A stretch of 64,000 nt of DNA, taken from positions 121,389 to 185,388 of IMG/VR virus record IMGVR_UViG_3300028833_000064. One strand, given 5' to 3'. The notes below the pieces were generated by a model that was not told where the DNA came from, did no database searches, and saw only the letters and a program-made list of their open reading frames with translations. The position numbers and the translations under genes were made by a program. The DNA comes from a virus (Duplodnaviria > Caudoviricetes). Of the stretch, positions 1 to 64,000 are shown in pieces; the stretch's first letter is position 1, and each line of letters opens with the position of its first letter.

Positions 1-71
1 TTACGTGATTCGTTGTACAACTCAACCACTTTATTTCGTATAGTTTCTCTAATGTCCATAATATAATGTTT

Positions 72-284
72 TTACTTCAAATCGAATCCAAAATTTGCTC
101 CAGCAATATAGGCTTGTTCTATTTCCTTTCTCCACATACTTCTCAATTCCATTGTGTCCAACCGATGGTATAATTCACTTTCTATATTGAAAGAATAAAC
201 ACCGGCTTGCATTTTCAATCCTTCGTCAAAACCTTTATGTATACCACCATTTTCGTCGGTTATAACAATATCATTCTTCGTCAT
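72..284 (-). CDS. hypothetical phage protein
   Basis: ORF in tightly packed minus-strand run. Confidence 0.6.
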   Translation of the reverse strand: MTKNDIVITDENGGIHKGFDEGLKMQAGVYSFNIESELYHRLDTMELRSMWRKEIEQAYIAGANFGFDLK

Positions 285-591
285 TGTTGATTGGTTCTAA
301 TATATACCATTTGTCTGAAAGATTTCCATTTATTTTAACAGATTGCTTTTTATGGTTTTTTCCATATTCTATTACAGCACTTGAAGTTTGTGCATTTATA
401 ATAAAATCAGTAATAGAAGAATATGTCAAATCAAACGGAAGTTCCATAAACCTCTCACCAATTTTTATGGCTTTATAGTTACCATCAACCGGTTCCAATG
501 GAAATTGAAAACGAAGATTCCCAATTATTATCTGGACTTTTTTTACCTCCACCGGCGGTTCTTTGGTGTTTTTTCTTTTTAACGACCACAT
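271..591 (-). CDS. hypothetical phage protein
   Basis: 106 aa ORF overlapping next gene. Confidence 0.6.
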   Translation of the reverse strand: MWSLKRKNTKEPPVEVKKVQIIIGNLRFQFPLEPVDGNYKAIKIGERFMELPFDLTYSSITDFIINAQTSSAVIEYGKNHKKQSVKINGNLSDKWYILEPINNDEE

Positions 592-598
592 AGAACTT

Positions 599-811
599 TT
601 ATTTTCTTATTTTAGAAATTATCTTTAAAATAAATTTGTAAACCGGATATAGAATTATTATTATTATCGAACCAAACCAAACAATAGCAAAGAATAATGA
701 TACAGCTATAATTAAATCCCCATTAAAATCCGTACATTTGGCCATAAGAATTATAGATGTAACAAAAATGAAGAAAAACCCAGTAAGATAAATTATCCAA
801 TACACACTCAT
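599..811 (-). CDS. small membrane protein (2 TM)
   Basis: two hydrophobic segments, basic C-terminus. Confidence 0.6.
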   Translation of the reverse strand: MSVYWIIYLTGFFFIFVTSIILMAKCTDFNGDLIIAVSLFFAIVWFGSIIIIILYPVYKFILKIISKIRK

Positions 812-826
812 ATTTATATAATTTTA

Positions 827-1240
827 TTAACAAGCTACCTCATATAAACCTATTTTATTTTGAAGCTTACTGAAATCTCTTTCTAGTTCTTTACTTTTAT
901 CTTTTATATTATTTACAATCTGGTTTACTTCATCGAATTTCTCAGACGTTGATTCTTTCATCAAGAAACAAAGACCTTTTTCAATAAGTTCAATATACGG
1001 ACCACAGAAAGTGTCTTGGACAAGGAATTTTCCATAAATGTCGTGATATGAGTGAGTATACCCCCAATGATAGTTGCATCCGATACACAATGTGTCGATA
1101 CCGGTGGATGTCTTCGTAAACTTGACCATTTCTATACGGTCATTCATATCAAGGTCAAAGAAGACACGACCATCGTATTTTTCGGCAAGTTCGGGTGTAA
1201 TGTCGATTTCAGTTTTCAATATCTCATCTGTTTCTTCCAT
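827..1240 (-). CDS. hypothetical protein
   Basis: ORF; likely start MEETDE downstream of promoter-like TTTTTGTTATCTTT. Confidence 0.6.
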   Translation of the reverse strand: MEETDEILKTEIDITPELAEKYDGRVFFDLDMNDRIEMVKFTKTSTGIDTLCIGCNYHWGYTHSYHDIYGKFLVQDTFCGPYIELIEKGLCFLMKESTSEKFDEVNQIVNNIKDKSKELERDFSKLQNKIGLYEVAC

Positions 1241-1413
1241 AATGGTTTCTTTTATATTATAAAGATAACAAAAAATCACTCGTTTTTCATTTTTTCATCT
1301 TTAAAAATAACAAATATAATAGTGAAAAAATACAATTACAAAAAATATAAGAAAAAAATATAAAATAGTTTATATTATTTTATTCAAAATACGACCTTAT
1401 TGAATAAGTATTA

Positions 1414-2247
1414 CTATTGTTCATACCTAATCAATTCTTTTTTATTACTATCCCATTTATATCCCGCTTCATGTATTTTTCGAAATAAGAGGTCATATTG
1501 TTCCTTTGTTGCAGGAAAAACACTACTAAGTTCACCAAAATGGGATAACATGTGGTAAGTACTTTTTAGTGTAAGTTCTTCATTTGCATCAATACCAGCA
1601 TAATAGTAAGCAAGTCCATTATTATATCGGTTTTTATCATATATAAACGGATTGCCTTTTTTAGTTGCAAGCACATCACCATTTTTGGCATCTTTAATTG
1701 ACCAAAGGTGACAGTCATTTTCCTTATCAAAACCAATGGAATACCGTATTCCGTTATTATACGAAATTACTTCATACCAAGACTCACACACCTCTATGAT
1801 TTTGTAGATGCCCACACCATTCTGTACAACCCAGTCACCTACCTTGAATTTACAAATAGGTTTCTGTTCGTCTTGCTTTTCAAGATGTTTGAAAAGTTGT
1901 TTATCCAACAAAATATCAACCCCATTATCTCTTGCACACATTCCCCAAATATGACCATTATATTCAAATGATATTCCACTATATGGATTTGTTTTTTCAT
2001 CTTGTTTTTCAAGCCAATATATTAGGTGACTCTTTGGAATAGTATTAACGTAGTTATGGTCTGGGGAGCAATGCAAAAGTACTGCAACCTTTAAGGCATC
2101 AATAATCTTACTCTCTTCAATCTCTTCGAGTTCTGGAAAGAGTCTAAATATCTGTCTTGCAGCATCACAATCTTGTGAACCACAATCTTCTAGTTCTTGT
2201 TTGGCATATTTAAGAACTTTTTTATATTTTTCTTCATAGTTTTCCAT
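1414..2247 (-). CDS. hypothetical phage protein, C-terminal domain paralogous to 9241..9810
   Basis: shared motifs GDVLA and AT.EQ.D.LF.....GYKWD. Confidence 0.7.
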   Translation of the reverse strand: MENYEEKYKKVLKYAKQELEDCGSQDCDAARQIFRLFPELEEIEESKIIDALKVAVLLHCSPDHNYVNTIPKSHLIYWLEKQDEKTNPYSGISFEYNGHIWGMCARDNGVDILLDKQLFKHLEKQDEQKPICKFKVGDWVVQNGVGIYKIIEVCESWYEVISYNNGIRYSIGFDKENDCHLWSIKDAKNGDVLATKKGNPFIYDKNRYNNGLAYYYAGIDANEELTLKSTYHMLSHFGELSSVFPATKEQYDLLFRKIHEAGYKWDSNKKELIRYEQ

Positions 2248-2324
2248 AGTTGAATTTTATTATTTTTAAGTGTCATAATCACTAGTACCCTATAACCTTT
2301 TATATTATAGTCTATACATTATCT

Positions 2325-2603
2325 TTAACTTATAATATCACCAGATTTTAATGTATCGTTTGTGTTTATTGGATTGTTAGCGGCATCACAAACCGGCACA
2401 ATAGTTACCATACCTATGCCGAGATACTTATTATCAATGCAGTCATATTCCAAATTATTAGGGAGATTGTTGATACATCTTTCAATCTTACCATGCTTTA
2501 TCTCACTAATTTCCTCTCCCCACGGAGTCTTATAGTTATGGAGATAGAGACGAGTATAACCAGCTATAGGTTTCAATGAAAGGGAATTTTTAATTTTAGT
2601 CAT
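2325..2603 (-). CDS. hypothetical protein
   Basis: 92 aa ORF. Confidence 0.5.
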   Translation of the reverse strand: MTKIKNSLSLKPIAGYTRLYLHNYKTPWGEEISEIKHGKIERCINNLPNNLEYDCIDNKYLGIGMVTIVPVCDAANNPINTNDTLKSGDIIS

Positions 2604-2625
2604 TATTGTTTTACATTATCTCTGT

Positions 2626-3150
2626 TTATTCAAAATATGCCATTGCTTCATAGTTAAATCTCACAAATGGAATGTTGGAATCACACTGTGACTGAAGAAT
2701 ATCAGGCCATTGTTCCATTGGAGTGCCATCAAGAATCAACTTGTTGAGAGCATCTCCGAAAATGATGTTCTGTCTGATAACCTCATCTTCTGTTGTATCA
2801 AATCCATATTCACAAGCCTCTCTACTGTTGGATATGAACATAGATATGAAGAAACCGTGTAGTCCGTATCTGTCGGCAAAGTTACCGGCATAACACCAGA
2901 CTCCAATAATTCTTCTCTTTCTCAACATTTCAAGATGTGACCTGTCGATGCAGTATCCGTTCCAATGTTGGTTGAATAGACCAAGTTCACTTCCGTGCCC
3001 GAATAATAACAAATCATTGGAACTCCCTCTGAGAAGTTCTTTGATTTGATGTCCACTCGGATTTACAAGAAGATTTGTCTCCACACCAGATATTATATTG
3101 GTGTAAAAACTTGTATCAGGACGACTGTCAATTACTATTGCATCTAACAT
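2626..3150 (-). CDS. hypothetical protein (possible caspase/CHAT-like fold)
   Basis: FGHGS and GVWCYA motifs; directly downstream of a Bacteroidota-type promoter. Confidence 0.55.
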   Translation of the reverse strand: MLDAIVIDSRPDTSFYTNIISGVETNLLVNPSGHQIKELLRGSSNDLLLFGHGSELGLFNQHWNGYCIDRSHLEMLRKRRIIGVWCYAGNFADRYGLHGFFISMFISNSREACEYGFDTTEDEVIRQNIIFGDALNKLILDGTPMEQWPDILQSQCDSNIPFVRFNYEAMAYFE

Positions 3151-3170
3151 ATCATTGTATATTTTCTCGT

Positions 3171-3219
3171 TGCAAAGATACGAACTTTTTTTGAATTACC
3201 AAACTTTTTTTCAAAAAAA
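3171..3219 (-). promoter_or_regulatory. Bacteroidota sigma-A-type early promoter, copy 1 of 3
   Basis: minus strand TTTG-GTAATTCAAAAAAAGTTCG-TATCTTTG matches the -33 TTTG / -7 TAnnTTTG consensus; near-identical copies at 27800 and 30057. Confidence 0.8.
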
Positions 3220-3257
3220 AATTATTTTTTATATAAAATCAAATCAATAAATACTTT

Positions 3258-3563
3258 ATGGGATATGTATATTTGATTTGTGACAGTAAGAATGAGTATT
3301 ATAAAATAGGTGTCACTACAGGAAAAATTGAAAATCGTATTAAACAATTACAGACGGGCAATGGTACTGAGTTATTCATTCGTGATTATTTCGAAACTGA
3401 ATATCCGTTTAAACTCGAAAAACTCCTGCATAACAAATTCATTACAAAAAAAGTATTGAATGAATGGTTTATGCTTTCCGTTGAGGATGTATGTGGATTC
3501 AAGAACACATGCAAAGAACTTCAGCACACAATTGAAGTTCTACTAAATAATCCATTTTTTTAA
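3258..3563 (+). CDS. GIY-YIG-like (T5orf172/MUG113) protein
   Basis: GYVYLI...YKIG.T...RIKQLQTG...E..LH...EWF; TAAATA upstream. Confidence 0.8.
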   Translation: MGYVYLICDSKNEYYKIGVTTGKIENRIKQLQTGNGTELFIRDYFETEYPFKLEKLLHNKFITKKVLNEWFMLSVEDVCGFKNTCKELQHTIEVLLNNPFF

Positions 3564-3573
3564 ACGTTTCATA

Positions 3574-3972
3574 CTATTTTATATCTAAAAATTCAACTTC
3601 AATCGTATCATTGATATTGACTTTGTTACCATTTAGTTGGGTTTCATCAAAATAAACTTCCACCTTATATTCATGGTCGAGCATTATAATCACACCATCA
3701 CAGATGTATTGTCTTCGATTGTGAAAATGTACGGGCTCTACTTTTGTATAGTTTGAATTTATAATTGTACCATAGTCTTCTATCACAAATTTTGGGTTGC
3801 ATTTGTTTCTATAAAAAACCCTCATCCCATTTTTAAGTGGAAGTGGTTTCCAAATAGTTATGTTTGTCCCATCCTCGAAATTTATTTGAGTTGGTTCATC
3901 AAATACCGTACCCTCCGGAAGAGTACGGTATTCTTCGATTGTCATAGTGACCTCCTTAATTTTTCTTTTCAT
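3574..3972 (-). CDS. hypothetical protein
   Basis: 132 aa ORF. Confidence 0.6.
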   Translation of the reverse strand: MKRKIKEVTMTIEEYRTLPEGTVFDEPTQINFEDGTNITIWKPLPLKNGMRVFYRNKCNPKFVIEDYGTIINSNYTKVEPVHFHNRRQYICDGVIIMLDHEYKVEVYFDETQLNGNKVNINDTIEVEFLDIK

Positions 3973-4660
3973 CGATACACATCAATGTATATTTTATAGC
4001 TTCGTTTATAGCATCAATTTTTGAATACTTATATCTACACTCTTTGCTTATAATATCATCAAACATATCGTCGACTTTTTTTCCGAATCTATCATAGACA
4101 GACCATACATATTTCATAGTATCGTCATATTCATATGATATACCGATTTCGTATCCAAACTCCTTTTTCAACCATTGGAGTGCTGCAAAGAGTGTTGGTG
4201 CATACACAATATTCCCATTTTTCTTTTTATCTCCATACACAAGTTTTTCAATATTTTTCCTTGATGAAGGCCATGCACTATGTTCATAATACATTAAAGT
4301 TTCTTTGTCGAAACCCTTTTCCTTCATAAGTTCAGCGACAGAAAAGTCAACAACTATTACCTCATCTTTTAACATTTTAGATATAACCTTCATATTGTCA
4401 TTGATACTCGACCATCCACTCTCATCCAAGTAATTAATAAAATGGAATGGTAAATATACGAAATAGAGCACTAGAAGGAGTGGCCAAAATAATGTGGTTA
4501 AAAAACTTAACATCCCGAAATCTGGGACATAATCACCATAAGATATACCTGTGTTGTTGAAGAGTTTATTGAAGTACTTTGATTTCTTGTTCAAATACAC
4601 TATCCCAGCAAGTATTAATATGCCGATTACAAAATATAATACTATAAAAAATACTACCAT
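3956..4660 (-). CDS. membrane protein fused to a domain paralogous to 10541..10930
   Basis: N-terminal TM helices; C-terminal A.L..EKGF...PT....WL...IKY shared with 10541..10930. Confidence 0.65.
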   Translation of the reverse strand: MVVFFIVLYFVIGILILAGIVYLNKKSKYFNKLFNNTGISYGDYVPDFGMLSFLTTLFWPLLLVLYFVYLPFHFINYLDESGWSSINDNMKVISKMLKDEVIVVDFSVAELMKEKGFDKETLMYYEHSAWPSSRKNIEKLVYGDKKKNGNIVYAPTLFAALQWLKKEFGYEIGISYEYDDTMKYVWSVYDRFGKKVDDMFDDIISKECRYKYSKIDAINEAIKYTLMCIDEKKN

Positions 4661-4701
4661 AATATTTTACTTTTTTTTAATTTAAAATATGAATTTTTAT
4701 A

Positions 4702-5019
4702 TCAGAATTTTAAAAACAGATACAATATCAGAAATAGAACGAACATACCCACTCCAAGATAAAATCGAAAGTCATATATCCCAAAGTGAAACAAATTTAT
4801 AAGGGCAATAAAAAAACCCCCAATCGAAAAAAATATAGACACTACTCTTATGAGTATTACATATTCAAAATCATCGTCATCTTCATAACCACCGTCATAT
4901 TTGTAACTCGAATCCATATCTTTATCAAAATCTTCGTCTTCACAATATGGGTCGTTTTCTGGGTCAAGGTTTCCAGCACAATGGTGAATCCACCACGGGT
5001 TTATTATAAAAGGTATCAT
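4702..5019 (-). CDS. membrane protein
   Basis: acidic linker plus two TM helices; likely start MIPF. Confidence 0.55.
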   Translation of the reverse strand: MIPFIINPWWIHHCAGNLDPENDPYCEDEDFDKDMDSSYKYDGGYEDDDDFEYVILIRVVSIFFSIGGFFIALINLFHFGIYDFRFYLGVGMFVLFLILYLFLKF

Positions 5020-5057
5020 AATTTTTTTTATAAAGATACTATTTTTTTTTAATAAAA

Positions 5058-5273
5058 TCAATCCAATTTGCAAAATGGTTCCTTTGTCCATAATTCACAA
5101 ATGTTGTTACAATCTTTTATAATTTCATTTTTAGGTTCCTTGCAGTCGTGATTATGACAGACCCAACAACAACATTTTGACATCAAGTCACAAAACCTGA
5201 ATATCTCCCCTTTTGTACCGTTTACGTTTGTCGTGTATTCGATACCATATCTGCATTTTATTCTTTTTTTCAT
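5058..5273 (-). CDS. Cys-rich hypothetical protein
   Basis: coupled ORF. Confidence 0.5.
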   Translation of the reverse strand: MKKRIKCRYGIEYTTNVNGTKGEIFRFCDLMSKCCCWVCHNHDCKEPKNEIIKDCNNICELWTKEPFCKLD

Positions 5274-5521
5274 CTTCTACCATAACCACAATATCCACAC
5301 TCACCACCACTAAGTGACATCCCACAGAACGGACATTCGTTATCCTCACTGCCTTCATTCTCCATCTCTATACTTTCTATAACCGAAAGTACGTTATTAA
5401 ACACCTCTTCTTTACCATGACAATGGATGTACATCCAGTCACTTTGATTGCCTTGTTCTTTTGCTGTGGATTTTAATTCATTGATTCTTTTCTTTAATAA
5501 TTTTGTGTCTATCAGTCCCAT
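5270..5521 (-). CDS. hypothetical protein with C-terminal Zn ribbon
   Basis: CPFC...CGYC. Confidence 0.6.
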   Translation of the reverse strand: MGLIDTKLLKKRINELKSTAKEQGNQSDWMYIHCHGKEEVFNNVLSVIESIEMENEGSEDNECPFCGMSLSGGECGYCGYGRR

Positions 5522-5635
5522 TTTTTCTTTCTTTTAATTCATCGGAATCGATTCCGAAAGCGGCTATACAAAACTCATCGTAAGACATTTCCTTTACTGG
5601 TTGATGTTTCGTAAAATCAATTTCTATAAACGTAC

Positions 5636-6160
5636 TCATACTTTCTTTTTTTCGTCATGTATATTACCTATTACTTCGGCAAACAACAAATCATTCTCGT
5701 TTTCAATAAATGGAAACTCATCTTTATTCAAGATATTGAAATACATATCAATGATTTTAGATGGGGTTGTGACTCTAAATTCACTCGATAATAAACTCAA
5801 AGGAATGTCACTATCAACGGTGATAAATTCTCCATTTTCGAATTTTACCTCATCTTCAACTTTTACAATATCTTCTTCTTGTTGTGGATAATTAAATATA
5901 TCTATTGTTAATCCTCTAACTTGATAAAAAACGATAATATCATGTTCATATATCATATTGCCGTTTTTATCGGTTAAACCGGAACATTCACCTACTGTGT
6001 TAGGGTCAACCTCATACTCTTCACCATCTTTTGTTAGAATAATATAATGGTTTATCTGACCACGATGGTGTGTACCTTGTTCGACTCTTTCGAAATACCA
6101 ACCATATACCCATTTTGAATCACGGATACATTTTCCTCTAAATATTATTTCTCTTTTCAT
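5636..6160 (-). CDS. YopX family protein
   Basis: MKREIIFRGK...WVYG...TVGECSGLTDKNG..IYEHDI...EVIGNIHD. Confidence 0.85.
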   Translation of the reverse strand: MKREIIFRGKCIRDSKWVYGWYFERVEQGTHHRGQINHYIILTKDGEEYEVDPNTVGECSGLTDKNGNMIYEHDIIVFYQVRGLTIDIFNYPQQEEDIVKVEDEVKFENGEFITVDSDIPLSLLSSEFRVTTPSKIIDMYFNILNKDEFPFIENENDLLFAEVIGNIHDEKKKV

Positions 6161-6482
6161 TTGGTAAAAATATTTCTTTAACAGGGTCTCTAGCATCTTC
6201 CCAATCCGGACTATAATTAAATGTGTCTTGAAAAACTTCTTTCATTTTTTCCAATTTCAAAGTTTCCCTCTCCATTTTATCAATAAACTCATCTTTTTTG
6301 TCTAAATCGAATGTACCATCATCTTTCGTACAAGATGTTCCAATCCCCGCTATTCTAGCGTTAATTTCATTATAAATTGTCTTATATACGTAATGTACAG
6401 CATCTCTCTTAAAATCATCAGATACTATATAACTATTTATAATTGATGTTACTATATTTTCACCAACAACTTTTCTATCCAT
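6138..6482 (-). CDS. hypothetical protein
   Basis: 114 aa ORF. Confidence 0.55.
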   Translation of the reverse strand: MDRKVVGENIVTSIINSYIVSDDFKRDAVHYVYKTIYNEINARIAGIGTSCTKDDGTFDLDKKDEFIDKMERETLKLEKMKEVFQDTFNYSPDWEDARDPVKEIFLPNEKRNNI

Positions 6483-6494
6483 AATTTTTATATT

Positions 6495-6878
6495 TTATAA
6501 AACGAAATCAAATTCAATCCCAATATCATTCATAACATGTTGTAAATGATGTAAACCTTCAACTTTTTTTACAGTATAACCATCTATACAACAGAACATA
6601 CCAGCATTGTCAACCACGATTTTTATAGTTTTATCACCGATTGTCTTCGACCATTCGTGATACTCATAGTAGTCACTATCACCGTATCTAAGTTTAAATT
6701 CATTCTTTTCGAAAAACTCATCCGACAGAGGAATTGGACGGATACAATCCAAACTATAAATCTCACCATCGACACCAATAGCACCATCTGCTTCTGATAT
6801 GTAGTCTATTCTATGCCCCTTACATTCTGGTTCGTGTATAAACACGAAATCACCTATCATAAATTCATTTATCTTCAT
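6495..6878 (-). CDS. hypothetical phage protein
   Basis: MIGD.V...IRPIPLS..FFEKN.F...LHHLQ motif typical of small phage proteins. Confidence 0.65.
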   Translation of the reverse strand: MKINEFMIGDFVFIHEPECKGHRIDYISEADGAIGVDGEIYSLDCIRPIPLSDEFFEKNEFKLRYGDSDYYEYHEWSKTIGDKTIKIVVDNAGMFCCIDGYTVKKVEGLHHLQHVMNDIGIEFDFVL

Positions 6879-7092
6879 ATAATTCCTCTTTTAATTCTTT
6901 CCATGTAAGATTTCTATAACACATTGGATGAATATTGCTTTGAAGATTGAGATATGGATAAATCCAACCTGATTTATATAGTCCATCAAAAGAAAAATTT
7001 TCATTCACTTTGAAAAAAGGACTTTTTTCATCTCCATGTTTTTCAACCATTTCATCCAAAAGAATCTTTAAAAGTTTATGTTTGTCAATCAT
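6865..7092 (-). CDS. hypothetical protein
   Basis: coupled ORF. Confidence 0.55.
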   Translation of the reverse strand: MIDKHKLLKILLDEMVEKHGDEKSPFFKVNENFSFDGLYKSGWIYPYLNLQSNIHPMCYRNLTWKELKEELYEDK

Positions 7093-7103
7093 TTTATTCT
7101 GTT

Positions 7104-7241
7104 TTAGTATATATTTTTATCATGCTCTTTGTGCCACTCTTTAACAGACTTATGCATCAGACTCGGTAACAATTGTCCATTACAATCCCAATGTCTGTTT
7201 GGATGGTGAACACATTACTCGACACTAACCTTTTTCTTCAT
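7104..7241 (-). pseudogene. duplicated C-terminal remnant of 7429..8019
   Basis: reads MKKKVSVE*CVHHPNRHWDCNGQLLPSLMHKSVKEWHKEHDKNIY versus CIHYPNEYWSINGGLQPSLMNKSVKEWHQEHDKNI. Confidence 0.75.
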
Positions 7242-7432
7242 TTATTACCCTTTATACAATATTCAAGTTCTTTGAGTGAGGTTCCGTTTCCACAATCTTC
7301 TGTTATTTTACCACAATATGTTGGAACAAATTCTTCTGGTGATGAATATGGATAGAAATGGTGTACTGCATTTCTCTCATATATACACTTGTCACAATTC
7401 TTGCAATATTTTTCTATAAACTTTTCTGTCAT
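7238..7432 (-). CDS. Cys-rich hypothetical protein
   Basis: coupled ORF. Confidence 0.55.
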   Translation of the reverse strand: MTEKFIEKYCKNCDKCIYERNAVHHFYPYSSPEEFVPTYCGKITEDCGNGTSLKELEYCIKGNK

Positions 7433-8019
7433 ATATTTTTATCATGTTCTTGGTGCCACTCTTTAACAGACTTGTTCATCAGACTCGGTTGAAGACCACC
7501 GTTTATACTCCAGTATTCATTCGGATAGTGTATACAACTACTAGTTATACTATTGCCTTTATATTCAGCAATTGTTATTGCAAACGGGTTTTTATTATTT
7601 ACAATATATTCTAGCACTTCGTCACACTCTTTGTCTGACATAAAATGTTTTGCTTCACATATGTTTCGTGTATTGGTAAGTTCTCCGTCTTTGAAATCTT
7701 TTACAAAAACTGAATTTACATCACCATATAACATCGAAGTACAAGAACGCCAAGGATGACCATTAACATATTCTGGTGTTATTTTAACGACGATTATACA
7801 TGTTCTTAGTTCTTCAAAATCACTCTCAGATACGAGACCTAAACCAGGTACATTATACTTATACACAAACGGGGTTCTCATAAACCCACAATGTTCTTTC
7901 AATCTGCATTTAGTCATACAGAAATCATACATATCCTCAACAGATGTGTAAGAATATCTGCACCGACATATATCTTTTAAATGATTTACTTTTTCACACC
8001 ATTCGTCACCAATTAACAT
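7429..8019 (-). CDS. hypothetical protein
   Basis: 196 aa ORF. Confidence 0.65.
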   Translation of the reverse strand: MLIGDEWCEKVNHLKDICRCRYSYTSVEDMYDFCMTKCRLKEHCGFMRTPFVYKYNVPGLGLVSESDFEELRTCIIVVKITPEYVNGHPWRSCTSMLYGDVNSVFVKDFKDGELTNTRNICEAKHFMSDKECDEVLEYIVNNKNPFAITIAEYKGNSITSSCIHYPNEYWSINGGLQPSLMNKSVKEWHQEHDKNI

Positions 8020-8024
8020 ACATC

Positions 8025-8741
8025 CTATACTTTTTTAATTGCTATTAATCTTAACCACGGGTTGTCTCTATCATAGTCTTCAAATTCCTCGTATTCCCTA
8101 CCACCAATGTATTCTTCTACTGCATTATCCATCTTTATAAAATTATCGTTATCAAAAATAGCAAATATGGAAAACTCACTATATGGTATGGAATCCTCGT
8201 TTATAGACCATTTGAAACTTTTTACATCCGTATCTCCGGACAAAAGTTTGTCTATTTTGAAAATCAATATACGTACACTGTTGTCGTCTCTTTCCAACTT
8301 AGAAAACTCAATGAAATTTTCGTCACCTCTGTTTTTATATACGACAGCCCTTCCCATCTCATTACATTGGGTAAAACGATTACCAATGAAGATTTGATAT
8401 TTACATTGGATACATCCTGTACTTGGAAAATTGTCTTCAAATATAAAGATGTCAAGATACTTGTCGGTGTTTTTAATACCATACGTTAATTCAAATCTCT
8501 CTTTCATCTGATTATATAAAGATAAAACAGATGTTAAATCGTTTAAATCAGATTTTTTTTGAAGTTCTCTGATTTCGGAAAAATCTTTCGCCACACCGAG
8601 TGGAACCATGTCGTTGTTGTTACTATAAAGTATGACATTCCCATCTTCAATTCTGCAAAAGAAACTACCCTTGAAGAAAAGTGTTCCAATTTTACATAGT
8701 CTTGGACTCCATCCATCATCAACTAACTCTTTTTCTGTCAT
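8025..8741 (-). CDS. hypothetical protein
   Basis: 238 aa ORF. Confidence 0.65.
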   Translation of the reverse strand: MTEKELVDDGWSPRLCKIGTLFFKGSFFCRIEDGNVILYSNNNDMVPLGVAKDFSEIRELQKKSDLNDLTSVLSLYNQMKERFELTYGIKNTDKYLDIFIFEDNFPSTGCIQCKYQIFIGNRFTQCNEMGRAVVYKNRGDENFIEFSKLERDDNSVRILIFKIDKLLSGDTDVKSFKWSINEDSIPYSEFSIFAIFDNDNFIKMDNAVEEYIGGREYEEFEDYDRDNPWLRLIAIKKV

Positions 8742-8750
8742 ATTATTCTT

Positions 8751-9224
8751 TTAAAAACTCCACAAATCTTTTTCTTTCAGTTCTATGACTCTTCCATCAG
8801 TATGTTCATCAAATGTCCCGTTTTTAATTTTTTCTTCTTGTTCGTCGGTGACGGCGGCATACATTCCAGAATAGATGGAACTTATACATGCTTCGTATTT
8901 ACAGTCTTTATTTGAACATTTGTGTTCATATTTAAGTGGAGAGGTAAGGTATGCACCACCATGGGTTTCCAATGGACTACCACAATCAGGACACCGTAAA
9001 ACTATGTGTACCGGATGACGTGGTTCTACTTTTTCCACATCTCTAATTGGTCTAGACCATGGTTTATATTCAAACCGTGAATCCATTTCCTCCTTTGTTA
9101 TCTCAATCTTGTAACCGTCATTCATACGATACATCTCATGATACTCAGTATTTCCGATAACATACATTGCACCACTAAACCAAAACTCACCGGTTGTTTT
9201 TTCAATAAATCTCGCTCTTGCCAT
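8751..9224 (-). CDS. Zn-ribbon hypothetical protein
   Basis: CPDC...CSNKDC. Confidence 0.65.
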   Translation of the reverse strand: MARARFIEKTTGEFWFSGAMYVIGNTEYHEMYRMNDGYKIEITKEEMDSRFEYKPWSRPIRDVEKVEPRHPVHIVLRCPDCGSPLETHGGAYLTSPLKYEHKCSNKDCKYEACISSIYSGMYAAVTDEQEEKIKNGTFDEHTDGRVIELKEKDLWSF

Positions 9225-9240
9225 ATTTTTATTGTTTTTT

Positions 9241-9810
9241 TCATATTTTTATCAGACATAGGTTCTGTGAATCCCATTTATACCCACATTCCTTCATCCT
9301 TTTGAACAATCGGTCTTTCTGTTCTTCTGTTGCCTTTTGTACTTCATTAACATATAACCAACTACCGGTCCGTCTGTTTGTTATATGAAATTTCCCTTCA
9401 ACAGCATCAAGACAGCAATAAGAATTTAATGTGACTTTATCTTCATTTTCAAATCCACCATTGATGAATACACACCCATGTCTATTTGCAAGGACATCAC
9501 CAATTTTGAAAATTTCGTCATCTACTTCTACAACTTGAATAAAATTTTGGAAAAGTTGTTTCGGTGTTATATGGAACTTTTTATTCAAGATATTGTCACT
9601 TCTACCGACATATATGTCGTCATTGGTATATTCTAACCAATAAGTTTCTCCTTTTGAAAATCCATTGAATGAATTCACACATCTAATGAATTTCCCAGAA
9701 ACATATTCATACTTTTCGTTTTCTGCCTCTCGTATGTTATCCGATATTTCTACCATTTTATCTTTTATTTTATCTTTTATTTTATCTTTTGAGTATATAC
9801 AAATCTCCAC
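9241..9810 (-). CDS. hypothetical phage protein (paralogue of 1414..2247 C-terminus)
   Basis: shared C-terminal motif. Confidence 0.65.
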   Translation of the reverse strand: MEICIYSKDKIKDKIKDKMVEISDNIREAENEKYEYVSGKFIRCVNSFNGFSKGETYWLEYTNDDIYVGRSDNILNKKFHITPKQLFQNFIQVVEVDDEIFKIGDVLANRHGCVFINGGFENEDKVTLNSYCCLDAVEGKFHITNRRTGSWLYVNEVQKATEEQKDRLFKRMKECGYKWDSQNLCLIKI

Positions 9811-10510
9811 TAATTATATACTGTTCGAACACTTCTGTTCCATTATCAAAAACATACAACCAATCTTCAGCATAATCATCAAACTTAATTTCAACAATTT
9901 CACCATAAGTGGTCTCACCCTCATAGTCTGTTGTACATTTATATTCTGCAAAAACATCACCAACATTGTAACGAGGTTCTGTACCACATATATACACAAA
10001 CTGACTGTTTTTTTCACGTTTTATTGTAATTGTGTCTTTTAATGTGGAACTTTCATCTGAAACCGTCGAATTGACATCAGACTGTGTAGAATCGCATTCA
10101 TAAAATCTTTTACCGGTTATCAACTGGTAAATAGTATCGTATGTAGAATTTGAGTCGTTTACAACGGTTATACCTTTTTCTTTACAGAAATCGTACTCAT
10201 CTTGATATATCTCAATACTGGAAGCGACTCTTAGAACCAACTTCGTTTCTTTGATTTTATCAACAATATCGTGAAAAAGAATAAATCCGGTTTTCATCCC
10301 ATCTTTACATCTTTTCACATCAAATATGTGTCCGACTGCTAAAAACATCGTACACACGATATGACTAAACTGCTCAAGTTCTTCGATATGTGACAATACA
10401 TAATCGGGGTTGTCATCAGTGACAACCTCGATTCCACGTTCATGTAAAATATCTAATGAACATCCGTCGTAGTATCTGTGGTCAGATAACCATAAAACCT
10501 TTTTATCCAT
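9782..10510 (-). CDS. hypothetical protein (N-terminal receiver-like domain possible)
   Basis: KVLWLSD... start; 242 aa. Confidence 0.6.
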   Translation of the reverse strand: MDKKVLWLSDHRYYDGCSLDILHERGIEVVTDDNPDYVLSHIEELEQFSHIVCTMFLAVGHIFDVKRCKDGMKTGFILFHDIVDKIKETKLVLRVASSIEIYQDEYDFCKEKGITVVNDSNSTYDTIYQLITGKRFYECDSTQSDVNSTVSDESSTLKDTITIKREKNSQFVYICGTEPRYNVGDVFAEYKCTTDYEGETTYGEIVEIKFDDYAEDWLYVFDNGTEVFEQYIISGDLYILKR

Positions 10511-10540
10511 ATTTAAAAGATACTATTTTTTTTCCATATT

Positions 10541-10930
10541 TTATATCAGATTTTCAAGACAATACTTTATTGATTCCTCACATGCCTCTTCATATGAATT
10601 GAACAACTCAATTATATAAGATTCTGTTTTAGATGTATCCCAGATTACACAATAATATTTTGGATTAATTTGTGTCGGGTCTGAAATCCAAGGTAAAATA
10701 TGTATATGATGGTTTTTCCTAAACCAACTCATAACAGATTGATGAGTAGGACAACGAAGCATCTTTTTTTCATCAAATTTATCTTCTGGAAGAAGTTTTT
10801 CGAAACACCAACCACCATCTTCTTCATAATAAAAGAAAATATAATCAGTTTTTTCTTTAAATCCCTTCTCATTCAATAGTTTTGCTATTTCAAGACTGAC
10901 AAAACATTCTGTACTCATATCAATCAACAT
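10541..10930 (-). CDS. hypothetical phage protein
   Basis: VSLEIAKLLNEKGF...CPTHQSVMSWFR...YEEA. Confidence 0.65.
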   Translation of the reverse strand: MLIDMSTECFVSLEIAKLLNEKGFKEKTDYIFFYYEEDGGWCFEKLLPEDKFDEKKMLRCPTHQSVMSWFRKNHHIHILPWISDPTQINPKYYCVIWDTSKTESYIIELFNSYEEACEESIKYCLENLI

Positions 10931-11276
10931 TTATTAAAAAACCATACTTATCACAATATGCTTTCACAATATCGTCAAGTTCTGGTTTAAACTCGTGATA
11001 ATGTCTTTTTTGACTCAAATCCAAACTACACATGTTATTACTATGCCTCTCCCAAAGCCATCCACGTATCTCTTCTATGACTTCTGAATCGTTAATAAAT
11101 TCATCGAGATTAAAATTCTTGTCATTCAACTTATCTTTTAAAAAATGTGAAACCCCCCTCACACATTCACAACAACAAATATCAGAACACCAACTATCTG
11201 CTTTGGTTTCATCTTCTGTTTGATAGAAGTCTATATCAAACATTTTATATTTCCTATAATAAATTTTTATAACCAT
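10920..11276 (-). CDS. hypothetical protein
   Basis: 118 aa ORF. Confidence 0.55.
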   Translation of the reverse strand: MVIKIYYRKYKMFDIDFYQTEDETKADSWCSDICCCECVRGVSHFLKDKLNDKNFNLDEFINDSEVIEEIRGWLWERHSNNMCSLDLSQKRHYHEFKPELDDIVKAYCDKYGFLINVD

Positions 11277-11282
11277 ATAACT

Positions 11283-11501
11283 TTATTTTTTACAATAACA
11301 ACTTTCTGAATGAATTATAGACACACCACCATTTGAATGTGCTGCAACAACATATTTGTGACCGTCTTCTATAACAGTTCTCACATCAACGGTATGTGAA
11401 GATATACGATAAGAGTACGATGAAGAAAATAAAATTATTAGAAGACATAAAACAAATCCTATTATAAAACTTTTCTTTTTCATATCTTTCTCCAATCCCA
11501 T
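11283..11501 (-). CDS. small secreted/membrane protein
   Basis: signal-peptide-like N-terminus. Confidence 0.55.
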   Translation of the reverse strand: MGLEKDMKKKSFIIGFVLCLLIILFSSSYSYRISSHTVDVRTVIEDGHKYVVAAHSNGGVSIIHSESCYCKK

Positions 11502-11881
11502 TTTCCGTTAAGACACCCCCATTCTTTAACCTCTCCATCAATATTTGTCCTTATATTTTCACTGAAATAACCGGTGTGGTTTTCACAAGCAAATCCCATT
11601 TTCAATGGACAACTATCATCCCCACGTTTTGGACAATTTGTAAAACAAGAATTTCCATATTTTTCATTCATTGTTTCATCTATTGTCTTTTCCGTTTTTA
11701 TTCTGTCCACAGGAAACCAGTCCCAATAACCATTAAGACACCCCCATTCGTTTAAGATGCCATTAATCATTGTTTTTTTACCTGTTAGAAAAATACCTTC
11801 ATGATTTTTACACGTAGAACAATCATCCCTCATCAAGGGACAATACGTACAATCTTTTGAATGTTTGCAAAAATTATTCAT
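11480..11881 (-). CDS. Cys-rich protein with internal duplication
   Basis: two repeats ending EWGCLNG.WDW. Confidence 0.65.
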   Translation of the reverse strand: MNNFCKHSKDCTYCPLMRDDCSTCKNHEGIFLTGKKTMINGILNEWGCLNGYWDWFPVDRIKTEKTIDETMNEKYGNSCFTNCPKRGDDSCPLKMGFACENHTGYFSENIRTNIDGEVKEWGCLNGKWDWRKI

Positions 11882-11915
11882 AGTGATAAAATATTAAACT
11901 TCATACTAAATATAA

Positions 11916-11946
11916 CAAAAAAAGGGTACAGAATGTACCCTTTTTA
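11916..11946. terminator. intrinsic terminator at the distal end of the tRNA island
   Basis: A-tract GGGTACA-GAA-TGTACCC T-tract. Confidence 0.75.
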
Positions 11947-12007
11947 TATTTTTTTTTCCAACAAGGGTGTGACACCCATTGAGATATTGAAGACAGGATA
12001 TATTTTG

Positions 12008-12080
<73 letters not shown>

Positions 12081-12097
12081 ATATTATTTTTATTTTG

Positions 12098-12170
12098 TGA
12101 CACCGGTGGGACTCGAACCCACGACCCCAGCATTAAAAGTGCCGTGCTCTACCTACTGAGCTACGGTGTC
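12098..12170 (-). tRNA. tRNA-Lys(TTT)
   Basis: cloverleaf, loop CT-TTT-AA. Confidence 0.92.
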
Positions 12171-12488
12171 AAATTGACAGAATTTCTTCAAGTTTTTCAT
12201 TTTTTGTTCTGACTTGTGTCGACAAACTTGTGTATCGGTAAATACTTTCATTTGGCTCTGTCAAACCGTCCAAAAAAACTACCACAACTCCGGCCTCTCT
12301 TCAGCATCCTTTTGAAGTCTTATGAGTCTTCGATTCTCGACAGGACACCACTCCCAAAGAAAGTGTTTTAGAGCTCATTATACACAATCTATCGAGGAAG
12401 AATCTGCTTCGGATGCATCGTGGGTTAGCCCCTACCACGGGTAGAATGTTTTTCGTCACACATACCATTGACGTTAGCGAAACTGTTT

Positions 12489-12562
12489 GCATGACTCGGG
12501 GACTCGAACCTCCATTTCCACAGTTGGACCCGTGGTGTTCTACCAAATTGAACTATCGCCAC
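12489..12562 (-). pseudogene. degenerate tRNA (anticodon unclear)
   Basis: D and T loops present; acceptor stem and anticodon loop irregular. Confidence 0.5.
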
Positions 12563-12589
12563 TAGACGAGGTTTTGGACACCTCGTTTG

Positions 12590-12733
12590 TGATAATGGGT
12601 GGATTCGAACCACCATAGTCAAGAGTCTTTTCATCTCAGTCAAGTATAAACCATGCTATCGTGGATAGTCTATATGACTTTCAAACGATTACTCATTAAT
12701 CTTGTAGTACATCCCATCTACTTCACACTATCA
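12590..12733 (-). ncRNA. tRNA-like RNA with non-tRNA interior
   Basis: TGATAGTG/CATTATCA terminal stem and GGTGG-TTCGAAT-CCACC T arm. Confidence 0.55.
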
Positions 12734-12740
12734 TATTTTG

Positions 12741-12879
12741 CAGAAGTGGGAGGATTCGAACCACCATCTACGGTTTTGTGGTTAAATATCAATCTCTTGA
12801 TAGATAACCTCGAATTAAAGGCTCTCACAGGACCTCACCCTGTATGGAGACCGTTATTCTACCATTGAACTACACTCCT
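12741..12879 (-). tRNA. tRNA-Trp(CCA) with ~68-nt insert in anticodon loop
   Basis: ACGGT-CT-CCA|insert 12777-12844|AA-ACCGT; remainder is a canonical 71-nt tRNA. Confidence 0.8.
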
Positions 12880-12968
12880 ATGGGGTGCTATGCCTTTTTA
12901 ACACCTTGTTTCATTTTACCAAATAGAAACTTTGATTCAATGTGAATCAGGAAATGCTTACATCTTGT

Positions 12969-13074
12969 TACGACACTGAGATTCGAACTCTAAACCACTT
13001 TACCCATTTAAGGGAGTTATCTGACCGTCGCCAGCCCCAGCATTGGGAGTGTGCTACCATTACACCATATCGTA
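12969..13074 (-). ncRNA. Gln-type tRNA body with expanded anticodon arm
   Basis: TACGATA/TGTCGTA acceptor, TGGTGTAATGGTAGCAC D arm, T arm; extra sequence in anticodon arm. Confidence 0.55.
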
Positions 13075-13080
13075 ATTTTG

Positions 13081-13154
13081 GGTGGTAAGTGGGGCTCGAA
13101 CCCACACTTCCGGTTCCACAGACCGACGTGCTAGCCATTAACACTATAACCACC
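13081..13154 (-). tRNA. tRNA-His(GTG)
   Basis: G-1, loop CT-GTG-GA. Confidence 0.9.
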
Positions 13155-13159
13155 ATATA

Positions 13160-13744
13160 TTATTTTGTAATCTTCTTTCTAAAAAATCTCTTCGATTCTT
13201 TATTTAGAGAACCAAAATTTTCTGTTAAACTATGACAATTTGGACATAATAATTCCAAGTTTTCTATCAAATTGTTTGTACAATCACCATCTTTATGATG
13301 AATCTCAAGAGGAACTGTGTTTGAATATTCATTCATCTCACCCCAACCACATTTTTCACAATGATTGTTGTGTAATTCCATCATATATCTTTTAATAAAT
13401 TTTGGAATTTGACCAACACCAGATTGAAAGTTTTCACCATTCAACCACCTTTTAACTCTCTCTTTATATTGATATTCACTTTGACAAACATTTGAACAAA
13501 ATTTTTCACCTCTATTCAACTCTTTACCACAATTCAAACAATATCTTTTTTTACAATTGCCTTTATTGAAGGTTTCCTTTTCATTTATCTTTCGTCTTGT
13601 TTCAAGTTCAATACCAAGTTTCTTTGCAATCTTTTTGATATTGTTACCAGAACAACCATATATTCTTCCAATTTCGGAATAAGATTTCTTTTGAAATTGT
13701 ATCAAATCTACGAGAGTATCTTTTTCATCGTCCCATTTACTCAT
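13160..13744 (-). CDS. free-standing HNH homing endonuclease
   Basis: N-terminal HTH, CLNC..FCSNVC Zn finger, CEKC...LEIHHKDGD..NN..ENLELLCPNCH. Confidence 0.9.
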   Translation of the reverse strand: MSKWDDEKDTLVDLIQFQKKSYSEIGRIYGCSGNNIKKIAKKLGIELETRRKINEKETFNKGNCKKRYCLNCGKELNRGEKFCSNVCQSEYQYKERVKRWLNGENFQSGVGQIPKFIKRYMMELHNNHCEKCGWGEMNEYSNTVPLEIHHKDGDCTNNLIENLELLCPNCHSLTENFGSLNKESKRFFRKKITK

Positions 13745-13788
13745 AAACGAACCTTTTCATTGTATAAAGTATTTATGAAAGTTCGTTT
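13745..13788 (-). promoter_or_regulatory. start-occluding hairpin containing a late-promoter-like TAAATA
   Basis: AAACGAAC-TTTCAT...ATGAAA-AG-GTTCGTTT directly before ATG. Confidence 0.65.
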
Positions 13789-13819
13789 CATTTAATGTCA
13801 TCATATCTGTAAATTTTGT

Positions 13820-13891
13820 TGCCACAGTTGGACTCGAACCAACGACCACCTGTATATCCGACAGGTGCTCTATCCTGCTGAGCTATGTGAC
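13820..13891 (-). tRNA. tRNA-Ile(GAT), atypical (G33)
   Basis: CCTGT-CG-GAT-AT-ACAGG. Confidence 0.65.
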
Positions 13892-13985
13892 AGACGACAG
13901 TTGGCCAAATTGTCGTCAAAACATAAAATTAAGTCCTAATGAACCGTCACGTGTTTCGGTTTTTCGAAAATAACCCTATGAATCG

Positions 13986-14059
13986 TACCGGTGGGTGGAT
14001 TTGAACCACCGAATGCAGCCTTATGAGAGCTGTGTCTTAGACCACTTGACGACACCGGC
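13986..14059 (-). tRNA. tRNA-Met(CAT)
   Basis: CAGCT-CT-CAT-AA-GGCTG. Confidence 0.85.
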
Positions 14060-14066
14060 ATTATTG

Positions 14067-14188
14067 AGCAGACGACAGGAGTCGAACCTGTAAAAGACTG
14101 TTTTTGAAAATTGCTGTTTTATTCTTTATCAGTCTTTACCAAGAATACTTCTACTGACAGTTGTGTTTACCAATTCCACCACGTCTGC
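14067..14188 (-). tRNA. tRNA-like (Leu-CAA-like) with ACAGCAA-module insert
   Basis: ACTGT-C|insert ~14108-14155|T-CAA-AA-ACAGT; short variable arm. Confidence 0.6.
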
Positions 14189-14196
14189 ATTGTTTG

Positions 14197-14278
14197 TGCC
14201 GAAGGTGGGACTCGAACCCACACCCCCTCACGGGGACTTGCTCCTAAGACAAGCGTGTCTGCATTCCACCACTTCGGC
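14197..14278 (-). tRNA. tRNA-Leu(TAG)
   Basis: cloverleaf with long variable arm. Confidence 0.9.
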
Positions 14279-14285
14279 AAATTAG

Positions 14286-14459
14286 TGGAGTTATGTGGAT
14301 TCGAACTTCATCTTCCAAACATCCATCAATGTTCCTTTGACAAATGTAAGGTCTGACGAAGGGGGAAAAGTTTTATAAAACCCCCACACCCTCTCCTGTA
14401 ACAATTTTGTACACAACCATTACAGACAGCTTCCAGCCCGTTTAAGAGACCTTAACCCC
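14286..14459 (-). ncRNA. 174-nt RNA with alanine-type acceptor (tmRNA-like ends)
   Basis: GGGGTTA/TAACTCC-A gives G3:U70 and A73; TTCGAAT T loop. Confidence 0.5.
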
Positions 14460-14470
14460 GTTTTTTTTTG

Positions 14471-14542
14471 AGCAGGTGATGGTAATCGAAACCACATATC
14501 CAGCTTGGAAGGCTGGCATACTAACCATTGTACTACACCTGC
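14471..14542 (-). tRNA. tRNA-Gly(TCC)
   Basis: cloverleaf, U73. Confidence 0.9.
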
Positions 14543-14555
14543 TTGTTAAATATAC

Positions 14556-14696
14556 AAGAACCAACCGGACTCGAACCGGCACTGACTGTCGTATTAAAAC
14601 CTTTCGGTCTACCGTCCTACATTTACAAGGGACTCACCCCTTTCCAGTACTCATACAATTCGTGGCGAGAGTATACCGATTCCCCCTCACAGTCCT
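14556..14696 (-). ncRNA. tRNA-like RNA with large structured domain replacing the anticodon arm
   Basis: acceptor AGGACTG/TGGTTCT, D arm, GCCGG-TTCGAGT-CCGGT. Confidence 0.55.
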
Positions 14697-14706
14697 TGTC
14701 TATTTG

Positions 14707-14783
14707 TGTTGCTGGTTGGATTCGAACCAACGACCTTCTGTGTATCAGACAGATGCTCTAAAAACCAACTGAGCTACAGCAAC
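14707..14783 (-). tRNA. tRNA-Ile(GAT)
   Basis: TCTGT-CT-GAT-AC-ACAGA. Confidence 0.8.
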
Positions 14784-15197
14784 ATTACATTACTCACCCA
14801 ACCTGACATACATTGGATTTGGATTATCAGCCGTTCCGTGAATGAAATCAAAATCTTCCATCAATTCTGCCATAATTGTTTTTGTTTAAAGGTTTAACAT
14901 TAAAAATTTGTGCCTTCGTGGGTGCTGCCCCTAACTTTTCAGCCACATACCCTCTAACCGGTTCGGATTTATCACAACTTATTTCCGGATTTCCATTGTT
15001 ATTCACCAAACCGTCGGGACCCCAAGCACTACTGCAGATGTCTTGAGGCTCTCGTCACTAACTTACGAGAATAAACCGGCATGTTAATACAGAGCCAAGT
15101 TGCTATCTTGGAACGAATTTGTATGTTCTCACCTGGCGACCACAGCGACTCGCCTTCCAAAACAGTATCGTTATTGCATTTAACAACTTCTGTATAG

Positions 15198-15499
15198 TGG
15201 GCAGGGAGGGACTTGAACCCCCAGAGTCCTTTCGGACAACAGATTTCAATGATATTGGTATCACTCGACTATGTAATTACCTTGCATTTCTGTTTAGGTA
15301 CTCCGTATATAGTCTGTACACATTTATGAAGTTTCCTTCAATTTAGCTCGGCGTTGATTTGCTTTATTTTACGTGGTGCAAACTTTCACCGAATTAGCGG
15401 AGTTTTTCAATTTGCATTTCTACAAAAAGCTGCATTACCACGTGTAAACCAATTTTTAGTCAACAGTCTGTCCCGCTACCAATTACGGTTTACCTACCC
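15198..15499 (-). tRNA. tRNA-Tyr(GTA) with group I intron
   Basis: ACAGA-CT-GT|intron|A-AA-TCTGT; long variable arm. Confidence 0.88.
15247..15462 (-). mobile_element. group I intron (216 nt, no ORF)
   Basis: exon ends in U, intron ends in G; P7 elements CAGACTATA and ATAGTC; AATTCGGTGAA / CGCCGAGC core. Confidence 0.85.
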
Positions 15500-15573
15500 A
15501 TTTAATTTATTTTATTTTTTTTTACCTTGTCCGTTTTTTCTTGGTTTATATATAGTTCTTCCGATTATTTTTG

Positions 15574-15647
15574 TGGGACCGAGCCGATTTGAACGGCTAC
15601 CTCCAGATTTTCAGTCTGGCGTGACACACCAGTTACACCACAGTCCC
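15574..15647 (-). tRNA. tRNA-Phe(GAA)
   Basis: CCAGA-CT-GAA-AA-TCTGG. Confidence 0.88.
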
Positions 15648-15682
15648 AATTTGAGGTTTTTGATGAACCTCTTAACATTTTG

Positions 15683-15804
15683 TCGGGAGGGCAGGACTCG
15701 AACCTACGACCACGGCTACCCAAAAGCTATTAGAAAACGTTGCTGTTTGATTCTTTATCAAGAATCTATCATTTACGTGCTCTAACCAACTGAGCTACCT
15801 CCCG
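15683..15804 (-). tRNA. tRNA-Pro(TGG) with 48-nt insert at 28/29
   Basis: CG|15728-15775|GCT-TT-TGG-GT-AGCCG; removal gives a 74-nt cloverleaf. Confidence 0.8.
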
Positions 15805-15816
15805 TACTTAAAAAAA

Positions 15817-15905
15817 GCAGACCTGCTTACCAACTACTTGACCGAGGGCTGTCTCCCCTTTCGAGGGGCCTTCGTTGGTGGACTTGAACCACTCCAATAT
15901 CTGCC
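15817..15905 (-). ncRNA. permuted tRNA-mimic (Y RNA/YrlA-like order) candidate
   Basis: terminal GCAGAT/GTCTGC stem enclosing a T arm, then a closed hairpin, then D-loop-like AGTTGGTA. Confidence 0.45.
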
Positions 15906-15908
15906 ATT

Positions 15909-15976
15909 GTGAAATGTGATGGGACTTGAACCCATGACCTCCCCTCGGCGCTCTAACCACTGAGCTACACAATCAC
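15909..15976 (-). ncRNA. anticodon-less tRNA
   Basis: canonical D and T arms; anticodon arm reduced to CC-GAG-GG. Confidence 0.6.
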
Positions 15977-16128
15977 TTCCGAATCACACGGAATATGGTT
16001 CTTTTCAGTACCAATAACCTTGTTTCCACCACTTGGGTCAGGAACATACCCACGTCTATTACTACCAAGACGCCTAATCCCATCTTTTTTCTATCGCCCT
16101 TCAGGGAAAGGGCTTTCACATGTGAGAG

Positions 16129-16202
16129 TGGACCACGATGGGATTCGAACCCACGACTTTCTGACTGCCAGTCAGACGCTCTACCAACTGAGCTACGAGC
16201 CC
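16129..16202 (-). tRNA. tRNA-Ala(GGC)
   Basis: G3:U70, loop CT-GGC-AG; bulged acceptor. Confidence 0.8.
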
Positions 16203-16209
16203 ATGAAAA

Positions 16210-16299
16210 TTGAGTTGTTTAAGGTCTAACTCAAGACTAACGACCGGGGCGATTGTCATCGATTCCACCATCCGATTTTATATGACATCGGAAAACGTT
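16210..16299 (-). repeat. structured RNA repeat, copy 1
   Basis: shares AACGTTTTCCGATGTC..ATAAAATCGGATGGTGGAA and TAAACAACTCAA with 16424..16521. Confidence 0.7.
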
Positions 16300-16301
16300 A
16301 G

Positions 16302-16420
16302 CGGAGAGAGTGGGACTCGAACCCACGACTACGGTCGTGACAGGACATTGAAAACATTGCTGTATGATTCTTTTTCAAGAATACTCTATTTACGTGTTCT
16401 ACCAACTGAACTATCTCTCC
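16302..16420 (-). tRNA. tRNA-Asp(GTC) with 46-nt insert at 28/29
   Basis: CG|16347-16392|GTC-CT-GTC-AC-GACCG; removal gives a 73-nt cloverleaf. Confidence 0.8.
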
Positions 16421-16423
16421 GTT

Positions 16424-16521
16424 TTGAGTTGTTTAAAGTCCAACCCAAACGACTAGGGCTTGCCGGTTTGAATCCGACGAGCAGTTCCACCATCCGATTT
16501 TATCCGACATCGGAAAACGTT
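16424..16521 (-). repeat. structured RNA repeat, copy 2
   Basis: see copy 1. Confidence 0.7.
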
Positions 16522-16523
16522 AA

Positions 16524-16585
16524 CAAGAATCCATAGAATACAAAATTAAAAGTTTTGTCCTGATAATATTGCTGTACGATTCTTT
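16524..16585 (-). ncRNA. free-standing ACAGCAA-module RNA carrying a Lys(UUU)-like anticodon stem-loop
   Basis: AAAGAATC-GTACAGCAA...ACAAAA-CTTTTAA-TTTTGT...GATTCTTG. Confidence 0.65.
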
Positions 16586-16587
16586 AG

Positions 16588-16662
16588 TGGGGAATGAGGG
16601 ACTCGAACCCCCGACTTTCTGAATGTAAGTCAGATACTCTGAACCGACTGAGTTAATTCCCC
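16588..16662 (-). tRNA. tRNA-Val(TAC)
   Basis: cloverleaf. Confidence 0.9.
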
Positions 16663-16672
16663 GACATCTTAG

Positions 16673-16746
16673 TGGACACAGGTGGGAATCGAACCCACGA
16701 CTACCTGTTTGCAAAACAGGAGTTCTACCAACTGAACTACTGGCCC
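16673..16746 (-). tRNA. tRNA-Ala(TGC)
   Basis: cloverleaf, G3:U70. Confidence 0.85.
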
Positions 16747-16759
16747 AAATTAATATCAG

Positions 16760-16844
16760 TGCCCAAGACAGGACTTGAACCTGCACTCCCTAAACGGGAA
16801 CCAGCCCCTCAAGCTGGTGTGTCTACCAATTCCACCACCTGGGC
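16760..16844 (-). tRNA. tRNA-Leu(GAG)
   Basis: cloverleaf with long variable arm. Confidence 0.9.
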
Positions 16845-16860
16845 ATATTGCTTTCATTTG

Positions 16861-16932
16861 TTGTCCTATCAGGTTTCGAACCTAAAACTTCAGAGCCAGA
16901 ATCTGACGTGTTACCTATTATACCATAGGACA
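16861..16932 (-). tRNA. tRNA-Gln(CTG)
   Basis: cloverleaf. Confidence 0.9.
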
Positions 16933-17045
16933 ATTTTACAAAACCTAACCAAACCTTGATTAATGTCGTGAGCTTTGATTATACACACACGTCCGATTTC
17001 CACGGATATTTACACTCTTAACCAGTTTGGTACCGGTTTTGTATG

Positions 17046-17116
17046 TTGTCCTACTTGGACTCGAACCCAGAATTCTTCATCCAAAATGAAGCGTGTTACC
17101 GTTACACCATAGGACA
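17046..17116 (-). tRNA. tRNA-Gln(TTG)
   Basis: cloverleaf. Confidence 0.9.
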
Positions 17117-17127
17117 ATGTTATCTCA

Positions 17128-17165
17128 AATAAAAAATCTCACACTTTCGAAAGAATGTGTGAGAT
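17128..17165 (-). terminator. intrinsic terminator inside the tRNA island
   Basis: ATCTCACAC-ATTCTTTCGAAA-GTGTGAGAT-TTTTT. Confidence 0.65.
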
Positions 17166-17226
17166 GTTGGATATATGTTGAGATTAAAATGTGTTTCTAA
17201 AAAATCTTACAAATGATACAAACAAA

Positions 17227-17322
17227 TCACACAACTATGGACACAAATAGGATAATCGCCATCTGATAAAACCAGTAGACGAGTCCTGTTTTAAATCCCT
17301 TATGTTGTTTATTTGTATTCAT
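17227..17322 (-). CDS. 31-aa small ORF / possible leader peptide
   Basis: MNTNKQHKGFKTGLVYWFYQMAIILFVSIVV*, preceded by CATAAATA, followed by terminator. Confidence 0.4.
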   Translation of the reverse strand: MNTNKQHKGFKTGLVYWFYQMAIILFVSIVV

Positions 17323-17353
17323 ATCTTCGTTATTTATGTAAGTTTCTTTTCTA

Positions 17354-17890
17354 TTATTTATGTAAATTAATTTCGTATGGTTTTATTGAGCGTTTAACTC
17401 TTGCACCGCTTCCATACATAAGACTATCTGCAAGTGTATTTCCGACTTCTGGAAAACCATAACGTCTTTTGTTGTTTAACTGGTCAATATCTGGTTTAAG
17501 TTCCTTTATTTGTATAACTACGGAATACACAACCACTTTACTATTTGGATAACTCAACTCTCCGAAAGTTTTTGCAGAATCTGGATACACAGAAAGATAT
17601 ACATATCCACATTCAGACTGAAAACTTTTTTTCCTTTTTAGACTTGTTGTCAAAATACCCTTATCCATTATAGGATTATTTTCACTTGTACCATGATAAA
17701 GTCTTATATAGTCTTCCTTGTGTCTTCTCAACCATCTGTTAAATTCATCAACAAGTTTTTCGTTATATTCACCATTGAATGAAGTGAAGAACTTAGAAGT
17801 TTCCTCATCATCTAAGACATCGTATGTCTTTGGTTCTCTATAACTACCATAGTATAATTCATTAATAAACTCATCAAACTTTTTAATCAT
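17354..17890 (-). CDS. ADP-ribosyltransferase-fold (Tpt1/KptA-like motif) protein with capsid-targeting-like N-terminus
   Basis: LYHGTS...I..KGI...GYVYLS...A..FG; N-terminus MIKKFDEFINE. Confidence 0.6.
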   Translation of the reverse strand: MIKKFDEFINELYYGSYREPKTYDVLDDEETSKFFTSFNGEYNEKLVDEFNRWLRRHKEDYIRLYHGTSENNPIMDKGILTTSLKRKKSFQSECGYVYLSVYPDSAKTFGELSYPNSKVVVYSVVIQIKELKPDIDQLNNKRRYGFPEVGNTLADSLMYGSGARVKRSIKPYEINLHK

Positions 17891-17924
17891 ATTTCTGTTT
17901 GCTTTATTTATTTATGAATTTTTG

Positions 17925-17998
17925 TACTCCGGACGGGACTCGAACCCGTAATCTCCACCGTGAAAGGGTGGTGTCCTAACCAATTAGACGACCGGAGC
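17925..17998 (-). tRNA. tRNA-Glu(TTC)
   Basis: cloverleaf. Confidence 0.92.
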
Positions 17999-18065
17999 AT
18001 AGTTGTACCGATATCGCTCGATACGGGCGGGTGAAAAATCACCATCTTGCCAGGTCGGGTTTTTG

Positions 18066-18138
18066 TCGGGTAAAGAGGACTCGAACCTCCGACCCCTTGG
18101 TCCCAAACCAAGTGCTCTACCAACTGAGCTACTACCCG
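18066..18138 (-). tRNA. tRNA-Pro(TGG)
   Basis: cloverleaf. Confidence 0.92.
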
Positions 18139-18144
18139 ATTATT

Positions 18145-18655
18145 ACTAAAGTGTGTTGTGAATGCACTTATAGTCTAACACATAACCTATTTCAGTGTAT
18201 TCCAAAGCGAATATCTTTTTCAAATGCCGATAACCTCTCCCCACTATACTGCACATAAACGTATCAAGGGTTATTTAACACTGTGCTGTGTTGAGGTATC
18301 AAACACTATCAAGGACTAACCATTTGTGTGTTTTTCTTCACACCAACATCACTTTAGGGAAACATTCCTCTAACTATTCTTTCCCGTTCTCGGTCGCTTC
18401 CAATTCCGATATTAGGTAGTTGTCTTACATCACCTGAACATCCGGTCGACAACGGGGCGAGCATAAATTTTCCGGATATCTTTTCCAAACTTTCATTGTT
18501 TATAGGAACAACATTTGGGTTTCGGGTTTCACTTATTCAGGCTCCGATTGAGTAATAATAGAGCGTGAACGTGAACATTTCATGTATATAATACTATAAT
18601 TTCTCTGCCTATAACACCTCGGATGAAAATTCCGAGCCCTATTCCTTATAGTATT
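18145..18655 (-). ncRNA. large structured ncRNA candidate (~500 nt)
   Basis: no credible ORF, many hairpins, between tRNAs. Confidence 0.4.
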
Positions 18656-18658
18656 TTG

Positions 18659-18731
18659 TGGACCCACTGGGAATCGAACCCAGACTTAAGGCTTGCAAAG
18701 CCCTCGTGCTTGCCGTTATCACTATAGGCCC
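18659..18731 (-). tRNA. tRNA-Ala(TGC)
   Basis: cloverleaf, G3:U70. Confidence 0.85.
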
Positions 18732-18897
18732 ATATAGAAAGACTTTTTGACACAAATTTCTCAAATCTGACTAAGAGAAGTAACAATGTTTGCATACCAA
18801 GATTCTTTAACCCCCAAAGTGGGATTTTTCAAAATTTGTGCCGGACGGTCTTATCTTCGTCCAAGGGGTACAAACCGGAGAAAATTACCGGAGAAAT

Positions 18898-18957
18898 ACC
18901 GAGGTTAATTGAAACGTTTACTTTATGTATTTGTAAATCGTTGCTGTTTGAATCTTT
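18898..18957 (-). ncRNA. degenerate ACAGCAA-module RNA
   Basis: AAAGATTC-AAACAGCAA; closing stem imperfect. Confidence 0.4.
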
Positions 18958-18971
18958 AACAAACAATATTG

Positions 18972-19043
18972 AGCCGATGGAGGGATTTGAACCCCCGACC
19001 TGATGCTTACAAGGCAACTGCTCTACCCCTGAGCTACATCGGC
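18972..19043 (-). tRNA. tRNA-Thr(TGT)
   Basis: cloverleaf. Confidence 0.9.
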
Positions 19044-19048
19044 ATTTA

Positions 19049-19109
19049 CAAGGTTCACTTTTATGAGTCGAACATAATATAACCAAAAATAGTTGCTGTA
19101 TGAACCTTT
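19049..19109 (-). ncRNA. free-standing ACAGCAA-module RNA carrying a T-arm
   Basis: AAAGGTTCA-TACAGCAA...TTATG-TTCGACT-CATAA..TGAACCTTG. Confidence 0.65.
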
Positions 19110-19224
19110 AATTTAGTGAGCAATGAGCAGTCTCCCACTCAAAACCCAATTTCCTCTTTTGGAAAGCCTGAGAACTTAGGCAAAGTTGTCACCATTACAC
19201 GATAGTTGGACATCGTTGTTCACA

Positions 19225-19938
19225 GTATGTATTTCTACATCCTAGGTGACATGTGCTTCAGTTTTGTGAAAACTGACAAACTCTTACTGCTTGATATCGT
19301 AGATTTCCGTTCTCCACCGACCGTCCTGCATAAGACTTCTGAAGATGCCTCCTCATTGTTCGATGATTACTTGTACTTTCTTGTCTTCAACCTTGCAAGT
19401 CTCCGACACCCCCGTGTTACAGAGGGACAAGCACATTTTCTACCAAACAGTGTCGTGCTCTTTTGCTTTTTTTCAAAAATAAAAAATAATTGAATCTTAG
19501 CCTTTTTGATAACTGTTTTTAGAAAGATGTGGCACGACTTTGGTCATTCCTACCTTTTGAGTAAGACCCAACCAACACCTTTCTATGTTTCATCGTTCCC
19601 CAACGACTCCACATTCTCCGTTTCGTTCCATACAATTTCTCATACAGAACTAATCCTTTGTAATACTTGCAATTGATAGGGAAATCTTTCACAAGTACCT
19701 GCTAAAGACATCTATTGTACTTTCATACTCAAACCAGGTTTTACCCGATTGTCATCTGCTTCATCCTCATCATTTGACATTGGATTTCCCACAGACAACG
19801 TGCCCTAGCACTTTTCAACAGATTGCATCTTTCGATACAACGCCACATCCCGTTTATCTCGGATATGACTTTATCCCATTGCTGGATTATCCTTTGGTCA
19901 AGTCCGAAGACTTAACACTGGTTCTGAAAGCGAACCTT
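19225..19938 (-). ncRNA. very large structured ncRNA, GOLLD-like candidate
   Basis: ~700 nt purine-rich, hairpin-rich, no credible ORF, in a phage tRNA array; family assignment from size/context only. Confidence 0.45.
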
Positions 19939-19943
19939 TTTTG

Positions 19944-20016
19944 TAGCGGGGGGTGGATTCGAACCACCGACCTTCGGGTTATGGGCCCGACGAGCTGGCC
20001 TCTGCTCCACCCCGCT
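19944..20016 (-). tRNA. tRNA-fMet(CAT), initiator-like
   Basis: three consecutive G-C pairs in anticodon stem, GGAGCAG D arm. Confidence 0.85.
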
Positions 20017-20030
20017 ATGTTTCATTTTAG

Positions 20031-20103
20031 CGGGAACAGTAGGGTTCGAACCTACGACCATCACCTTAACAGGGTGCCGCTCTACCAGCTGAGCTATGTT
20101 CCC
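20031..20103 (-). tRNA. tRNA-Asn(GTT)
   Basis: cloverleaf. Confidence 0.9.
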
Positions 20104-20130
20104 AATTACCAATACTTGTTACCAAACTAG

Positions 20131-20208
20131 CGGTACAAGAGGACTCGAACCTCTGGTCTCCAACGTCCGTAAGGTCGTTGACGTTCTTCCCCATTAAACT
20201 ATGCACCT
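20131..20208 (-). ncRNA. atypical tRNA with extended anticodon arm
   Basis: TCAACG-ACCTTACGGA-CGTTGG; D and T arms present. Confidence 0.5.
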
Positions 20209-20267
20209 GGACTTCCTATCATCATTGTGACTTGACCGGTATTCACAACTACTTTCAAAAATCTTAG

Positions 20268-20340
20268 CGGTCCATACGGGACTCGAACCCGTGTCGCCGC
20301 CGTGACAGGGCGGTATGCTAAACCACTACACCAATGGACC
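20268..20340 (-). tRNA. tRNA-Asp(GTC)
   Basis: cloverleaf. Confidence 0.92.
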
Positions 20341-20377
20341 ATTTCTATTTATGAAAAAGTTTTTTTAGGAAATTTTA

Positions 20378-20449
20378 CAAGGTTCACTTTTTTATCTTGG
20401 CATCTGAAATATGGTTCGGATTAGATTTTTTATTGCTGTATGAACCTTT
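20378..20449 (-). ncRNA. free-standing ACAGCAA-module RNA
   Basis: AAAGGTTCA-TACAGCAA...TGAACCTTG. Confidence 0.65.
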
Positions 20450-20458
20450 AAATGTGTA

Positions 20459-20525
20459 CAAGAATCTTTTCCTGAGTCATTCAAAAACACTGAATTTCAT
20501 AGAAATTGTTGCTGTATGATTCTTT
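20459..20525 (-). ncRNA. free-standing ACAGCAA-module RNA
   Basis: AAAGAATC-ATACAGCAA...GATTCTTG. Confidence 0.65.
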
Positions 20526-20618
20526 ATCTACACGATTTCCTTATTTATTATTTTTCCCTAACAATATAAATATAACAAAAAATTCAAGAAATTTTAATTT
20601 TTTTGAATTTTTTTTTTG

Positions 20619-20690
20619 AGCAGATGAGCAGAATCGAACCGCCATCTCCAGCTTGGCAAGCTGATGCACTAACCATTGTGCTACATCTGC
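20619..20690 (-). tRNA. tRNA-Gly(GCC)
   Basis: cloverleaf. Confidence 0.88.
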
Positions 20691-20698
20691 ATAAAAAG

Positions 20699-20785
20699 CG
20701 GAGAGGGAGGGATTCGAACCCCCGGAGGCTGTTACACCCCAACGGTTTTCAAGACCGCCACCATAAGCCACTCGGCCACCTCTCC
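20699..20785 (-). tRNA. tRNA-Ser(TGA)
   Basis: cloverleaf with long variable arm. Confidence 0.9.
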
Positions 20786-20910
20786 AATTGTCGTTTCTGT
20801 CTTTGTTGCAGAAGACTAACGACTGTGTGGAAACTGTCTCCTGACATACGATGCAACTCTACGTATATCTACTGAACGTGATGACAACCACAATCCTTCA
20901 CGTGAATTTG

Positions 20911-21029
20911 TCGGGTGGAGGGGAATCGAACCCACTGTCACGGCTACCAAAAAGCAAAGAACGTATTGCTGCAAGATTCTTTCACAAGAATCAAATAAAT
21001 ACGTGTCCTAACCACTAGACGACCACCCA
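20911..21029 (-). tRNA. tRNA-Gln(TTG) with 46-nt insert at 28/29
   Basis: CG|20956-21001|GCT-TT-TTG-GT-AGCCG; removal gives a 73-nt cloverleaf. Confidence 0.78.
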
Positions 21030-21031
21030 AG

Positions 21032-21118
21032 CGGAGAGGGAGGGATTCGAACCCCCGAGCCCCTTACGGGACTACCGGTTTAGCAAACCGGGGCATTCGG
21101 CCACTCTGCCACCTCTCC
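21032..21118 (-). tRNA. tRNA-Ser(GCT)
   Basis: cloverleaf with long variable arm. Confidence 0.9.
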
Positions 21119-21424
21119 AAATTTGTGTGTCTTAACACGGATTACCACACATTTAATGAAATTTCGGAGTCTCCTTCGGCCGTATCTTCCAGTGCATGTC
21201 CTATCTGATTGGGTTTGAATATGCTCTCAAATACCCACAGAGTCAAAAGACCAACGTATCGCTATCTGACATCGAATAAGACTGTATTCTTATAACCAGC
21301 TTGTACTTTATGTTCCATCCACGTTGGTATCGTAACACAAAGGGAGTTTGTAGTCATTAGCATCGGACAAACCAAACCTTTCCGAAAATTAATCCGATGA
21401 CTGGGAGCGGCCCAGCGATTTTTG

Positions 21425-21497
21425 TGCCATCGAAAGGAGTCGAACCTATATACATTGGGTTTTTAACCCAATCACTCTACCATTGAGTTACGACGAC
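21425..21497 (-). tRNA. atypical tRNA, apparent anticodon AAA (Phe)
   Basis: ATTGGG-TT-AAA-AA-CCCAAT (6-bp stem). Confidence 0.5.
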
Positions 21498-21519
21498 ATT
21501 TACCATCGTTTTGGTACGA

Positions 21520-21850
21520 TGGTGAGAACCTGCCCTTAAAGACATTGGTCTAAACTACCACCGATTAGGCGGCAGCGAGCATCACCATGTTATTGGTGTT
21601 GTTATTGTAGTTGCCATTTACTGACAAGATGAGTCTCTACACCTTTCATACTTATACAGTATCAAATCCAAGTCATCCCCGTGTTACCTTGGCGGTTCGG
21701 TCTCGTATAGACCGCCCAAGGTTGAGTGTTCTGCTATTTGTATCGGACTTACAATTGATACCGAAGTCAGGGCGAACACTGAATAAACTGGTGGAGATGT
21801 TGGGGTTCGAACCCAAGTCTACCATACTTTCCTAAAAGTTTCAAACGAAA
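21520..21850 (-). ncRNA. ssrA: circularly permuted two-piece tmRNA
   Basis: acceptor piece ...GACTTGGGTTCGAACCCCAA-CATCTCC-ACCA (ends 21789) precedes coding piece GGGGATG-ACTTGGATTTGA (starts 21680); tag 21615-21565 GNYNNNTNNMVMLAAA*. Confidence 0.85.
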
Positions 21851-21858
21851 CCCATTTG

Positions 21859-21900
21859 TGATGTCACGGGAATCGAACCCGTCGTTATTCCAAAAACATC
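21859..21900 (-). ncRNA. tRNA minihelix (acceptor stem + T arm only)
   Basis: GATGTT/GACATC-A with ACGGG-TTCGATT-CCCGT. Confidence 0.5.
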
Positions 21901-21941
21901 TGATTCTATTTATGTTTTTTTATTTTCGAAATTTTTTTTAG

Positions 21942-22015
21942 TACTGACGGATGGGCTTGAACCATCGACCCCCATCTTATAAGGATGGTGCTCTAACCGA
22001 CTGAGCTACGTCAGT
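21942..22015 (-). tRNA. tRNA-Ile(TAT)
   Basis: CCATC-CT-TAT-AA-GATGG. Confidence 0.88.
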
Positions 22016-22282
22016 ATTTTGTTGAACATCACACCGGAACTCCCTTTGGTAATTGCTTAATGGATATTCCACTTTATCCATCCAACACTTACTGTGTTGT
22101 TGTTGGTTATCTGTTCCGATTACAAGCAGCACACTTGATGATGTGGAAGAAAAGTCTTACTTTGTTCACGGTTATTTGCCATTCACCATTACTCCAACCG
22201 TACCGACTACCTATCAGCAATCGAGGTTTTACGTCAGTCGTATTGACCCATTTGATAAGACATCCTGTGATTTCCAACATTG

Positions 22283-22356
22283 TGGTCCTGGAGGGACTTG
22301 AACCCCCGACCCGCTGATTATGAGTCAGCCGCTCTAACCAACTGAGCTACAGGACC
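22283..22356 (-). tRNA. tRNA-Ile2/Met(CAT)
   Basis: GCTGA-CT-CAT-AA-TCAGC, Ile2-like body. Confidence 0.85.
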
Positions 22357-22368
22357 GATTATGTTTTG

Positions 22369-22705
22369 TACTCCGAGTGGGACTTGAACCCACACGCCCT
22401 TTCGGGCAACAAATTTTCATACCACACTTACTTTTACATAAGCCATCTACTTGAGATGTTGTAGTCTGGACTATTTCTTAACCATGCCTTTCGGTTTAGG
22501 TCTCCACCTATATAGTCTCTACGCCATTTACACATTTCTGTGCTTTAGAGAGTCATCGCCAAAGATTATGTCACCACAATCGAGGTTTCTGTTTGTTAGG
22601 GCAGATTCTACATCCCAACAATTAATCTTGTTGTTTTCTCTTTTCAGAAATGGATGCACTCTTTTTTATCAAAGTCTGTCGTGTCTACCATTCCACCACC
22701 GGAGC
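22369..22705 (-). tRNA. tRNA-Leu(TAA) with group I intron
   Basis: ACAGA-CT-T|intron|AA-AA-TTTGT; long variable arm. Confidence 0.88.
22418..22671 (-). mobile_element. group I intron (254 nt, no ORF)
   Basis: U| 5' junction, terminal G, GAGACTATA and ATAGTCC P7 elements. Confidence 0.82.
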
Positions 22706-22718
22706 AGATTTACTTAGT

Positions 22719-22836
22719 ACTCAAGTGGGAGTCGAACCCATGGAAATACATCCCCCCAATGACTTTGTTCCCAAGCCACCAAAGCACACGAGTCTGTGTA
22801 CGGGCAGCACGTCGTCCCATTGTCATCACTTGAGTA
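22719..22836 (-). ncRNA. tRNA-like RNA with non-tRNA interior
   Basis: TACTCAAG/CTTGAGTA stem, TGGG-TTCGACT-CCCA T arm. Confidence 0.55.
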
Positions 22837-22839
22837 TCT

Positions 22840-23379
22840 CATCCGTTGTATATTCCGAAGGAATGTCGATGTTTATCCCTTATTATTTTTCCATCGACTC
22901 ACATTCGGGTCGTGATGTTTCCATTCAGAAAACACAACAGACGATTTTGAGAATTTTTCTTCACTCAATCGGATTGGCCTAACCCGAAAAGCAAAGGCGA
23001 CCTTTATAGACATTTAGAGGAATCTTTCATATGGGTTGTACACCCCACCACCTTCTTTCATTTTATTGGTGGTCTCTCCCTCATTTAGTTCGGTCATAAC
23101 ATTCTTCATGGTGAGGTTGATTCTTGGTTTAACGTCTTCCACAAGTCACGGACGTATGGCTTAGGAATGGAATCTCCACTCTACCTCAACATACGGATTG
23201 GATTTCTATGCCCTATAGGGCAAAACCTTAATCCCCTGTGTTTAAACACATATTTTCTCTCTCCTGGGGATACTCGATTTTACGAGTGTACCATTTGAAG
23301 AAGATGACACGATTTGGGTCACATTTCTCATTTACCATCTATAACACCCACATGGGTAGGAAGAGGGTTTGAACCGTCG
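22840..23379 (-). ncRNA. large structured ncRNA candidate (~540 nt)
   Basis: no credible ORF, hairpin-rich. Confidence 0.4.
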
Positions 23380-24219
23380 TCAGATGGTGTAACGGCAATT
23401 CCGGAATGAAGTTTCTTCGTTAAAACCGTGCTTTCTTATTTTCAGGAGATTCTCACTCCATTCTTTTGATTTACGGCCTTGTATAATTTCGTGAAGAAGA
23501 CCCTCTTCTTTTTCGAGTTTCTCCCTTTTTTTCTCTCTCACGGACTTCTTGTAGGCGGAATCACGCTCATATCTTGCCCGTGAGTATTCGGGAGTTTTCT
23601 TTCCGAACTCTATAACTTCACCATCAATGACGGGATGAGCCTTTCGACATAGTTCGACAGGTAAAGGATAGAAAGACACCATTTTCGAAATTTTTTCGTA
23701 CTCTTGTGGCGTTATCGTCTCGGTGAAAAGACGATGTAGTCTGTCCTTTCCAATCTTTTTTTCTAGACTCAAGATTTCAGTCTTGGTGAAGTTCTCCACA
23801 TTAAAGGTATATCCTGTCACAACTCTATTGTCAATGAAAGCTTTTTGCACTTTTTTGTGAAACATTGAGACTCTCTCATTTTTGGTGATATTTCCGACTT
23901 CATCAACAACATATTCGTTGTATTTTGAATGTGGATGTGTAATAGGATAAAGTTCTGAGTGTATCAAGAAATAACCGTCATAACCATATCCGAATTTTTC
24001 ACGGATGTTATGGTTGAGGGTTCGTCGACACTCACCGTAGTTTTCTCCGACATGTTTTTCCCAAAATCTGTTGATATAGGAGAAAACATTACTTCTACGA
24101 CACCACTTCTTCTCATAAAAGTCATAGAAATCACCATTTTTTTTACCGCTGTAACAGAATGTGTCCTTTGTGCAGGATGCATGTTGTACGGATTCTTCGT
24201 TTTTTTTAATTTTTTTCAT
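23380..24219 (-). CDS. basic hypothetical protein in the tRNA island
   Basis: 279 aa ORF, K/R-rich C-terminus. Confidence 0.7.
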   Translation of the reverse strand: MKKIKKNEESVQHASCTKDTFCYSGKKNGDFYDFYEKKWCRRSNVFSYINRFWEKHVGENYGECRRTLNHNIREKFGYGYDGYFLIHSELYPITHPHSKYNEYVVDEVGNITKNERVSMFHKKVQKAFIDNRVVTGYTFNVENFTKTEILSLEKKIGKDRLHRLFTETITPQEYEKISKMVSFYPLPVELCRKAHPVIDGEVIEFGKKTPEYSRARYERDSAYKKSVREKKREKLEKEEGLLHEIIQGRKSKEWSENLLKIRKHGFNEETSFRNCRYTI

Positions 24220-24281
24220 AGTATTTATCCTTAGTGTTATATACTTCGGATAAAACTAGAATTATAAATTTCGTGATTCAT
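24219..24281 (-). promoter_or_regulatory. uORF (MNHEIYNSSFIRSI*) plus start-sequestering hairpin
   Basis: uORF 24281-24237; TAGTTTTATCC pairs with GGATAAATACTA(TG). Confidence 0.5.
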
Positions 24282-24310
24282 TTTTTTTACTTTTTAAACG
24301 TTAATATTTG

Positions 24311-24395
24311 TGCCCAAGGTGGGACTCGAACCCACACCCCCTCAACGAGGACAACATTTTGAGTGTTGAGTGTCTACCAATTCCACCACTTGGAC
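24311..24395 (-). tRNA. tRNA-Leu(CAA)
   Basis: cloverleaf with long variable arm. Confidence 0.9.
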
Positions 24396-24400
24396 ATTTG

Positions 24401-24473
24401 AGCCCCATACCGGATTCGAACCGGCGACCTACTGCTTACGAGGCAGCCGCTCTACCGGCTGAGCTAACGGGGC
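24401..24473 (-). tRNA. tRNA-Thr(CGT)
   Basis: cloverleaf. Confidence 0.9.
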
Positions 24474-24480
24474 AAAAACT

Positions 24481-24578
24481 AGGGAAGTGAATGGGATTGA
24501 ACCCGTATCATCCGACATGCACACGCTCTGAAAGAAGTGCAAGTCTCAGATTTCACCCCCTGACGACCATTATTCCCC
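24481..24578 (-). ncRNA. tRNA-like RNA with long acceptor and long central arm
   Basis: GGGGAA../..TTCCCT ends, GGGTTCAATCCC T arm. Confidence 0.4.
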
Positions 24579-24652
24579 AAAGGTGATTTGTCGTCAATAT
24601 ATCCTTATCTCCAATATGTCAAAGAACTTTTGGAACTTTCGTTCCTCAATTT

Positions 24653-24684
24653 CAAAGATACTATTCTTTTTTGATTTTTTCAAA
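24653..24684 (-). promoter_or_regulatory. Bacteroidota-type promoter driving the tRNA island
   Basis: TTTG-N19-TATCTTTG. Confidence 0.65.
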
Positions 24685-24718
24685 AAGATTGCATCTTTTT
24701 TGAAATCTTTTTTTTTTG

Positions 24719-24793
24719 TACCCCGTACAGGATTCGAACCTGTGACCTATGACTTAGAAGGACATCGCTCTAATCCTACTGAGCTAACGGGGC
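24719..24793 (-). tRNA. tRNA-Arg(TCT)
   Basis: cloverleaf. Confidence 0.88.
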
Positions 24794-24888
24794 ATATTTT
24801 TATCTCATCAGATTAAATATAACAAAAAATCTGAAAAAATTATTTTTTCAATGTACTCTCGTGATTTTCTTTCATGGTTTAAAAGATA

Positions 24889-25251
24889 CTATTTATTTTT
24901 CAAACTATTAAAAAAATTTTCAACTTTTTTATTTATGTCGGGGTTTTCTTGAAGAAGTTTTTTTGAAACAAGCACGTATTCATCACAGTCATATATCTTT
25001 GACTGAGCCTCCCTCCACAACCGTTCCACTTCTTCTTCCGTCTCTCTCACATAGTATCCTTCAACGGGACAATCATCCCAACCTGTATAATATCTCACAT
25101 ATACTTTCCCATCCTTTTGGGTTTTTACTCCGGCGAAATTTTCGGTGTCCTGCCATTCTTCTTCGCCGGTTTTTAAATCATGGACACAAAATGATGTTGT
25201 GTGTACCATATCTACTTCGACTCTTACCTTTTCATCTTTATATATTTCCAT
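24889..25251 (-). CDS. hypothetical protein
   Basis: 120 aa ORF. Confidence 0.65.
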   Translation of the reverse strand: MEIYKDEKVRVEVDMVHTTSFCVHDLKTGEEEWQDTENFAGVKTQKDGKVYVRYYTGWDDCPVEGYYVRETEEEVERLWREAQSKIYDCDEYVLVSKKLLQENPDINKKVENFFNSLKNK

Positions 25252-25270
25252 ATCTTATATTATTTAGTAG

Positions 25271-25343
25271 TGCCAGTATACGGACTCGAACCGTAATCTG
25301 AGCTTTAGGAGAGCCCAGTTCTATCCTGTTGAACTATACCGGC
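25271..25343 (-). tRNA. tRNA-Arg(CCT)
   Basis: cloverleaf. Confidence 0.88.
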
Positions 25344-25350
25344 ATATAAA

Positions 25351-25713
25351 TTAACAAGGAACAATCTTACCAAAATTACCGTCTTGTGCAATAAGAGGTA
25401 TCACAACTTCCATGTGTGAGAACTCACTTTCATCGTTTATATTGTCCCATAACGGGTTTTTCGAAAAAACGAGACAATCACTGCCAGAAGACATATTTCC
25501 AAAAATGATGAGTCTTTCAATTGGAAGTTCACCGTCAATACATGTTTTACATGCTTCAATTTCAGAAAGAACTTTATCAAATTCTCTGATAAATCCCCAT
25601 TCCTGAGACTTGGAATTTTCACTCACGTTATATGTGACGTAAAACCCATAAACATCACGATTTCCCAATTTCTCAAAATCTTTAATTTCTTTTTCTAAAT
25701 AATCTCTTTTCAT
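25351..25713 (-). CDS. hypothetical protein
   Basis: 120 aa ORF. Confidence 0.6.
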   Translation of the reverse strand: MKRDYLEKEIKDFEKLGNRDVYGFYVTYNVSENSKSQEWGFIREFDKVLSEIEACKTCIDGELPIERLIIFGNMSSGSDCLVFSKNPLWDNINDESEFSHMEVVIPLIAQDGNFGKIVPC

Positions 25714-25718
25714 ATTTA

Positions 25719-26006
25719 TTAAATTGAAATATTGATATTTTCTGGAAGTTCAAGAACACAATAACCTAATATTTCAGTATTGTCCCATTCATTTTCTAAA
25801 AAATAGTTATGTGCAAATATTGTAATAGATGGATATATAGAAACATATATAATACGTTCTTTTTCCTCCAAAATCTTATTCCCATAATAGTCAAATTTTT
25901 TTTCCTTAATGTGACAAAGGAAATATTTTCCTTTGTCACGTAGGAAATTTATAGTCTCATTATTTACTCGTTTAGGTTCTTCAAAATATTCAAATTCAAC
26001 TTTCAT
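25719..26006 (-). CDS. hypothetical protein
   Basis: coupled ORF. Confidence 0.55.
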   Translation of the reverse strand: MKVEFEYFEEPKRVNNETINFLRDKGKYFLCHIKEKKFDYYGNKILEEKERIIYVSIYPSITIFAHNYFLENEWDNTEILGYCVLELPENINISI

Positions 26007-27432
26007 TTTTCTTAGGTTTTAATACGTTCTTATATGCCTGCTTCATCAACTTCAAACAAGACTCACGAGAGATGACAGGGTTACTGTATACACTGCTCAT
26101 AACCTGCTTCAGAATTTCCTTGATTATCGGACCTGGTTCGACACCGAGTTCATTGATGACATCATCTCCATTGATGGGGAGTTTGTATCCGAACATCTTC
26201 GAGTTCTCTGCACACTCGACGAACTTTGCATACTGACCCTTGACACAATGACTCTTCTCGTGAGCGAGGTTGTCCGCCTCGATGACTTGACAAGTTCTCA
26301 AGAAACGTTCCTCCGTACCACAGATATACATAAACCTGTTGATGGATTTCTCCTTCATCTTACAACAGTCGTTCCCGAATCCCTTTGCTCTCATATGGTT
26401 TCTGATGATGAAACACACTTCGTCAATCGTATGGTTGTCGAACTTCAAACGTTGGAGTATTCTCTTGGCGACATCACTACCGACGAACTCGTGGTCGTAG
26501 AAATGAACTCTACCGTGTTCATCAACAGTTCTACACTCTATCTTGCCGATGTCATGCAAAAGTGCCGCAAGACGACAAACCAAATCCGGTTCAAACATGT
26601 TGCAATGGTTTTCAAGAACGGCAAGAGTATGTACCCACACATCACCGAAATGATAGGCATTTTGACCAAGACCTATGGTCTTTTCAAGTTCTGGGATGAC
26701 ATACTTCATTGCACCGATATCGTTGATGAGCATTATTCCATGATGAGCATTTTTAGTCATCATGATTTTGCAGAGTTCGTCATTGATTCTCTCAACAGTG
26801 ATGATGGAGAGTCTGTCGGCGTTTCTCTTCATGGACTCGTAGGTCTTCTCGGAAATCTCGAAACCAAGTCTGGTACGGAAACGGATAACCCTCAAAATTC
26901 TCAAAGGGTCGTCGATAAAAGTCTGGTCAACCTTATCGTCGGAGACCATCTCCATCGGAACTCTCAAAACTTTGTCGTGAATGTCTTGGATACCACAACC
27001 TGTTAAGTCCTCCACCTCACCTTTCGAAATGTTGTAGTAGAGGGCGTTGATGGTCAAATCACGTCTCGTTGCATCCTCCATAATGGGTGCAAACACGGTC
27101 TGTGGGTTACGGCTGCCAGCATCGGTGTATTTCTCACCACGAGTCATAACACATTCAATTTCGTCATTTGGAAACTTCTTGAAATGGAACATTGCAGTAC
27201 CGTAGGTTTCATATATGACAACCTTTCCGGTCAACCCGTTCTGCTCACAGAAGTTTGCAAAACGAACACCACCTTGTGGGAGGTCAATAACGAGGTCAAT
27301 GTCCTTAATTTCCCTACCCATCACCAAATCACGGACGGAGCCACCGACGGCATATACGTGCCCCTCGAACTCACTCCCCTTCGTGATTTCACCAATATAT
27401 GATGTTATTTCTAAAAATTTTTCTTTTGTCAT
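25996..27432 (-). CDS. cca: CCA-adding tRNA nucleotidyltransferase with HD domain
   Basis: YAVGGSVRD..DIDL, RRDLTINA, DDPLRILR, ERI..EL, LLHDIGK. Confidence 0.93.
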   Translation of the reverse strand: MTKEKFLEITSYIGEITKGSEFEGHVYAVGGSVRDLVMGREIKDIDLVIDLPQGGVRFANFCEQNGLTGKVVIYETYGTAMFHFKKFPNDEIECVMTRGEKYTDAGSRNPQTVFAPIMEDATRRDLTINALYYNISKGEVEDLTGCGIQDIHDKVLRVPMEMVSDDKVDQTFIDDPLRILRVIRFRTRLGFEISEKTYESMKRNADRLSIITVERINDELCKIMMTKNAHHGIMLINDIGAMKYVIPELEKTIGLGQNAYHFGDVWVHTLAVLENHCNMFEPDLVCRLAALLHDIGKIECRTVDEHGRVHFYDHEFVGSDVAKRILQRLKFDNHTIDEVCFIIRNHMRAKGFGNDCCKMKEKSINRFMYICGTEERFLRTCQVIEADNLAHEKSHCVKGQYAKFVECAENSKMFGYKLPINGDDVINELGVEPGPIIKEILKQVMSSVYSNPVISRESCLKLMKQAYKNVLKPKKNES

Positions 27433-27444
27433 TCTTCCTCCTTT

Positions 27445-27777
27445 TTAATCCTCACAAAAATAATGGAAAATAAGTTGTAACTCATTAATGTCATAAATCT
27501 TGAATTTTCTACACAAGTAGGCTTTTTCTTGTGTGCATCCTTCTTTCCAAATGATGAATCCGAGTTCGTCTTCTTCTGGTATATAATAAACCACATCTAA
27601 TGTACTGTGGTCGTCATACTCGATATCATAATTGGTTACATTTAAATGTAGTGTTTTAAGGAATGGAGAAACTTTTTCACCATTTTCTTTCACTACATTC
27701 TTCACCGCTTCGACACATGTATCGAACAACTCCTTTTTCAAACCATCAATTTTTTCTTTTACTTTTTTATAGTCCAT
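27445..27777 (-). CDS. hypothetical protein
   Basis: likely start MDYKK after promoter. Confidence 0.6.
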   Translation of the reverse strand: MDYKKVKEKIDGLKKELFDTCVEAVKNVVKENGEKVSPFLKTLHLNVTNYDIEYDDHSTLDVVYYIPEEDELGFIIWKEGCTQEKAYLCRKFKIYDINELQLIFHYFCED

Positions 27778-27799
27778 ATTTGTTTTATTTTTTTTTCGA

Positions 27800-27850
27800 T
27801 GCAAAGATACGAACTTTTTTTGAATTACCAAACTTTTTTTTTCAAAAAAA
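27800..27850 (-). promoter_or_regulatory. Bacteroidota-type early promoter, copy 2
   Basis: same core as 3171..3219. Confidence 0.8.
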
Positions 27851-27918
27851 TTGAATTTTTTTTATAACTAATTAGTTCAGTGGTAGAAAAAAATTCATAA
27901 TCAATCTTAAAACCTATT

Positions 27919-28090
27919 GTTATTTCTTGATAAGTTCAGTTTTTTTCCAGTTTTTTTTTATCCAATGTTCATCCGTTTGTACGTGGTTTGCTCTTACGTA
28001 TTTACAGACGTACTTTAGAAAATCCATAATTGGAAACCATTCAACTGTTCTCACAACAACACCTTCTTTTCCACACCATCCACAGTTCCA
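27919..28090 (-). pseudogene. duplicated C-terminal remnant of RNA ligase 28327..29004
   Basis: GKEGVVVRTVEWFPIMDFLKYVCKYVRANHVQTDEHW versus GREGVVMRITDSFPIMEFPNYVCKYVRANHVQTDEHW. Confidence 0.8.
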
Positions 28091-28126
28091 TTATTTCATC
28101 AATACTATATCAAACGTTTTCATCAT

Positions 28127-28351
28127 TTAGTCGTTCTTTAATAGTTCAACAATTTCTTCATCTGTATGCCACACACCGTTGAACGGTTTGAGTTCGGATT
28201 CAGTTCCGTTCTCAATGGCATCCATAAGTTTCAACACCTCGTTGTAGCAACGTGAACAAACCGAACATGTTCCGGATGAACCACGATGGTTGAGACACTC
28301 TTTGTTTTGTTCTTGGATTTTACTCCTTAATGTTTCCCATTTTCCGTCCAT
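28127..28351 (-). CDS. hypothetical protein
   Basis: 74 aa ORF. Confidence 0.55.
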   Translation of the reverse strand: MDGKWETLRSKIQEQNKECLNHRGSSGTCSVCSRCYNEVLKLMDAIENGTESELKPFNGVWHTDEEIVELLKND

Positions 28352-29004
28352 AATTGTGCTTTCTTCCAGTTCCTTGTCCAGTGCTCATCAGTCTGAACGT
28401 GATTTGCTCTTACGTATTTACAAACATAATTTGGAAATTCCATAATCGGAAACGAGTCTGTAATCCTCATCACAACACCCTCACGACCGCTTTTACAAGC
28501 ATAGTATGATGTGTGTTCCATCAATTCGTCGATGATTTCCTTCACTTCACCCTCTTCTCTCAACACACACCTCTCCAATTCCGGAACGTGTGGGACACAG
28601 AGTATCTTTGCAAACTCCTTAACCTCATCCCAACTGTACCACAGATTACCGTCATTGACAGCGAACATATGCCAATAGTCTGACAGACAATCGTAATGGA
28701 TAGAGTGCTCACCGTAAAGGTTTTCACCATAGACTGTTTCATTTGGACCGATATACTGATTGATTTTCCAATACAGTCCGTCCGACGGGTCCCAAAGATT
28801 TCTCGACCAAGGTGAACGAGTCGGGGCACCATGTGAACGTGCATAGACATCATAGTGTGTCATTGCTGTATTCTCCCCATCGAGTTTCTCCGTGAAGACT
28901 ACTTCTTTTCCTTTATAGAAATCGAACCACCCATCTTGAAGTCTCTTGTCGTCCGATGTTGCACCTGGTGACCAAGGGAGATGATATGTTCTTGGATATT
29001 TCAT
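28327..29004 (-). CDS. ATP-dependent RNA ligase family protein
   Basis: KYPRT.HLPWSPG, EKLDGEN (motif I), GENLY, EGVV, KYVR. Confidence 0.9.
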   Translation of the reverse strand: MKYPRTYHLPWSPGATSDDKRLQDGWFDFYKGKEVVFTEKLDGENTAMTHYDVYARSHGAPTRSPWSRNLWDPSDGLYWKINQYIGPNETVYGENLYGEHSIHYDCLSDYWHMFAVNDGNLWYSWDEVKEFAKILCVPHVPELERCVLREEGEVKEIIDELMEHTSYYACKSGREGVVMRITDSFPIMEFPNYVCKYVRANHVQTDEHWTRNWKKAQLWTENGKH

Positions 29005-29216
29005 AATGACATTATATACTTTTTTAGTTTTTCTTTCGAAATTCCAGTTATTTTTGACAATTCTTTCAAATCAACATCTAAGAAAAATTCCGATATTCCA
29101 CGATAAATGTTAACCGAATTTACGGAATAAGACGACCAAAATCGTGCATGTTCAACCCAGATGTGTCCCGATGTTGTCTTCTTTATTAACTTTTTTGTTT
29201 TCTTTATTGATGACAT
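29001..29216 (-). CDS. hypothetical protein
   Basis: coupled ORF. Confidence 0.5.
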   Translation of the reverse strand: MSSIKKTKKLIKKTTSGHIWVEHARFWSSYSVNSVNIYRGISEFFLDVDLKELSKITGISKEKLKKYIMSL

Positions 29217-29345
29217 ATTGTTTTGTTTCTAAGTTAAAAATTTTATTGTCTGTACCGGAAACTTGCTTTTCTGCCGATTCGATAGTTTTTACACCACCAA
29301 TAAGACGATTATTACTGTCAAATATGACATATTTAGGTGTGATAT

Positions 29346-29759
29346 TCATTTGTTTTTGTATATTAGTTTAACTACTCCAGTCAATGGGATACGTGGCATT
29401 CTGTGCCAATCGGTTATTTTGTTGGAATCAACCGGTTTTCCCCCGTTGTCGGTATTTACCATGATTGTGATGTGTTTCGTTTCATTTGCACACGGAATGT
29501 TCGTTTCAAGTTTTACGGCAAACGCTTTATCTGAACTTCCGTATTCGTATGCAAACACACGAAACATCTTTCCCTCATTCTCCATACACCATTCGAGTAT
29601 TTCGTCAGTCATATTTGTGTGGAATGCAATCGTATGATGTTCGGCGATGATTCTCCCGTTTTCCCACTTGGGTGCAAACTTCATTACCTCATTCAACAAG
29701 AATCTCTTGGATTCATCAGTGAGAACGAGGGATGTATATAACAAATTACTCGTGTTCAT
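29346..29759 (-). CDS. 2H phosphoesterase (cyclic phosphodiesterase-like)
   Basis: two HxT motifs (HHTI, HITI) and GGKPVDSN.I..W. Confidence 0.75.
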   Translation of the reverse strand: MNTSNLLYTSLVLTDESKRFLLNEVMKFAPKWENGRIIAEHHTIAFHTNMTDEILEWCMENEGKMFRVFAYEYGSSDKAFAVKLETNIPCANETKHITIMVNTDNGGKPVDSNKITDWHRMPRIPLTGVVKLIYKNK

Positions 29760-30012
29760 ATTCTTTAAAATCTAAAACTTCGATTTCACTACCGAGCGAG
29801 AAACTTCTGAACTCGTTTTTCTCCATATCGAAGAAGACTTGGACTTTTGGTGATGAAGGACGGTTTGGTTTCCAATCCCCAAGTTTCTCCGTGAGGATGT
29901 TGGTTTGAAGAGTTCCGACGGCAGTTCTTGTGGAACCATCTTTCTTTTTAAACGTGAAAGTTACAACTCCTTTGTGGAGGCCTTCCTTTATTTGTTCTGC
30001 TACCGTTCTCAT
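29746..30012 (-). CDS. WYL-like/SH3-fold (DUF2693-like) protein
   Basis: VTFTFKKKDGSTR.A.GT...FFDMEKNEFRSF. Confidence 0.8.
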   Translation of the reverse strand: MRTVAEQIKEGLHKGVVTFTFKKKDGSTRTAVGTLQTNILTEKLGDWKPNRPSSPKVQVFFDMEKNEFRSFSLGSEIEVLDFKEYEHE

Positions 30013-30056
30013 TTTTTTTTCTTTTTTATAAGTTAAACTTCCTTTTTATTTCTCGA

Positions 30057-30107
30057 TGCAAAGATACGAACTTTTTTTGAATTACCAAACTTTTTTTTCA
30101 AAAAAAT
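30057..30107 (-). promoter_or_regulatory. Bacteroidota-type early promoter, copy 3
   Basis: same core as 3171..3219. Confidence 0.8.
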
Positions 30108-30149
30108 TTAATTTTTTTCGTAACTTATTGATATAAAGTGATAAAAAAA

Positions 30150-30878
30150 TTATTTTTTTTTGTATTTTGTAGCACAATTAGAGATAATTTTCTTATAATT
30201 GGGGTTCTCTATATTGTATTTTGTATGCATTTTTCTATAATACTCATCACGAGTTGGGATATGGTTAAAAATCTCATAGTCCCATAACACCCTGTCGAGA
30301 ACAGAGCATTTCCAGTTCTTAAAAGTGGCGAATCTTCCTGACCGATATAGAGATAATGTTTTTCTCTGTGTTGGGTGGTCCATTCCGAACAAATTGTTAT
30401 AATTTCTACCGACATTGGAATTGCCAAAACCAGACTCAATCTGGGCACACGATTTAATCATTTCCGGATACCAGACGACACCTTGTTCTGTAAGATAGTC
30501 TATATACTCACAAACGCTTTCCTTGGTGCATTTTCCACAATTTTTTTCTAACATTGCCACACCGATTTCGTAGTATAGAGTAAATTCACTTTCTTTATAT
30601 TTTTTGTCGTTAATTTCCGATTTAAGCGTCTCTATGGTTTCCAAATGTGTTTCGACCTTATCTTTGTGGTTTTGCAAGTCTGTATGTATAAAAAAGATGA
30701 CACACAAAAGAAATGCAATAAATGATAACAATAATATATTTTCTTTTGATATATAACTTCTTTTATTGAATAAAAGTGTGTTCATATCAAGCATATATCT
30801 CCTATGTGACTCTATTGTAGATTTTACTTTTTTAAAAGAATTTACAATAAAGTTTTTCAGTTTTTTTATCTGTTTCAT
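30150..30878 (-). CDS. membrane-anchored glucosaminidase (GH73-like) peptidoglycan hydrolase
   Basis: TM helix; AQIESGFG...NNLFGM...FATF..W..S...Y. Confidence 0.75.
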   Translation of the reverse strand: MKQIKKLKNFIVNSFKKVKSTIESHRRYMLDMNTLLFNKRSYISKENILLLSFIAFLLCVIFFIHTDLQNHKDKVETHLETIETLKSEINDKKYKESEFTLYYEIGVAMLEKNCGKCTKESVCEYIDYLTEQGVVWYPEMIKSCAQIESGFGNSNVGRNYNNLFGMDHPTQRKTLSLYRSGRFATFKNWKCSVLDRVLWDYEIFNHIPTRDEYYRKMHTKYNIENPNYKKIISNCATKYKKK

Positions 30879-30981
30879 ACTTATATATTTTTATTATATT
30901 TACAAAGATACTATTTTTTTAATTAAAAAAATGGGGTACAACCATATTAGTCATACCCCATACTTTCATTTCTCGTCTTTG

Positions 30982-32559
30982 TTAAGAATCTTCATCATCA
31001 ACCCCGTTGGCGGCATAGTATTCATCCATTTCGGCATAGGTGAGTTGAGTTTCCATATCGACCTCACCAGCATCATACTGCTTTCTTTCTCTTATTCTGA
31101 ATGCTTCTGTCTTCAGTTTAAAAGCTTCTGCCTTTTCGTCATTTTCTATACGGATGACGACACCTTCACGTGGAACATATTTATTACACATTGGTTCAAG
31201 TGATTCCATACCGAATCTTTGTTTGTCGTTTTCAAGTCGTTCAAGCAACGATTCCTGCCAGTGATGTTTTGTGTCGAGGTCTGGATAAAGGTCTCCGAGA
31301 CGACCATGATAAAGGATTGTAATTGGCTTTATCTTACCTTTCAACTCGGGATGTTCATTCAAAGTATTTATTGTCCATTGATAAACATCCTGTACATTCC
31401 AATCAACATGGTTTCCTTCGGCATCCGTTTCGGTTATTCTGTAAGGCATCAAGATGTTCTCACCGACCTTACAACCATAGTCGTAACCCTTTTGAATCAT
31501 ACTTGTGGAACCAGTAACATAACCGACAATCTCACCATACAATGTCATACCTTCCTTCAAAAGTGGATAGATAATCTTTCCGTACTCAGACCAGATATCA
31601 ACCTTATAGAAACCTTGACCTACGGCCTTATTAATGTACTTGTTCTTAATGACGCCTCTCGAAGACGTTATTTCACCATACTCAAGTTCATAATGAGGGA
31701 GAAGCATTTCACGTCTCTTATGGTCAATAAAACTGAAAAATCTTCTAATGAAGTTCTTTACAATTCTGACTCTCTTTTCGAAAAAATCTTCTGGAAGATA
31801 CTTCTTGGTAAGTAGATTACCGGAGATAAAAGACGTTCCGTGTTCCTTGACTGAGATGTCCACAACAGTATCCGGTGTGAATCTCCACAAGTTGTCCTTC
31901 AATTGGCTGGTGTCATAATGGAAAGCAAACTGACCATCTACCATACGGTCGAGTTTCATCATAGTCTTTCCTCTCTTTCGGTCTTTCTTAGAAACTCCTG
32001 TCAGATTGTTTTGACGGTGTTGAACAGGTGGAATGTATGTCTTTATGAAAAGAACACCATCAACAGTGTCAAAATCAAATGGAACAACAATTCCATCTTC
32101 ATTTGGTTCGAAACACTTCTCAAAATCATATTCCAACACCTTTGGATTCCACTTGGCAAGAGAATCGATTGAAAAAAGACATCCTTCAGATGTACAACCA
32201 CGAAGTTTGACCATCTTCACACGTCCATGACGGTTGAAATACCCAACCATCTTCTTCGCTTCGGATTCCTTACCCTCATCAATGAGTTTCTGAACATCCT
32301 TGTAATTCTTGTTGAGATGTCTTTCACTCATTTCAAACTGATTGTTAACCGACAAGAAATCCTTGTTGATGACAGTCTCCATCTTGCAATAGACCATGAT
32401 GTCACCTTCCTTTACACTGTCCTTTCCGACAACGACTTGGTATGCACCTCCAATTTTTGTTTTGACGAGAAAATCAGAACCCTCAATTGGAAGCAACTCA
32501 CCAATCTTTACAATTTGAGCACAATACTCAAGCTTAATGTTTTCACTTTTTGTAAACAT
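30982..32559 (-). CDS. RNA ligase (DRB0094/Rnl2-like) with N-terminal OB domain
   Basis: PIEGSD...KLRG..SEG; KEHGTS, YGEI, EGVV, FKLK. Confidence 0.8.
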   Translation of the reverse strand: MFTKSENIKLEYCAQIVKIGELLPIEGSDFLVKTKIGGAYQVVVGKDSVKEGDIMVYCKMETVINKDFLSVNNQFEMSERHLNKNYKDVQKLIDEGKESEAKKMVGYFNRHGRVKMVKLRGCTSEGCLFSIDSLAKWNPKVLEYDFEKCFEPNEDGIVVPFDFDTVDGVLFIKTYIPPVQHRQNNLTGVSKKDRKRGKTMMKLDRMVDGQFAFHYDTSQLKDNLWRFTPDTVVDISVKEHGTSFISGNLLTKKYLPEDFFEKRVRIVKNFIRRFFSFIDHKRREMLLPHYELEYGEITSSRGVIKNKYINKAVGQGFYKVDIWSEYGKIIYPLLKEGMTLYGEIVGYVTGSTSMIQKGYDYGCKVGENILMPYRITETDAEGNHVDWNVQDVYQWTINTLNEHPELKGKIKPITILYHGRLGDLYPDLDTKHHWQESLLERLENDKQRFGMESLEPMCNKYVPREGVVIRIENDEKAEAFKLKTEAFRIRERKQYDAGEVDMETQLTYAEMDEYYAANGVDDEDS

Positions 32560-32667
32560 GGTTTTAAAATTTTAATTGTTGATTGTTTCTTTTGGGGTTC
32601 AAGTCCTTCCTTCTACCACCCAGTTTTTACAGAACGAGGAAACTGTTACTTTAAATATAACAAAAAA

Positions 32668-33258
32668 TCAACATTCTATTACAAAATTACTGCATTTTTT
32701 TTCATTTTCAACATCTATTTCTTGGATTATACTATTTAAACACTTATTTCTTTTTTCCAAATTCAAGATTTTTTTCTTCAATGTCATCACCCTCATACTA
32801 CCTAATCTTGCAAGGTATAGCATTTGTTCGATGTCTAGTTTTTGACAATATAAATTATCCTTTGGACACTTTTCCACACTTATGAAATCAGAATCCTCAC
32901 GATATACAATAATGCCAGCAGTCACTCTCCAATCATTACGATTTTCGAAATTATCAAGAAACTCAATAACCTTGTCCTTTATTTTTTGTGGAACACAGTA
33001 GTAAAAGTTCTTAATATATTCAGACGTGTGGTCATGTTCTTTCTTAAAGTCGTTTAAGAAATCTGCATAAGAACGCTTTATCTCTATTTCGGTAAGATAA
33101 CCAGCCTTGGTGCAGACCAAAACGTCACATTCATGCCAAATCGGAAGAATACCACTCGTACCGAAGACATTGAATACCACTAGTTTTTTTGTGTAATCGA
33201 AATCCTTTGACCTTGCTATACTTAATTCTATCTCATATAATTCTTTATTTGTGTCCAT
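32668..33258 (-). CDS. PD-(D/E)XK nuclease-like (MmcB-like) protein
   Basis: ECDVL...TEIEIKRSYADF..DFKK...FYYCVP. Confidence 0.7.
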   Translation of the reverse strand: MDTNKELYEIELSIARSKDFDYTKKLVVFNVFGTSGILPIWHECDVLVCTKAGYLTEIEIKRSYADFLNDFKKEHDHTSEYIKNFYYCVPQKIKDKVIEFLDNFENRNDWRVTAGIIVYREDSDFISVEKCPKDNLYCQKLDIEQMLYLARLGSMRVMTLKKKILNLEKRNKCLNSIIQEIDVENEKKCSNFVIEC

Positions 33259-33263
33259 TACAT

Positions 33264-33895
33264 TTACTTTATTTTATCACAAGCCTTGTTCCGGAAGATG
33301 TCACAAAGTTCCCAATACGAGATTGGTCTATATCCATTTTGGTCAACTCCGACATCATACTGGTTCTTTCTTAGACGTGACGGAACATCACCGTCTATTC
33401 CGTAACAAGTGCCGTCACTCAAAGTATGTATGTGACCGAACACTTGGTAATCACCATTGAAAGCACAGCACGGATAGTGTTCGGCGTAAATTTTTACACC
33501 ATCTACCATAATGAACGCCTTGTCAACAACGGCAATGAGATTCTCCTGTGGTTCCGTGCATAATGATATATAGTCATGGTTGCCACGAAGAAGTAAAATC
33601 TTTCCGTTCAACTTACTCATATATTTCAAGTACGGTGCTGTATCGACTTTGTGATTCAACATAAAATCTCCACAGTGTACCACAATTCCATCCTTCGGTA
33701 CGACACTGTTCCAATTCTCAATCAGAGTATGGTCCATCTCCGAGCGAGATGCAAACGGACGATGACAATACTTACAGATATTAAAATGTGAAAAGTGAGT
33801 TAAGTGTCCGAGGTAAAGTACAACTTACTTGGATTATCTATACCCAATGTGTACATACCTCGGAACTGATTTCCTTTAATTGTTTCCATTTTCAT
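33264..33895 (-). CDS. calcineurin-like metallophosphoesterase interrupted by a 5-nt gap
   Basis: frame A ...LYFTSDT* (33895-33800); frame B THFSHFNI...HCGDF...GNHD...GHIH (33800-33264). Confidence 0.8.
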
Positions 33896-33941
33896 TTAAT
33901 TTACGAATAATTTTATATACTTTACCTTATTATATTTCTAT

Positions 33942-34946
33942 TTATACTTCATTTAATTGTGTAAAAATATGATTCATCAATATTCCAACAAGATTAACAT
34001 CCCAACCATTACCTGCTCTTTTCGAAAGTTGTGAATATGATTGATTGGCAAAATTCATTTCACCATCTCTTAATCCCATCAGTCTGAATTGCTCTTGCAC
34101 AGACATTTTTCGTACAATCTCAACACTATCATCGTGTGGTACTTCAACCACACGTAAGACGTTATGTTCTGGTTGTGTGATTGTGATACATGTACCATCA
34201 TATTTGATTTTCTTATTATAGACATCAAAACACAGAGGTTCTTCAACGACAAATGATTTGATACCATGTTTTTCCTTTAGATGCTCAATTTGTGTATGTG
34301 AAAGATACAATTCTTTCGGTGGATTGGAGTCAAGAAAATCACAAAGTCTAAGACCGTTGTGTATTTCGGGAGGAACCATGTTGAATCCTTCCGGTAATCC
34401 ACCCAATTTGGCGAACATCCATAGTCTTTCTCTGTTCTGTGGAATACCATAGTTTTTGGTGTTGAGAACGGTATACGCCAAAGGATTGTCTCCGTATCCT
34501 ATTTCACTCAACATACTTTTCATTTTGTTGAACGTTGGTTCAAACTTTTTGGCAGTAAGACCTTTTACATTCTCCATCAAGATATAACGAGGTTGCTTTT
34601 CTTTGCAAATCCTTATTATATGATAGAAAAGAGTGCCACGTCCATACAAATCGTTCTCACCCATCTGCATTCCCGCTGAAGAAAATGGTTGACATGGAAA
34701 ACCACCTGTAAATAAGTCGAAATCCGGTAGTTCTTTGGGGTCTATTTTAGTAATATCACCATAATTATGAATAGGTGTCCCATCTATATTATGATGATTT
34801 GCATCAAATAGTTCTGATGCCCATTTATCTAACTCAGAATAACCGACAACTCGATAGTTAAAATTTGGATGCTGTTCTTTTACTCTTTTTAATCCATATG
34901 ATGCACCACCATATCCAGCGAATGCTTCAAACACTCTCAGTTGCAT
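33942..34946 (-). CDS. dcm: DNA (cytosine-5) methyltransferase
   Basis: FAGYGG, GFPCQ, ENV, PQNRER, AGN. Confidence 0.93.
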   Translation of the reverse strand: MQLRVFEAFAGYGGASYGLKRVKEQHPNFNYRVVGYSELDKWASELFDANHHNIDGTPIHNYGDITKIDPKELPDFDLFTGGFPCQPFSSAGMQMGENDLYGRGTLFYHIIRICKEKQPRYILMENVKGLTAKKFEPTFNKMKSMLSEIGYGDNPLAYTVLNTKNYGIPQNRERLWMFAKLGGLPEGFNMVPPEIHNGLRLCDFLDSNPPKELYLSHTQIEHLKEKHGIKSFVVEEPLCFDVYNKKIKYDGTCITITQPEHNVLRVVEVPHDDSVEIVRKMSVQEQFRLMGLRDGEMNFANQSYSQLSKRAGNGWDVNLVGILMNHIFTQLNEV

Positions 34947-35472
34947 GACTCTCGATATAAGATTTATATTTATTGTATGTATCTCTTATCACATTCTCAC
35001 CTACTGGATGCTCTCTTTTGGAATCACGCTCAATACACACCTCGAGTGGTGTGTAGATAAACCGATACTCAACGACATATCCATACTTACGTGCCATCTT
35101 CTCAAGACCCTTACGTATTTTAGAGTTTAGGTTCATGTTATCCGACACCACATCTTTTCCACTTTTGAATGCAGCGGTTAAAGCGGCATTCTCAATCTTT
35201 GTGACGATGTTTTCGAGATTTGGGTTAAACGGTTTTCCCATCATCAATCGAATTTCATCACGATTGACACGGATACGGTTGTCGGGGTCTTCAAGGACAA
35301 ACTTACGGGCGGCAGTAGACTTACCACTTCCCTGCAATCCTTGATATATATAGAATGTCTTTTTCTTATCCGTTGAAGTCTTCTTATTCTTTAATTTGAA
35401 TATCAAATCCAACAAATAAATTACCAAAAATAAAATGCATAATATTATTGCAATAACAAAATAAAATACCAT
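34927..35472 (-). CDS. polynucleotide kinase (AAA_33, PseT kinase-like)
   Basis: GLQGSGKST, NRDEIR, D.MNL, CIERD..R..PVG. Confidence 0.85.
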   Translation of the reverse strand: MVFYFVIAIILCILFLVIYLLDLIFKLKNKKTSTDKKKTFYIYQGLQGSGKSTAARKFVLEDPDNRIRVNRDEIRLMMGKPFNPNLENIVTKIENAALTAAFKSGKDVVSDNMNLNSKIRKGLEKMARKYGYVVEYRFIYTPLEVCIERDSKREHPVGENVIRDTYNKYKSYIESHATESV

Positions 35473-35628
35473 ATTAATCCTCGTTTTTTAATTCTTCACG
35501 TAAAGTGTCTTTATTATTTTTTTGTTTATATTCAAAATCAACCGCCAATTTAAGTAAATACCCTATAAGGACTCCCACACCTACAAGAAGTATATGTACT
35601 ATTAATCCAAAGATAAATATATAATTAT

Positions 35629-36069
35629 TCATAGTTTTTTATCTCTCAACTCTTCACGTACTTGCATTAAAATCTTTCCAAGGTTATTCTGTCCCTTTCC
35701 GTTACAGACACCCCATATTGTGTCACCCCAGTCATTTCCTTCTTCAAGATAAGCGTCTCCGGTTGCAAGAAGTTTTTCTTTCAAATCTTCGTTTTGCTGG
35801 AACTTGTTTCTAACAATCCCCAACATTTCTTTGATTTTTATCTTATCCCAATCGTGTCTAAGGACAACATTTCTACCTTTTCTTTTTGCACGAGACGGGT
35901 CGAGTTCTTGAAACTGCTTTCTTTGTTCATAAGAACTGCACTTCTGTGCTTGAAAAGCGGCCTCACTATTCTTGAACTTCAAACCGTCATATTCAACCGG
36001 TGCTTCAAAAAAATTGCTCAAAAAGAAATATTTTCCTCTAAAGAAATCAATCTTATTTTTCATACCCAA
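35629..36069 (-). CDS. NADAR (YbiA-like) ADP-ribosyl glycohydrolase
   Basis: FLSNF, SEAAFQAQK, KFQQN, LLATG..L.E, D..WG, GQNNLGKILM.VR. Confidence 0.92.
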   Translation of the reverse strand: MGMKNKIDFFRGKYFFLSNFFEAPVEYDGLKFKNSEAAFQAQKCSSYEQRKQFQELDPSRAKRKGRNVVLRHDWDKIKIKEMLGIVRNKFQQNEDLKEKLLATGDAYLEEGNDWGDTIWGVCNGKGQNNLGKILMQVREELRDKKL

Positions 36070-36133
36070 AAGATACTATTATTATTTCAAATTGTTAAAA
36101 ATATAAATACTTTATACAAAAAAAAAAATTATT

Positions 36134-36919
36134 ATGGACAAATTTAAAAAAGTAATCGAATTTATAGTCAAGTACAAAACATTGTTTCTAATCGGTATCA
36201 TCTTGTGTATGTCGGTAATCGTAGTGAACCAATGTTCATCTAACAAAAACCTTAAGAATGAGATTAAAAGACAACATAACAATGAACTCGCCTTACAAGA
36301 CTCAATCACACAATACACCGATGAAATTGGAAGAATAAATGCAGAAAAACATGCATATCAACTTTCCCAAAAAGAACTCTCAGATTCTATCGGTAAAATC
36401 AATAAGAAGCATTATGAATATGTTTCATATCTGAACACTCAACTCGGAATCAAAGACACGGTTAAACTATTTTTCTACATCGACAGACCATACAGAGATA
36501 CGAGTAAATTGGATAACGGAGTCATCAAAATAGACACAACAAATACATTTGGAAAATCCAGTCGTAAACTTCTTGTCTCAATCCCTTATGACATAGATAC
36601 AGTCTTGAATCTACAAAAAAGCACAATCTCTCTAGAACAGAACATTTACCTCGAAGGTTGGCTTGAACGAAACAACAAGACTAACGAAACATTCGTACAT
36701 CTACGTTCCGACTATCCGGGTATCATGTTTAATAATGAAAATGGTTTTGTTGCAGAACCGTCCGCCAAATACGATAGGAGTATGAGAAAGAATATGGGTA
36801 TTGGACTTTTTATTGGACCATCCGTAGGTTTCGGATATACACCAGAGAAATGGCAGCCTTACATCGGACTTTCTGTTGGTTTGGGATTTACTTTCACTCC
36901 GAAGTTCCTTCAGTGGTAG
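36134..36919 (+). CDS. membrane-anchored protein (spanin-like candidate)
   Basis: N-terminal TM, coiled coil, Gly-rich C-terminal beta strands; TATAAATA upstream. Confidence 0.55.
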   Translation: MDKFKKVIEFIVKYKTLFLIGIILCMSVIVVNQCSSNKNLKNEIKRQHNNELALQDSITQYTDEIGRINAEKHAYQLSQKELSDSIGKINKKHYEYVSYLNTQLGIKDTVKLFFYIDRPYRDTSKLDNGVIKIDTTNTFGKSSRKLLVSIPYDIDTVLNLQKSTISLEQNIYLEGWLERNNKTNETFVHLRSDYPGIMFNNENGFVAEPSAKYDRSMRKNMGIGLFIGPSVGFGYTPEKWQPYIGLSVGLGFTFTPKFLQW

Positions 36920-37217
36920 ATTCCACTTTGTACATGATTCCGTTCTCTGAAATGGTCTGAGTACCCTTTGGGAAGATACAACTAGGTTCATTATACGAAA
37001 CCCTGTATTGTACATAGATATTATCCTTTCTGACAAATATCTCTATTTCATCGATTGTCCACACAACGGGACGTTTTTCAGTCTTGTTGAAACCTTCCGA
37101 ATCCAACTCGTTCAAATAGAAGAACGATTTGTATTCCTTACCTATATTCTCGATGACAACATGGTCGCCGATGTTATATTTGGTTTCAACCACTTGATTG
37201 TTTGTCATTATTTCCAT
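36894..37217 (-). CDS. hypothetical protein
   Basis: ETKYNIGD motif. Confidence 0.6.
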   Translation of the reverse strand: MEIMTNNQVVETKYNIGDHVVIENIGKEYKSFFYLNELDSEGFNKTEKRPVVWTIDEIEIFVRKDNIYVQYRVSYNEPSCIFPKGTQTISENGIMYKVESTTEGTSE

Positions 37218-37261
37218 AGTTATCCTTTTTTTTCAAAGATACTATTTTTTTAAACAAATAA

Positions 37262-37549
37262 TCAAATTTTATTACTCATATTCTTACCGATATGGTATCC
37301 GTCACAAAATAAACACTTATATGCACTGAAATGAACACCACGTTTTTTTGACATTGCTTCTGCACTTTTCAAAGCGGTTTCTTTTGTGTTATATGTGACT
37401 TTTGGTTGTCCTGTAGTTTGGTTTATATGTGAATTGATGGAGAATGCTCCCCATGCATTACCGGTTATGAAAAAGTTATAAAAGAACCTCTTTCTTTTAA
37501 CTTGGTCTAAAAACCACAACCTGAAATTCTTAAACTTTATTGATTTCAT
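37262..37549 (-). CDS. hypothetical protein (C2H-type Zn finger)
   Basis: AYKCLFCDGYHIG. Confidence 0.7.
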   Translation of the reverse strand: MKSIKFKNFRLWFLDQVKRKRFFYNFFITGNAWGAFSINSHINQTTGQPKVTYNTKETALKSAEAMSKKRGVHFSAYKCLFCDGYHIGKNMSNKI

Positions 37550-37805
37550 CGTCCCAATGTTTTACGACTTCATCTGCATAATACTCATACACATTCATAT
37601 AACAACTATGTGTTTCGTCCATCTTTCGTTTTGCTTTGAAAAGGATAGAAAATATCTTGTATAAAGTATCATTTGATGGAAGTTCGCTATTTGTGTTTTT
37701 TTCTTGTATCTTTAAAAGGGATTCTCTCATTCCATCAGAGAATCCCTTTTTATATCCTTTTATATAAGATTCTGCATCCATTTTAATAAAGTTGTTTTGC
37801 ATCAT
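37530..37805 (-). CDS. hypothetical protein
   Basis: coupled ORF. Confidence 0.55.
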   Translation of the reverse strand: MMQNNFIKMDAESYIKGYKKGFSDGMRESLLKIQEKNTNSELPSNDTLYKIFSILFKAKRKMDETHSCYMNVYEYYADEVVKHWDDEINKV

Positions 37806-38100
37806 CTATGGACAGTATAGTCTTATTTTCCAAATCAGACTTGAATCTTTCTGTTGGATTTTCGACACTGTATGCATATTTTCCGTTGAAGAATATATGA
37901 TAAGTACCATCATTCGTCAATACAACATGTGTCCATGCAGATGTCATTGCATCCCCACCGACACCACCGAAACCCAGTGATGTACTTCCCCACATCTGTG
38001 TAAATACCCAGACATTCTCAACTTCCAAATCGGGAAACGTGGACATTCTATCGTCAACTTTTATTGTCGATAAAGATAAACTTTTTAACATTTTTTCCAT
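37783..38100 (-). CDS. hypothetical phage protein
   Basis: FTQMWGSTSLGFGGVGGDAMT motif. Confidence 0.7.
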   Translation of the reverse strand: MEKMLKSLSLSTIKVDDRMSTFPDLEVENVWVFTQMWGSTSLGFGGVGGDAMTSAWTHVVLTNDGTYHIFFNGKYAYSVENPTERFKSDLENKTILSIDDAKQLY

Positions 38101-38233
38101 AATAAACTATTTTTGTTTGATTTTATTTTCGTCAATTATCACTGAATTATTTTTACCTTTTTCCATTGCCTCTTTCATGGCTTTTTGTTTAGCTTCTTCT
38201 AAAAGAGCGTACATTGTATTATCACTATTCATG

Positions 38234-38914
38234 TTATTCTAATTTTTTACATTCTTCTTCACTATATTTTTCGTGGAGTCTGTTAATCCACCATTTTGTT
38301 TTGAATTTCACTTTCGGCATTCTCTGCCCTTTCAATAAAGAACACCTTCGACAAACAACACCTTCTTTAACCATTTGGTATTTACAATCCGGTTTTGTCC
38401 AGTCATTTTCGAAAATTTCATTGATGAAAGTCTTCGTCAAAATTCCTTGATATATGAGTTCGGGGGTCTCAATGTCTGGATTGTCACAAAATAGTTCAAT
38501 AAATGGTTTCGGTTCAATGTATCCCTTTTTTTTAAGGAATACATCAATGAGTGGAAGTTTCATCTCATCATCAATCTGGTGTACACCGGCGAAACTATTC
38601 TCACCATACCATTCAAAAAAGAACGTCACTTCATCGACACCTGAGAACAGACCACCTTTACCCTTGTTCTTTTTTACAATATCAATAAGGACTTGTGGGA
38701 TATTCGAGTTCTTGAAAAACCTGACCGTATCACCGAATTGTTCAGATGATTCATCCACCATCTGTGTCCTGCTTCCAAATGAATCGAACACCATCTTTTT
38801 TGTGTTTAATTTCACACAGAAATTCTGACCGTCCAACTTGTTGAAAGCATACACATATTCACCAATAAGTGTCCCATCATCCGAAATCTTATTTATACTA
38901 TCATAATGTTTCAT
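38234..38914 (-). CDS. RNA ligase family protein
   Basis: KLDGQN, FGSR, FEWYG, EGVV, KFKT. Confidence 0.8.
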   Translation of the reverse strand: MKHYDSINKISDDGTLIGEYVYAFNKLDGQNFCVKLNTKKMVFDSFGSRTQMVDESSEQFGDTVRFFKNSNIPQVLIDIVKKNKGKGGLFSGVDEVTFFFEWYGENSFAGVHQIDDEMKLPLIDVFLKKKGYIEPKPFIELFCDNPDIETPELIYQGILTKTFINEIFENDWTKPDCKYQMVKEGVVCRRCSLLKGQRMPKVKFKTKWWINRLHEKYSEEECKKLE

Positions 38915-39012
38915 ATTTCACACACATTTCATAAAGAATTTTCAAACCACTTTTCGTTACTTTCTCAGACTGGGTAACCCTTTCTTCCTTTGTTTTTAAA
39001 TCAAAATACATA

Positions 39013-39213
39013 TTATTTCGGTCTTTTCATAACTTTTCTCATAGATTTGATATTAAGTTCATAATATTCACACGAACCATCTGATGACATATTCACGGGG
39101 TCTGCATCACCACCGGCATCAAATCTAATATCACAAATTTCACCAATTTTCTTTCCAGTCAAATAACTTGTGACTTTACAACGATTTTTACAAGTTTTAC
39201 ACAAAATTTCCAT
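39013..39213 (-). CDS. Cys-containing hypothetical protein
   Basis: ORF. Confidence 0.5.
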   Translation of the reverse strand: MEILCKTCKNRCKVTSYLTGKKIGEICDIRFDAGGDADPVNMSSDGSCEYYELNIKSMRKVMKRPK

Positions 39214-39215
39214 AA

Positions 39216-39875
39216 TTATTCTTTTTTTGTATATATTTTGTCGATAAGACCATATTCTAGTGCTTCACTTGCAGTGAGCCAATGGTTACGGTCACAATCT
39301 GCAATGACCTTTTCAAAACTTTGACCAGAATTTTCGGACAACATCTTGCAAAGTTCATCCTTTACAAGTTTAATCTGTTCTGCCTCTATGAGAATATCAG
39401 ATGCTTGTCCACTTGCCCCACCGAGAGGCTGGTGTATCATCACCCTTGAATGTTTCAGAGCGCCCCTCTTACCTTTCGTACCGGATGAAAGGATAACGGC
39501 ACCCATACTTGCCGCCATACCCATACAAACGGTCTGAATATCGTTGTTGATAAAGTTCATAGTGTCTATGATTGCCAAACCGGAATAAACCTCACCACCG
39601 GGTGAGTTGATGTTCAAAGTGATGTCTTCATCACCACTCAACGAACTAAGATACAGCATCTGTGCATTGACAATGTTTGCAACGTCAGCGTCAATTCCAG
39701 TGCCGAGAAATATAATTCTCTCCATCATAAGACGACTGAACACATCCATTTGGGTGACATTCAATTGTCTCTCTTCAAGAATAGTAGGGTTGATATAACC
39801 CATTCGTGCAATATATTTGTCGAGTCCATTTTCATTGACTCCATTTCCTTTTGCAAATTTCTTAAAATCTTCCAT
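39216..39875 (-). CDS. clpP: ATP-dependent Clp protease proteolytic subunit
   Basis: MDVFSRLM.ERIIFLG, INSPGG, GMAASMGA, MIHQP, DR. Confidence 0.95.
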   Translation of the reverse strand: MEDFKKFAKGNGVNENGLDKYIARMGYINPTILEERQLNVTQMDVFSRLMMERIIFLGTGIDADVANIVNAQMLYLSSLSGDEDITLNINSPGGEVYSGLAIIDTMNFINNDIQTVCMGMAASMGAVILSSGTKGKRGALKHSRVMIHQPLGGASGQASDILIEAEQIKLVKDELCKMLSENSGQSFEKVIADCDRNHWLTASEALEYGLIDKIYTKKE

Positions 39876-39877
39876 AT

Positions 39878-40717
39878 TTAAATAGTTATAATAAAGTATT
39901 TGGAATCTCCGGCGTTGTCAACAAACCATAAATCCTTTCCATTCGACATTGTTGTCTTGTAGAAACAATTATCCAACACACAATCAAATTCCGTATTTTT
40001 GAAACAAAATTTTCTATTATCTTCTAAACACATCATAGTGTGTCCAACAACTTGTCTGAAATCACCATATGGATACTTGGCGAGCATAGCTGGACGTATC
40101 CACGTTGGACCTTGATTTGGATGGTTTCCCCAACCGCTGAAATCATAATCATAGTAGGATACTATTGAACACAGTTCATCAACACTCCACCCTTTTTTAC
40201 AAAGTTTTTTGAAATCATATCCCTTTGATGCAACCATATTTACCCAATCATAACTTACACCGGCGTGACTGAAGATACAATTTCCAACGACAAACATAAG
40301 TCTTGAATCTTTAAGATTTTCGGAAATAAGATTTCTGATAGTTTCTATCTCATAGTCATCTATGGAACTTCTGTTTGTCTTATCAGATTCAATGATATAT
40401 TTTGAAAGGTCGTGGTTTCCAAGAATAGACACAATTCTGTTATCCATTTTCATGCAAGAAATAAATGTATTGTATCTTTCAACCATAGTTTCGAAATCGA
40501 CACTTCCATAAGGGTCAAAATGGTCACCGAGAACGACTATTTTACTCACATCGTCGTTATGTTTCAAAATATGTTCATATCCTTCGATAAACTTTAGAGT
40601 GCCATGAATGTCACCGATAACGGCAATCTTTTCACATTCTGTCAAATCAACCAAAACACGTTCAGAAGTTTGTTTGCTCACTTCTGGTTTCGTAGTGAAT
40701 GTTATTATATTTTTCAT
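39878..40717 (-). CDS. metallophosphoesterase
   Basis: GDIHG, LGDHFD, GNHD, SHAG, GHT. Confidence 0.88.
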   Translation of the reverse strand: MKNIITFTTKPEVSKQTSERVLVDLTECEKIAVIGDIHGTLKFIEGYEHILKHNDDVSKIVVLGDHFDPYGSVDFETMVERYNTFISCMKMDNRIVSILGNHDLSKYIIESDKTNRSSIDDYEIETIRNLISENLKDSRLMFVVGNCIFSHAGVSYDWVNMVASKGYDFKKLCKKGWSVDELCSIVSYYDYDFSGWGNHPNQGPTWIRPAMLAKYPYGDFRQVVGHTMMCLEDNRKFCFKNTEFDCVLDNCFYKTTMSNGKDLWFVDNAGDSKYFIITI

Positions 40718-41451
40718 TTTTTGTTCTGATTAATGAATCTACGAGTCGTGTAATATAGCACAACATATCTCTTTCCGTTTAATTCCTTGTACCCACACTT
40801 ATTTTTCCATATGAATACAAAATTATTAACCAACATTCTTTTGAAAAAATCTTGAAGATTGTTGATAAACTCGTCGTCTGACATGTCATATGTATGATAC
40901 AATATTTGTTTTTCTATGTCGATATAGAATCGAACATCATTTTCTATAGGCAGTTTTCTACCGATACCGAAAACAACTCCGTTGGGATGGATGGCGACTC
41001 TTGGGGTACCGACAACATATACTTTGCTGTTTTTGGAAAATTCGTCAATTAGTTTTTCGACTCTTTCCGATATACTCTCTTCTGTCTTTTCAACCGGTTC
41101 GGTATTTTTGGATTCTCCATCTTGATTTTGTGCTTCTATTTCCAATCTTTTCAGAAATTCATCATCATTGGAAGCATTCGTATGTTCGTTTTCGTAAAAA
41201 AATGTAACAATACCATCTTTGATATGAAGATATTTCATTTTAAAGACAATATTGTCCGATGAAAACATACGTGTTACAGATAATTCATGCATAAAGTCAA
41301 TATATGCCCCATTCAAATCCTCTTCTGATACACTATCTCCGGCCTTCAATATCTGTTTTGCGATGGAAGGTGTCAATTCAATTGAAAATGTATTCAACCT
41401 TATCACATCCTCCCACTTCTCTTTACTTACCTTTATTTTTAAAACATTCAT
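40714..41451 (-). CDS. hypothetical protein
   Basis: long ORF. Confidence 0.65.
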   Translation of the reverse strand: MNVLKIKVSKEKWEDVIRLNTFSIELTPSIAKQILKAGDSVSEEDLNGAYIDFMHELSVTRMFSSDNIVFKMKYLHIKDGIVTFFYENEHTNASNDDEFLKRLEIEAQNQDGESKNTEPVEKTEESISERVEKLIDEFSKNSKVYVVGTPRVAIHPNGVVFGIGRKLPIENDVRFYIDIEKQILYHTYDMSDDEFINNLQDFFKRMLVNNFVFIWKNKCGYKELNGKRYVVLYYTTRRFINQNKK

Positions 41452-41633
41452 TTTATTCTTTTTATTATATATCAATATCACTTCCGACCATCATCTCAAA
41501 CGTTTCAAGTAAAATCTCAAAACGTTTTTTTAAATCAGACAGTTCATCGTTTCTTTTATATAGGTTTTCCCTAAGTTCTTTATTCTTTTTCCTTAACTCA
41601 TAGTTTTCTTTGTAATATCGTGAAATTACTTCA

Positions 41634-42185
41634 CTACTTTTCATTTTTATTAAGTTCGGTTGTATCTTCGGAAATAGTGTCTTCAAACCATTGTCCGAAA
41701 TCGTCTGTATCGGGTGCAAACTCCGGTTCGTTTTCTTTCAACCATTCACACTGTTGTACAAACTCTTCTTTGATTTGACTCAAGTCAAAATTACTGTATT
41801 TTCGAATATATCTGAGACATTTGAAGATGTCGTTTCCAAATACCATTGATTCGACATTCGTATAATCATCGAATACACTTTTTACTTTCTTTCCATCAAG
41901 TATCAGTTCTTTGTTAAAGATTTCTATCTTTCCTGAATATGAAATTCTTAACACAGAATCTTTCATAAAATGGTTTTCTTTCACCCATTTATAGTTCAAG
42001 TCAACAACCCCCTTGGTGTTAATCATATTATGAACCCACCAATAACGATGAACATCACAATACCATTCGGGTAAATCTGATGGTTTTTTCTTTGTTTTGT
42101 ATGAACGACAATTACGATTAGCGGTAAGAAAACCATCTTCTTTTGGGTCTCTCGAATAAAAGTATTCGTTTGCTAATTTTCTCAT
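41634..42185 (-). CDS. hypothetical protein
   Basis: 183 aa ORF. Confidence 0.65.
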   Translation of the reverse strand: MRKLANEYFYSRDPKEDGFLTANRNCRSYKTKKKPSDLPEWYCDVHRYWWVHNMINTKGVVDLNYKWVKENHFMKDSVLRISYSGKIEIFNKELILDGKKVKSVFDDYTNVESMVFGNDIFKCLRYIRKYSNFDLSQIKEEFVQQCEWLKENEPEFAPDTDDFGQWFEDTISEDTTELNKNEK

Positions 42186-42188
42186 ATC

Positions 42189-42677
42189 TTAAAACTCTGT
42201 TTTTATTATCATGTCGTAATCAACAAACCCCTTAAAATCTTCCTCGTCTATAAAAAGTCTTTTCTCGATATTCTCGTGTTCTTGTGCAGTCTTACTTCTT
42301 AATTTAAGACGGTCTCTTCTCGTGCAATATGGTGTGTCGATATAAATGACAAAGCAGTTCTCACGGATACCCAAGTCCCTCAAATTTTGGATTCCTTGTG
42401 GTGCCATAATTGCTACTTCGGACAAATCCCATTCTTTGGTGGATGTTCCATAATAAAACCCACCGAATTTTTGATATTCGACAAACTTTCCTTCCTTAAT
42501 CATTTTTTCAAATTCTTCATTTGAAACGAAATGATATTCTTTTCCATCAACCTCACCATCTCTCATAGGTCTAGTGGTATGTGACACAAGATGACGGAAA
42601 CCACGTTTCTCAAAACGTTCCATCAATACATTTTTTCCGGATGCCCCTTTACCTACAATAATTATTTTATTAGTCAT
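42189..42677 (-). CDS. gmk: guanylate kinase
   Basis: [31 protein letters not shown]. Confidence 0.92.
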
Positions 42678-43081
42678 TTTTCTTTAAAATTTGTTGGATT
42701 TTTATTATTCTCTTTGATGCAAAACCCACATTCATCTTTTCCTTTGTGAATGCAGTCTTTACAAAATTGAGATAATGTCGCCCTTACATGTGTGACCGTT
42801 CCTATAGTCTCATAAACTTGAAAAACAATTGTATCCCAAGTTTTTTTATTTATTTTCTTGAAACTATCGGTATTGGATATTTTTGTCTCAGATACACCTG
42901 CTTTTACAACATTCTTTTTACTAGTTTTTTTCTCAGTCTCAAACGAAAGAGAAACCTTAGTGCATAATGCTTCACCACTTTTTTTATCGATTGAATCAAT
43001 ACGATACACAAATGTCGTTTCCAAAAATGATGTCTCTCCGTCGAGAACATATTCGTCTAAAAAATAATCTCCTTTTTTCAT
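42674..43081 (-). CDS. hypothetical protein
   Basis: coupled ORF. Confidence 0.6.
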
Positions 43082-43395
43082 ACTTTATTTATCGGATTTT
43101 TACTGTTATAATACAACATCAACGATGACAATAATAAAGTGATGGTACGAAACTCAAGAAAATAACTGAAACCTTTCGAGAATATAAACTCGACAAATTT
43201 GTTCTCTTTTTTGAACGACTCGATTTCAAAATTGATATATTGTGCCAAATTCTTGATTAAATTACGGCACTTGTCAAGTTGTTCCAAATTTTCACAACTG
43301 TCGATTATTTTTTTTATATGCTGGATTTTCTTATCGACAGCACCCTCGATGACAACGATGTCATGCATTACTTTTATAACTTTATCTCCAAACAT
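43078..43395 (-). CDS. hypothetical protein
   Basis: coupled ORF. Confidence 0.55.
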   Translation of the reverse strand: MFGDKVIKVMHDIVVIEGAVDKKIQHIKKIIDSCENLEQLDKCRNLIKNLAQYINFEIESFKKENKFVEFIFSKGFSYFLEFRTITLLLSSLMLYYNSKNPINKV

Positions 43396-43397
43396 TT

Positions 43398-43889
43398 TTA
43401 TATTTTTTTGTACATTTTCGTAGAACGTTCTGATTCTTCGTATCCAAGATATTCCCAGAATTTCCTAGAACTTTCATCAAACGGGGAAACTTCAACACAA
43501 TTGAAACCACTTCTGTTTGCAAATTTCTCAATACTTTTAACAAGAGTCTTTCCGAAACCGTAGTTCCTGTAGAAACGACTTACTTCAATAGCGAGTATCG
43601 ACAAATTGTCCATAACTGTGTCAACACATACAAATGATATAATATCACCAAGATAAACCTTCACCCAAGTTTTATCATATGATTCGTCATTCAAAAAACG
43701 AGACTCGTTGATTTCGACAGAAAACATAGTGTCGTCTGTTTTTTCGTTTGTTAGCATATCAAACGACCCATTTGATAAAAGTTCTTCTTTCACTTCTTTT
43801 TGAGACAAGATTTGAACAAAGAATGCACACCCTCTGTTCTGAAACCCAGACTCAATTTCATTTACTAGGTCAATTAAATCTATTTTCAT
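43398..43889 (-). CDS. GNAT family acetyltransferase
   Basis: IEV...YRNYGFGKTLV...S.KFWEYLGY. Confidence 0.85.
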   Translation of the reverse strand: MKIDLIDLVNEIESGFQNRGCAFFVQILSQKEVKEELLSNGSFDMLTNEKTDDTMFSVEINESRFLNDESYDKTWVKVYLGDIISFVCVDTVMDNLSILAIEVSRFYRNYGFGKTLVKSIEKFANRSGFNCVEVSPFDESSRKFWEYLGYEESERSTKMYKKI

Positions 43890-43960
43890 ATACTTTTTTT
43901 TAAAGATACTATTTTTCATATTAAAAATAACAAAAAAATGGGTGATTTTTTAATCACCCA

Positions 43961-44368
43961 TTAATTTTCTTCAATAATATCAATCGAAGTCGCCATAAGC
44001 ATACCATTTTTTATGAGCATACACCTATACGTTTCATTGTCATCCAAGAAATCTTGAACATCGTTTTTATCGTATATATCTCCGTTATACCCAATTTCTT
44101 CAAATCGTTCAGACACCTCTTCATCACCAATGTATGTATCCAATTTCATATTCTCTTCATCAAGACAATAAAGATACAGATTTTCATCCTTTTTCCTATT
44201 TTCGATTATAACCAAATCACCAACAGGTTTCGTATCGCTTCCATAGACTATATCATCTTCCTCGTTATAGTAATAATACGGTCTTGTAAGGTAACATTCT
44301 GTGTCAGATACACGATTGATATTTAATTCTTCGTTTATAAATTCATCAAAAGTTATAATTTTATTCAT
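43961..44368 (-). CDS. putative internal head protein
   Basis: start MNKIITFDEFINEE after TAAATA. Confidence 0.55.
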   Translation of the reverse strand: MNKIITFDEFINEELNINRVSDTECYLTRPYYYYNEEDDIVYGSDTKPVGDLVIIENRKKDENLYLYCLDEENMKLDTYIGDEEVSERFEEIGYNGDIYDKNDVQDFLDDNETYRCMLIKNGMLMATSIDIIEEN

Positions 44369-44369
44369 G

Positions 44370-44717
44370 TTATTTAAGTATTTCGTTAAACTCATCTTCA
44401 TTAATCTTACCATCAAGAAGCAAATCAAGATTTGTAATACCCTCATTCACTCTATCGATGTCTTCAATAAGGTTACGAAGTGTGTCTTTTGTATTTTCCG
44501 AAAGATTATATACAGGACGGAAATAATCACAAGCGTACTCTGGAGTTGTAATTTTTATATTGTTGAAATGATATTTGTGTCCGTTTCTTTCATTGACACA
44601 TCCGAGTGAGCATCCACCATCGACATATTTCTCACAATTTTTACATGCCGGTTTATCATTATTTGATTTTTCAATAATCTTTGAAATTCTTTCTTTTAAT
44701 TCAGTGTATTCTTTCAT
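44370..44717 (-). CDS. hypothetical protein
   Basis: 115 aa ORF. Confidence 0.6.
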   Translation of the reverse strand: MKEYTELKERISKIIEKSNNDKPACKNCEKYVDGGCSLGCVNERNGHKYHFNNIKITTPEYACDYFRPVYNLSENTKDTLRNLIEDIDRVNEGITNLDLLLDGKINEDEFNEILK

Positions 44718-44789
44718 AACTTTACATGTTTATATTAGTATTTATGTCGAATCCAAGTTTCATAAATATATTATAATTATAATATTATT

Positions 44790-45335
44790 ATGAGAGATTT
44801 TTTACCAGATTTTAAATCATTCTTAGAAATAAACGAAGGAGTTCTTGCTAATTATAGAAAAGAAAGAGACGGACAAAAGATTCATGGAGAACAAATGGTT
44901 GGAACATTTGATGAAGTAATACATATGCTCATTAAAGAAAGAATCCCTTTCTATTTTGATTGTGAATATGAAGAATACAATAAAATAGGTTTCTTAATGC
45001 ATGAGTCTTTGAACGGACAATCTTTTAATGGATACATTCTAGATTCTAATAAAACAGAAGATGCCTTATGTAAAGAATTTACAGATAAAATATGTAAATC
45101 AGTAGTCGTAGACAAACCTGGAAAACTTTGTATTGGAAGAAGTGACTTTGCAGACCTTCAGAAAGCAAATGACCTTGATACGATAATTGTTGTTGTTAAG
45201 GCATTCAAGAAATTTTCAAAAGACAAAGGGTTAACTTCAAGAGAAATAACAGGAAACAAATATGAAGTAAGAGTAAATATAGACTTTCTTTGTGATACTA
45301 ACAATAGAAATAACATCATCGAATATGTCTTTTAA
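44790..45335 (+). CDS. putative internal head protein
   Basis: MRDFLPDFKSFLEINE after CATAAATA. Confidence 0.55.
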   Translation: MRDFLPDFKSFLEINEGVLANYRKERDGQKIHGEQMVGTFDEVIHMLIKERIPFYFDCEYEEYNKIGFLMHESLNGQSFNGYILDSNKTEDALCKEFTDKICKSVVVDKPGKLCIGRSDFADLQKANDLDTIIVVVKAFKKFSKDKGLTSREITGNKYEVRVNIDFLCDTNNRNNIIEYVF

Positions 45336-45385
45336 TTTGATAAACTTTTATATTATGATATTACAAATGAGCCAGAATTAGGTAT

Positions 45386-45420
45386 AAAAAGTCCATCAAA
45401 CAAATGATGGATTTTTTTTT
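45386..45420. terminator. bidirectional terminator
   Basis: AAAAAGTCCATCA-AACAAA-TGATGGATTTTTT between convergent genes. Confidence 0.7.
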
Positions 45421-46168
45421 ATATCTCATTTTTTACTTTTTTCAATAATTCCATTTGTTTGCTATTTAATCGTTTAGGCATCTTGATAATGAAGTTGATT
45501 TTGATATTTCCGTATTCACTATCGCTTTTGAATTTAGGGAATCCTTGTTTAGGAACAATAATAAAACCTCCATTTTGGGAGTATTTTGGTATTTTGAATG
45601 ATATTTTTCTGTCGAAGAACTTTGTCTCGACAGTTGCACCGAGTATGGCGTCCAGCCAATCGACGGCGAACATCATTTCTATTGTTCCGTCTTTGTCAAT
45701 ATAGTATTTGTCTGAATTTTGTACATCAACGAAAATCAAAAGGTCTCCGTTGATGTAGTTTCCATTCATATCAAAACCGGCACCTCCAAGTCCGGATAGT
45801 TTCAATACCTTGCCCGGTGTCGTACCCTTTGGAATATCGACGTTATATGTCTTTATACCGACGTTTATCACTTTTTTGCATCCGTAGTACGCTTCTTCGA
45901 TACTTATGGATATTTTTATACTGATGTTTGTCGGTGGTTTTGCTGTTCTGAATCCGTTGAATATATTTGAGTTTTTTTTGAAATCATATTCACGTCTTTT
46001 AGTTTCGTCACCTATTGTGGAATATGCTTCATTGATTTCTTTGAACATCGTATCATCACCGTTATTTTTGTCGGGATGATATTTCATACTCAGTTTTCTA
46101 AATGCTTTTTTAATCTCATCTTGTGTTGCATGTCTGTCAACACCAAGTATTGAATAGTAGTCTTTCAT
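45419..46168 (-). CDS. dnaJ: DnaJ/CbpA-type co-chaperone
   Basis: MKDYYSILG...[13 protein letters not shown]...EINEAY; C-terminal DnaJ domain; no Zn finger. Confidence 0.9.
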
Positions 46169-46225
46169 TATGTATTTATACGTTTTATACCAAAATAAAA
46201 ATAACAAAAAAAACATAAATACATT

Positions 46226-46423
46226 ATGGAAAATAACAAAGAAAATCCAATCCTTAAAAAGATAAGGTATTATCAAGGTTCAGTCAAAGATTTTGCATCT
46301 TATTGGGAAACGAGATGTTCAGAGGGAATATCCGAAGAAAGTGATGAAACGAAGTCTTTGAGGAAAAGGAACGATGATTTGAATAAGGCATATACAATAA
46401 TCCCCGTAGAAGACGAGGATTAA
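46226..46423 (+). CDS. hypothetical protein
   Basis: late-promoter-like CATAAATA upstream. Confidence 0.55.
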
Positions 46424-46436
46424 AAGAAGATGAAAT

Positions 46437-47495
46437 ATGGCAAAGAACAAGATTAAGTTTAACAAGTATGATTCAAGGTATAATTATAAGCAAGCAGTAA
46501 TCAATGAAGAAGTCGATAATGCAACATTTTCCGTGGTGAGAACAGAGACTAGTAATGAAAATGAAAATAACGATGGTCATGGAAACATTAAAGACTTGTA
46601 TATTAGTGATACAAAACTTACCGATGTTTATAATTCGAGAAAACCAAATGGGATGAAGACTTCTGTGAGTGTTGGTGGTCTTCCCGCCGGTACCGAAGTA
46701 TCGACTTTGACAAATAAGTCTCTTGGTGAGGTGATTGATATGATTTTGTTCAGACAGACAACACCTACTATAAAGACACAACCGAGTTTCAGTGTCTCTT
46801 ATTCGCCTGTTGATTATCTCGTCGGTTCAACTTTTCCAACCGTATCCAACAGCAATATTACTGTAAATAAGGGTGCATATCAGATAGAGATAGATGGAAA
46901 ACTCATTGATAGAGGTGTTGTGTCAAACGGATTTGACAGAATTGAGGAAGTTACTTATACTCCATCTGATAGGGTTACGGTTTCCGGTACAAACAAGATT
47001 GTCGTTAAAGTGAGATTGAAAAGTGGTCCCACACCGAAAGACAGTGATGGAAACCCATATACATCCACAAGTCCACAGATACCGTACGGTGGTGGAGTTT
47101 TATCAAAGACTATAACTTTGTATCCGTATTATGACTGGTTCGCCACCGGCAAGAAGATAACTTCTGAAAATGACCAACAGATAGATATAACGAGAAGATT
47201 TCCATTGACCAAACTTGAATTTGTAAGAAGTCTTGGAATAGAAGATAAGGAAGTTATGGTTGACATGGGCGGTGGTGATATAAACAATAGACAGACAATC
47301 AAAGTTCCGGGTCGTATTACAAATTGTAAGACATACGTAAGTGGGACATGGAAAGACTATGCTTTCAACGAATTGTATGAACAAACATCCGAAAGCATAA
47401 ATGGTAAGAACTATTATGTATATACAATGAGAAAGGAAGCATATAACGATGGTCCTGTTGGTGGTTCTAGATTGAAATTTAAAGTAAATGCATAA
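46437..47495 (+). CDS. putative virion structural protein
   Basis: beta-rich, VGGLPAGT motif, S/T-rich. Confidence 0.55.
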   Translation: MAKNKIKFNKYDSRYNYKQAVINEEVDNATFSVVRTETSNENENNDGHGNIKDLYISDTKLTDVYNSRKPNGMKTSVSVGGLPAGTEVSTLTNKSLGEVIDMILFRQTTPTIKTQPSFSVSYSPVDYLVGSTFPTVSNSNITVNKGAYQIEIDGKLIDRGVVSNGFDRIEEVTYTPSDRVTVSGTNKIVVKVRLKSGPTPKDSDGNPYTSTSPQIPYGGGVLSKTITLYPYYDWFATGKKITSENDQQIDITRRFPLTKLEFVRSLGIEDKEVMVDMGGGDINNRQTIKVPGRITNCKTYVSGTWKDYAFNELYEQTSESINGKNYYVYTMRKEAYNDGPVGGSRLKFKVNA

Positions 47496-47511
47496 AATAT
47501 ATATATAAAAG

Positions 47512-47838
47512 ATGAGTAAGCTAAAAGGTTCGTACAAAAGTGCAGACAATATTGAAGTCGTCACGTCTCATCCGTTAGACCCAAGAGTGAAGTGGGATAG
47601 TTGGGATTCACTCACCGATAATTCCGACTGGCCTATTAATGAAGATGGAAAACCATACTTATATAGTGGTTTGATAGTTTCTGTCAATGAATCCGAAGTT
47701 TCTGGAAAACAAGACTGGCAAGCTTACATTCTTAACGATATAAATGGTTGGAATATAAGATATGGGAATGAGGGAAGTGGTTGGAAAAAAATACCAACAG
47801 AATTTGAATTGGTTTGGGAAGATGACTCAAGAAATTAA
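47512..47838 (+). CDS. putative virion protein
   Basis: PLDPR...YLYSGLIVSV motif resembling phage tail/fibre modules. Confidence 0.55.
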   Translation: MSKLKGSYKSADNIEVVTSHPLDPRVKWDSWDSLTDNSDWPINEDGKPYLYSGLIVSVNESEVSGKQDWQAYILNDINGWNIRYGNEGSGWKKIPTEFELVWEDDSRN

Positions 47839-47870
47839 AAAGAAGGTTGAATCTTTCAACCTTCTTTTTT
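47837..47870. terminator. bidirectional terminator
   Basis: AAAAAGAAGGTTGA-ATCTT-TCAACCTTCTTTTTT. Confidence 0.7.
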
Positions 47871-48728
47871 ATTATACAATTCTATCATTTTTTTATACCA
47901 TTCTGGCGGATAGTATCTCATTGGAGAATCTCTAAAAATAAATTCCATTTTTGATACAGGACAAGAATCTACTTGCCATCTGTCAAGAGATTGACAGAAT
48001 GACTCCGCCATATTAAACATACCATTCATATTGGCGACACTTGATACGTCCCAATCACCTATTGGTTGGTTGAATGATGTAGCATCATAAAACATACATG
48101 CCATATTTGTAACGTGGCTTACATCCCAATTACCTATTGGTTGATTGAATGATTTTGCACCTTGAAACATACAGTTCATATTTGTAACGTGACTCACGTC
48201 CCAATTACCTATCGGTTGGTTGAATGAGTAAGTGTTCTCAAACATACAATTCATATCAGTAACACTTGATACGTCCCAATTACCTATCGGTTGGTTGAAT
48301 GATTTTGCATAGTAGAACATACCATTCATATTGGTAACACTTGATACGTCCCAGTCACCTATTGGTTTATTAAAGGATTCTACTCTAAAAAACATAGTAC
48401 TCATATCTTCTACATTTGACACATTCCAATATGATATATCACAATTAAAGTCTGGTATATATCTGAATAAATTACTCATATCCTTTACATTAGATACGTC
48501 AATACAATTTAAGTCACAATCACTACCACATTCTTCTATAATTTTGGTTATTAATTTTTCTAATGTGTTTTTATTTCCAGAAGAAATATAAAATCCATTT
48601 TTATGTCGTTTTCCTGAAATGTCTTTAAAATCTTTTCTCACTACACCTCTAATATTGACATTAATAGAATCTTCATCTCTTTCAATTTCACCGAAATATT
48701 CATCTGTTATAGTTTTAAGTATTCCCAT
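47856..48728 (-). CDS. DUF285/BspA-like repeat protein
   Basis: 25-aa W(D/N)VS.V..M..MF..A.SFNQPIG repeats; MGILKTIT(D/E)EYFG start. Confidence 0.88.
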   Translation of the reverse strand: MGILKTITDEYFGEIERDEDSINVNIRGVVRKDFKDISGKRHKNGFYISSGNKNTLEKLITKIIEECGSDCDLNCIDVSNVKDMSNLFRYIPDFNCDISYWNVSNVEDMSTMFFRVESFNKPIGDWDVSSVTNMNGMFYYAKSFNQPIGNWDVSSVTDMNCMFENTYSFNQPIGNWDVSHVTNMNCMFQGAKSFNQPIGNWDVSHVTNMACMFYDATSFNQPIGDWDVSSVANMNGMFNMAESFCQSLDRWQVDSCPVSKMEFIFRDSPMRYYPPEWYKKMIELYNKKEG

Positions 48729-48729
48729 A

Positions 48730-49794
48730 TTATTCTATATTAGGTTTCATCTTTGGTTTGTATTCGTCTTTTATTGGACAACCATCAAACATACAAACCC
48801 TATATTTAACACTACTTATGTCCCAATCACCTATCGGTTGGTTGAATGATGTTGCATCATAAAACATATAACTAATATTTTCAACCTTTGAAACATCCCA
48901 TTTTCCAATATCTTGGTTGAATGATGTTGCCTTAAAAAACATATAATTCATATATCTAACATTAGATACATTCCAATCACCAATAGGTTGATTGAATGAT
49001 GTTGCACTTTCAAACATATCGTACATATTGTTAACACCACTAACATCCCAATTACCTATCGGTTGATTGAATGATGTTGCACTTTGAAACATACTACTCA
49101 TACCGGTAACACTACTAACATTCCAATCACCAATAGGTTGATTGAATGATGCTGCCTTAAAAAACATATGATTCATATCTGTAACCTTTGATACATTCCA
49201 ATCACCAATAGGTTGATTGAATGATGCTGCCTTAAAAAACATATGATTCATATCTGTAACCTTTGATACATTCCAATCACCAATAGGTTGATTGAATGAT
49301 GTTGCACTTTGAAACATACTACTCATACCGGTAACACTACTAACATTCCAATTACCAATAGGTTGATTGAATGATGTTGCACTTTGAAACATACTATCCA
49401 TACTGGTAACACTACTAACATTCCATTTTTCTATTGGTTGATTGAATGATGTTGCCTTATAAAACATACAACACATATTTTTAACTTTTGACACATCCCA
49501 ACCAGTTATATCCCCGTTGAATCTTTCTTTTCTATTAAATAAAAAAGATATATCTTTAATATCAGAAGTATCTATATCATTGAAATCACCCTCATCACCC
49601 CTCGCTTCAATCATCCTTTCCAATAATTCTTTCAAGTTATCTTTATCTTTAGGTTTATATCCTTTTTTATGAAATTTTTTATTATTGTCTGTGAAGGAAA
49701 TAATTTCAACATCGAGACCATCTATGTTTATTATATCTTCTTCTCTTACTGTCTCACCGAAATATTCTTCGGTTATAGTTTTAAGTATTCCCAT
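48730..49794 (-). CDS. DUF285/BspA-like repeat protein
   Basis: same 25-aa repeats, longest copy. Confidence 0.88.
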   Translation of the reverse strand: MGILKTITEEYFGETVREEDIINIDGLDVEIISFTDNNKKFHKKGYKPKDKDNLKELLERMIEARGDEGDFNDIDTSDIKDISFLFNRKERFNGDITGWDVSKVKNMCCMFYKATSFNQPIEKWNVSSVTSMDSMFQSATSFNQPIGNWNVSSVTGMSSMFQSATSFNQPIGDWNVSKVTDMNHMFFKAASFNQPIGDWNVSKVTDMNHMFFKAASFNQPIGDWNVSSVTGMSSMFQSATSFNQPIGNWDVSGVNNMYDMFESATSFNQPIGDWNVSNVRYMNYMFFKATSFNQDIGKWDVSKVENISYMFYDATSFNQPIGDWDISSVKYRVCMFDGCPIKDEYKPKMKPNIE

Positions 49795-49795
49795 A

Positions 49796-50470
49796 TTAAT
49801 GCATCTTAGGTTTGTATTTATTTTTTATCGGACAATTATCAAACATATCTGTTGTAATCTTTTTATTTAAATCCCATTCTGATAAATCTTGATTGAAAGA
49901 TGTTGCATTTTTAAATATATACTCCATAAATTCAACATTACTAACGTCCCAATTACCAATAGGTTGATTGAATGATTCAGCTTCATAAAACATACGTTCC
50001 ATATTTGTAACTTTTGAAACATCCCATTTTCCAAGTGGTTGATTAAATAATTTTGCACCATCAAACATACTACCCATACCGGTAACACTACTAACATTCC
50101 AATTACCAATAGGTTTGTTAAATGATTCTGCACAATAAAACATATATTTCATATTTTCAACTTTTGACACATCCCAACCAGTTATATCCCCGTTGAATCT
50201 TTTTTTTCTATAAAATAAAAAAGATATATCTTTAATATCAGAAGTATCTATATCATTGAAATCACCCTCATCACCCCTCGCTTCAATCATCCTTTCCAAT
50301 AATTCTTTCAAGTTATCTTTATCTTTAAGTTTATATCCTTTTTTATGAAATTTTTTATTATTGTCGGTAAAGGAAACTATTTCAACATCGAGACCATATA
50401 TGTCTATCTTATCTTCTTCTCTTAATCTTTCACCGAAATATTCTTCAGTTATAGTTTTTAGAATACCCAT
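49796..50470 (-). CDS. DUF285/BspA-like repeat protein
   Basis: same 25-aa repeats and N-terminus. Confidence 0.88.
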   Translation of the reverse strand: MGILKTITEEYFGERLREEDKIDIYGLDVEIVSFTDNNKKFHKKGYKLKDKDNLKELLERMIEARGDEGDFNDIDTSDIKDISFLFYRKKRFNGDITGWDVSKVENMKYMFYCAESFNKPIGNWNVSSVTGMGSMFDGAKLFNQPLGKWDVSKVTNMERMFYEAESFNQPIGNWDVSNVEFMEYIFKNATSFNQDLSEWDLNKKITTDMFDNCPIKNKYKPKMH

Positions 50471-50484
50471 TTTTGTTACTTATT

Positions 50485-51915
50485 TTAATTTTCAATTTCT
50501 GTTTGTGAAATCTGTTGTATGGAAACACCAATGTTTGTAACCTCTACGAGAGATGATATGTTATATTGATGGTTTTCAATTGAAGCAGAATTTGTCCCAC
50601 CACTTTTCGAAATTCTAACGTAATCCAAATCTTCGTCGAATCTTTTGTTGAAGATATTTACTTTTAATGGTGGGTCTTCGTTGAAAATTTTCTGAATTTT
50701 TTTACCATATTTGTTTGGATTTGAGAAACTTTTTTCACTTCTTTTTACAATAGTGGAATTATCTACGGTGTTGATGATTCTGAGAGTGTCTTCTATTATG
50801 AAATTAACATCTCTGTTTCCGTATATACATACGGGTCTGTAGTTGATTATATCGTCGATTTCATTGTCATCCTCGTTTGCAGAAAGATTTACAATATAAT
50901 ATTCAGTATGTGTTTTGATACTTTTTTTAGTATTATATGAATCCACAAAATTTTCCCATAACGATATTTCGTGCATAATTATAAATTCTGACGGAACGGC
51001 ATCCATGCTGTATATATAGTCTGAAAATGACATTACACGGTTTGTACCGTTATTCACCTGTGCATAAATTTTGAAGTAATCACCATCGGTTGCTTCTTCA
51101 ATTACAACGTTTACCTTCTTGTATGAGTCAAAGAATGGTACTTGTATTGAATTGAGTACGTCGGTGTTCATAAAGTCGAACCCGCCGGTTGAATATGTTG
51201 CCTTTACACCTAGAACATTAAATTCTATCGGTGTATTTTTTTGCAGTTTGGTGAATTTTGGTTCTCCTGTTGTTTCGTTTGTAGGCATTATTTTTTCTAC
51301 AAACTTTGAACCGGCACGGCTGCACATGAAGTTTGTACTTGGAATTTTGAATGATATATGGGTTGTATATAATTTTTGATTGATAAGTAGAGGTTTCGTG
51401 TTATATTCAACATCGTCTGTTCTCTTCATTCCTATGGTTGCAAGACTTATTTTAGACCCGTCGAAAGCATTTACTTGTACTTGGAATATAATCGAATCGT
51501 AGTCACCGAAATAGTTTGAACCTGTAAAATGAACTATACAAGTATCGAAAAACACATCACAAGAATCCACGTCATCGAATGTGACATCATTTGTTCTTAG
51601 TTGTGATGGGTTTTTTTCATCATACTTATATTGTGTTATTTCATTCAGAACCTTTACTGTTTTAGAATCATTTTTGTTAACACCGACAACAAGATTGTTA
51701 TAGTTGTTATTTATTCTGATGTCGTTATTATCGTCCCTGAAAAACAAATATACTTTATCATCATATTTGTTTTCCATTTTATACAACTTGTTTCTACTAT
51801 TTAAATCTATAATTCTGTCTGTTGCATCACCGGTAATATTACTTTCTATGTCTGTATATACATATTCAAGTAAAATATTATTGGTAAGTTGGTAATATCT
51901 TGTATCTTTTCCCAT
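50485..51915 (-). CDS. putative virion structural protein
   Basis: 476 aa, TAAATA upstream, among structural genes. Confidence 0.55.
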   Translation of the reverse strand: MGKDTRYYQLTNNILLEYVYTDIESNITGDATDRIIDLNSRNKLYKMENKYDDKVYLFFRDDNNDIRINNNYNNLVVGVNKNDSKTVKVLNEITQYKYDEKNPSQLRTNDVTFDDVDSCDVFFDTCIVHFTGSNYFGDYDSIIFQVQVNAFDGSKISLATIGMKRTDDVEYNTKPLLINQKLYTTHISFKIPSTNFMCSRAGSKFVEKIMPTNETTGEPKFTKLQKNTPIEFNVLGVKATYSTGGFDFMNTDVLNSIQVPFFDSYKKVNVVIEEATDGDYFKIYAQVNNGTNRVMSFSDYIYSMDAVPSEFIIMHEISLWENFVDSYNTKKSIKTHTEYYIVNLSANEDDNEIDDIINYRPVCIYGNRDVNFIIEDTLRIINTVDNSTIVKRSEKSFSNPNKYGKKIQKIFNEDPPLKVNIFNKRFDEDLDYVRISKSGGTNSASIENHQYNISSLVEVTNIGVSIQQISQTEIEN

Positions 51916-51984
51916 ATATTTTAAAGATTATATAGTTATTTATGAACATATAATCATAAATATCTTATAAACCAAACAATATAG

Positions 51985-53784
51985 ATGTCTAATACTTTTT
52001 ATTTCAATGCTTGTGAGATGGACACAAAGTTGTCTCCTTATGCAGATTTCGAGGATGTAAAGGATGTTACCATTGCAGAGGGTGAGAATGGAAATAATTT
52101 GTTGTTTCATACAACACGTAACAATAGGAAATTGTATGCCCCATCTTCTATAATGAATGAAAATGTCGCCATCAATTATAGAAATATCTATAATTTTTAT
52201 CCTTCGTTTTCTGAAGGTTCGTCATTTACCGACTACGATGATTATTTGAGATGTGTTGAAAAAGACAAAGACCATCAACTTTGGTTAAAGGACAAACAAA
52301 ATCCGACATATAAGAACATTATACTTTGGTATAGTAATGGGAATATAGACCCATATGGTCTTGCAAGATACAGGATGCAAGATTTCATTTATTTGAAATA
52401 TTACAACCAGATACCGAACAACTATCTTGTTACTCTCCGTCGTTATACAAGACCTTGTGAAGATAAGATGTTCGGACTTGATTTTGACGCTTCTGTGACC
52501 AATGCTCTTGCTGGAAATCCGGAAGGATATATGGCTCTTGCAACGGCGTGTACATACTTGGGTGAGAAAGCCGGTAACAAACTTTCCGATATACTCAAGT
52601 TCGACTATGGTATGAATTGGGAGGAAAAGGAGGCAAAAATTGAAACATTGAAAAATTCTGATGGTGGTCTTGCTGCTCAGTTGCAACAACTTGGTGTCAG
52701 ACAAAGACAGAAAGTGTCTGAAGAAAATATGTCTGCCGTAATGGGTAGAATGGGTATGAGAAGAAATGCAACAGACACTATCAGACAGGCTATGGTGTTT
52801 TCGGCATCTGTGCAAGGAAAGGGAAAGTCTGTTAATGATGCCCAAGCCATGATGCATTCATACGAAGGATTCGAGTTTGCAGCAAGATATGGAGAGGAGT
52901 TCTATGGTGATTTGAACGTTGTCAACAGGGTGAAGATGAGAAGTAGAGGAATAACTTTTACAAATAGTTTTTCATTAAATTTTGAATATTCACTTAAATC
53001 GTTGAAGTGTGTTAATCCACGAGTTGCTATGATAGATATTCTTGGTAACTTCTTGATTTTGACTGGTAACTATGGAAACTTCTGGGGTGGTGCAACCATT
53101 TTTTATGGACAACATAGTATTGCCCCACAATATGGAGACCCGAAACTTTTGAGAGACGGACAATATGGAAAATATTTATCATCCCTTTGGAATGATGTTA
53201 AGACCGGTTTCGAAAAACTGAAAGAGAAAAATGATGGAAGTGAGGGTAATATATTTACTGTTGCAAAAAACCTCATCAGTGGTGGATTTCAGGATTTGAT
53301 TGGTAACTTGCTCGGTGGTAGTATTGGTGTAGCCGGTACTGCACAGGCACCGGCCGCCTTGTTGTCAGGAGCACCATCCGGATATTGGCATGTTACTATT
53401 GGAAATCCACTCGACCCGATTGCAATGATGGGAAATATGGCTGTTACCAAGACATCGGTTCAATTCAATGATATTCTCGGTTATGACGATTTTCCAACAG
53501 AAGTAAAGTTTACCGTTGAATTGGAACATGCAAGACCTAGGGACAATGCATTTATAGAGAATATGTTTAACGCCGGTAAGGGTAGAGTATATGCTTTCAC
53601 AAATAAAGATTTGGAAGATGCAATGCACAATGTTGACTCTTTGGCCAACTTCAAGGTTACGGCAGACCAAAACCAACAAGAAATGAATATGAGGAATGGA
53701 AAGGATGGAATACCTGAGAGTGTTGGTGGAAGGATGGCAAATATTGAACAAATGAAAATTATCGGAGGTAATCTTTATAATTAA
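51985..53784 (+). CDS. putative baseplate/tail-tube-initiator-like protein
   Basis: 599 aa; WHVTIGNP..PI.M.GN...LG.DDFPTE.KFTV.L..ARPRD; next to baseplate genes. Confidence 0.55.
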   Translation: MSNTFYFNACEMDTKLSPYADFEDVKDVTIAEGENGNNLLFHTTRNNRKLYAPSSIMNENVAINYRNIYNFYPSFSEGSSFTDYDDYLRCVEKDKDHQLWLKDKQNPTYKNIILWYSNGNIDPYGLARYRMQDFIYLKYYNQIPNNYLVTLRRYTRPCEDKMFGLDFDASVTNALAGNPEGYMALATACTYLGEKAGNKLSDILKFDYGMNWEEKEAKIETLKNSDGGLAAQLQQLGVRQRQKVSEENMSAVMGRMGMRRNATDTIRQAMVFSASVQGKGKSVNDAQAMMHSYEGFEFAARYGEEFYGDLNVVNRVKMRSRGITFTNSFSLNFEYSLKSLKCVNPRVAMIDILGNFLILTGNYGNFWGGATIFYGQHSIAPQYGDPKLLRDGQYGKYLSSLWNDVKTGFEKLKEKNDGSEGNIFTVAKNLISGGFQDLIGNLLGGSIGVAGTAQAPAALLSGAPSGYWHVTIGNPLDPIAMMGNMAVTKTSVQFNDILGYDDFPTEVKFTVELEHARPRDNAFIENMFNAGKGRVYAFTNKDLEDAMHNVDSLANFKVTADQNQQEMNMRNGKDGIPESVGGRMANIEQMKIIGGNLYN

Positions 53785-53785
53785 T

Positions 53786-54190
53786 ATGGAAAAAAATTTT
53801 GATAAAAAAAGAAGACTTTCTGTCGATGATGATGAGATGCTGGAACTTGGGATACCTTGTGTGGATATTAAAAAATTGACAGCAAATGGATTATTGAGAG
53901 TTTCACAAGACCAAAAAGGTCGAATTGACAAATTCACCTATGCAAATGTCAATAAAGATGAAAGTGCAATAGATATGGTTATGTATTATAACCACATATT
54001 CAATCCATTTTCTATCGACGAAGGTGATTTATTGTATACCCCTTTGTATAATGACGGTTATTTTGAATCTGTAGGTGAACCCGTGTTACCGGATGGGAAA
54101 AAACATTCGTCAAATATAACTGGTGAAAAGGAACTCACTTATGCAGAAAAGATTGAAAGGGCTGCAAGAATAGGTTTAGGAGTAAAATAA
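53786..54190 (+). CDS. baseplate wedge gp53/LysM-like protein
   Basis: GRID...YN.I.NPFSI.EGD.L..P. Confidence 0.65.
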   Translation: MEKNFDKKRRLSVDDDEMLELGIPCVDIKKLTANGLLRVSQDQKGRIDKFTYANVNKDESAIDMVMYYNHIFNPFSIDEGDLLYTPLYNDGYFESVGEPVLPDGKKHSSNITGEKELTYAEKIERAARIGLGVK

Positions 54191-54196
54191 AAATTT

Positions 54197-54883
54197 ATGG
54201 AAACTGGAATAGTTGTTGATAATTTCGACCCAACATATAAAGGTCGATGCAGAATCAGAGTTTATGGAAGACACACCGAGACCATCGGTGGCGAATATGC
54301 AATTCTTGATGACGACCTCCCTTGGGCAAAACCGGCGCCGGCTATAAGTTCCAGTGGGGGTAATTTCAATATTCCAAAAGTAGGGCAACGTGTGTCTGTT
54401 GAGGTTATAGACCCATATACAATTTTGTATCATGGTCCGATAGAAACCAATGGTGGTATCCAAGACCTTTTGTATGAGAATGCAGAAGACTGTGAGAATG
54501 CAAAAATCGTTCTGTTTGATGGTGAAAAAGAAAATGATTACGTGAGAATATACTATATTCCGGAAAACGGTTTGAATATCGAGTGTCATGGACACAAGAT
54601 TTTACTCACTAAATATGACGGATTGCAGATAGAGGCGAAAAACGGTGTCAAAATATCGATAGACGAGAGCAGCAAGGATGTAAATATAGATACGAGTGGG
54701 ACTGTTAATCTTAACTGCAAAAATGTGAATTTGACCGAAGACGCCACTGAAAAGTTGATACTTGGAAGTAAGTTGATGGATAAGTTCAATAACCATACAC
54801 ATTTTTGTCCGAATGGTGTTACGAATACACCTACTCAAAAAATAACACCTTTGGATTTTTCTAAGAAAATAAAAATTGGATAA
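54197..54883 (+). CDS. baseplate spike, gp5 N-terminal OB-fold-like
   Basis: GIVVDNFDP..KGRCRIRVYG...LPWA...IPKVG..V; C-terminal HTH His motif. Confidence 0.8.
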   Translation: METGIVVDNFDPTYKGRCRIRVYGRHTETIGGEYAILDDDLPWAKPAPAISSSGGNFNIPKVGQRVSVEVIDPYTILYHGPIETNGGIQDLLYENAEDCENAKIVLFDGEKENDYVRIYYIPENGLNIECHGHKILLTKYDGLQIEAKNGVKISIDESSKDVNIDTSGTVNLNCKNVNLTEDATEKLILGSKLMDKFNNHTHFCPNGVTNTPTQKITPLDFSKKIKIG

Positions 54884-55580
54884 AAAATAGATAATATGGG
54901 AATACTTAAAACTATAACAGAAGAGTATTTTGGTAAGAGTGTAAGAAAAGAAGATGAAATAAACATAGATGGTCTTGATGTAGAAATAGTTTCTTTCACA
55001 GACAATAACGGAAATTTACATAGAAGAGGATATAAACCGAAAGGTAAAGACAACTTGAAAAAATTATTGGAAAGAATGATTGAGAAAAGAGGATATGGGG
55101 GTGACTTCAACGATATAGACACCTCTGATATTAAAGACATGAGTTCGTTATTTGAAACCAATGAATATAGGAACACAAAATTTGACCAATACTGTAAAAA
55201 ATTCAACGGAGATATAACTGGTTGGAATGTTTCAAGGGTTAAAAATATGAGAGCTATGTTTTATGGTGCAGAAACATTCAATCAACCTATTGGTAATTGG
55301 AATGTATCTAATGTTACAAATATGAGTGGTATGTTTAATTATGCAACATCATTCAACCAATCAATAGGTGATTGGAATGTTTCAAGTGTTGAAGATATGA
55401 GTTTTATGTTTTATAATGCCAAATCATTTAACCAAAATATAAGTAAGTGGAACACAATTTCTGTTACAGAAATAGGATATATGTTTTCTTTATGTCCTAT
55501 AAAAGGCAATCATAAACCAAAAATGAAATAATATGGGAATACTCAATTTTTATTTTTCTAAGAAAATAAAAATTGGATAA
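54855..55580 (+). repeat. 29-bp direct repeats (54855-54883, 55552-55580) flanking a DUF285 gene
   Basis: ATTTTTCTAAGAAAATAAAAATTGGATAA twice. Confidence 0.85.
54896..55531 (+). CDS. DUF285/BspA-like repeat protein
   Basis: same 25-aa repeats and N-terminus. Confidence 0.88.
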   Translation: MGILKTITEEYFGKSVRKEDEINIDGLDVEIVSFTDNNGNLHRRGYKPKGKDNLKKLLERMIEKRGYGGDFNDIDTSDIKDMSSLFETNEYRNTKFDQYCKKFNGDITGWNVSRVKNMRAMFYGAETFNQPIGNWNVSNVTNMSGMFNYATSFNQSIGDWNVSSVEDMSFMFYNAKSFNQNISKWNTISVTEIGYMFSLCPIKGNHKPKMK

Positions 55581-55616
55581 TAGTAGAATTATTCAATCTT
55601 AAAAAAGTTAAATAAT

Positions 55617-55652
55617 AAAAAAAGGAGAGAATAAAACCTCTCCTTTTTTTTT
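55617..55652. terminator. bidirectional terminator
   Basis: A-tract GGAGAG...CTCTCC T-tract. Confidence 0.7.
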
Positions 55653-55653
55653 A

Positions 55654-56106
55654 TTATTCCCATTCTTTATAATAACAATTGTTTACCTCGTGCATGTATA
55701 TGTTCAACATTTCTCCTAATATTCTAGTAAGATTGTCATATTGTGGGTATGGTGGTTGGTCTTCCAAGTAATTTTGTATTGTATAATATTTACTATAAAA
55801 CCAATCGTTTTCTTCTGTGATATAATCACGTATTGTTTCTATTGCTTCTACGAAAATTTGTTGATATTCATCTTGTTCATAATCTTCGTATTTTGGTAAT
55901 CCATATGGGAATATTTCTTTAAAAAATTTATCAAAACATGAATTTAAAAATGTGAATAATTCTTCAAGGATATTATTATTTTTACCGAACCAATTTTTAA
56001 ATATAAAATATTTATTTAACATATTTTTATAATCCATTTCGGTAAAATCTTTATTTTCATTTACTTTGATAGATTTTATATAATCTTTAAATCTAAGTAT
56101 TTTCAT
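55654..56106 (-). CDS. putative internal head protein
   Basis: MKILRFKDYIKSIKVNE after CATAAATA. Confidence 0.5.
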   Translation of the reverse strand: MKILRFKDYIKSIKVNENKDFTEMDYKNMLNKYFIFKNWFGKNNNILEELFTFLNSCFDKFFKEIFPYGLPKYEDYEQDEYQQIFVEAIETIRDYITEENDWFYSKYYTIQNYLEDQPPYPQYDNLTRILGEMLNIYMHEVNNCYYKEWE

Positions 56107-56135
56107 TTTTTACATTTGCTTATTTTATATTGTAT

Positions 56136-58103
56136 TTATGTATATAATGTTGTCTTACTTCTAAAGAACTCATTAAAATCATTAGTTTGTTGTCTTACCT
56201 CTATGTTCATGTTCATAAAATCGTTGTTGTCATATACATTACTAAACTTTTCATCGAGTTTTGTTTCAAACAATTTAGCGATTTCCTCGTTTCCTTCCTC
56301 ATACATAACTTCTTCCATCATAACATCGAAATACGGATGGTCAAATATGGCTGTCAAATCCACTACACTCATTGCAAGGTCATCGTGGTCACGACTTGCT
56401 TTCCATGTGTTTCCGACTTTGGAAAAAACTTCAAACTCACCAACCGTGTCATCGTCTGTCACAATTATTCCGTCTGAAGCAATTAATCCTTTTAGATTCA
56501 TACACATAATTGGTTTGTTGTTTCCGTTGACTTTCAAACCATATTTTCTTTGTTTAGATTCTTCTGAATGTTTGAACTTCAATATTGTGGAAATATCAAA
56601 ATTGTTCTTGTCACCAAAAACGTTCTGTAACTGAAATAAAAACTCACCACCGAAAGCATTGTATTCACACACGATTCTTATTTTATCTGAGTTCATTACT
56701 TTTGTGACAATTATGTATACAAGTTTGGCGAGAGTCTGGATATCTGTTGTGTTGGATTTGAATCTTCCAACTTGTATGAATTGGAAGAAATCCGACTTTT
56801 TGTACTCGTCTGATTTTACATCTATATTTTTTATCAGTTCTTTTGGTTTTGCCTGAAGTCTGAAGAAATTCAATATTGAGTTGTCACCACCACCTCCTTC
56901 TGAAAGGTCGATTGACAATCCCCACACATATTTCGGATTCTTTAAATCCTCTACATTGAAATCCGGTTTCCATTTTAGATTTCTAAATTCTTCATCCCAG
57001 TTTTTTTCAAGTTCCTGTATTTCTTTGAAGACGTATTTTACCCTACCTTTTTGTAGTTTTGCAAGTGAATCTGGAGACAACAATGTGTTACCGGTTGATA
57101 AGAATGAGTTTCCATATTGTCTCATAAACTCATCCTCACCACCACAGTCGAATATCATTTTTTCTTTCCACTTTTCATCTCGACCAGGAACCTGCCACCA
57201 ATCAACTCTGATTGGATGGTATGAATTTTTACCATCGATTGCTCCCTGCCATATATCGAAGAATTTATTGTATCCGTTTGGTGTGGATGTAATTATAATC
57301 TTTGAATCCTCCATCGAAGAAACAGTAGGCATGATGTTTTCATAAAACTCATCAAGTATGTGTGGTTCCACATGGGCGAACTCATCGAGATACAACATGT
57401 GGATTGTATAACCGATAAATGAACGTTTCGTTGTGGCCTGTGCTTCTATACGACAACCATTTGCAAACGACATCTTACTGATGTTGTTTATTTTGACGCC
57501 TGGTTTCATAAAGAAAGGAAGATAATTCATCATTTCTTTTATTTTATCCATGATTTCCGTCGCCGTGGCGAATTTGTTACCGGCAATGGCCACATGTCTG
57601 TCGTAGTTGAAGATGATATAGTGCAGTATGAATACGGCAGCGATAACCGTGTTGTGGTTTAATATATTGTTACCATAGTATGAATGGTCATCTGAGTCGA
57701 CCGTAACGTCGTACATGGAAACTTTGTGTTTTGACTTTGTGACAGACTTGACTTTTGATAATCCGTATTTTGTTATTACCAAGTCATCAGTTGTAAGGTC
57801 TTTTACAAATTTTTGTTCAAATCCTTTACAAAATACTATATGGTTGTCTGCACACTCCAATTTGTCACCGGATTCAAGAACCAGTGTGTATATATGATAA
57901 GGTTGTGTTTTATGTATGTGTGTTATTGGATGATAACCATCGTGTGACAAAACCATAAGACCTTCGTCGGATATATCTATGGTGTCTATAATTTTTTTAC
58001 TTATGTCATCTTCATCCAATTCTAAATTCCTGTACTCGAATTTTTCTATCAATTCAATAAGGAAAAGTATAATTTGTTTTAAGAATTTTTTCATAATTGT
58101 CAT
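56136..58103 (-). CDS. terL: terminase large subunit C-part with split-intein C-fragment
   Basis: ~150-aa IntC (ECADNH...MYDVTV...YYGNNILNHN|T); extein LYLDEFAH, ITSTPNG, DLSEG, HDDL (T4 gp17-like). Confidence 0.9.
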   Translation of the reverse strand: MTIMKKFLKQIILFLIELIEKFEYRNLELDEDDISKKIIDTIDISDEGLMVLSHDGYHPITHIHKTQPYHIYTLVLESGDKLECADNHIVFCKGFEQKFVKDLTTDDLVITKYGLSKVKSVTKSKHKVSMYDVTVDSDDHSYYGNNILNHNTVIAAVFILHYIIFNYDRHVAIAGNKFATATEIMDKIKEMMNYLPFFMKPGVKINNISKMSFANGCRIEAQATTKRSFIGYTIHMLYLDEFAHVEPHILDEFYENIMPTVSSMEDSKIIITSTPNGYNKFFDIWQGAIDGKNSYHPIRVDWWQVPGRDEKWKEKMIFDCGGEDEFMRQYGNSFLSTGNTLLSPDSLAKLQKGRVKYVFKEIQELEKNWDEEFRNLKWKPDFNVEDLKNPKYVWGLSIDLSEGGGGDNSILNFFRLQAKPKELIKNIDVKSDEYKKSDFFQFIQVGRFKSNTTDIQTLAKLVYIIVTKVMNSDKIRIVCEYNAFGGEFLFQLQNVFGDKNNFDISTILKFKHSEESKQRKYGLKVNGNNKPIMCMNLKGLIASDGIIVTDDDTVGEFEVFSKVGNTWKASRDHDDLAMSVVDLTAIFDHPYFDVMMEEVMYEEGNEEIAKLFETKLDEKFSNVYDNNDFMNMNIEVRQQTNDFNEFFRSKTTLYT

Positions 58104-59284
58104 TCTGTTAAGAAATCAATACATTTTTGTATCGTTCCTTCTTTGTCTTTTCGGTATTCTGATTCCCAAATAACCAAAACCTTGTATCCATGAGATTCGG
58201 CACATTTTATTTTAATGGAATCTATTTCCCATTTATCTTTTGCATATATCTTTGATATTTGATTGAAAAAATCAGATTTATATTCACTCGGATTCATATG
58301 CCAAAAATCACCATTGAATTCTATAATTTTGTTTCTATATGAGAAATCATACATAAAAATTCTGTTTGAACATCTATCTTCTGAAACATTTGTTAATTTC
58401 AATTGGGTTGTTAAATAAGACATTGTTTCAGATTCATCAATAATATCGTTGTTTTCTAACAATTTATTAACAAATTCGATTTCACATTTTGAGTATATAT
58501 TACTGTTTTGAGATTTCGGAGCTTTACTAAATTCACCATTTCTATATTTTTCTTCAATCTTTTTCGACCATTTTTCTTGTCTTTCTTTCCATCTTTTCAA
58601 CCCCTCTTCTTCACCATATTTTTCAATACATTTTTCAAGCGTGAATGTCTTTTGTCTTTCAGAAACTATCTTTTTTGCATCTTCTTCGGAATATCCTTTT
58701 TTTATCCAATATCCAATTTGTGATGTCACACGGTCCTTTCTGTCATACTGACGATATGAATTTATTTTACTATCTATCTCATATTCACTCATACCTTCAT
58801 ATCCTTTGAACGATTTTGAAAACGGTGAAATAGACTTTCTTTGTTCTTCAGTTGTGTTACATTTTGCATTGGGATTCTTTTCACCGGAAAATCTTTCGGA
58901 AAAAAGTTTTTTCATTTCTGGTCTATTCATGGACTTTGTGGTACTTTCAGAAATCATATTGTGTGTCTTTTCACACACAAGTTTAGCATCCGGAAATTCT
59001 TGTAAGTATTCCTCTATTGTCCTTCCTGGATGTCTTTCATTAAACCATCTTCCGGTAATTCTTGTAGTGGGAAGACCATTCCATCGGTCAATCACATAAT
59101 CCACGTTCTCCACACCTTTCAGCAGTTTGTTTTGTTTTGCAATAAGTCTCGCTTCGTTGTTTCTTTTTCTTTTTTCTTCTTTTACAATAATTGAACATTC
59201 ATCACAGAAATGAACATAACCAGATGATGCTTCAAATTCTTTTCCACATCTTTCACAAATTTTTTTACAGACTTTTTTACTCAT
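58100..59284 (-). CDS. free-standing homing endonuclease (Vsr/PD-(D/E)XK type)
   Basis: Zn finger, FSGEKNP NUMOD-like motif, YDF..IIEFNGDFWH...D..K...GYKVLVIWE. Confidence 0.8.
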   Translation of the reverse strand: MSKKVCKKICERCGKEFEASSGYVHFCDECSIIVKEEKRKRNNEARLIAKQNKLLKGVENVDYVIDRWNGLPTTRITGRWFNERHPGRTIEEYLQEFPDAKLVCEKTHNMISESTTKSMNRPEMKKLFSERFSGEKNPNAKCNTTEEQRKSISPFSKSFKGYEGMSEYEIDSKINSYRQYDRKDRVTSQIGYWIKKGYSEEDAKKIVSERQKTFTLEKCIEKYGEEEGLKRWKERQEKWSKKIEEKYRNGEFSKAPKSQNSNIYSKCEIEFVNKLLENNDIIDESETMSYLTTQLKLTNVSEDRCSNRIFMYDFSYRNKIIEFNGDFWHMNPSEYKSDFFNQISKIYAKDKWEIDSIKIKCAESHGYKVLVIWESEYRKDKEGTIQKCIDFLTE

Positions 59285-59817
59285 AATTTTCTATAAATTT
59301 TAAACAATATTGATTTTAACTTTGATAAAAAACCTTTTTTTCTATCTAAATAAAGTTCTTCAATATATTTATGAAAATTATTTTTATTTTTTTGTAACTC
59401 TAACTTGTTGATAATAGAGCACTTACCAATTTGCCTGCAACTTAACGTAATATTGAAACGATTTTTATCGTATGCTTCCAGCATTTCTTCTTGGTAGTCT
59501 CTCAAAGTAAGTGGTTGATAACCCTTGCTGCCTTGCAGACACCAGCAATAATTATTTGCAAAATAGAAGATATCATTGGCACATTTTGTCAATTCTTGTA
59601 TTTCTTCCGGTGTATACTCAAAGACTATATCAGGATTCCTTATACCTATCTGACCGTCCAGCCATGGGTTGTCCTTGTGGGCATAACCTTCTGAATATTC
59701 TTTCATCCATTCATCAACTTTCTTTGATGACCAGACTGTTTTTTTGTTTATGTTGTTTGTGGATTTTATATTTTTTTTACCGATAGAAATACTACCATCA
59801 TCCTTAATTCTTCCCAT
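59281..59817 (-). CDS. terL: terminase large subunit N-part with split-intein N-fragment
   Basis: KCANDIFYFANNY...LRDYQ...RQIGK|C plus 46-aa IntN. Confidence 0.9.
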   Translation of the reverse strand: MGRIKDDGSISIGKKNIKSTNNINKKTVWSSKKVDEWMKEYSEGYAHKDNPWLDGQIGIRNPDIVFEYTPEEIQELTKCANDIFYFANNYCWCLQGSKGYQPLTLRDYQEEMLEAYDKNRFNITLSCRQIGKCSIINKLELQKNKNNFHKYIEELYLDRKKGFLSKLKSILFKIYRKL

Positions 59818-59849
59818 AAATATCTTATATAATTTTAAATATTTATGTT

Positions 59850-60185
59850 ATGAAATACGTAATAGACAATAGAACAGGGGGAATGGTACAAAAAAGAGAT
59901 GAAAGTATATATTTTGCCGGTAGTCAAGGTGGTGGTTTGATTGTTGATGACAAGAAAAATAATGTGAAATATATCATAGAAAGAGATGAAACTATAACTT
60001 GGTTATTTTCAACAAGAAAAGATACACATCTTTATGATATGAGAGATGCAAAAATTATTGCAGACCGTGTATTAAGAAAATTTGGAGGTAAGAACAAATA
60101 CAAAGATTTTAGATATTTTGCAAAAGGGATGAGAGCAGTTGATGAAAATAACGAGGTTGAAGAAAATAAAAATATTGATGAATAA
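59850..60185 (+). CDS. hypothetical protein
   Basis: 111 aa ORF. Confidence 0.6.
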   Translation: MKYVIDNRTGGMVQKRDESIYFAGSQGGGLIVDDKKNNVKYIIERDETITWLFSTRKDTHLYDMRDAKIIADRVLRKFGGKNKYKDFRYFAKGMRAVDENNEVEENKNIDE

Positions 60186-60187
60186 AA

Positions 60188-61042
60188 ATGGGAATACTTA
60201 AAACTATAACAGAAGAATATTTCGGTGATACAATAAGAAAAGAAGACGAGATAGACATAGAAGGTCTCGATGTTGAAATAGTTTCTTTCACCGACAATAA
60301 TGGTAATATTCATAGAAGAGGTTATAAACCGAAAGATAAGAAAATTTTGAAAAAATTATTGAAAAGAATGATTAAAGTAAGGGGTGATGAGGGTGACTTC
60401 AACGATATAGACACTTCCGATATTACAGATATGTCTTTTTTATTTGATGAAAAAGAAAGATTCAATGGTGACATTTCGGGTTGGGATGTTTCAAATGTTG
60501 AAAATATGGAATTTATGTTTAATAAAGCTCGCTCTTTCAATCAACCTATTGGGAAATGGAGATTTCCGAAATGTAAAAATTTAACTCAAATGTTTTCTTG
60601 TGCATATTCTTTCAACCAACCAATTGGTGAATGGGAGTTTCCAAATGTTGTGACTTTGGAGTCTATGTTTGCTGCCGAAGATTATGATTTTGAACGAATG
60701 AATTTCAATCAACCTATTGGAAATTGGAAGTTTCCGAAGGTCGAAAATATGAGAGCCATGTTTGCTAATTGTTATGTTTTCAATCAACCTATTGAAAAAT
60801 GGGAGTTCCCAAAATGTAGCAATATGTGTTTTATGTTTTTTAATGCAATACGTTTTAATCAGCCAATTGGTAATTGGGATGTTAGTAATGTTAAAGACAT
60901 GAATGGTATGTTTGAAGAGGCAGATTCTTTTAATCAAGATTTATCAAAATGGAATTTAATTGGAAAGGAAACAATTAATATGTTTGATAATTGTCCTATC
61001 AAAAAAGAATACAAACCAAAGATGAAACCTAATATAGAATAA
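60188..61042 (+). CDS. DUF285/BspA-like repeat protein
   Basis: same family; W.FP repeat variant. Confidence 0.88.
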   Translation: MGILKTITEEYFGDTIRKEDEIDIEGLDVEIVSFTDNNGNIHRRGYKPKDKKILKKLLKRMIKVRGDEGDFNDIDTSDITDMSFLFDEKERFNGDISGWDVSNVENMEFMFNKARSFNQPIGKWRFPKCKNLTQMFSCAYSFNQPIGEWEFPNVVTLESMFAAEDYDFERMNFNQPIGNWKFPKVENMRAMFANCYVFNQPIEKWEFPKCSNMCFMFFNAIRFNQPIGNWDVSNVKDMNGMFEEADSFNQDLSKWNLIGKETINMFDNCPIKKEYKPKMKPNIE

Positions 61043-61043
61043 T

Positions 61044-61871
61044 ATGGGAATACTTAAAACTATAACCGATGAATATTTCGGTGAGACGGTAAGAGAAGAA
61101 GACGAGATAGATATAGAAGGTCTTGATGTAGAAATAGTTTCTTTTACAGATAATAACGGAAATTTACATAGAAGGGGATATAAACCTAAAGACACAGATA
61201 ACTTAAGAAAATTATTGGAAAGAATGATTGGAGTGAGGGGTGATGAGGGCGATTTCAACGATATAGATACTTCAGATATTGAAGATATGAACTCGTTATT
61301 TGAAAAAAATAAAACTTTTAATGGGGATATAACTGGTTGGAACGTATCAAATGTTGAAAATATGAGTTATATGTTTCTTAGAGTAAAATTGTTTAACCAA
61401 TCAATCGGTAATTGGGATGTATCAAGTGTTAAAGATATGTCATTTATGTTTTGTGGTGCAGCATCATTCAATCAACCTATCGGTGATTATAATGTATCTA
61501 ATGTTAAATATATGAATTATATGTTTGATGGTGCAAAATCATTCAACCAACCTATTGGTAATTGGAACGTAAGTGGTGTTAAAGAGATGAATGGTATGTT
61601 TAGAAATGCCACATCATTCAATCAACCGATTGAAAATTGGAAGTTTCCGAAAGTTACACATATGAATTCAATGTTCTACAATGCAACATCATTTAACCAA
61701 CCGATTGAAAATTGGAAGTTTCCGAAAGTTAAAGATATATCATGGATATTTGCTGGTGCAAAATTATTCAATCAAGATTTATCAAAATGGGATATTTCAA
61801 ATATTAAGAAAAAGGAACTAATGTTTTTAAATTGTCCGATAAAAGATGAATATAAACCAAAGATGAAATAA
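61044..61871 (+). CDS. DUF285/BspA-like repeat protein
   Basis: same family; mixed repeat types. Confidence 0.88.
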   Translation: MGILKTITDEYFGETVREEDEIDIEGLDVEIVSFTDNNGNLHRRGYKPKDTDNLRKLLERMIGVRGDEGDFNDIDTSDIEDMNSLFEKNKTFNGDITGWNVSNVENMSYMFLRVKLFNQSIGNWDVSSVKDMSFMFCGAASFNQPIGDYNVSNVKYMNYMFDGAKSFNQPIGNWNVSGVKEMNGMFRNATSFNQPIENWKFPKVTHMNSMFYNATSFNQPIENWKFPKVKDISWIFAGAKLFNQDLSKWDISNIKKKELMFLNCPIKDEYKPKMK

Positions 61872-61872
61872 T

Positions 61873-62697
61873 ATGGGAATACTTAAAACTATAACTGAAG
61901 AATATTTCGGTGATACAATAAGAAAAGAAGATGATATAAACACAGACGGTCTTGATATAGAAATAGTTTCTTTTACCGACAATAATAAAATATTTCATAA
62001 AAAAGGATATAAGCCTAAAGATAAAGATAACTTGAAAGAATTATTGAAAAGAATGATTGAGGTTAGAGGTAATGATGGTGACTTCAATGATATAGACACT
62101 TCCAATATTAAAAGTATGAACTCGTTATTTTATGAAATAGAAAGATTTAATGGTGATATTTCTGGTTGGGATGTATCTAATGTTATAATTATGAGTAATA
62201 TGTTTTATGGTGCAACATCATTCAACCAACCAATAGGAAAATGGAATGTTTCAAATGTTGAATGGATGAATGGTATCTTTAAAGATGCAACATCATTCAA
62301 CCAACTTATTGAAAATTGGGATGTTTCAAATGTTAGAATTATGAGTAATATGTTTAAAGGTGCAACATCATTCAACCAACCAATAGGAAAATGGAATGTT
62401 TCAAATGTTGAAGATATGTGTTATATGTTTTCTGGTGCAGAATCATTCAACCAACCAATAGGTGATTGGAATGTATCAAAAGTTATAGATATGTGTTGTA
62501 TGTTTGATAGTGCAACATCATTCAATCAACAAATAGGAAATTGGAATGTTTCAAATGTTGAAAATATGAATTATATGTTTTTTGATGCAATATCTTTTAA
62601 TCAAGATTTATCAAAATGGTATTTAAATGGAAAGAGAATATCAGATATGTTTTATAATTGTCCTATCAAAAAAGAATACAAACCAAAGATGAAATAA
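61873..62697 (+). CDS. DUF285/BspA-like repeat protein
   Basis: same 25-aa repeats and N-terminus. Confidence 0.88.
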   Translation: MGILKTITEEYFGDTIRKEDDINTDGLDIEIVSFTDNNKIFHKKGYKPKDKDNLKELLKRMIEVRGNDGDFNDIDTSNIKSMNSLFYEIERFNGDISGWDVSNVIIMSNMFYGATSFNQPIGKWNVSNVEWMNGIFKDATSFNQLIENWDVSNVRIMSNMFKGATSFNQPIGKWNVSNVEDMCYMFSGAESFNQPIGDWNVSKVIDMCCMFDSATSFNQQIGNWNVSNVENMNYMFFDAISFNQDLSKWYLNGKRISDMFYNCPIKKEYKPKMK

Positions 62698-62717
62698 TTT
62701 TTGTTATCTTTATTTGT

Positions 62718-64000
62718 ATGAAGAAAGATGTTAATGAAATTTACAAAACACTGTCTGATATAGACCACACACTTTTAAGACCGGCGTCGTTTCTTGGAAG
62801 TGTTGTTTCAGAGAAGTCAAATCAATATATCCTCGAAGACGGAAAGTTTGTGTTGAAAGAGGTATTGTATAATCCAGGTTTCCACAAATTATTCGATGAG
62901 ATTATATCAAACTCTGTAGATGAGAGTAAACGTCCTAATACAAAACTTAATATAATAAAGGTTGAGATAGACAAGACAAATGGAACAATATCTGTATTTG
63001 ACAACGGTGGTATTCCTGTTGAGATGCATAAGGACACAAAGATGTATGTTCCACAGATGATTTTTGGAAATTTGAGAAGTTCATCCAACTATAACGATGA
63101 GGAAGACAGAAGTTGGGTTGGTGTGAATGGTCTTGGAAGTAAGATTTCAAATATATTCTCCACATCGTTCAGAGTGGAGACTGCCGACAGTAAAAAGAAG
63201 TTTGAGATGGAGTGGACTAATAATATGAAGAAACATTCAAAGGAGAAAATCACATCCACTTCAAAACACTTCACAAGGATAACATATACACCGGAACTCT
63301 CACGTTTCGGCATGAAGGAAATATCAGATGATGATATAAGGATTATGGAAAAGAGGGTGTATGAGATTGCAGGATGCAACCCAAAACTCACCATATTCTT
63401 CCAAGGTAAGAAAATTATGATAAACTCGTTCAAGGACTACTGCAATATGTATCTTGATGAGAGCAATCCACTTATTTACATAGAAAACAAAGATTGGCAG
63501 GTCGGTGTTGCATTGAGCACAACCGGTAACTTCCAACACGTGAGTTATGTCAACTCGGTTTATACATATGATGGTGGAAACCACCTTGTTTATATACTTG
63601 ACCAGATAACCCCATATTTGAGGGAGAAAATCTCAAAGAAATACAAGACCGATATTCTACCCGGTCAGATAAAGAACCATATTTTTCTTTTTGTAAATTC
63701 AACTATAATTAGACCGAGTTTCTCTTCACAGACGAAAGAGAAACTGATTTCCGATGTCAAGAATTTCGGAACGTCGATAGAGTTGAATGAGAAGTTCCTT
63801 GCACAGATTTACAAGAGTGAAATAACAAACTCAATCACTGATTGGTTGGATAAAAAGAAAATGGCTGACGACAGTAAGGCGGAGAGAGAGGCAAACAAGA
63901 CTATTGCAAAGGTAAAGGTTGAAAAACTTGTTGATTGTAAATGGGCGGGTACCTTAAAAAAGAGTAAGACTTCGTTGTCAATCACTGAGGGCGACTCGGC
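62718..64000 (+). CDS. type II DNA topoisomerase ATPase subunit (partial, runs off window)
   Basis: H.LLRP..F.GS, KLFDEIISNSVDE, DNGGIP, SSNY.D, G.NGLG.K, QTKE, ITEGDS. Confidence 0.92.
   Translation, partial: MKKDVNEIYKTLSDIDHTLLRPASFLGSVVSEKSNQYILEDGKFVLKEVLYNPGFHKLFDEIISNSVDESKRPNTKLNIIKVEIDKTNGTISVFDNGGIPVEMHKDTKMYVPQMIFGNLRSSSNYNDEEDRSWVGVNGLGSKISNIFSTSFRVETADSKKKFEMEWTNNMKKHSKEKITSTSKHFTRITYTPELSRFGMKEISDDDIRIMEKRVYEIAGCNPKLTIFFQGKKIMINSFKDYCNMYLDESNPLIYIENKDWQVGVALSTTGNFQHVSYVNSVYTYDGGNHLVYILDQITPYLREKISKKYKTDILPGQIKNHIFLFVNSTIIRPSFSSQTKEKLISDVKNFGTSIELNEKFLAQIYKSEITNSITDWLDKKKMADDSKAEREANKTIAKVKVEKLVDCKWAGTLKKSKTSLSITEGDS

What the first reader, a model, noticed from the sequence alone, without database searches (positions are those of the whole stretch)
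16524..20525. The same module as free-standing small RNAs in circularly permuted form with variable payloads
Seen: five 60-72-nt units (16524, 18898 degenerate, 19049, 20378, 20459) start AAAG(AA/GT)TC-..ACAGCAA and end GA(TT/AC)CTTG. The closing stem covaries (AAGAATC/GATTCTT versus AAGGTTC/GAACCTT). This is the tRNA insert with its strands in the opposite order, so the loop position carries a payload: a whole tRNA in the embedded copies, a tRNA fragment or other sequence here. Inference: a modular ncRNA family with a constant handle and swappable tRNA-derived cargo.
Basis: partly seen in the sequence, partly recalled or inferred. Interest (0 to 1): 0.85.

Follow-up and report, generated by a model that had tools for sequence, protein, structure and literature searches.

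The report
Phage Y-like RNAs with tRNA-part cargo
Five small RNA genes in a phage's tRNA cluster share one conserved "handle" (an end-to-end stem plus the word ACAGCAA) around different tRNA-like pieces. The handle travels with a Ro60-shaped ring protein and sits on that protein's own mRNA leader, so these are most likely an undescribed kind of Y RNA rather than introns.

Summary
Four units lie exactly where stated, on the minus strand: 16524-16585, 19049-19109, 20378-20449 and 20459-20525. The "degenerate" fifth is really a 160-nt unit, 18798-18957, with a perfect closing stem.

- **Family membership.** A covariance model built only from unrelated phages finds the four short units (E 6e-7 to 5e-6). 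It finds one further copy in the 185-kb genome, 16 nt upstream of a DUF2828/DUF7788 gene.
- **Partner protein.** That protein folds like Ro60. DUF2828 occurs in 18 of 23 handle-bearing viral records and in 0 of 24 controls.
- **Cargo.** It includes a Lys-UUU anticodon-arm mimic that recurs in nine phages with a fully covarying stem, and a T-arm mimic.
- **Embedded form.** The same handle, as a closed hairpin, interrupts four tRNA-shaped genes.

Best reading (0.62): these are Y-RNA-like partner RNAs of a phage Ro60-like protein, displaying tRNA parts. Binding itself is inferred. A cut-and-ligate (intron or permuted-tRNA) cassette remains possible (0.12).

The handle is not in Rfam, and I found no paper on it. 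This scan has noted the same handle before in at least 62 other genomes.

The parts
16524..16585 (-). Free-standing unit a (62 nt). 5' strand 16578-16584, GTACAGCAA 16569-16577, payload with an anticodon-arm mimic (6-bp stem, loop CTTTTAA = Lys UUU) at 16540-16558, 3' strand plus G at 16524-16531. It starts 2 nt after tRNA-Val (16587-16662).
   Evidence: sequence; R1 hit at E 4.8e-6; anticodon-arm covariation across 9 phages; fold z -2.07.
18798..18957 (-). Free-standing unit b (160 nt, not 60 nt). AAAGATTC-AAACAGCAA, a long structured payload, then closing GAATCTTG. It starts 13 nt after tRNA-Thr (18971-19043).
   Evidence: The closing stem and two payload hairpins are conserved in relative L147 despite indels. 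Fold z -2.25. R1 misses it because of the long insert.
19049..19109 (-). Free-standing unit c (61 nt). The payload holds a T-arm mimic, TTATG-TTCGACT-CATAA, at 19061-19077. The unit ends 5 nt before tRNA-Thr and lies 55 nt downstream of a GOLLD-like RNA.
   Evidence: R1 hit at E 6.4e-7; fold z -2.65; T arm conserved in L147.
20378..20449 (-). Free-standing unit d (72 nt), the second of a tandem pair. Its payload hairpin is conserved in relative L192.
   Evidence: R1 hit at E 2.6e-6; fold z -2.48.
20459..20525 (-). Free-standing unit e (67 nt), the first of the tandem pair, 9 nt upstream of unit d. The payload hairpin has a 7-nt loop.
   Evidence: R1 hit at E 1.8e-6. The fold z of -0.36 is not significant on its own.
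15740..15766 (-). Embedded (permuted) handle: hairpin GATTCTTG-AT-AAAGAATC plus AAACAGCAA inside tRNA-shaped gene 15683-15804. The 48-nt insert lies between nt 28 and 29 of the anticodon stem. The remaining arm reads Pro UGG.
   Evidence: my reading of the cmscan alignment and the sequence.
16357..16383 (-). Embedded handle inside tRNA-shaped gene 16302-16420, at the same 28/29 position. The remaining arm reads Asp GUC.
20966..20992 (-). Embedded handle (variant TTGCAGCAA) inside tRNA-shaped gene 20910-21029, at the same 28/29 position. The remaining arm reads Gln UUG.
14111..14148 (-). Embedded handle with a 13-nt hairpin loop inside tRNA-shaped gene 14067-14188. Here the insert sits in the anticodon loop.

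Best explanation
The five units are genes for small non-coding RNAs of one family.

- **Transcription and release.** They are transcribed with the tRNA array and released by the tRNA-processing cuts at their flanks. This is inferred from their positions.
- **Fold.** Each folds so that its two ends pair into a 7-9 bp stem, shown by covariation. The adjoining (A/U)UACAGCAA stays single-stranded.
- **Handle and partner.** Stem plus ACAGCAA is a constant handle, most likely the docking site of the phage's Ro60-like ring protein. That protein is DUF2828+DUF7788, 521 aa, at genome 23410-24975 on the minus strand, about 113 kb from unit a. The arrangement is analogous to the terminal stem of Y RNAs on Ro60. 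This step is inferred.
- **Payload.** The variable payload projects from the particle and displays tRNA parts: a Lys-UUU anticodon arm in unit a, a T arm in unit c, and other hairpins in b, d and e.
- **Role.** The displayed parts probably recruit or trap proteins that recognise tRNA, such as host anticodon nucleases or the phage's own RNA end-healing, ligase and CCA enzymes at 25996-38914. This is speculative.
- **Embedded copies.** The hairpin copies inside four tRNA-shaped genes are the same handle grafted onto whole tRNA bodies.
- **Leader copy.** A minimal copy on the 5' leader of the protein's own gene would allow feedback control. This is inferred.
For: 1. **RNA family.** Model R1, built from unrelated phages, finds exactly five copies in the whole 185-kb record: four units of this finding and one at genome 24992-25031 on the minus strand. 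Stems covary widely. In a test that does not use pairing for ascertainment, 13 of 102 motif hits have the exact reverse complement downstream, against 0-2 in controls. Tandem arrays of up to 8 units have entirely different stems.
2. **Position of the fifth copy.** The only copy outside the array lies 16 nt upstream of the ATG of the DUF2828/DUF7788 gene.
3. **Co-occurrence.** DUF2828 is present in 18 of 23 handle-bearing viral records, including 6 of 6 that are at least 90% complete. It is present in 0 of 24 control records (0 of 7 complete). Fisher p = 7e-9.
4. **Adjacency elsewhere.** Handles lie within 400 nt upstream of the DUF2828 ORF, on the same strand. This holds in the own genome, its 89%-identical relative L217 (variant word ACAGCAG, seen by eye) and five divergent phages: L219, L220, L222, L224 and L227. 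In L227 the unit encloses the start codon. Degenerate copies occur in L218, L221 and L226.
5. **Fold of the protein.** The AF2 model has pLDDT 83.6 and pTM 0.79. The top 13 PDB matches are all full-length Ro60/TROVE structures: Thermus phage phiLo, Xenopus, human and D. radiodurans, with E 6e-9 to 5e-5 and TM 0.43-0.63. The sequence profile hits only TROVE/Ro60 chains, weakly. D311, S313 and S315 are invariant, which matches a vWA MIDAS DxSxS motif. There is a weak vWA_Ro60 Pfam hit.
6. **Cargo.** The Lys-UUU arm mimic has an invariant loop CTTTTAA and compensatory changes at 5 of 5 stem pairs in nine phages. About 25 units carry T arms, and two hold whole permuted tRNA bodies with a closed acceptor, which is the YrlA topology.
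7. **Precedent.** Ro60-associated bacterial and phage Y RNAs mimic tRNA and are encoded near Ro60. M. smegmatis YrlA is cut by RNase P and receives CCA (PMC4201824). Thermus phage Ro60 binds two phage Y-like RNAs (PMC12135203).
Against: - No binding data exist. The link rests on co-occurrence, adjacency and fold.
- The controls were not matched by phage clade, so part of the co-occurrence may be shared ancestry.
- Three relatives of the protein at 50-64% identity have no handle in their short leaders. Four divergent loci have a different leader hairpin. The leader copy is therefore not universal.
- Five handle-bearing records show no DUF2828. All five are fragments, 7-39% complete.
- The handle lacks the GNCGAAN0-1G/CGAA motif of known Ro60-binding Y RNAs. 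The protein does not match Pfam TROVE.
- In three tRNA-shaped genes, removing the insert would restore a perfect anticodon arm. That is also what an intron would look like.
Confidence: 0.62

Rival explanations
1. Cut-and-ligate cassette. The handle marks an intron-like element. In tRNAs it is excised and the halves are joined by the phage's RNA end-healing and ligase enzymes. In the permuted, free-standing form the payload is released and circularised, or, for permuted tRNAs, joined at the anticodon arm and then opened at the acceptor end.
For: - Removing the 46-48-nt inserts at 15683-15804, 16302-16420 and 20910-21029 restores perfect 5-bp anticodon stems with 7-nt loops carrying U33 and a purine at 37.
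- Units in L018 and L057 hold complete permuted tRNA bodies, one with an encoded CCA.
- The window encodes a CCA-adding enzyme, two RNA_ligase-family proteins, an AAA_33 kinase, a metallophosphoesterase and a weak 2H/CPD match.
Against: - The distances from the handle to the would-be splice sites differ even between close relatives: 7-9 nt on the 5' side and 6-13 nt on the 3' side. No bulge-helix-bulge or other shared junction motif is present.
- Applied to unit a, the analogous cuts would leave an 18-19-nt hairpin that cannot close into a circle.
- In L127 and L188 no excision yields a normal anticodon loop.
- The RNA ligase PF09414 is not universal in handle-bearing phages: 10 of 23, and 4 of 6 complete genomes, against 4 of 24 controls, p = 0.06.
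- A splicing signal has no reason to sit on the DUF2828 mRNA leader.
- Each interrupted tRNA has an uninterrupted isoacceptor in the array.
Confidence: 0.12
2. The RNA family is real but has a different partner or purpose. The handle might be a recognition or processing element for another factor, such as a nuclease, the CCA-adding enzyme or a ligase, or simply a stabilising clamp. Under this reading the link to DUF2828 reflects shared phage lineage.
For: - Controls were not matched by clade.
- The terminal 7-bp stem with an unpaired 3' G resembles an acceptor stem with a discriminator base.
- Units abut tRNAs, so tRNA-processing enzymes must act at their ends.
- Leader copies are absent in several DUF2828 loci.
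Against: - The only copy outside the array in 185 kb sits on the DUF2828 leader.
- Adjacency recurs in divergent phages whose DUF2828 proteins are only 21-48% identical to this one.
- 6 of 6 complete handle-bearing genomes carry the gene.
Confidence: 0.14
3. A small self-cleaving ribozyme present in circular permutations, as hammerhead and twister ribozymes are.
For: The permuted topologies (open or closed stem) and the location in phage tRNA arrays resemble those of known small ribozymes.
Against: - No Rfam ribozyme family matches, even at E up to 5 with permissive filters.
- Only one helix and seven unpaired bases are conserved. Everything else varies freely, which is too little for any known catalytic core.
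- Payloads as short as 13 nt still keep the handle.
Confidence: 0.04
4. A DNA-level element, such as a miniature inverted-repeat transposon, a recombination site or a promoter, whose inverted repeats are copied rather than selected for pairing.
For: The terminal inverted repeats and multiple copies resemble such elements. A count of G.U against A.C mismatches did not discriminate between strands.
Against: - All copies share the orientation of the tRNA genes.
- Stems differ between neighbouring units yet always match within a unit.
- The cargo makes sense only as RNA: anticodon arms with a covarying stem and an invariant loop, and T arms.
- There are no target-site duplications or transposase genes.
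- The promoter scan was at chance level.
Confidence: 0.03

Closest known systems
YrlA-type Y RNAs with Ro60/Rsr in bacteria and mycobacteriophages (Rfam RF02553; Chen et al. 2014, PMC4201824)
   Same: - Small RNAs whose 5' and 3' ends form a stem that serves as the protein handle.
- A variable module that mimics tRNA: T arm, D arm and closed acceptor in the L018 and L057 units.
- Genes often next to the ring-protein gene, and several different RNAs per genome.
- The partner has the Ro60 ring plus vWA fold.
   Different: - The handle is stem plus unpaired ACAGCAA, not GNCGAAN0-1G.
- There is no RF02553 match on any unit.
- The protein is DUF2828/DUF7788 and does not match Pfam TROVE.
- Cargo is often a single tRNA arm (Lys anticodon arm, T arm) rather than a T+D+acceptor domain.
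- Copy number is much higher, with tandem arrays of up to 8.
- The handle also occurs inverted as a hairpin grafted into otherwise normal tRNA bodies.
Thermus phage phiLo Ro60 with Yrl1/Yrl2 (PMC12135203; PDB 9KOP, 9L5Y)
   Same: A phage-encoded Ro60-fold protein, the best structural match to this one (E 6e-9), with phage-encoded partner RNAs located upstream of its gene.
   Different: - phiLo Ro60 is a recognisable TROVE protein.
- Its RNAs carry the CGAA motif in a stem-bulge-stem.
- Sequence identity to the protein here is about 13%.
Permuted and intron-containing tRNA genes processed through bulge-helix-bulge splicing (Cyanidioschyzon merolae, Archaea; reviewed in PMC4090602)
   Same: - The same element appears as an insert at non-canonical tRNA positions and, with its strands swapped, flanking 3'-half-then-5'-half tRNA genes.
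- RNA ligase genes are nearby.
   Different: - No bulge-helix-bulge motif is present, and no splicing endonuclease gene was seen.
- Junction distances are variable.
- Most free units carry no tRNA that could be reconstituted.

Membership tests
Stem+ACAGCAA handle RNAs (undescribed family, defined here by model R1 from 35 units of unrelated phages) | Significant match to a covariance model that contains no sequence from this phage or its close relatives | tested here: met
   Four units score 38.8-42.8 bits, E 6e-7 to 5e-6, at the exact stated coordinates. The 160-nt unit is missed because of its long payload, but it has the exact handle.
Stem+ACAGCAA handle RNAs | Terminal 7-bp stem kept by compensatory change | tested here: met
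   There are three stem variants in the window and more than 20 elsewhere. The non-circular test gives 13/102 against 0-2/102. In alignment A2 the stem is 100% paired, although that stem was used to pick the units.
Stem+ACAGCAA handle RNAs | Co-occurrence with a DUF2828/DUF7788 gene in the same genome | tested here: met
   The own genome has the gene, with a handle on its leader. Across records the count is 18/23 against 0/24.
YrlA-type Y RNA (RF02553) | Match to the Rfam model at or above the gathering score (69 bits) | tested here: not met
   Only 21-28-bit matches were found, all overlapping ordinary tRNAs. None falls on a unit.
YrlA-type Y RNA (RF02553) | GNCGAAN0-1G motif on the 5' strand of the terminal stem (PMC4201824) | tested here: not met
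   The sequences of units a-e have (A/G/T)(A/T)ACAGCAA instead.
YrlA-type Y RNA (RF02553) | tRNA-like domain with T arm, closed acceptor stem and D arm | tested here: not met
   Among the window's free units, only unit c has a T arm and only unit a an anticodon arm. The full domain occurs in family members L018(+)6063 and L057(-)1028.
YrlA-type Y RNA (RF02553) | Bound by a Ro60 orthologue | not testable with these tools
   Only co-occurrence, adjacency and fold similarity of the candidate partner are available.
Ro60/TROVE proteins (for the candidate partner) | Pfam TROVE (PF05731) match | tested here: not met
   No match in the own genome. The protein matches DUF2828 and DUF7788.
Ro60/TROVE proteins (for the candidate partner) | HEAT-repeat ring plus C-terminal vWA domain with a MIDAS motif | tested here: met
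   Full-length Foldseek matches go to 13 Ro60/TROVE structures and to nothing else below E 1e-3. D311, S313 and S315 are invariant.
tRNA introns (bulge-helix-bulge type or group I) | Bulge-helix-bulge at both junctions, or a group I core | tested here: not met
   By inspection no 3-4-3 bulge-helix-bulge can be drawn. Inserts of 46-48 nt are too short for group I, and no Rfam intron family matches.
Small self-cleaving ribozymes in Rfam (hammerhead, twister, twister-sister, pistol, hatchet, HDV-like) | Match to a family model | tested here: not met
   No match at E up to 5 in 11500-26000.

The most novel reading that the evidence does not exclude
The phage builds a set of Ro60-like particles, each displaying a different tRNA part. 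The most frequent cargo is an exact copy of the tRNA-Lys(UUU) anticodon loop on a free stem. These particles would act as programmable decoys or sensors for host anticodon nucleases, working together with the adjacent RNA end-healing and ligase genes. tRNA-Lys is the target of PrrC and of the PARIS effector (from my own knowledge). New specificities would arise simply by swapping the cargo between constant handles.
Probability: 0.22. Interest if true: 0.9.

Novelty: new variant of a known kind. Interest (0 to 1): 0.72.

Why it matters
If the handle is bound by the DUF2828 protein, this defines a large, undescribed branch of Ro60/Y-RNA biology.

- **Scale.** More than 7,000 database proteins match this DUF2828 protein, all unnamed. 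The partner RNAs number from a few to a dozen or more per phage genome.
- **Defined cargo.** The function of the tRNA-like part of bacterial Y RNAs is a long-standing open question. Here the cargo is reduced to single, identifiable tRNA arms. The best example is a covarying stem with an invariant Lys-UUU loop. This makes the question directly testable: what binds a displayed anticodon arm?
- **Annotation.** tRNA-shaped phage genes "with introns", and permuted tRNA-like genes, may not be tRNAs at all.
- **Tool potential.** A compact handle of about 25 nt that tolerates any payload is also a candidate tool for tethering RNAs to a ring protein.

Tried and rejected
- **Rfam.** At gathering and at E up to 5, no family matched any unit.
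- **Known phage records.** A blastn search matched only through the tRNAs.
- **First viral scan.** With a 14-base pattern most hits were chance. The real ones were sorted out by the downstream complement.
- **Splice-site ruler.** I looked for fixed distances from the handle to the would-be splice sites and rejected the idea, because the distances vary among relatives.
- **Junction motifs.** Bulge-helix-bulge or shared junction motifs were not found by inspection.
- **Permuted tRNAs in the window.** ARAGORN on doubled payloads found none in the window's units and found them only in L018 and L057.
- **Strand test.** The G.U against A.C count was 6 against 4 and does not discriminate.
- **Promoter and terminator scan.** Results were at chance level.
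- **Protein modelling and TROVE.** Single-sequence AF2 of the protein was useless (pLDDT 44.7). The model with an alignment was good. Single-sequence phmmer against the PDB found nothing meaningful. Pfam TROVE is absent in the genome.
- **RNA ligase as universal partner.** Only weakly enriched.
- **Leader copy in closer DUF2828 relatives.** Absent in L243, L245 and L246.
- **Weak motif at 19879-19895.** This copy, at the 5' side of the GOLLD-like RNA, has no closing strand and is not counted.
- **Literature.** Searches on DUF2828, permuted tRNA with phage, phage tRNA introns, and Ro60 with decoys found nothing on this family.

Full report
**Setting.** The window is the last 64 kb of a 185,388-bp viral record. 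Between about 12.0 and 25.3 kb the minus strand carries more than 35 tRNA genes, a permuted tmRNA and a GOLLD-like RNA. Everything in the finding lies on this strand.

**Observation.**
- The 17-nt word AAAG(R)(W)TC-(R)TACAGCAA has 12 matches with up to 3 mismatches, against 1.8 expected. Ten are on the minus strand, and all ten lie inside the array.
- Four units are exactly as described: 16524-16585, 19049-19109, 20378-20449 and 20459-20525. Each ends with the reverse complement of its own first stem strand, followed by G.
- The fifth unit starts at 18957 but closes only at 18798-18805, with GAATCTTG. This gives a 160-nt unit and a third stem variant. The close relative L147 keeps this stem around a payload with large indels.
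- The same handle, with its strands swapped and joined by a 2-13-nt loop, interrupts four tRNA-shaped genes.
  - In three of them (15683-15804, 16302-16420, 20910-21029) the insert lies between nucleotides 28 and 29 of the anticodon stem. What remains reads as Pro UGG, Asp GUC and Gln UUG arms.
  - In 14067-14188 the insert lies in the anticodon loop.

**Is it a family, and is the stem real?**
- A scan of viral contigs for the 5' word alone returned mostly chance hits. Yet 13 of 102 hits had the exact complement of their own 7-mer within 200 nt downstream. Controls using a reversed word, the upstream side or a wrong central dinucleotide gave 0-2.
- Relaxing the stem sequence revealed tandem arrays of up to eight units. 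Their stems are completely different but always self-complementary, and each is followed by NNACAGCAA.
- About 100 units from some 30 contigs give this consensus: (A/U)AAGRCWC on the 5' side, then WUACAGCAA, then a free payload of 13 to about 140 nt, then GWGYCUU-G.
- Model R1 was built from 35 such units and excludes this phage and its close relatives. It finds the four short units at their exact coordinates (E 6e-7 to 5e-6) and nothing else significant in the window.
- The handle is absent from Rfam 15, even at E up to 5.

**Cargo.**
- Unit a carries a 6-bp stem with the loop CTTTTAA. This is the same loop as the phage's own tRNA-Lys(UUU).
- The same loop on different stems sits at the same place in units of eight other phages. 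I selected these units only for having the loop word. All five stem pairs show compensatory changes and 93% of cells are paired, against 32-48% when the pairing partner is slid.
- Unit c carries a T arm that is conserved in L147.
- Elsewhere about 25 units carry T arms, and others carry anticodon-arm look-alikes for Ser, Asn, Ile, Phe and Cys.
- Two units (L018, L057) hold whole circularly permuted tRNA bodies with a closed acceptor stem.
- Units b, d and e carry hairpins that are conserved in relatives but that I could not assign.

**Partner.** I first weighed an intron or processing reading. Earlier notes of this scan then pointed to a Ro60-like DUF2828 protein. I treated that as a lead and tested it.
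- The genome has one DUF2828+DUF7788 gene of 521 aa, about 113 kb from the array.
- R1 finds exactly one copy of the handle outside the array in the whole record. It is a 38-40-nt minimal unit ending 16 nt upstream of that gene's ATG.
- DUF2828 is present in 18 of 23 handle-bearing viral records, including 6 of 6 that are at least 90% complete. It is present in 0 of 24 control records taken from the chance hits of the same scan. Fisher p = 7e-9.
- Handles lie within 400 nt upstream of the gene in seven of the loci examined:
  - the own genome;
  - its 89%-identical relative L217, which has the variant word ACAGCAG;
  - five divergent phages, one of which encloses the start codon.
  - Three further loci carry degenerate copies.
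- With a 39-sequence alignment, AlphaFold gives pLDDT 83.6. The 13 best PDB matches are all full-length Ro60/TROVE structures, led by the Thermus phage phiLo Ro60.
- The vWA MIDAS residues are invariant.
- The RNA ligase family PF09414 is only weakly enriched: 10 of 23 against 4 of 24.

**Interpretation.**
- The best-supported reading is a Y-RNA-like system. A terminal stem plus ACAGCAA docks a Ro60-fold ring protein, and a variable module displays tRNA parts. The known precedents are YrlA RNAs and the phiLo Yrl RNAs (PMC4201824, PMC12135203).
- It is not a member of the YrlA family. The Rfam model, the GNCGAA motif and the Pfam TROVE match all fail.
- Binding, the leader's feedback role and the purpose of the cargo are inferences.
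- The most attractive guess for the cargo is decoys or tethers for tRNA-directed nucleases and repair enzymes. This rests on the Lys-UUU arm and the neighbouring genes for CCA addition, RNA ligation, a kinase and a phosphoesterase.

**Rivals.**
- A cut-and-ligate cassette explains the perfect anticodon arms left after removing the inserts, and it explains the permuted tRNAs. It is weakened on four counts:
  - the junction distances are variable;
  - no junction motif is present;
  - some units are too small to circularise;
  - a copy sits on the DUF2828 leader.
- Ribozyme and DNA-element readings have little support.

**Caveats.**
- The controls were not matched by clade.
- Several DUF2828 loci lack a leader copy.

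**Novelty.** The held literature has nothing on DUF2828 in phages or on this handle. This scan has noted the same handle in at least 62 other genomes.

Noticed in passing
window 19165-19583 (-): A GOLLD-like large RNA: RF02032 at 85 bits, E 3e-21, full model length but below the 150-bit gathering score. It lies directly upstream of unit c and tRNA-Thr, and the same order is kept in relative L147.
   Followed up: no
window 21565-21851 (-): A permuted two-piece tmRNA (RF04321, 68 bits). ARAGORN gives the tag GNYNNNTNNMVMLAAA. In relatives of the DUF2828 protein, an SmpB gene lies just upstream of DUF2828 (L243, L245).
   Followed up: no
window 15911-15974 (-) and 15805-15910 (-): A 64-nt tRNA-like gene whose anticodon arm is reduced to 4 nt (RF00005, 46.9 bits). 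Next to it is a permuted tRNA mimic with T arm, closed acceptor-like stem and D-like loop, but without the ACAGCAA handle.
   Followed up: partly
window 12741-12879 (-): A tRNA-shaped gene (RF00005, 50.8 bits) with an insert of about 68 nt after the anticodon region. The insert does not contain the ACAGCAA handle, so it is a different kind of insert.
   Followed up: partly
window 16421-16523 (-) and 16203-16301 (-): A repeated element of about 100 nt, starting AACGTTTTCCGATGTC and containing ATAAAATCGGATGGTGGAA, follows both unit a and the interrupted tRNA at 16302-16420. It folds into several hairpins and has no Rfam match.
   Followed up: partly
window 25996-38914 (-): A cluster of RNA end-processing genes. 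It comprises a CCA-adding enzyme (25996-27432), an RNA_ligase family protein (28327-29004), a weak 2H/CPD match (29346-29759) and a PHA02142 OB-fold protein (30982-32559). It also holds a metallophosphoesterase (33264-33737), an AAA_33 kinase (34927-35472) and a second, weak RNA_ligase match (38234-38914). A C5 DNA methylase lies at 33942-34946.
   Followed up: partly
window 13160-13744 (-): A gene for an HNH endonuclease with a zinc ribbon sits inside the tRNA array.
   Followed up: no
L127(-)3090 and L188(-)810: tRNA-shaped genes of another phage carry the handle in the anticodon region, flanked by a short helix formed by the two insert arms. No simple excision gives a normal 7-nt anticodon loop, which argues against an intron there.
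   Followed up: partly
L012, L201, L202: A hairpin plus GTACAGCAA with a 13-nt loop, followed by a terminator-like hairpin, recurs in three proviral or viral contigs that have no tRNA context. L012's record has no DUF2828. This may be an unrelated look-alike.
   Followed up: no

Follow-up and report, generated by a model that had tools for sequence, protein, structure and literature searches.

An active-site stop codon in a phage metallophosphoesterase gene and the case for a programmed 5-nt translational bypass

How a ribosome could make an intact enzyme from a gene whose catalytic motif is divided by a stop codon is the question raised by a metallophosphoesterase gene in the window, by which we mean the whole 64,000-nucleotide stretch analyzed here, which closes a 185-kb jumbo-phage record of IMG/VR that comes from the gut (rumen) of a ruminant. 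The initial annotation proposed programmed ribosomal bypassing (a stop-hop) at a D-x-H motif split as GAC ACT-TA-ACT CAC, and the coordinates and frames on the minus strand are as it described them, with the junction reading GAC ACT TAA CT CAC. From sequence comparisons, we consider it probable that the gene, part of a kinase-phosphoesterase-RNA ligase repair cassette, encodes one 208-aa calcineurin-type metallophosphoesterase and that its translation includes a programmed 5-nt bypass. The features of the gene, in the order in which a ribosome would meet them, are these:

33803 to 33895, minus strand: ORF-A, the first 31 codons of the phosphoesterase, MKMETIKGNQFRG-MYTLGIDNPSKLYFTSDT
33807 to 33864, minus strand: predicted RNA hairpin of 9+5 bp, ending one base before the take-off codon ACT
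33803 to 33805, minus strand: proposed take-off codon ACT (Thr31), the x of D-x-H
33800 to 33802, minus strand: stop codon TAA in the ORF-A frame, with C as the next base
33798 to 33802, minus strand: the five bases TAACT, proposed to be untranslated and placed by alignment with the uninterrupted homologues L003-L007
33798 to 33800, minus strand: proposed landing codon ACT, its first base being the last A of the stop TAA
33795 to 33797, minus strand: resume codon CAC, the His of D-x-H
33264 to 33797, minus strand: ORF-B, CAC and 176 further codons in the +2 frame, with its stop at 33266-33264

ORF-A opens with ATG at 33895 and its 31 codons, translated as MKMETIKGNQFRGMYTLGIDNPSKLYFTSDT, end in ...LYFTSDT; they include a 13-codon N-terminal extension that carries the 5′ arm of the hairpin and is absent in uninterrupted relatives. 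The Asp of D-x-H is the last-but-one codon of ORF-A and is missing from ORF-B, the two ACT codons are separated by TA only (33802-33801), and the motif is contiguous only if 5 nt are skipped. When T31 is conceptually joined to the His, the two halves give 208 aa in all (31 + 177 codons), and a hop would restore a frame with all metallophosphoesterase motifs, in agreement with the initial annotation. In the window, the ORF-B frame holds no ATG, GTG or TTG upstream of the His codon and the conserved HFSHFNICKYCHRPF stretch, and ribosomes can therefore only arrive from ORF-A. The earliest start codon in this frame, the ATG at 33737, lies 20 codons past the junction, and those 20 codons are conserved as protein despite many synonymous changes; together with the missing upstream start, this conservation argues that the frame is read from the junction on. 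Independent initiation of ORF-B was considered and is excluded for the window by the lack of a start codon, while 38 of the 88 interrupted relatives described below, the window not among them, have a possible start (ATG, GTG or TTG) close to the junction in the frame of ORF-B.

We assign the product to the calcineurin-like metallophosphoesterases (PF00149/PF12850; PHROG 547; aq_1665-like). ORF-B matches Pfam Metallophos and the phosphoesterase PHROG 547 (1.6e-35), and the motifs GD, GNHD, H and GHxH follow the His of D-x-H in that order, with the Asp supplied by ORF-A. A PDB search with the single sequence gave no match; the family profile found 1XM7, the solved structure of Aquifex aq_1665, with an E value of 1.9e-19 and a match that starts at its residue 11. 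The gene lies between two others:

34927 to 35472: AAA_33 polynucleotide-kinase-like gene
30982 to 32559: RNA ligase gene, on the other side of the phosphoesterase

The order kinase, phosphoesterase, RNA ligase is common to interrupted and uninterrupted relatives, and the phosphoesterase is probably the end-healing enzyme of an RNA-repair set.

A C5 cytosine DNA methylase gene (33942-34946, minus strand) lies between the kinase and the phosphoesterase. Of the close relatives, L001 and L002 lack it at that place; L268 has it, and L261 carries a methylase of another type instead. A bovine relative (run X3) has 1030 additional bases between 33921 and 33942, and genes are inserted at this intergenic site with unusual frequency, making it a hot spot. 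On the other side, ahead of the RNA ligase, 32668-33258 (minus strand) encodes a 196-aa protein that belongs to PHROG 2776, weakly matches a PHROG annotated 'DNA repair protein', and whose motif ECD...EIEIK suggests a PD-(D/E)XK nuclease and whose gene occurs in L002 and not in L001. A second metallophosphoesterase gene at 39878-40717 (minus strand) is uninterrupted and belongs to another subfamily (279 aa, GDIHG ... GDHFD ... GNHD), and is no back-up copy of the interrupted one. An island of 32 tRNA genes at 12007-25343 includes Thr(UGU) and Thr(CGU), without Thr(GGU). ARAGORN counts 33 genes there, including a predicted tmRNA at 21474-21881 with the tag GNYNNNTNNMVMLAAA; if the phage makes its own tmRNA, slow events at stop codons, the proposed hop among them, would face competition from it.

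The five additional bases are retained in independent data. A bovine-gut DNA contig from another study spans 33200-33921 with no gaps and keeps the 5 nt, as does a metatranscriptomic Logan contig that spans 33584-33885 with no gaps, this single RNA-library contig being the RNA evidence, with DNA carry-over possible and minority forms hidden within contigs; RNA runs X17 and X19 do not cover the junction. Read support was among the checks that the initial annotation had proposed. Two relatives, 92% and 84% identical, share the 5-nt insert in slightly altered form (ACC TAA CT and ACT TGA CT), and the uninterrupted homologues L003-L007 (56-66% identical) have GAY-NNN-CAY exactly at the window's 5-nt position. 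Because independent DNA and RNA contigs and five relatives keep the 5 nt, these sequences indicate that the insert is neither an assembly error nor a private mutation. Within the six-member 5-nt clade formed by the window and five close relatives, dN/dS in ORF-B is 0.05-0.12 where measurable, synonymous sites are saturated between sublineages, and dN is below dS in the upstream 18 codons of ORF-A; both halves of the gene thus appear undecayed, as had been supposed.

To place the junction in its family, we assembled 88 distinct interrupted elements by scanning phage and metagenome contigs with sequence patterns and by protein similarity, the relatives found by protein being drawn with two sub-profiles of the family. 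A strict 20-nt pattern (ACCTCGGAYACNTRACTCAY) found 12 stretches in the viral collection, all of them phosphoesterase genes 24-36% identical to the window's and all with an upstream TCCGRGG arm, although that arm lay outside the search pattern; across 596 Gb of prokaryote genomes it matched seven times, each time by chance in an unrelated sequence. Looser patterns and the metagenome scan left free the triplet before the His, the gap (2-14 nt after the stop) and TGG in place of the stop. Most elements were found with patterns that fix the 3′ arm of the hairpin, making nucleotide conservation partly a matter of ascertainment, and spread as a mobile cassette inflates apparent conservation, part of which may reflect recent spread and not long selection. 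In a junction-blind, protein-based sample of 160 loci, 151 were intact, four had a 5-nt insert and five had other inserts. A BLAST search of cultured-phage records with the junction, a short query for which such a search is not exhaustive, returned uninterrupted genes only.

The interrupted relatives vary in the length of the insert and agree in its construction. All 88 have an Asp codon, then ACN, then a stop (TAA in 41, TGA in 24, TAG in 23), and TGG at the stop position, which the pattern allowed, occurs in none of them and was seen only in unrelated chance matches. The insert is 5 nt long in 56 elements, 6 nt in 16, 7 nt in three, 8 nt in eight, 9 nt in two, 10 nt in two and 12 nt in one, as in the junctions ACG TAG TT ACG and ACC TAG TG ACC or, in frame, ACC TAG ACT and ACC TAG GTA GGA ACT. 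Even within the window's own clade there are inserts of 5 nt (TAACT, TGACT), 7 nt (TAAAACA, TAAGACT) and 8 nt (TAAAGACT, TGAGAACG). The triplet before the His codon (CAY) is ACN in 75 elements, ATN in eight and GCN in five, so that 13 of the 88 would land on something other than a Thr codon; all 88 triplets can be paired by the tRNA-Thr anticodon NGU if one G.U pair is allowed. Take-off codon, adjacent stop and a matching landing codon 5 nt on thus hold in the window and the arrangement recurs in the 88 relatives, while the claim of matched codons stands in a modified form: a Thr-tRNA-pairable triplet is universal and an exact match is dispensable, AUN and GCN being one G.U pair away. In gaps of at least 7 nt (L190, L247, L278, L209, L254), the bases between stop and landing triplet are purine- or G-rich (GTAGGA, AGGG, GTTG, AG, GT).

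A hop from ACN to the triplet before the His gives D-T-H in all 88 elements. Since the inserts fall in all three frame classes and the ACN, the stop and a pairable triplet are fixed, no single frameshift or readthrough event would fit them and only a hop does. That one hop would serve all insert lengths is our central argument for bypassing, and it is supported by the sequences compared here.

The long stem-loop that the initial annotation placed just before the take-off codon is present, and its elements are as follows:

33864 to 33856 and 33815 to 33807, minus strand: outer stem arms TCCGAGGTA and TACCTCGGA, as RNA UCCGAGGUA/UACCUCGGA
within 33807 to 33864, minus strand: inner stem GUACA/UGUAC (DNA GTACA/TGTAC), then UUGGGU/AUCCAA

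The region folds at -25.1 kcal/mol compared with -12.8 for shuffles (z = -4.7), and none of 200 shuffles was as stable. Its 3′ arm is formed by the Thr-Ser-Asp codons ACC UCG GA, and ACC, TCG and GAC are minority codons in this phage of 34.9% GC, accounting for 18%, 7% and 36% of their respective families. A helix that has the Thr-Ser-Asp codons as its 3′ strand and closes on the last base of the Asp codon reaches at least 7 bp in 86 of the 88 elements, mostly 8-10 bp, with 0-1 nt between it and the take-off codon; in 104 uninterrupted homologues the helix anchored at the Asp has a median of 4 bp, and shuffles never exceed 7 bp. A conserved gap with matched codons and a hairpin is what the initial annotation had asked homologues to display; these 88 have the gap with pairable codons, and 86 of them the hairpin.

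Several observations point to pairing as the conserved property. The 5′ arm lies 5-54 nt upstream in varying reading frames (S-E, S-G, F-R-G, S-P-R), and the constraint therefore acts on RNA and not on protein. The arms covary (TCCGAGG/CCTCGGA, TCGGAGG/CCTCCGA, TCGGACG/CGTCCGA, TCCGGCG/CGTCGGA), at the base of the helix G...GAC alternates with A...GAT, and in L001 the inner stem carries a compensatory change from GTACA/TGTAC to ATACA/TGTAT. Among 21 distinct short-loop versions, 100% of cells pair, four of ten pairs show compensatory changes, and the covariation score was reached by none of 500 shuffles. Two other candidate signals were rejected: a Shine-Dalgarno-like GAGGU/GGGGU in the 5′ arm, whose distance to the take-off codon varies from ~16 to ~58 nt, as the main signal, and a pairing of the take-off codon with an upstream AGU in the window fold, which is not conserved in L001. 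Two relatives, L180 and L181, have an uninterrupted GAT ACC CAT gene that still carries a 12-bp hairpin, TCAGAGGTAAAT/GTTTACCTCTGA, closing on the Asp codon (positions about 350-400); this gene may be a revertant that lost the gap, or a precursor.

We propose that a ribosome translating ORF-A would unwind the hairpin and then pause, its P site holding peptidyl-tRNA-Thr on ACU and its A site presenting UAA-C. The anticodon would then release, the mRNA would slip by 5 nt, and the same tRNA would re-pair on the ACU that overlaps the stop, so that decoding restarts at CAC to give ...FTSD-T-HFSH... with the D-x-H metal site intact; the predicted tryptic peptide across the hop junction is LYFTSDTHFSHFNICK. 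The hairpin cannot be folded at the moment of take-off, when its 3′ strand fills the E site and exit path of the ribosome, and, abutting the take-off codon as it does, it would probably re-zip behind the ribosome and pull the mRNA forward. How the hairpin acts is conjecture on our part; the stem, 8-12 bp long, is comparable in length to the longest hop (12 nt, in a range of 5-12 nt), and for gene 60 of phage T4 pairing of the mRNA leaving the ribosome has been proposed as a forward driver (bioRxiv 10.1101/2024.12.09.627546).

Other readings of the junction were weighed against bypassing. The two frames in the window differ by +2/-1, and a conventional programmed frameshift at the junction would give D-T-L-T-H (-1) or D-T-T-H (+2); in the 5-nt class, moreover, NTR as read in the downstream frame encodes Leu or Val in every case, which is automatic once the other frame requires a stop. 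The window junction has no slippery heptamer, either product would break the D-x-H spacing, and the relatives' inserts occupy three frame classes, with in-frame inserts of 6, 9 and 12 nt and with 5, 7 and 8 nt inside the window's own clade, so that we regard a frameshift as extremely improbable. Scarcely more plausible is that the 5 nt are removed from the RNA before translation, by editing or by cutting and religation, perhaps by the phage's own RNA-repair enzymes. The place of the gene between polynucleotide-kinase-like and RNA ligase genes would suit such a route, and the hairpin beside the site could guide a nuclease. The RNA-library contig across the junction, weak evidence as it is, retains the 5 nt, and removal of RNA needs neither a stop at a fixed place nor a triplet that tRNA-Thr can pair, yet both are universal; we also know of no splicing of this kind, which counts against it.

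A third reading, to which we give a small but somewhat larger chance, is that a homing-endonuclease scar has inactivated the gene, with ORF-B unmade, made alone from the ATG at 33737, or working as a fragment with the 31-aa peptide. Endonuclease genes adjoin many interrupted copies, the interruption is scattered over the tree with 26 changes, and in some relatives a potential start codon lies close to the junction. Such a loss is hard to reconcile with a dN/dS of 0.05-0.12 at saturated dS after the insertion, with conservation as protein of the 20 codons from the junction to the first start, with an ORF-A that keeps its [WF][FI]TSD strand in frame up to the gap, and with further damage in none of 70 full-length downstream ORFs, and it leaves the hairpin covariation and the landing-triplet rule without a reason. 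The variable inserts, the covarying hairpin, the low dN/dS and the retained 5 nt instead support programmed bypassing as the initial annotation had suggested it.

The nearest known parallel is gene 60 of phage T4, in which a 50-nt bypass is associated with a MobA homing-endonuclease cassette (Manning and Atkins, bioRxiv 10.1101/2022.08.31.505936; Wills et al., bioRxiv 10.1101/2024.12.09.627546). The initial annotation appealed to matched codons, an adjacent stop and mRNA structure as hallmarks of the gene 60 type; the present element has codons that one peptidyl-tRNA can pair with, the adjacent stop and a putatively stimulatory 5′ stem-loop. As in gene 60, the stop directly follows the take-off codon and the landing codon can be re-paired by the retained peptidyl-tRNA; a 5′ helix, an N-terminal extension and phage origin are likewise shared, and relatives lie beside a homing endonuclease gene. 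Unlike gene 60, the hop proposed here is 5 nt (5-12 in relatives), a tenth of the 50-nt distance; no stem-loop holds the take-off codon and stop (the A-site stem-loop), for which a 5-nt gap is too small; the 5′ hairpin abuts the take-off codon (0-1 nt) and does not lie 9 nt upstream; the codons are Thr (ACN) and not Gly (GGA); the host gene encodes a phosphoesterase and not a topoisomerase; and the endonucleases belong to several unrelated families, with none adjacent in the window. The G-rich bases in relatives' gaps of at least 7 nt recall the mini Shine-Dalgarno before the gene 60 landing site. Peptides before take-off are 13-34 aa long and variable save for [WF][FI]TSDT, which is present in uninterrupted enzymes too; because only these 13-34 variable residues precede take-off, a long nascent-peptide signal seems unlikely here.

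Hops of this length also have an experimental counterpart. In synthetic E. coli constructs, Weiss et al. in 1987 reportedly saw low-level tRNA hopping over stops, +5 and +6, at about a percent and with no stimulator. The present element resembles those constructs in its matched codons flanking a stop and its peptidyl-tRNA hop of 5 or 6 nt, and differs from them in being natural, conserved and paired with a covarying hairpin. For the terminase gene of Streptomyces phage Hau3, bypasses of 10 nt have been proposed, with a junction peptide identified by mass spectrometry in E. coli (Antonov et al. 2023, PMC10732093). That gene shares with ours a short coding gap in a phage gene and a proposed 5′ stem-loop, whereas its take-off, proposed to be regulatory, is set off by a rare UUA codon in the A site, in place of the stop found here, and the present element recurs in many unrelated phages. 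The bypassed inserts (byps) of Magnusiomyces capitatus mitochondria, a mobile-element-like family across many genes (PMC10732093), are like our elements in being many natural coding gaps skipped between matching codons, and unlike them in being 27-55 nt long, mitochondrial and spread through many genes.

The origin of the interruption may be read from the company that it keeps. Directly upstream of interrupted genes we found LAGLIDADG genes in L002 (of the window's clade), L017, L018, L019, L211 and L270, genes for NUMOD3 proteins in L216, L242 and L255, an HNH gene in L214 and a TnsA-like gene in L010; the window has no endonuclease gene beside the phosphoesterase, its upstream gene being the C5 cytosine methylase. 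The LAGLIDADG gene of L002 (2020-2922), whose product bears a zinc ribbon at its N terminus, stops 61 nt short of the phosphoesterase junction, its 3′ end near the start of the N-terminal extension in a MobA-like arrangement. On a tree of 194 family members, the interrupted state requires at least 26 changes, compared with ~57 when labels are shuffled, and the cultured phage MT835470, which is uninterrupted, is ~90% identical to the interrupted L017. From these relatives, we infer that the gap, the recoded GC-rich Thr-Ser-Asp codons and the N-terminal extension together would be the scar of a homing-endonuclease cassette, one that would interrupt the nuclease target in DNA encoding a conserved motif, as in T4 mobA/gene 60, where the insert shields the invaded gene from its own endonuclease (10.1101/2022.08.31.505936). 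The window itself would have lost the nuclease or never had one, and its element has the look of a scar that persisted after the nuclease was gone.

We found no paper in the literature on bypassing in a phosphoesterase. To our knowledge, the firmly established cases of efficient programmed bypassing are essentially those of T4 gene 60, with its homologues, and of yeast mitochondria. On balance we lean toward a broader proposal, held less firmly than the decoding of the single gene: that these elements form a widespread class of natural mini-bypass, in which a stop and a hairpin closing on the codon ahead of the take-off codon suffice for tRNA-Thr hops of 5-12 nt, with neither an A-site stem-loop nor a long peptide signal, and which unrelated homing-endonuclease families use as an immunity scar to invade an essential active-site motif. 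Genes of this form are now annotated as two fragments or as pseudogenes. If the proposal is true, a second and much simpler family would provide a minimal system for how the ribosome releases a codon and lands again, with dozens of natural variants in which the gap (5-12 nt), the stop codon, the triplet landed on and the hairpin vary. A further consequence would be that homing endonucleases can invade the DNA encoding an enzyme's active site and bring their own decoding fix with them.
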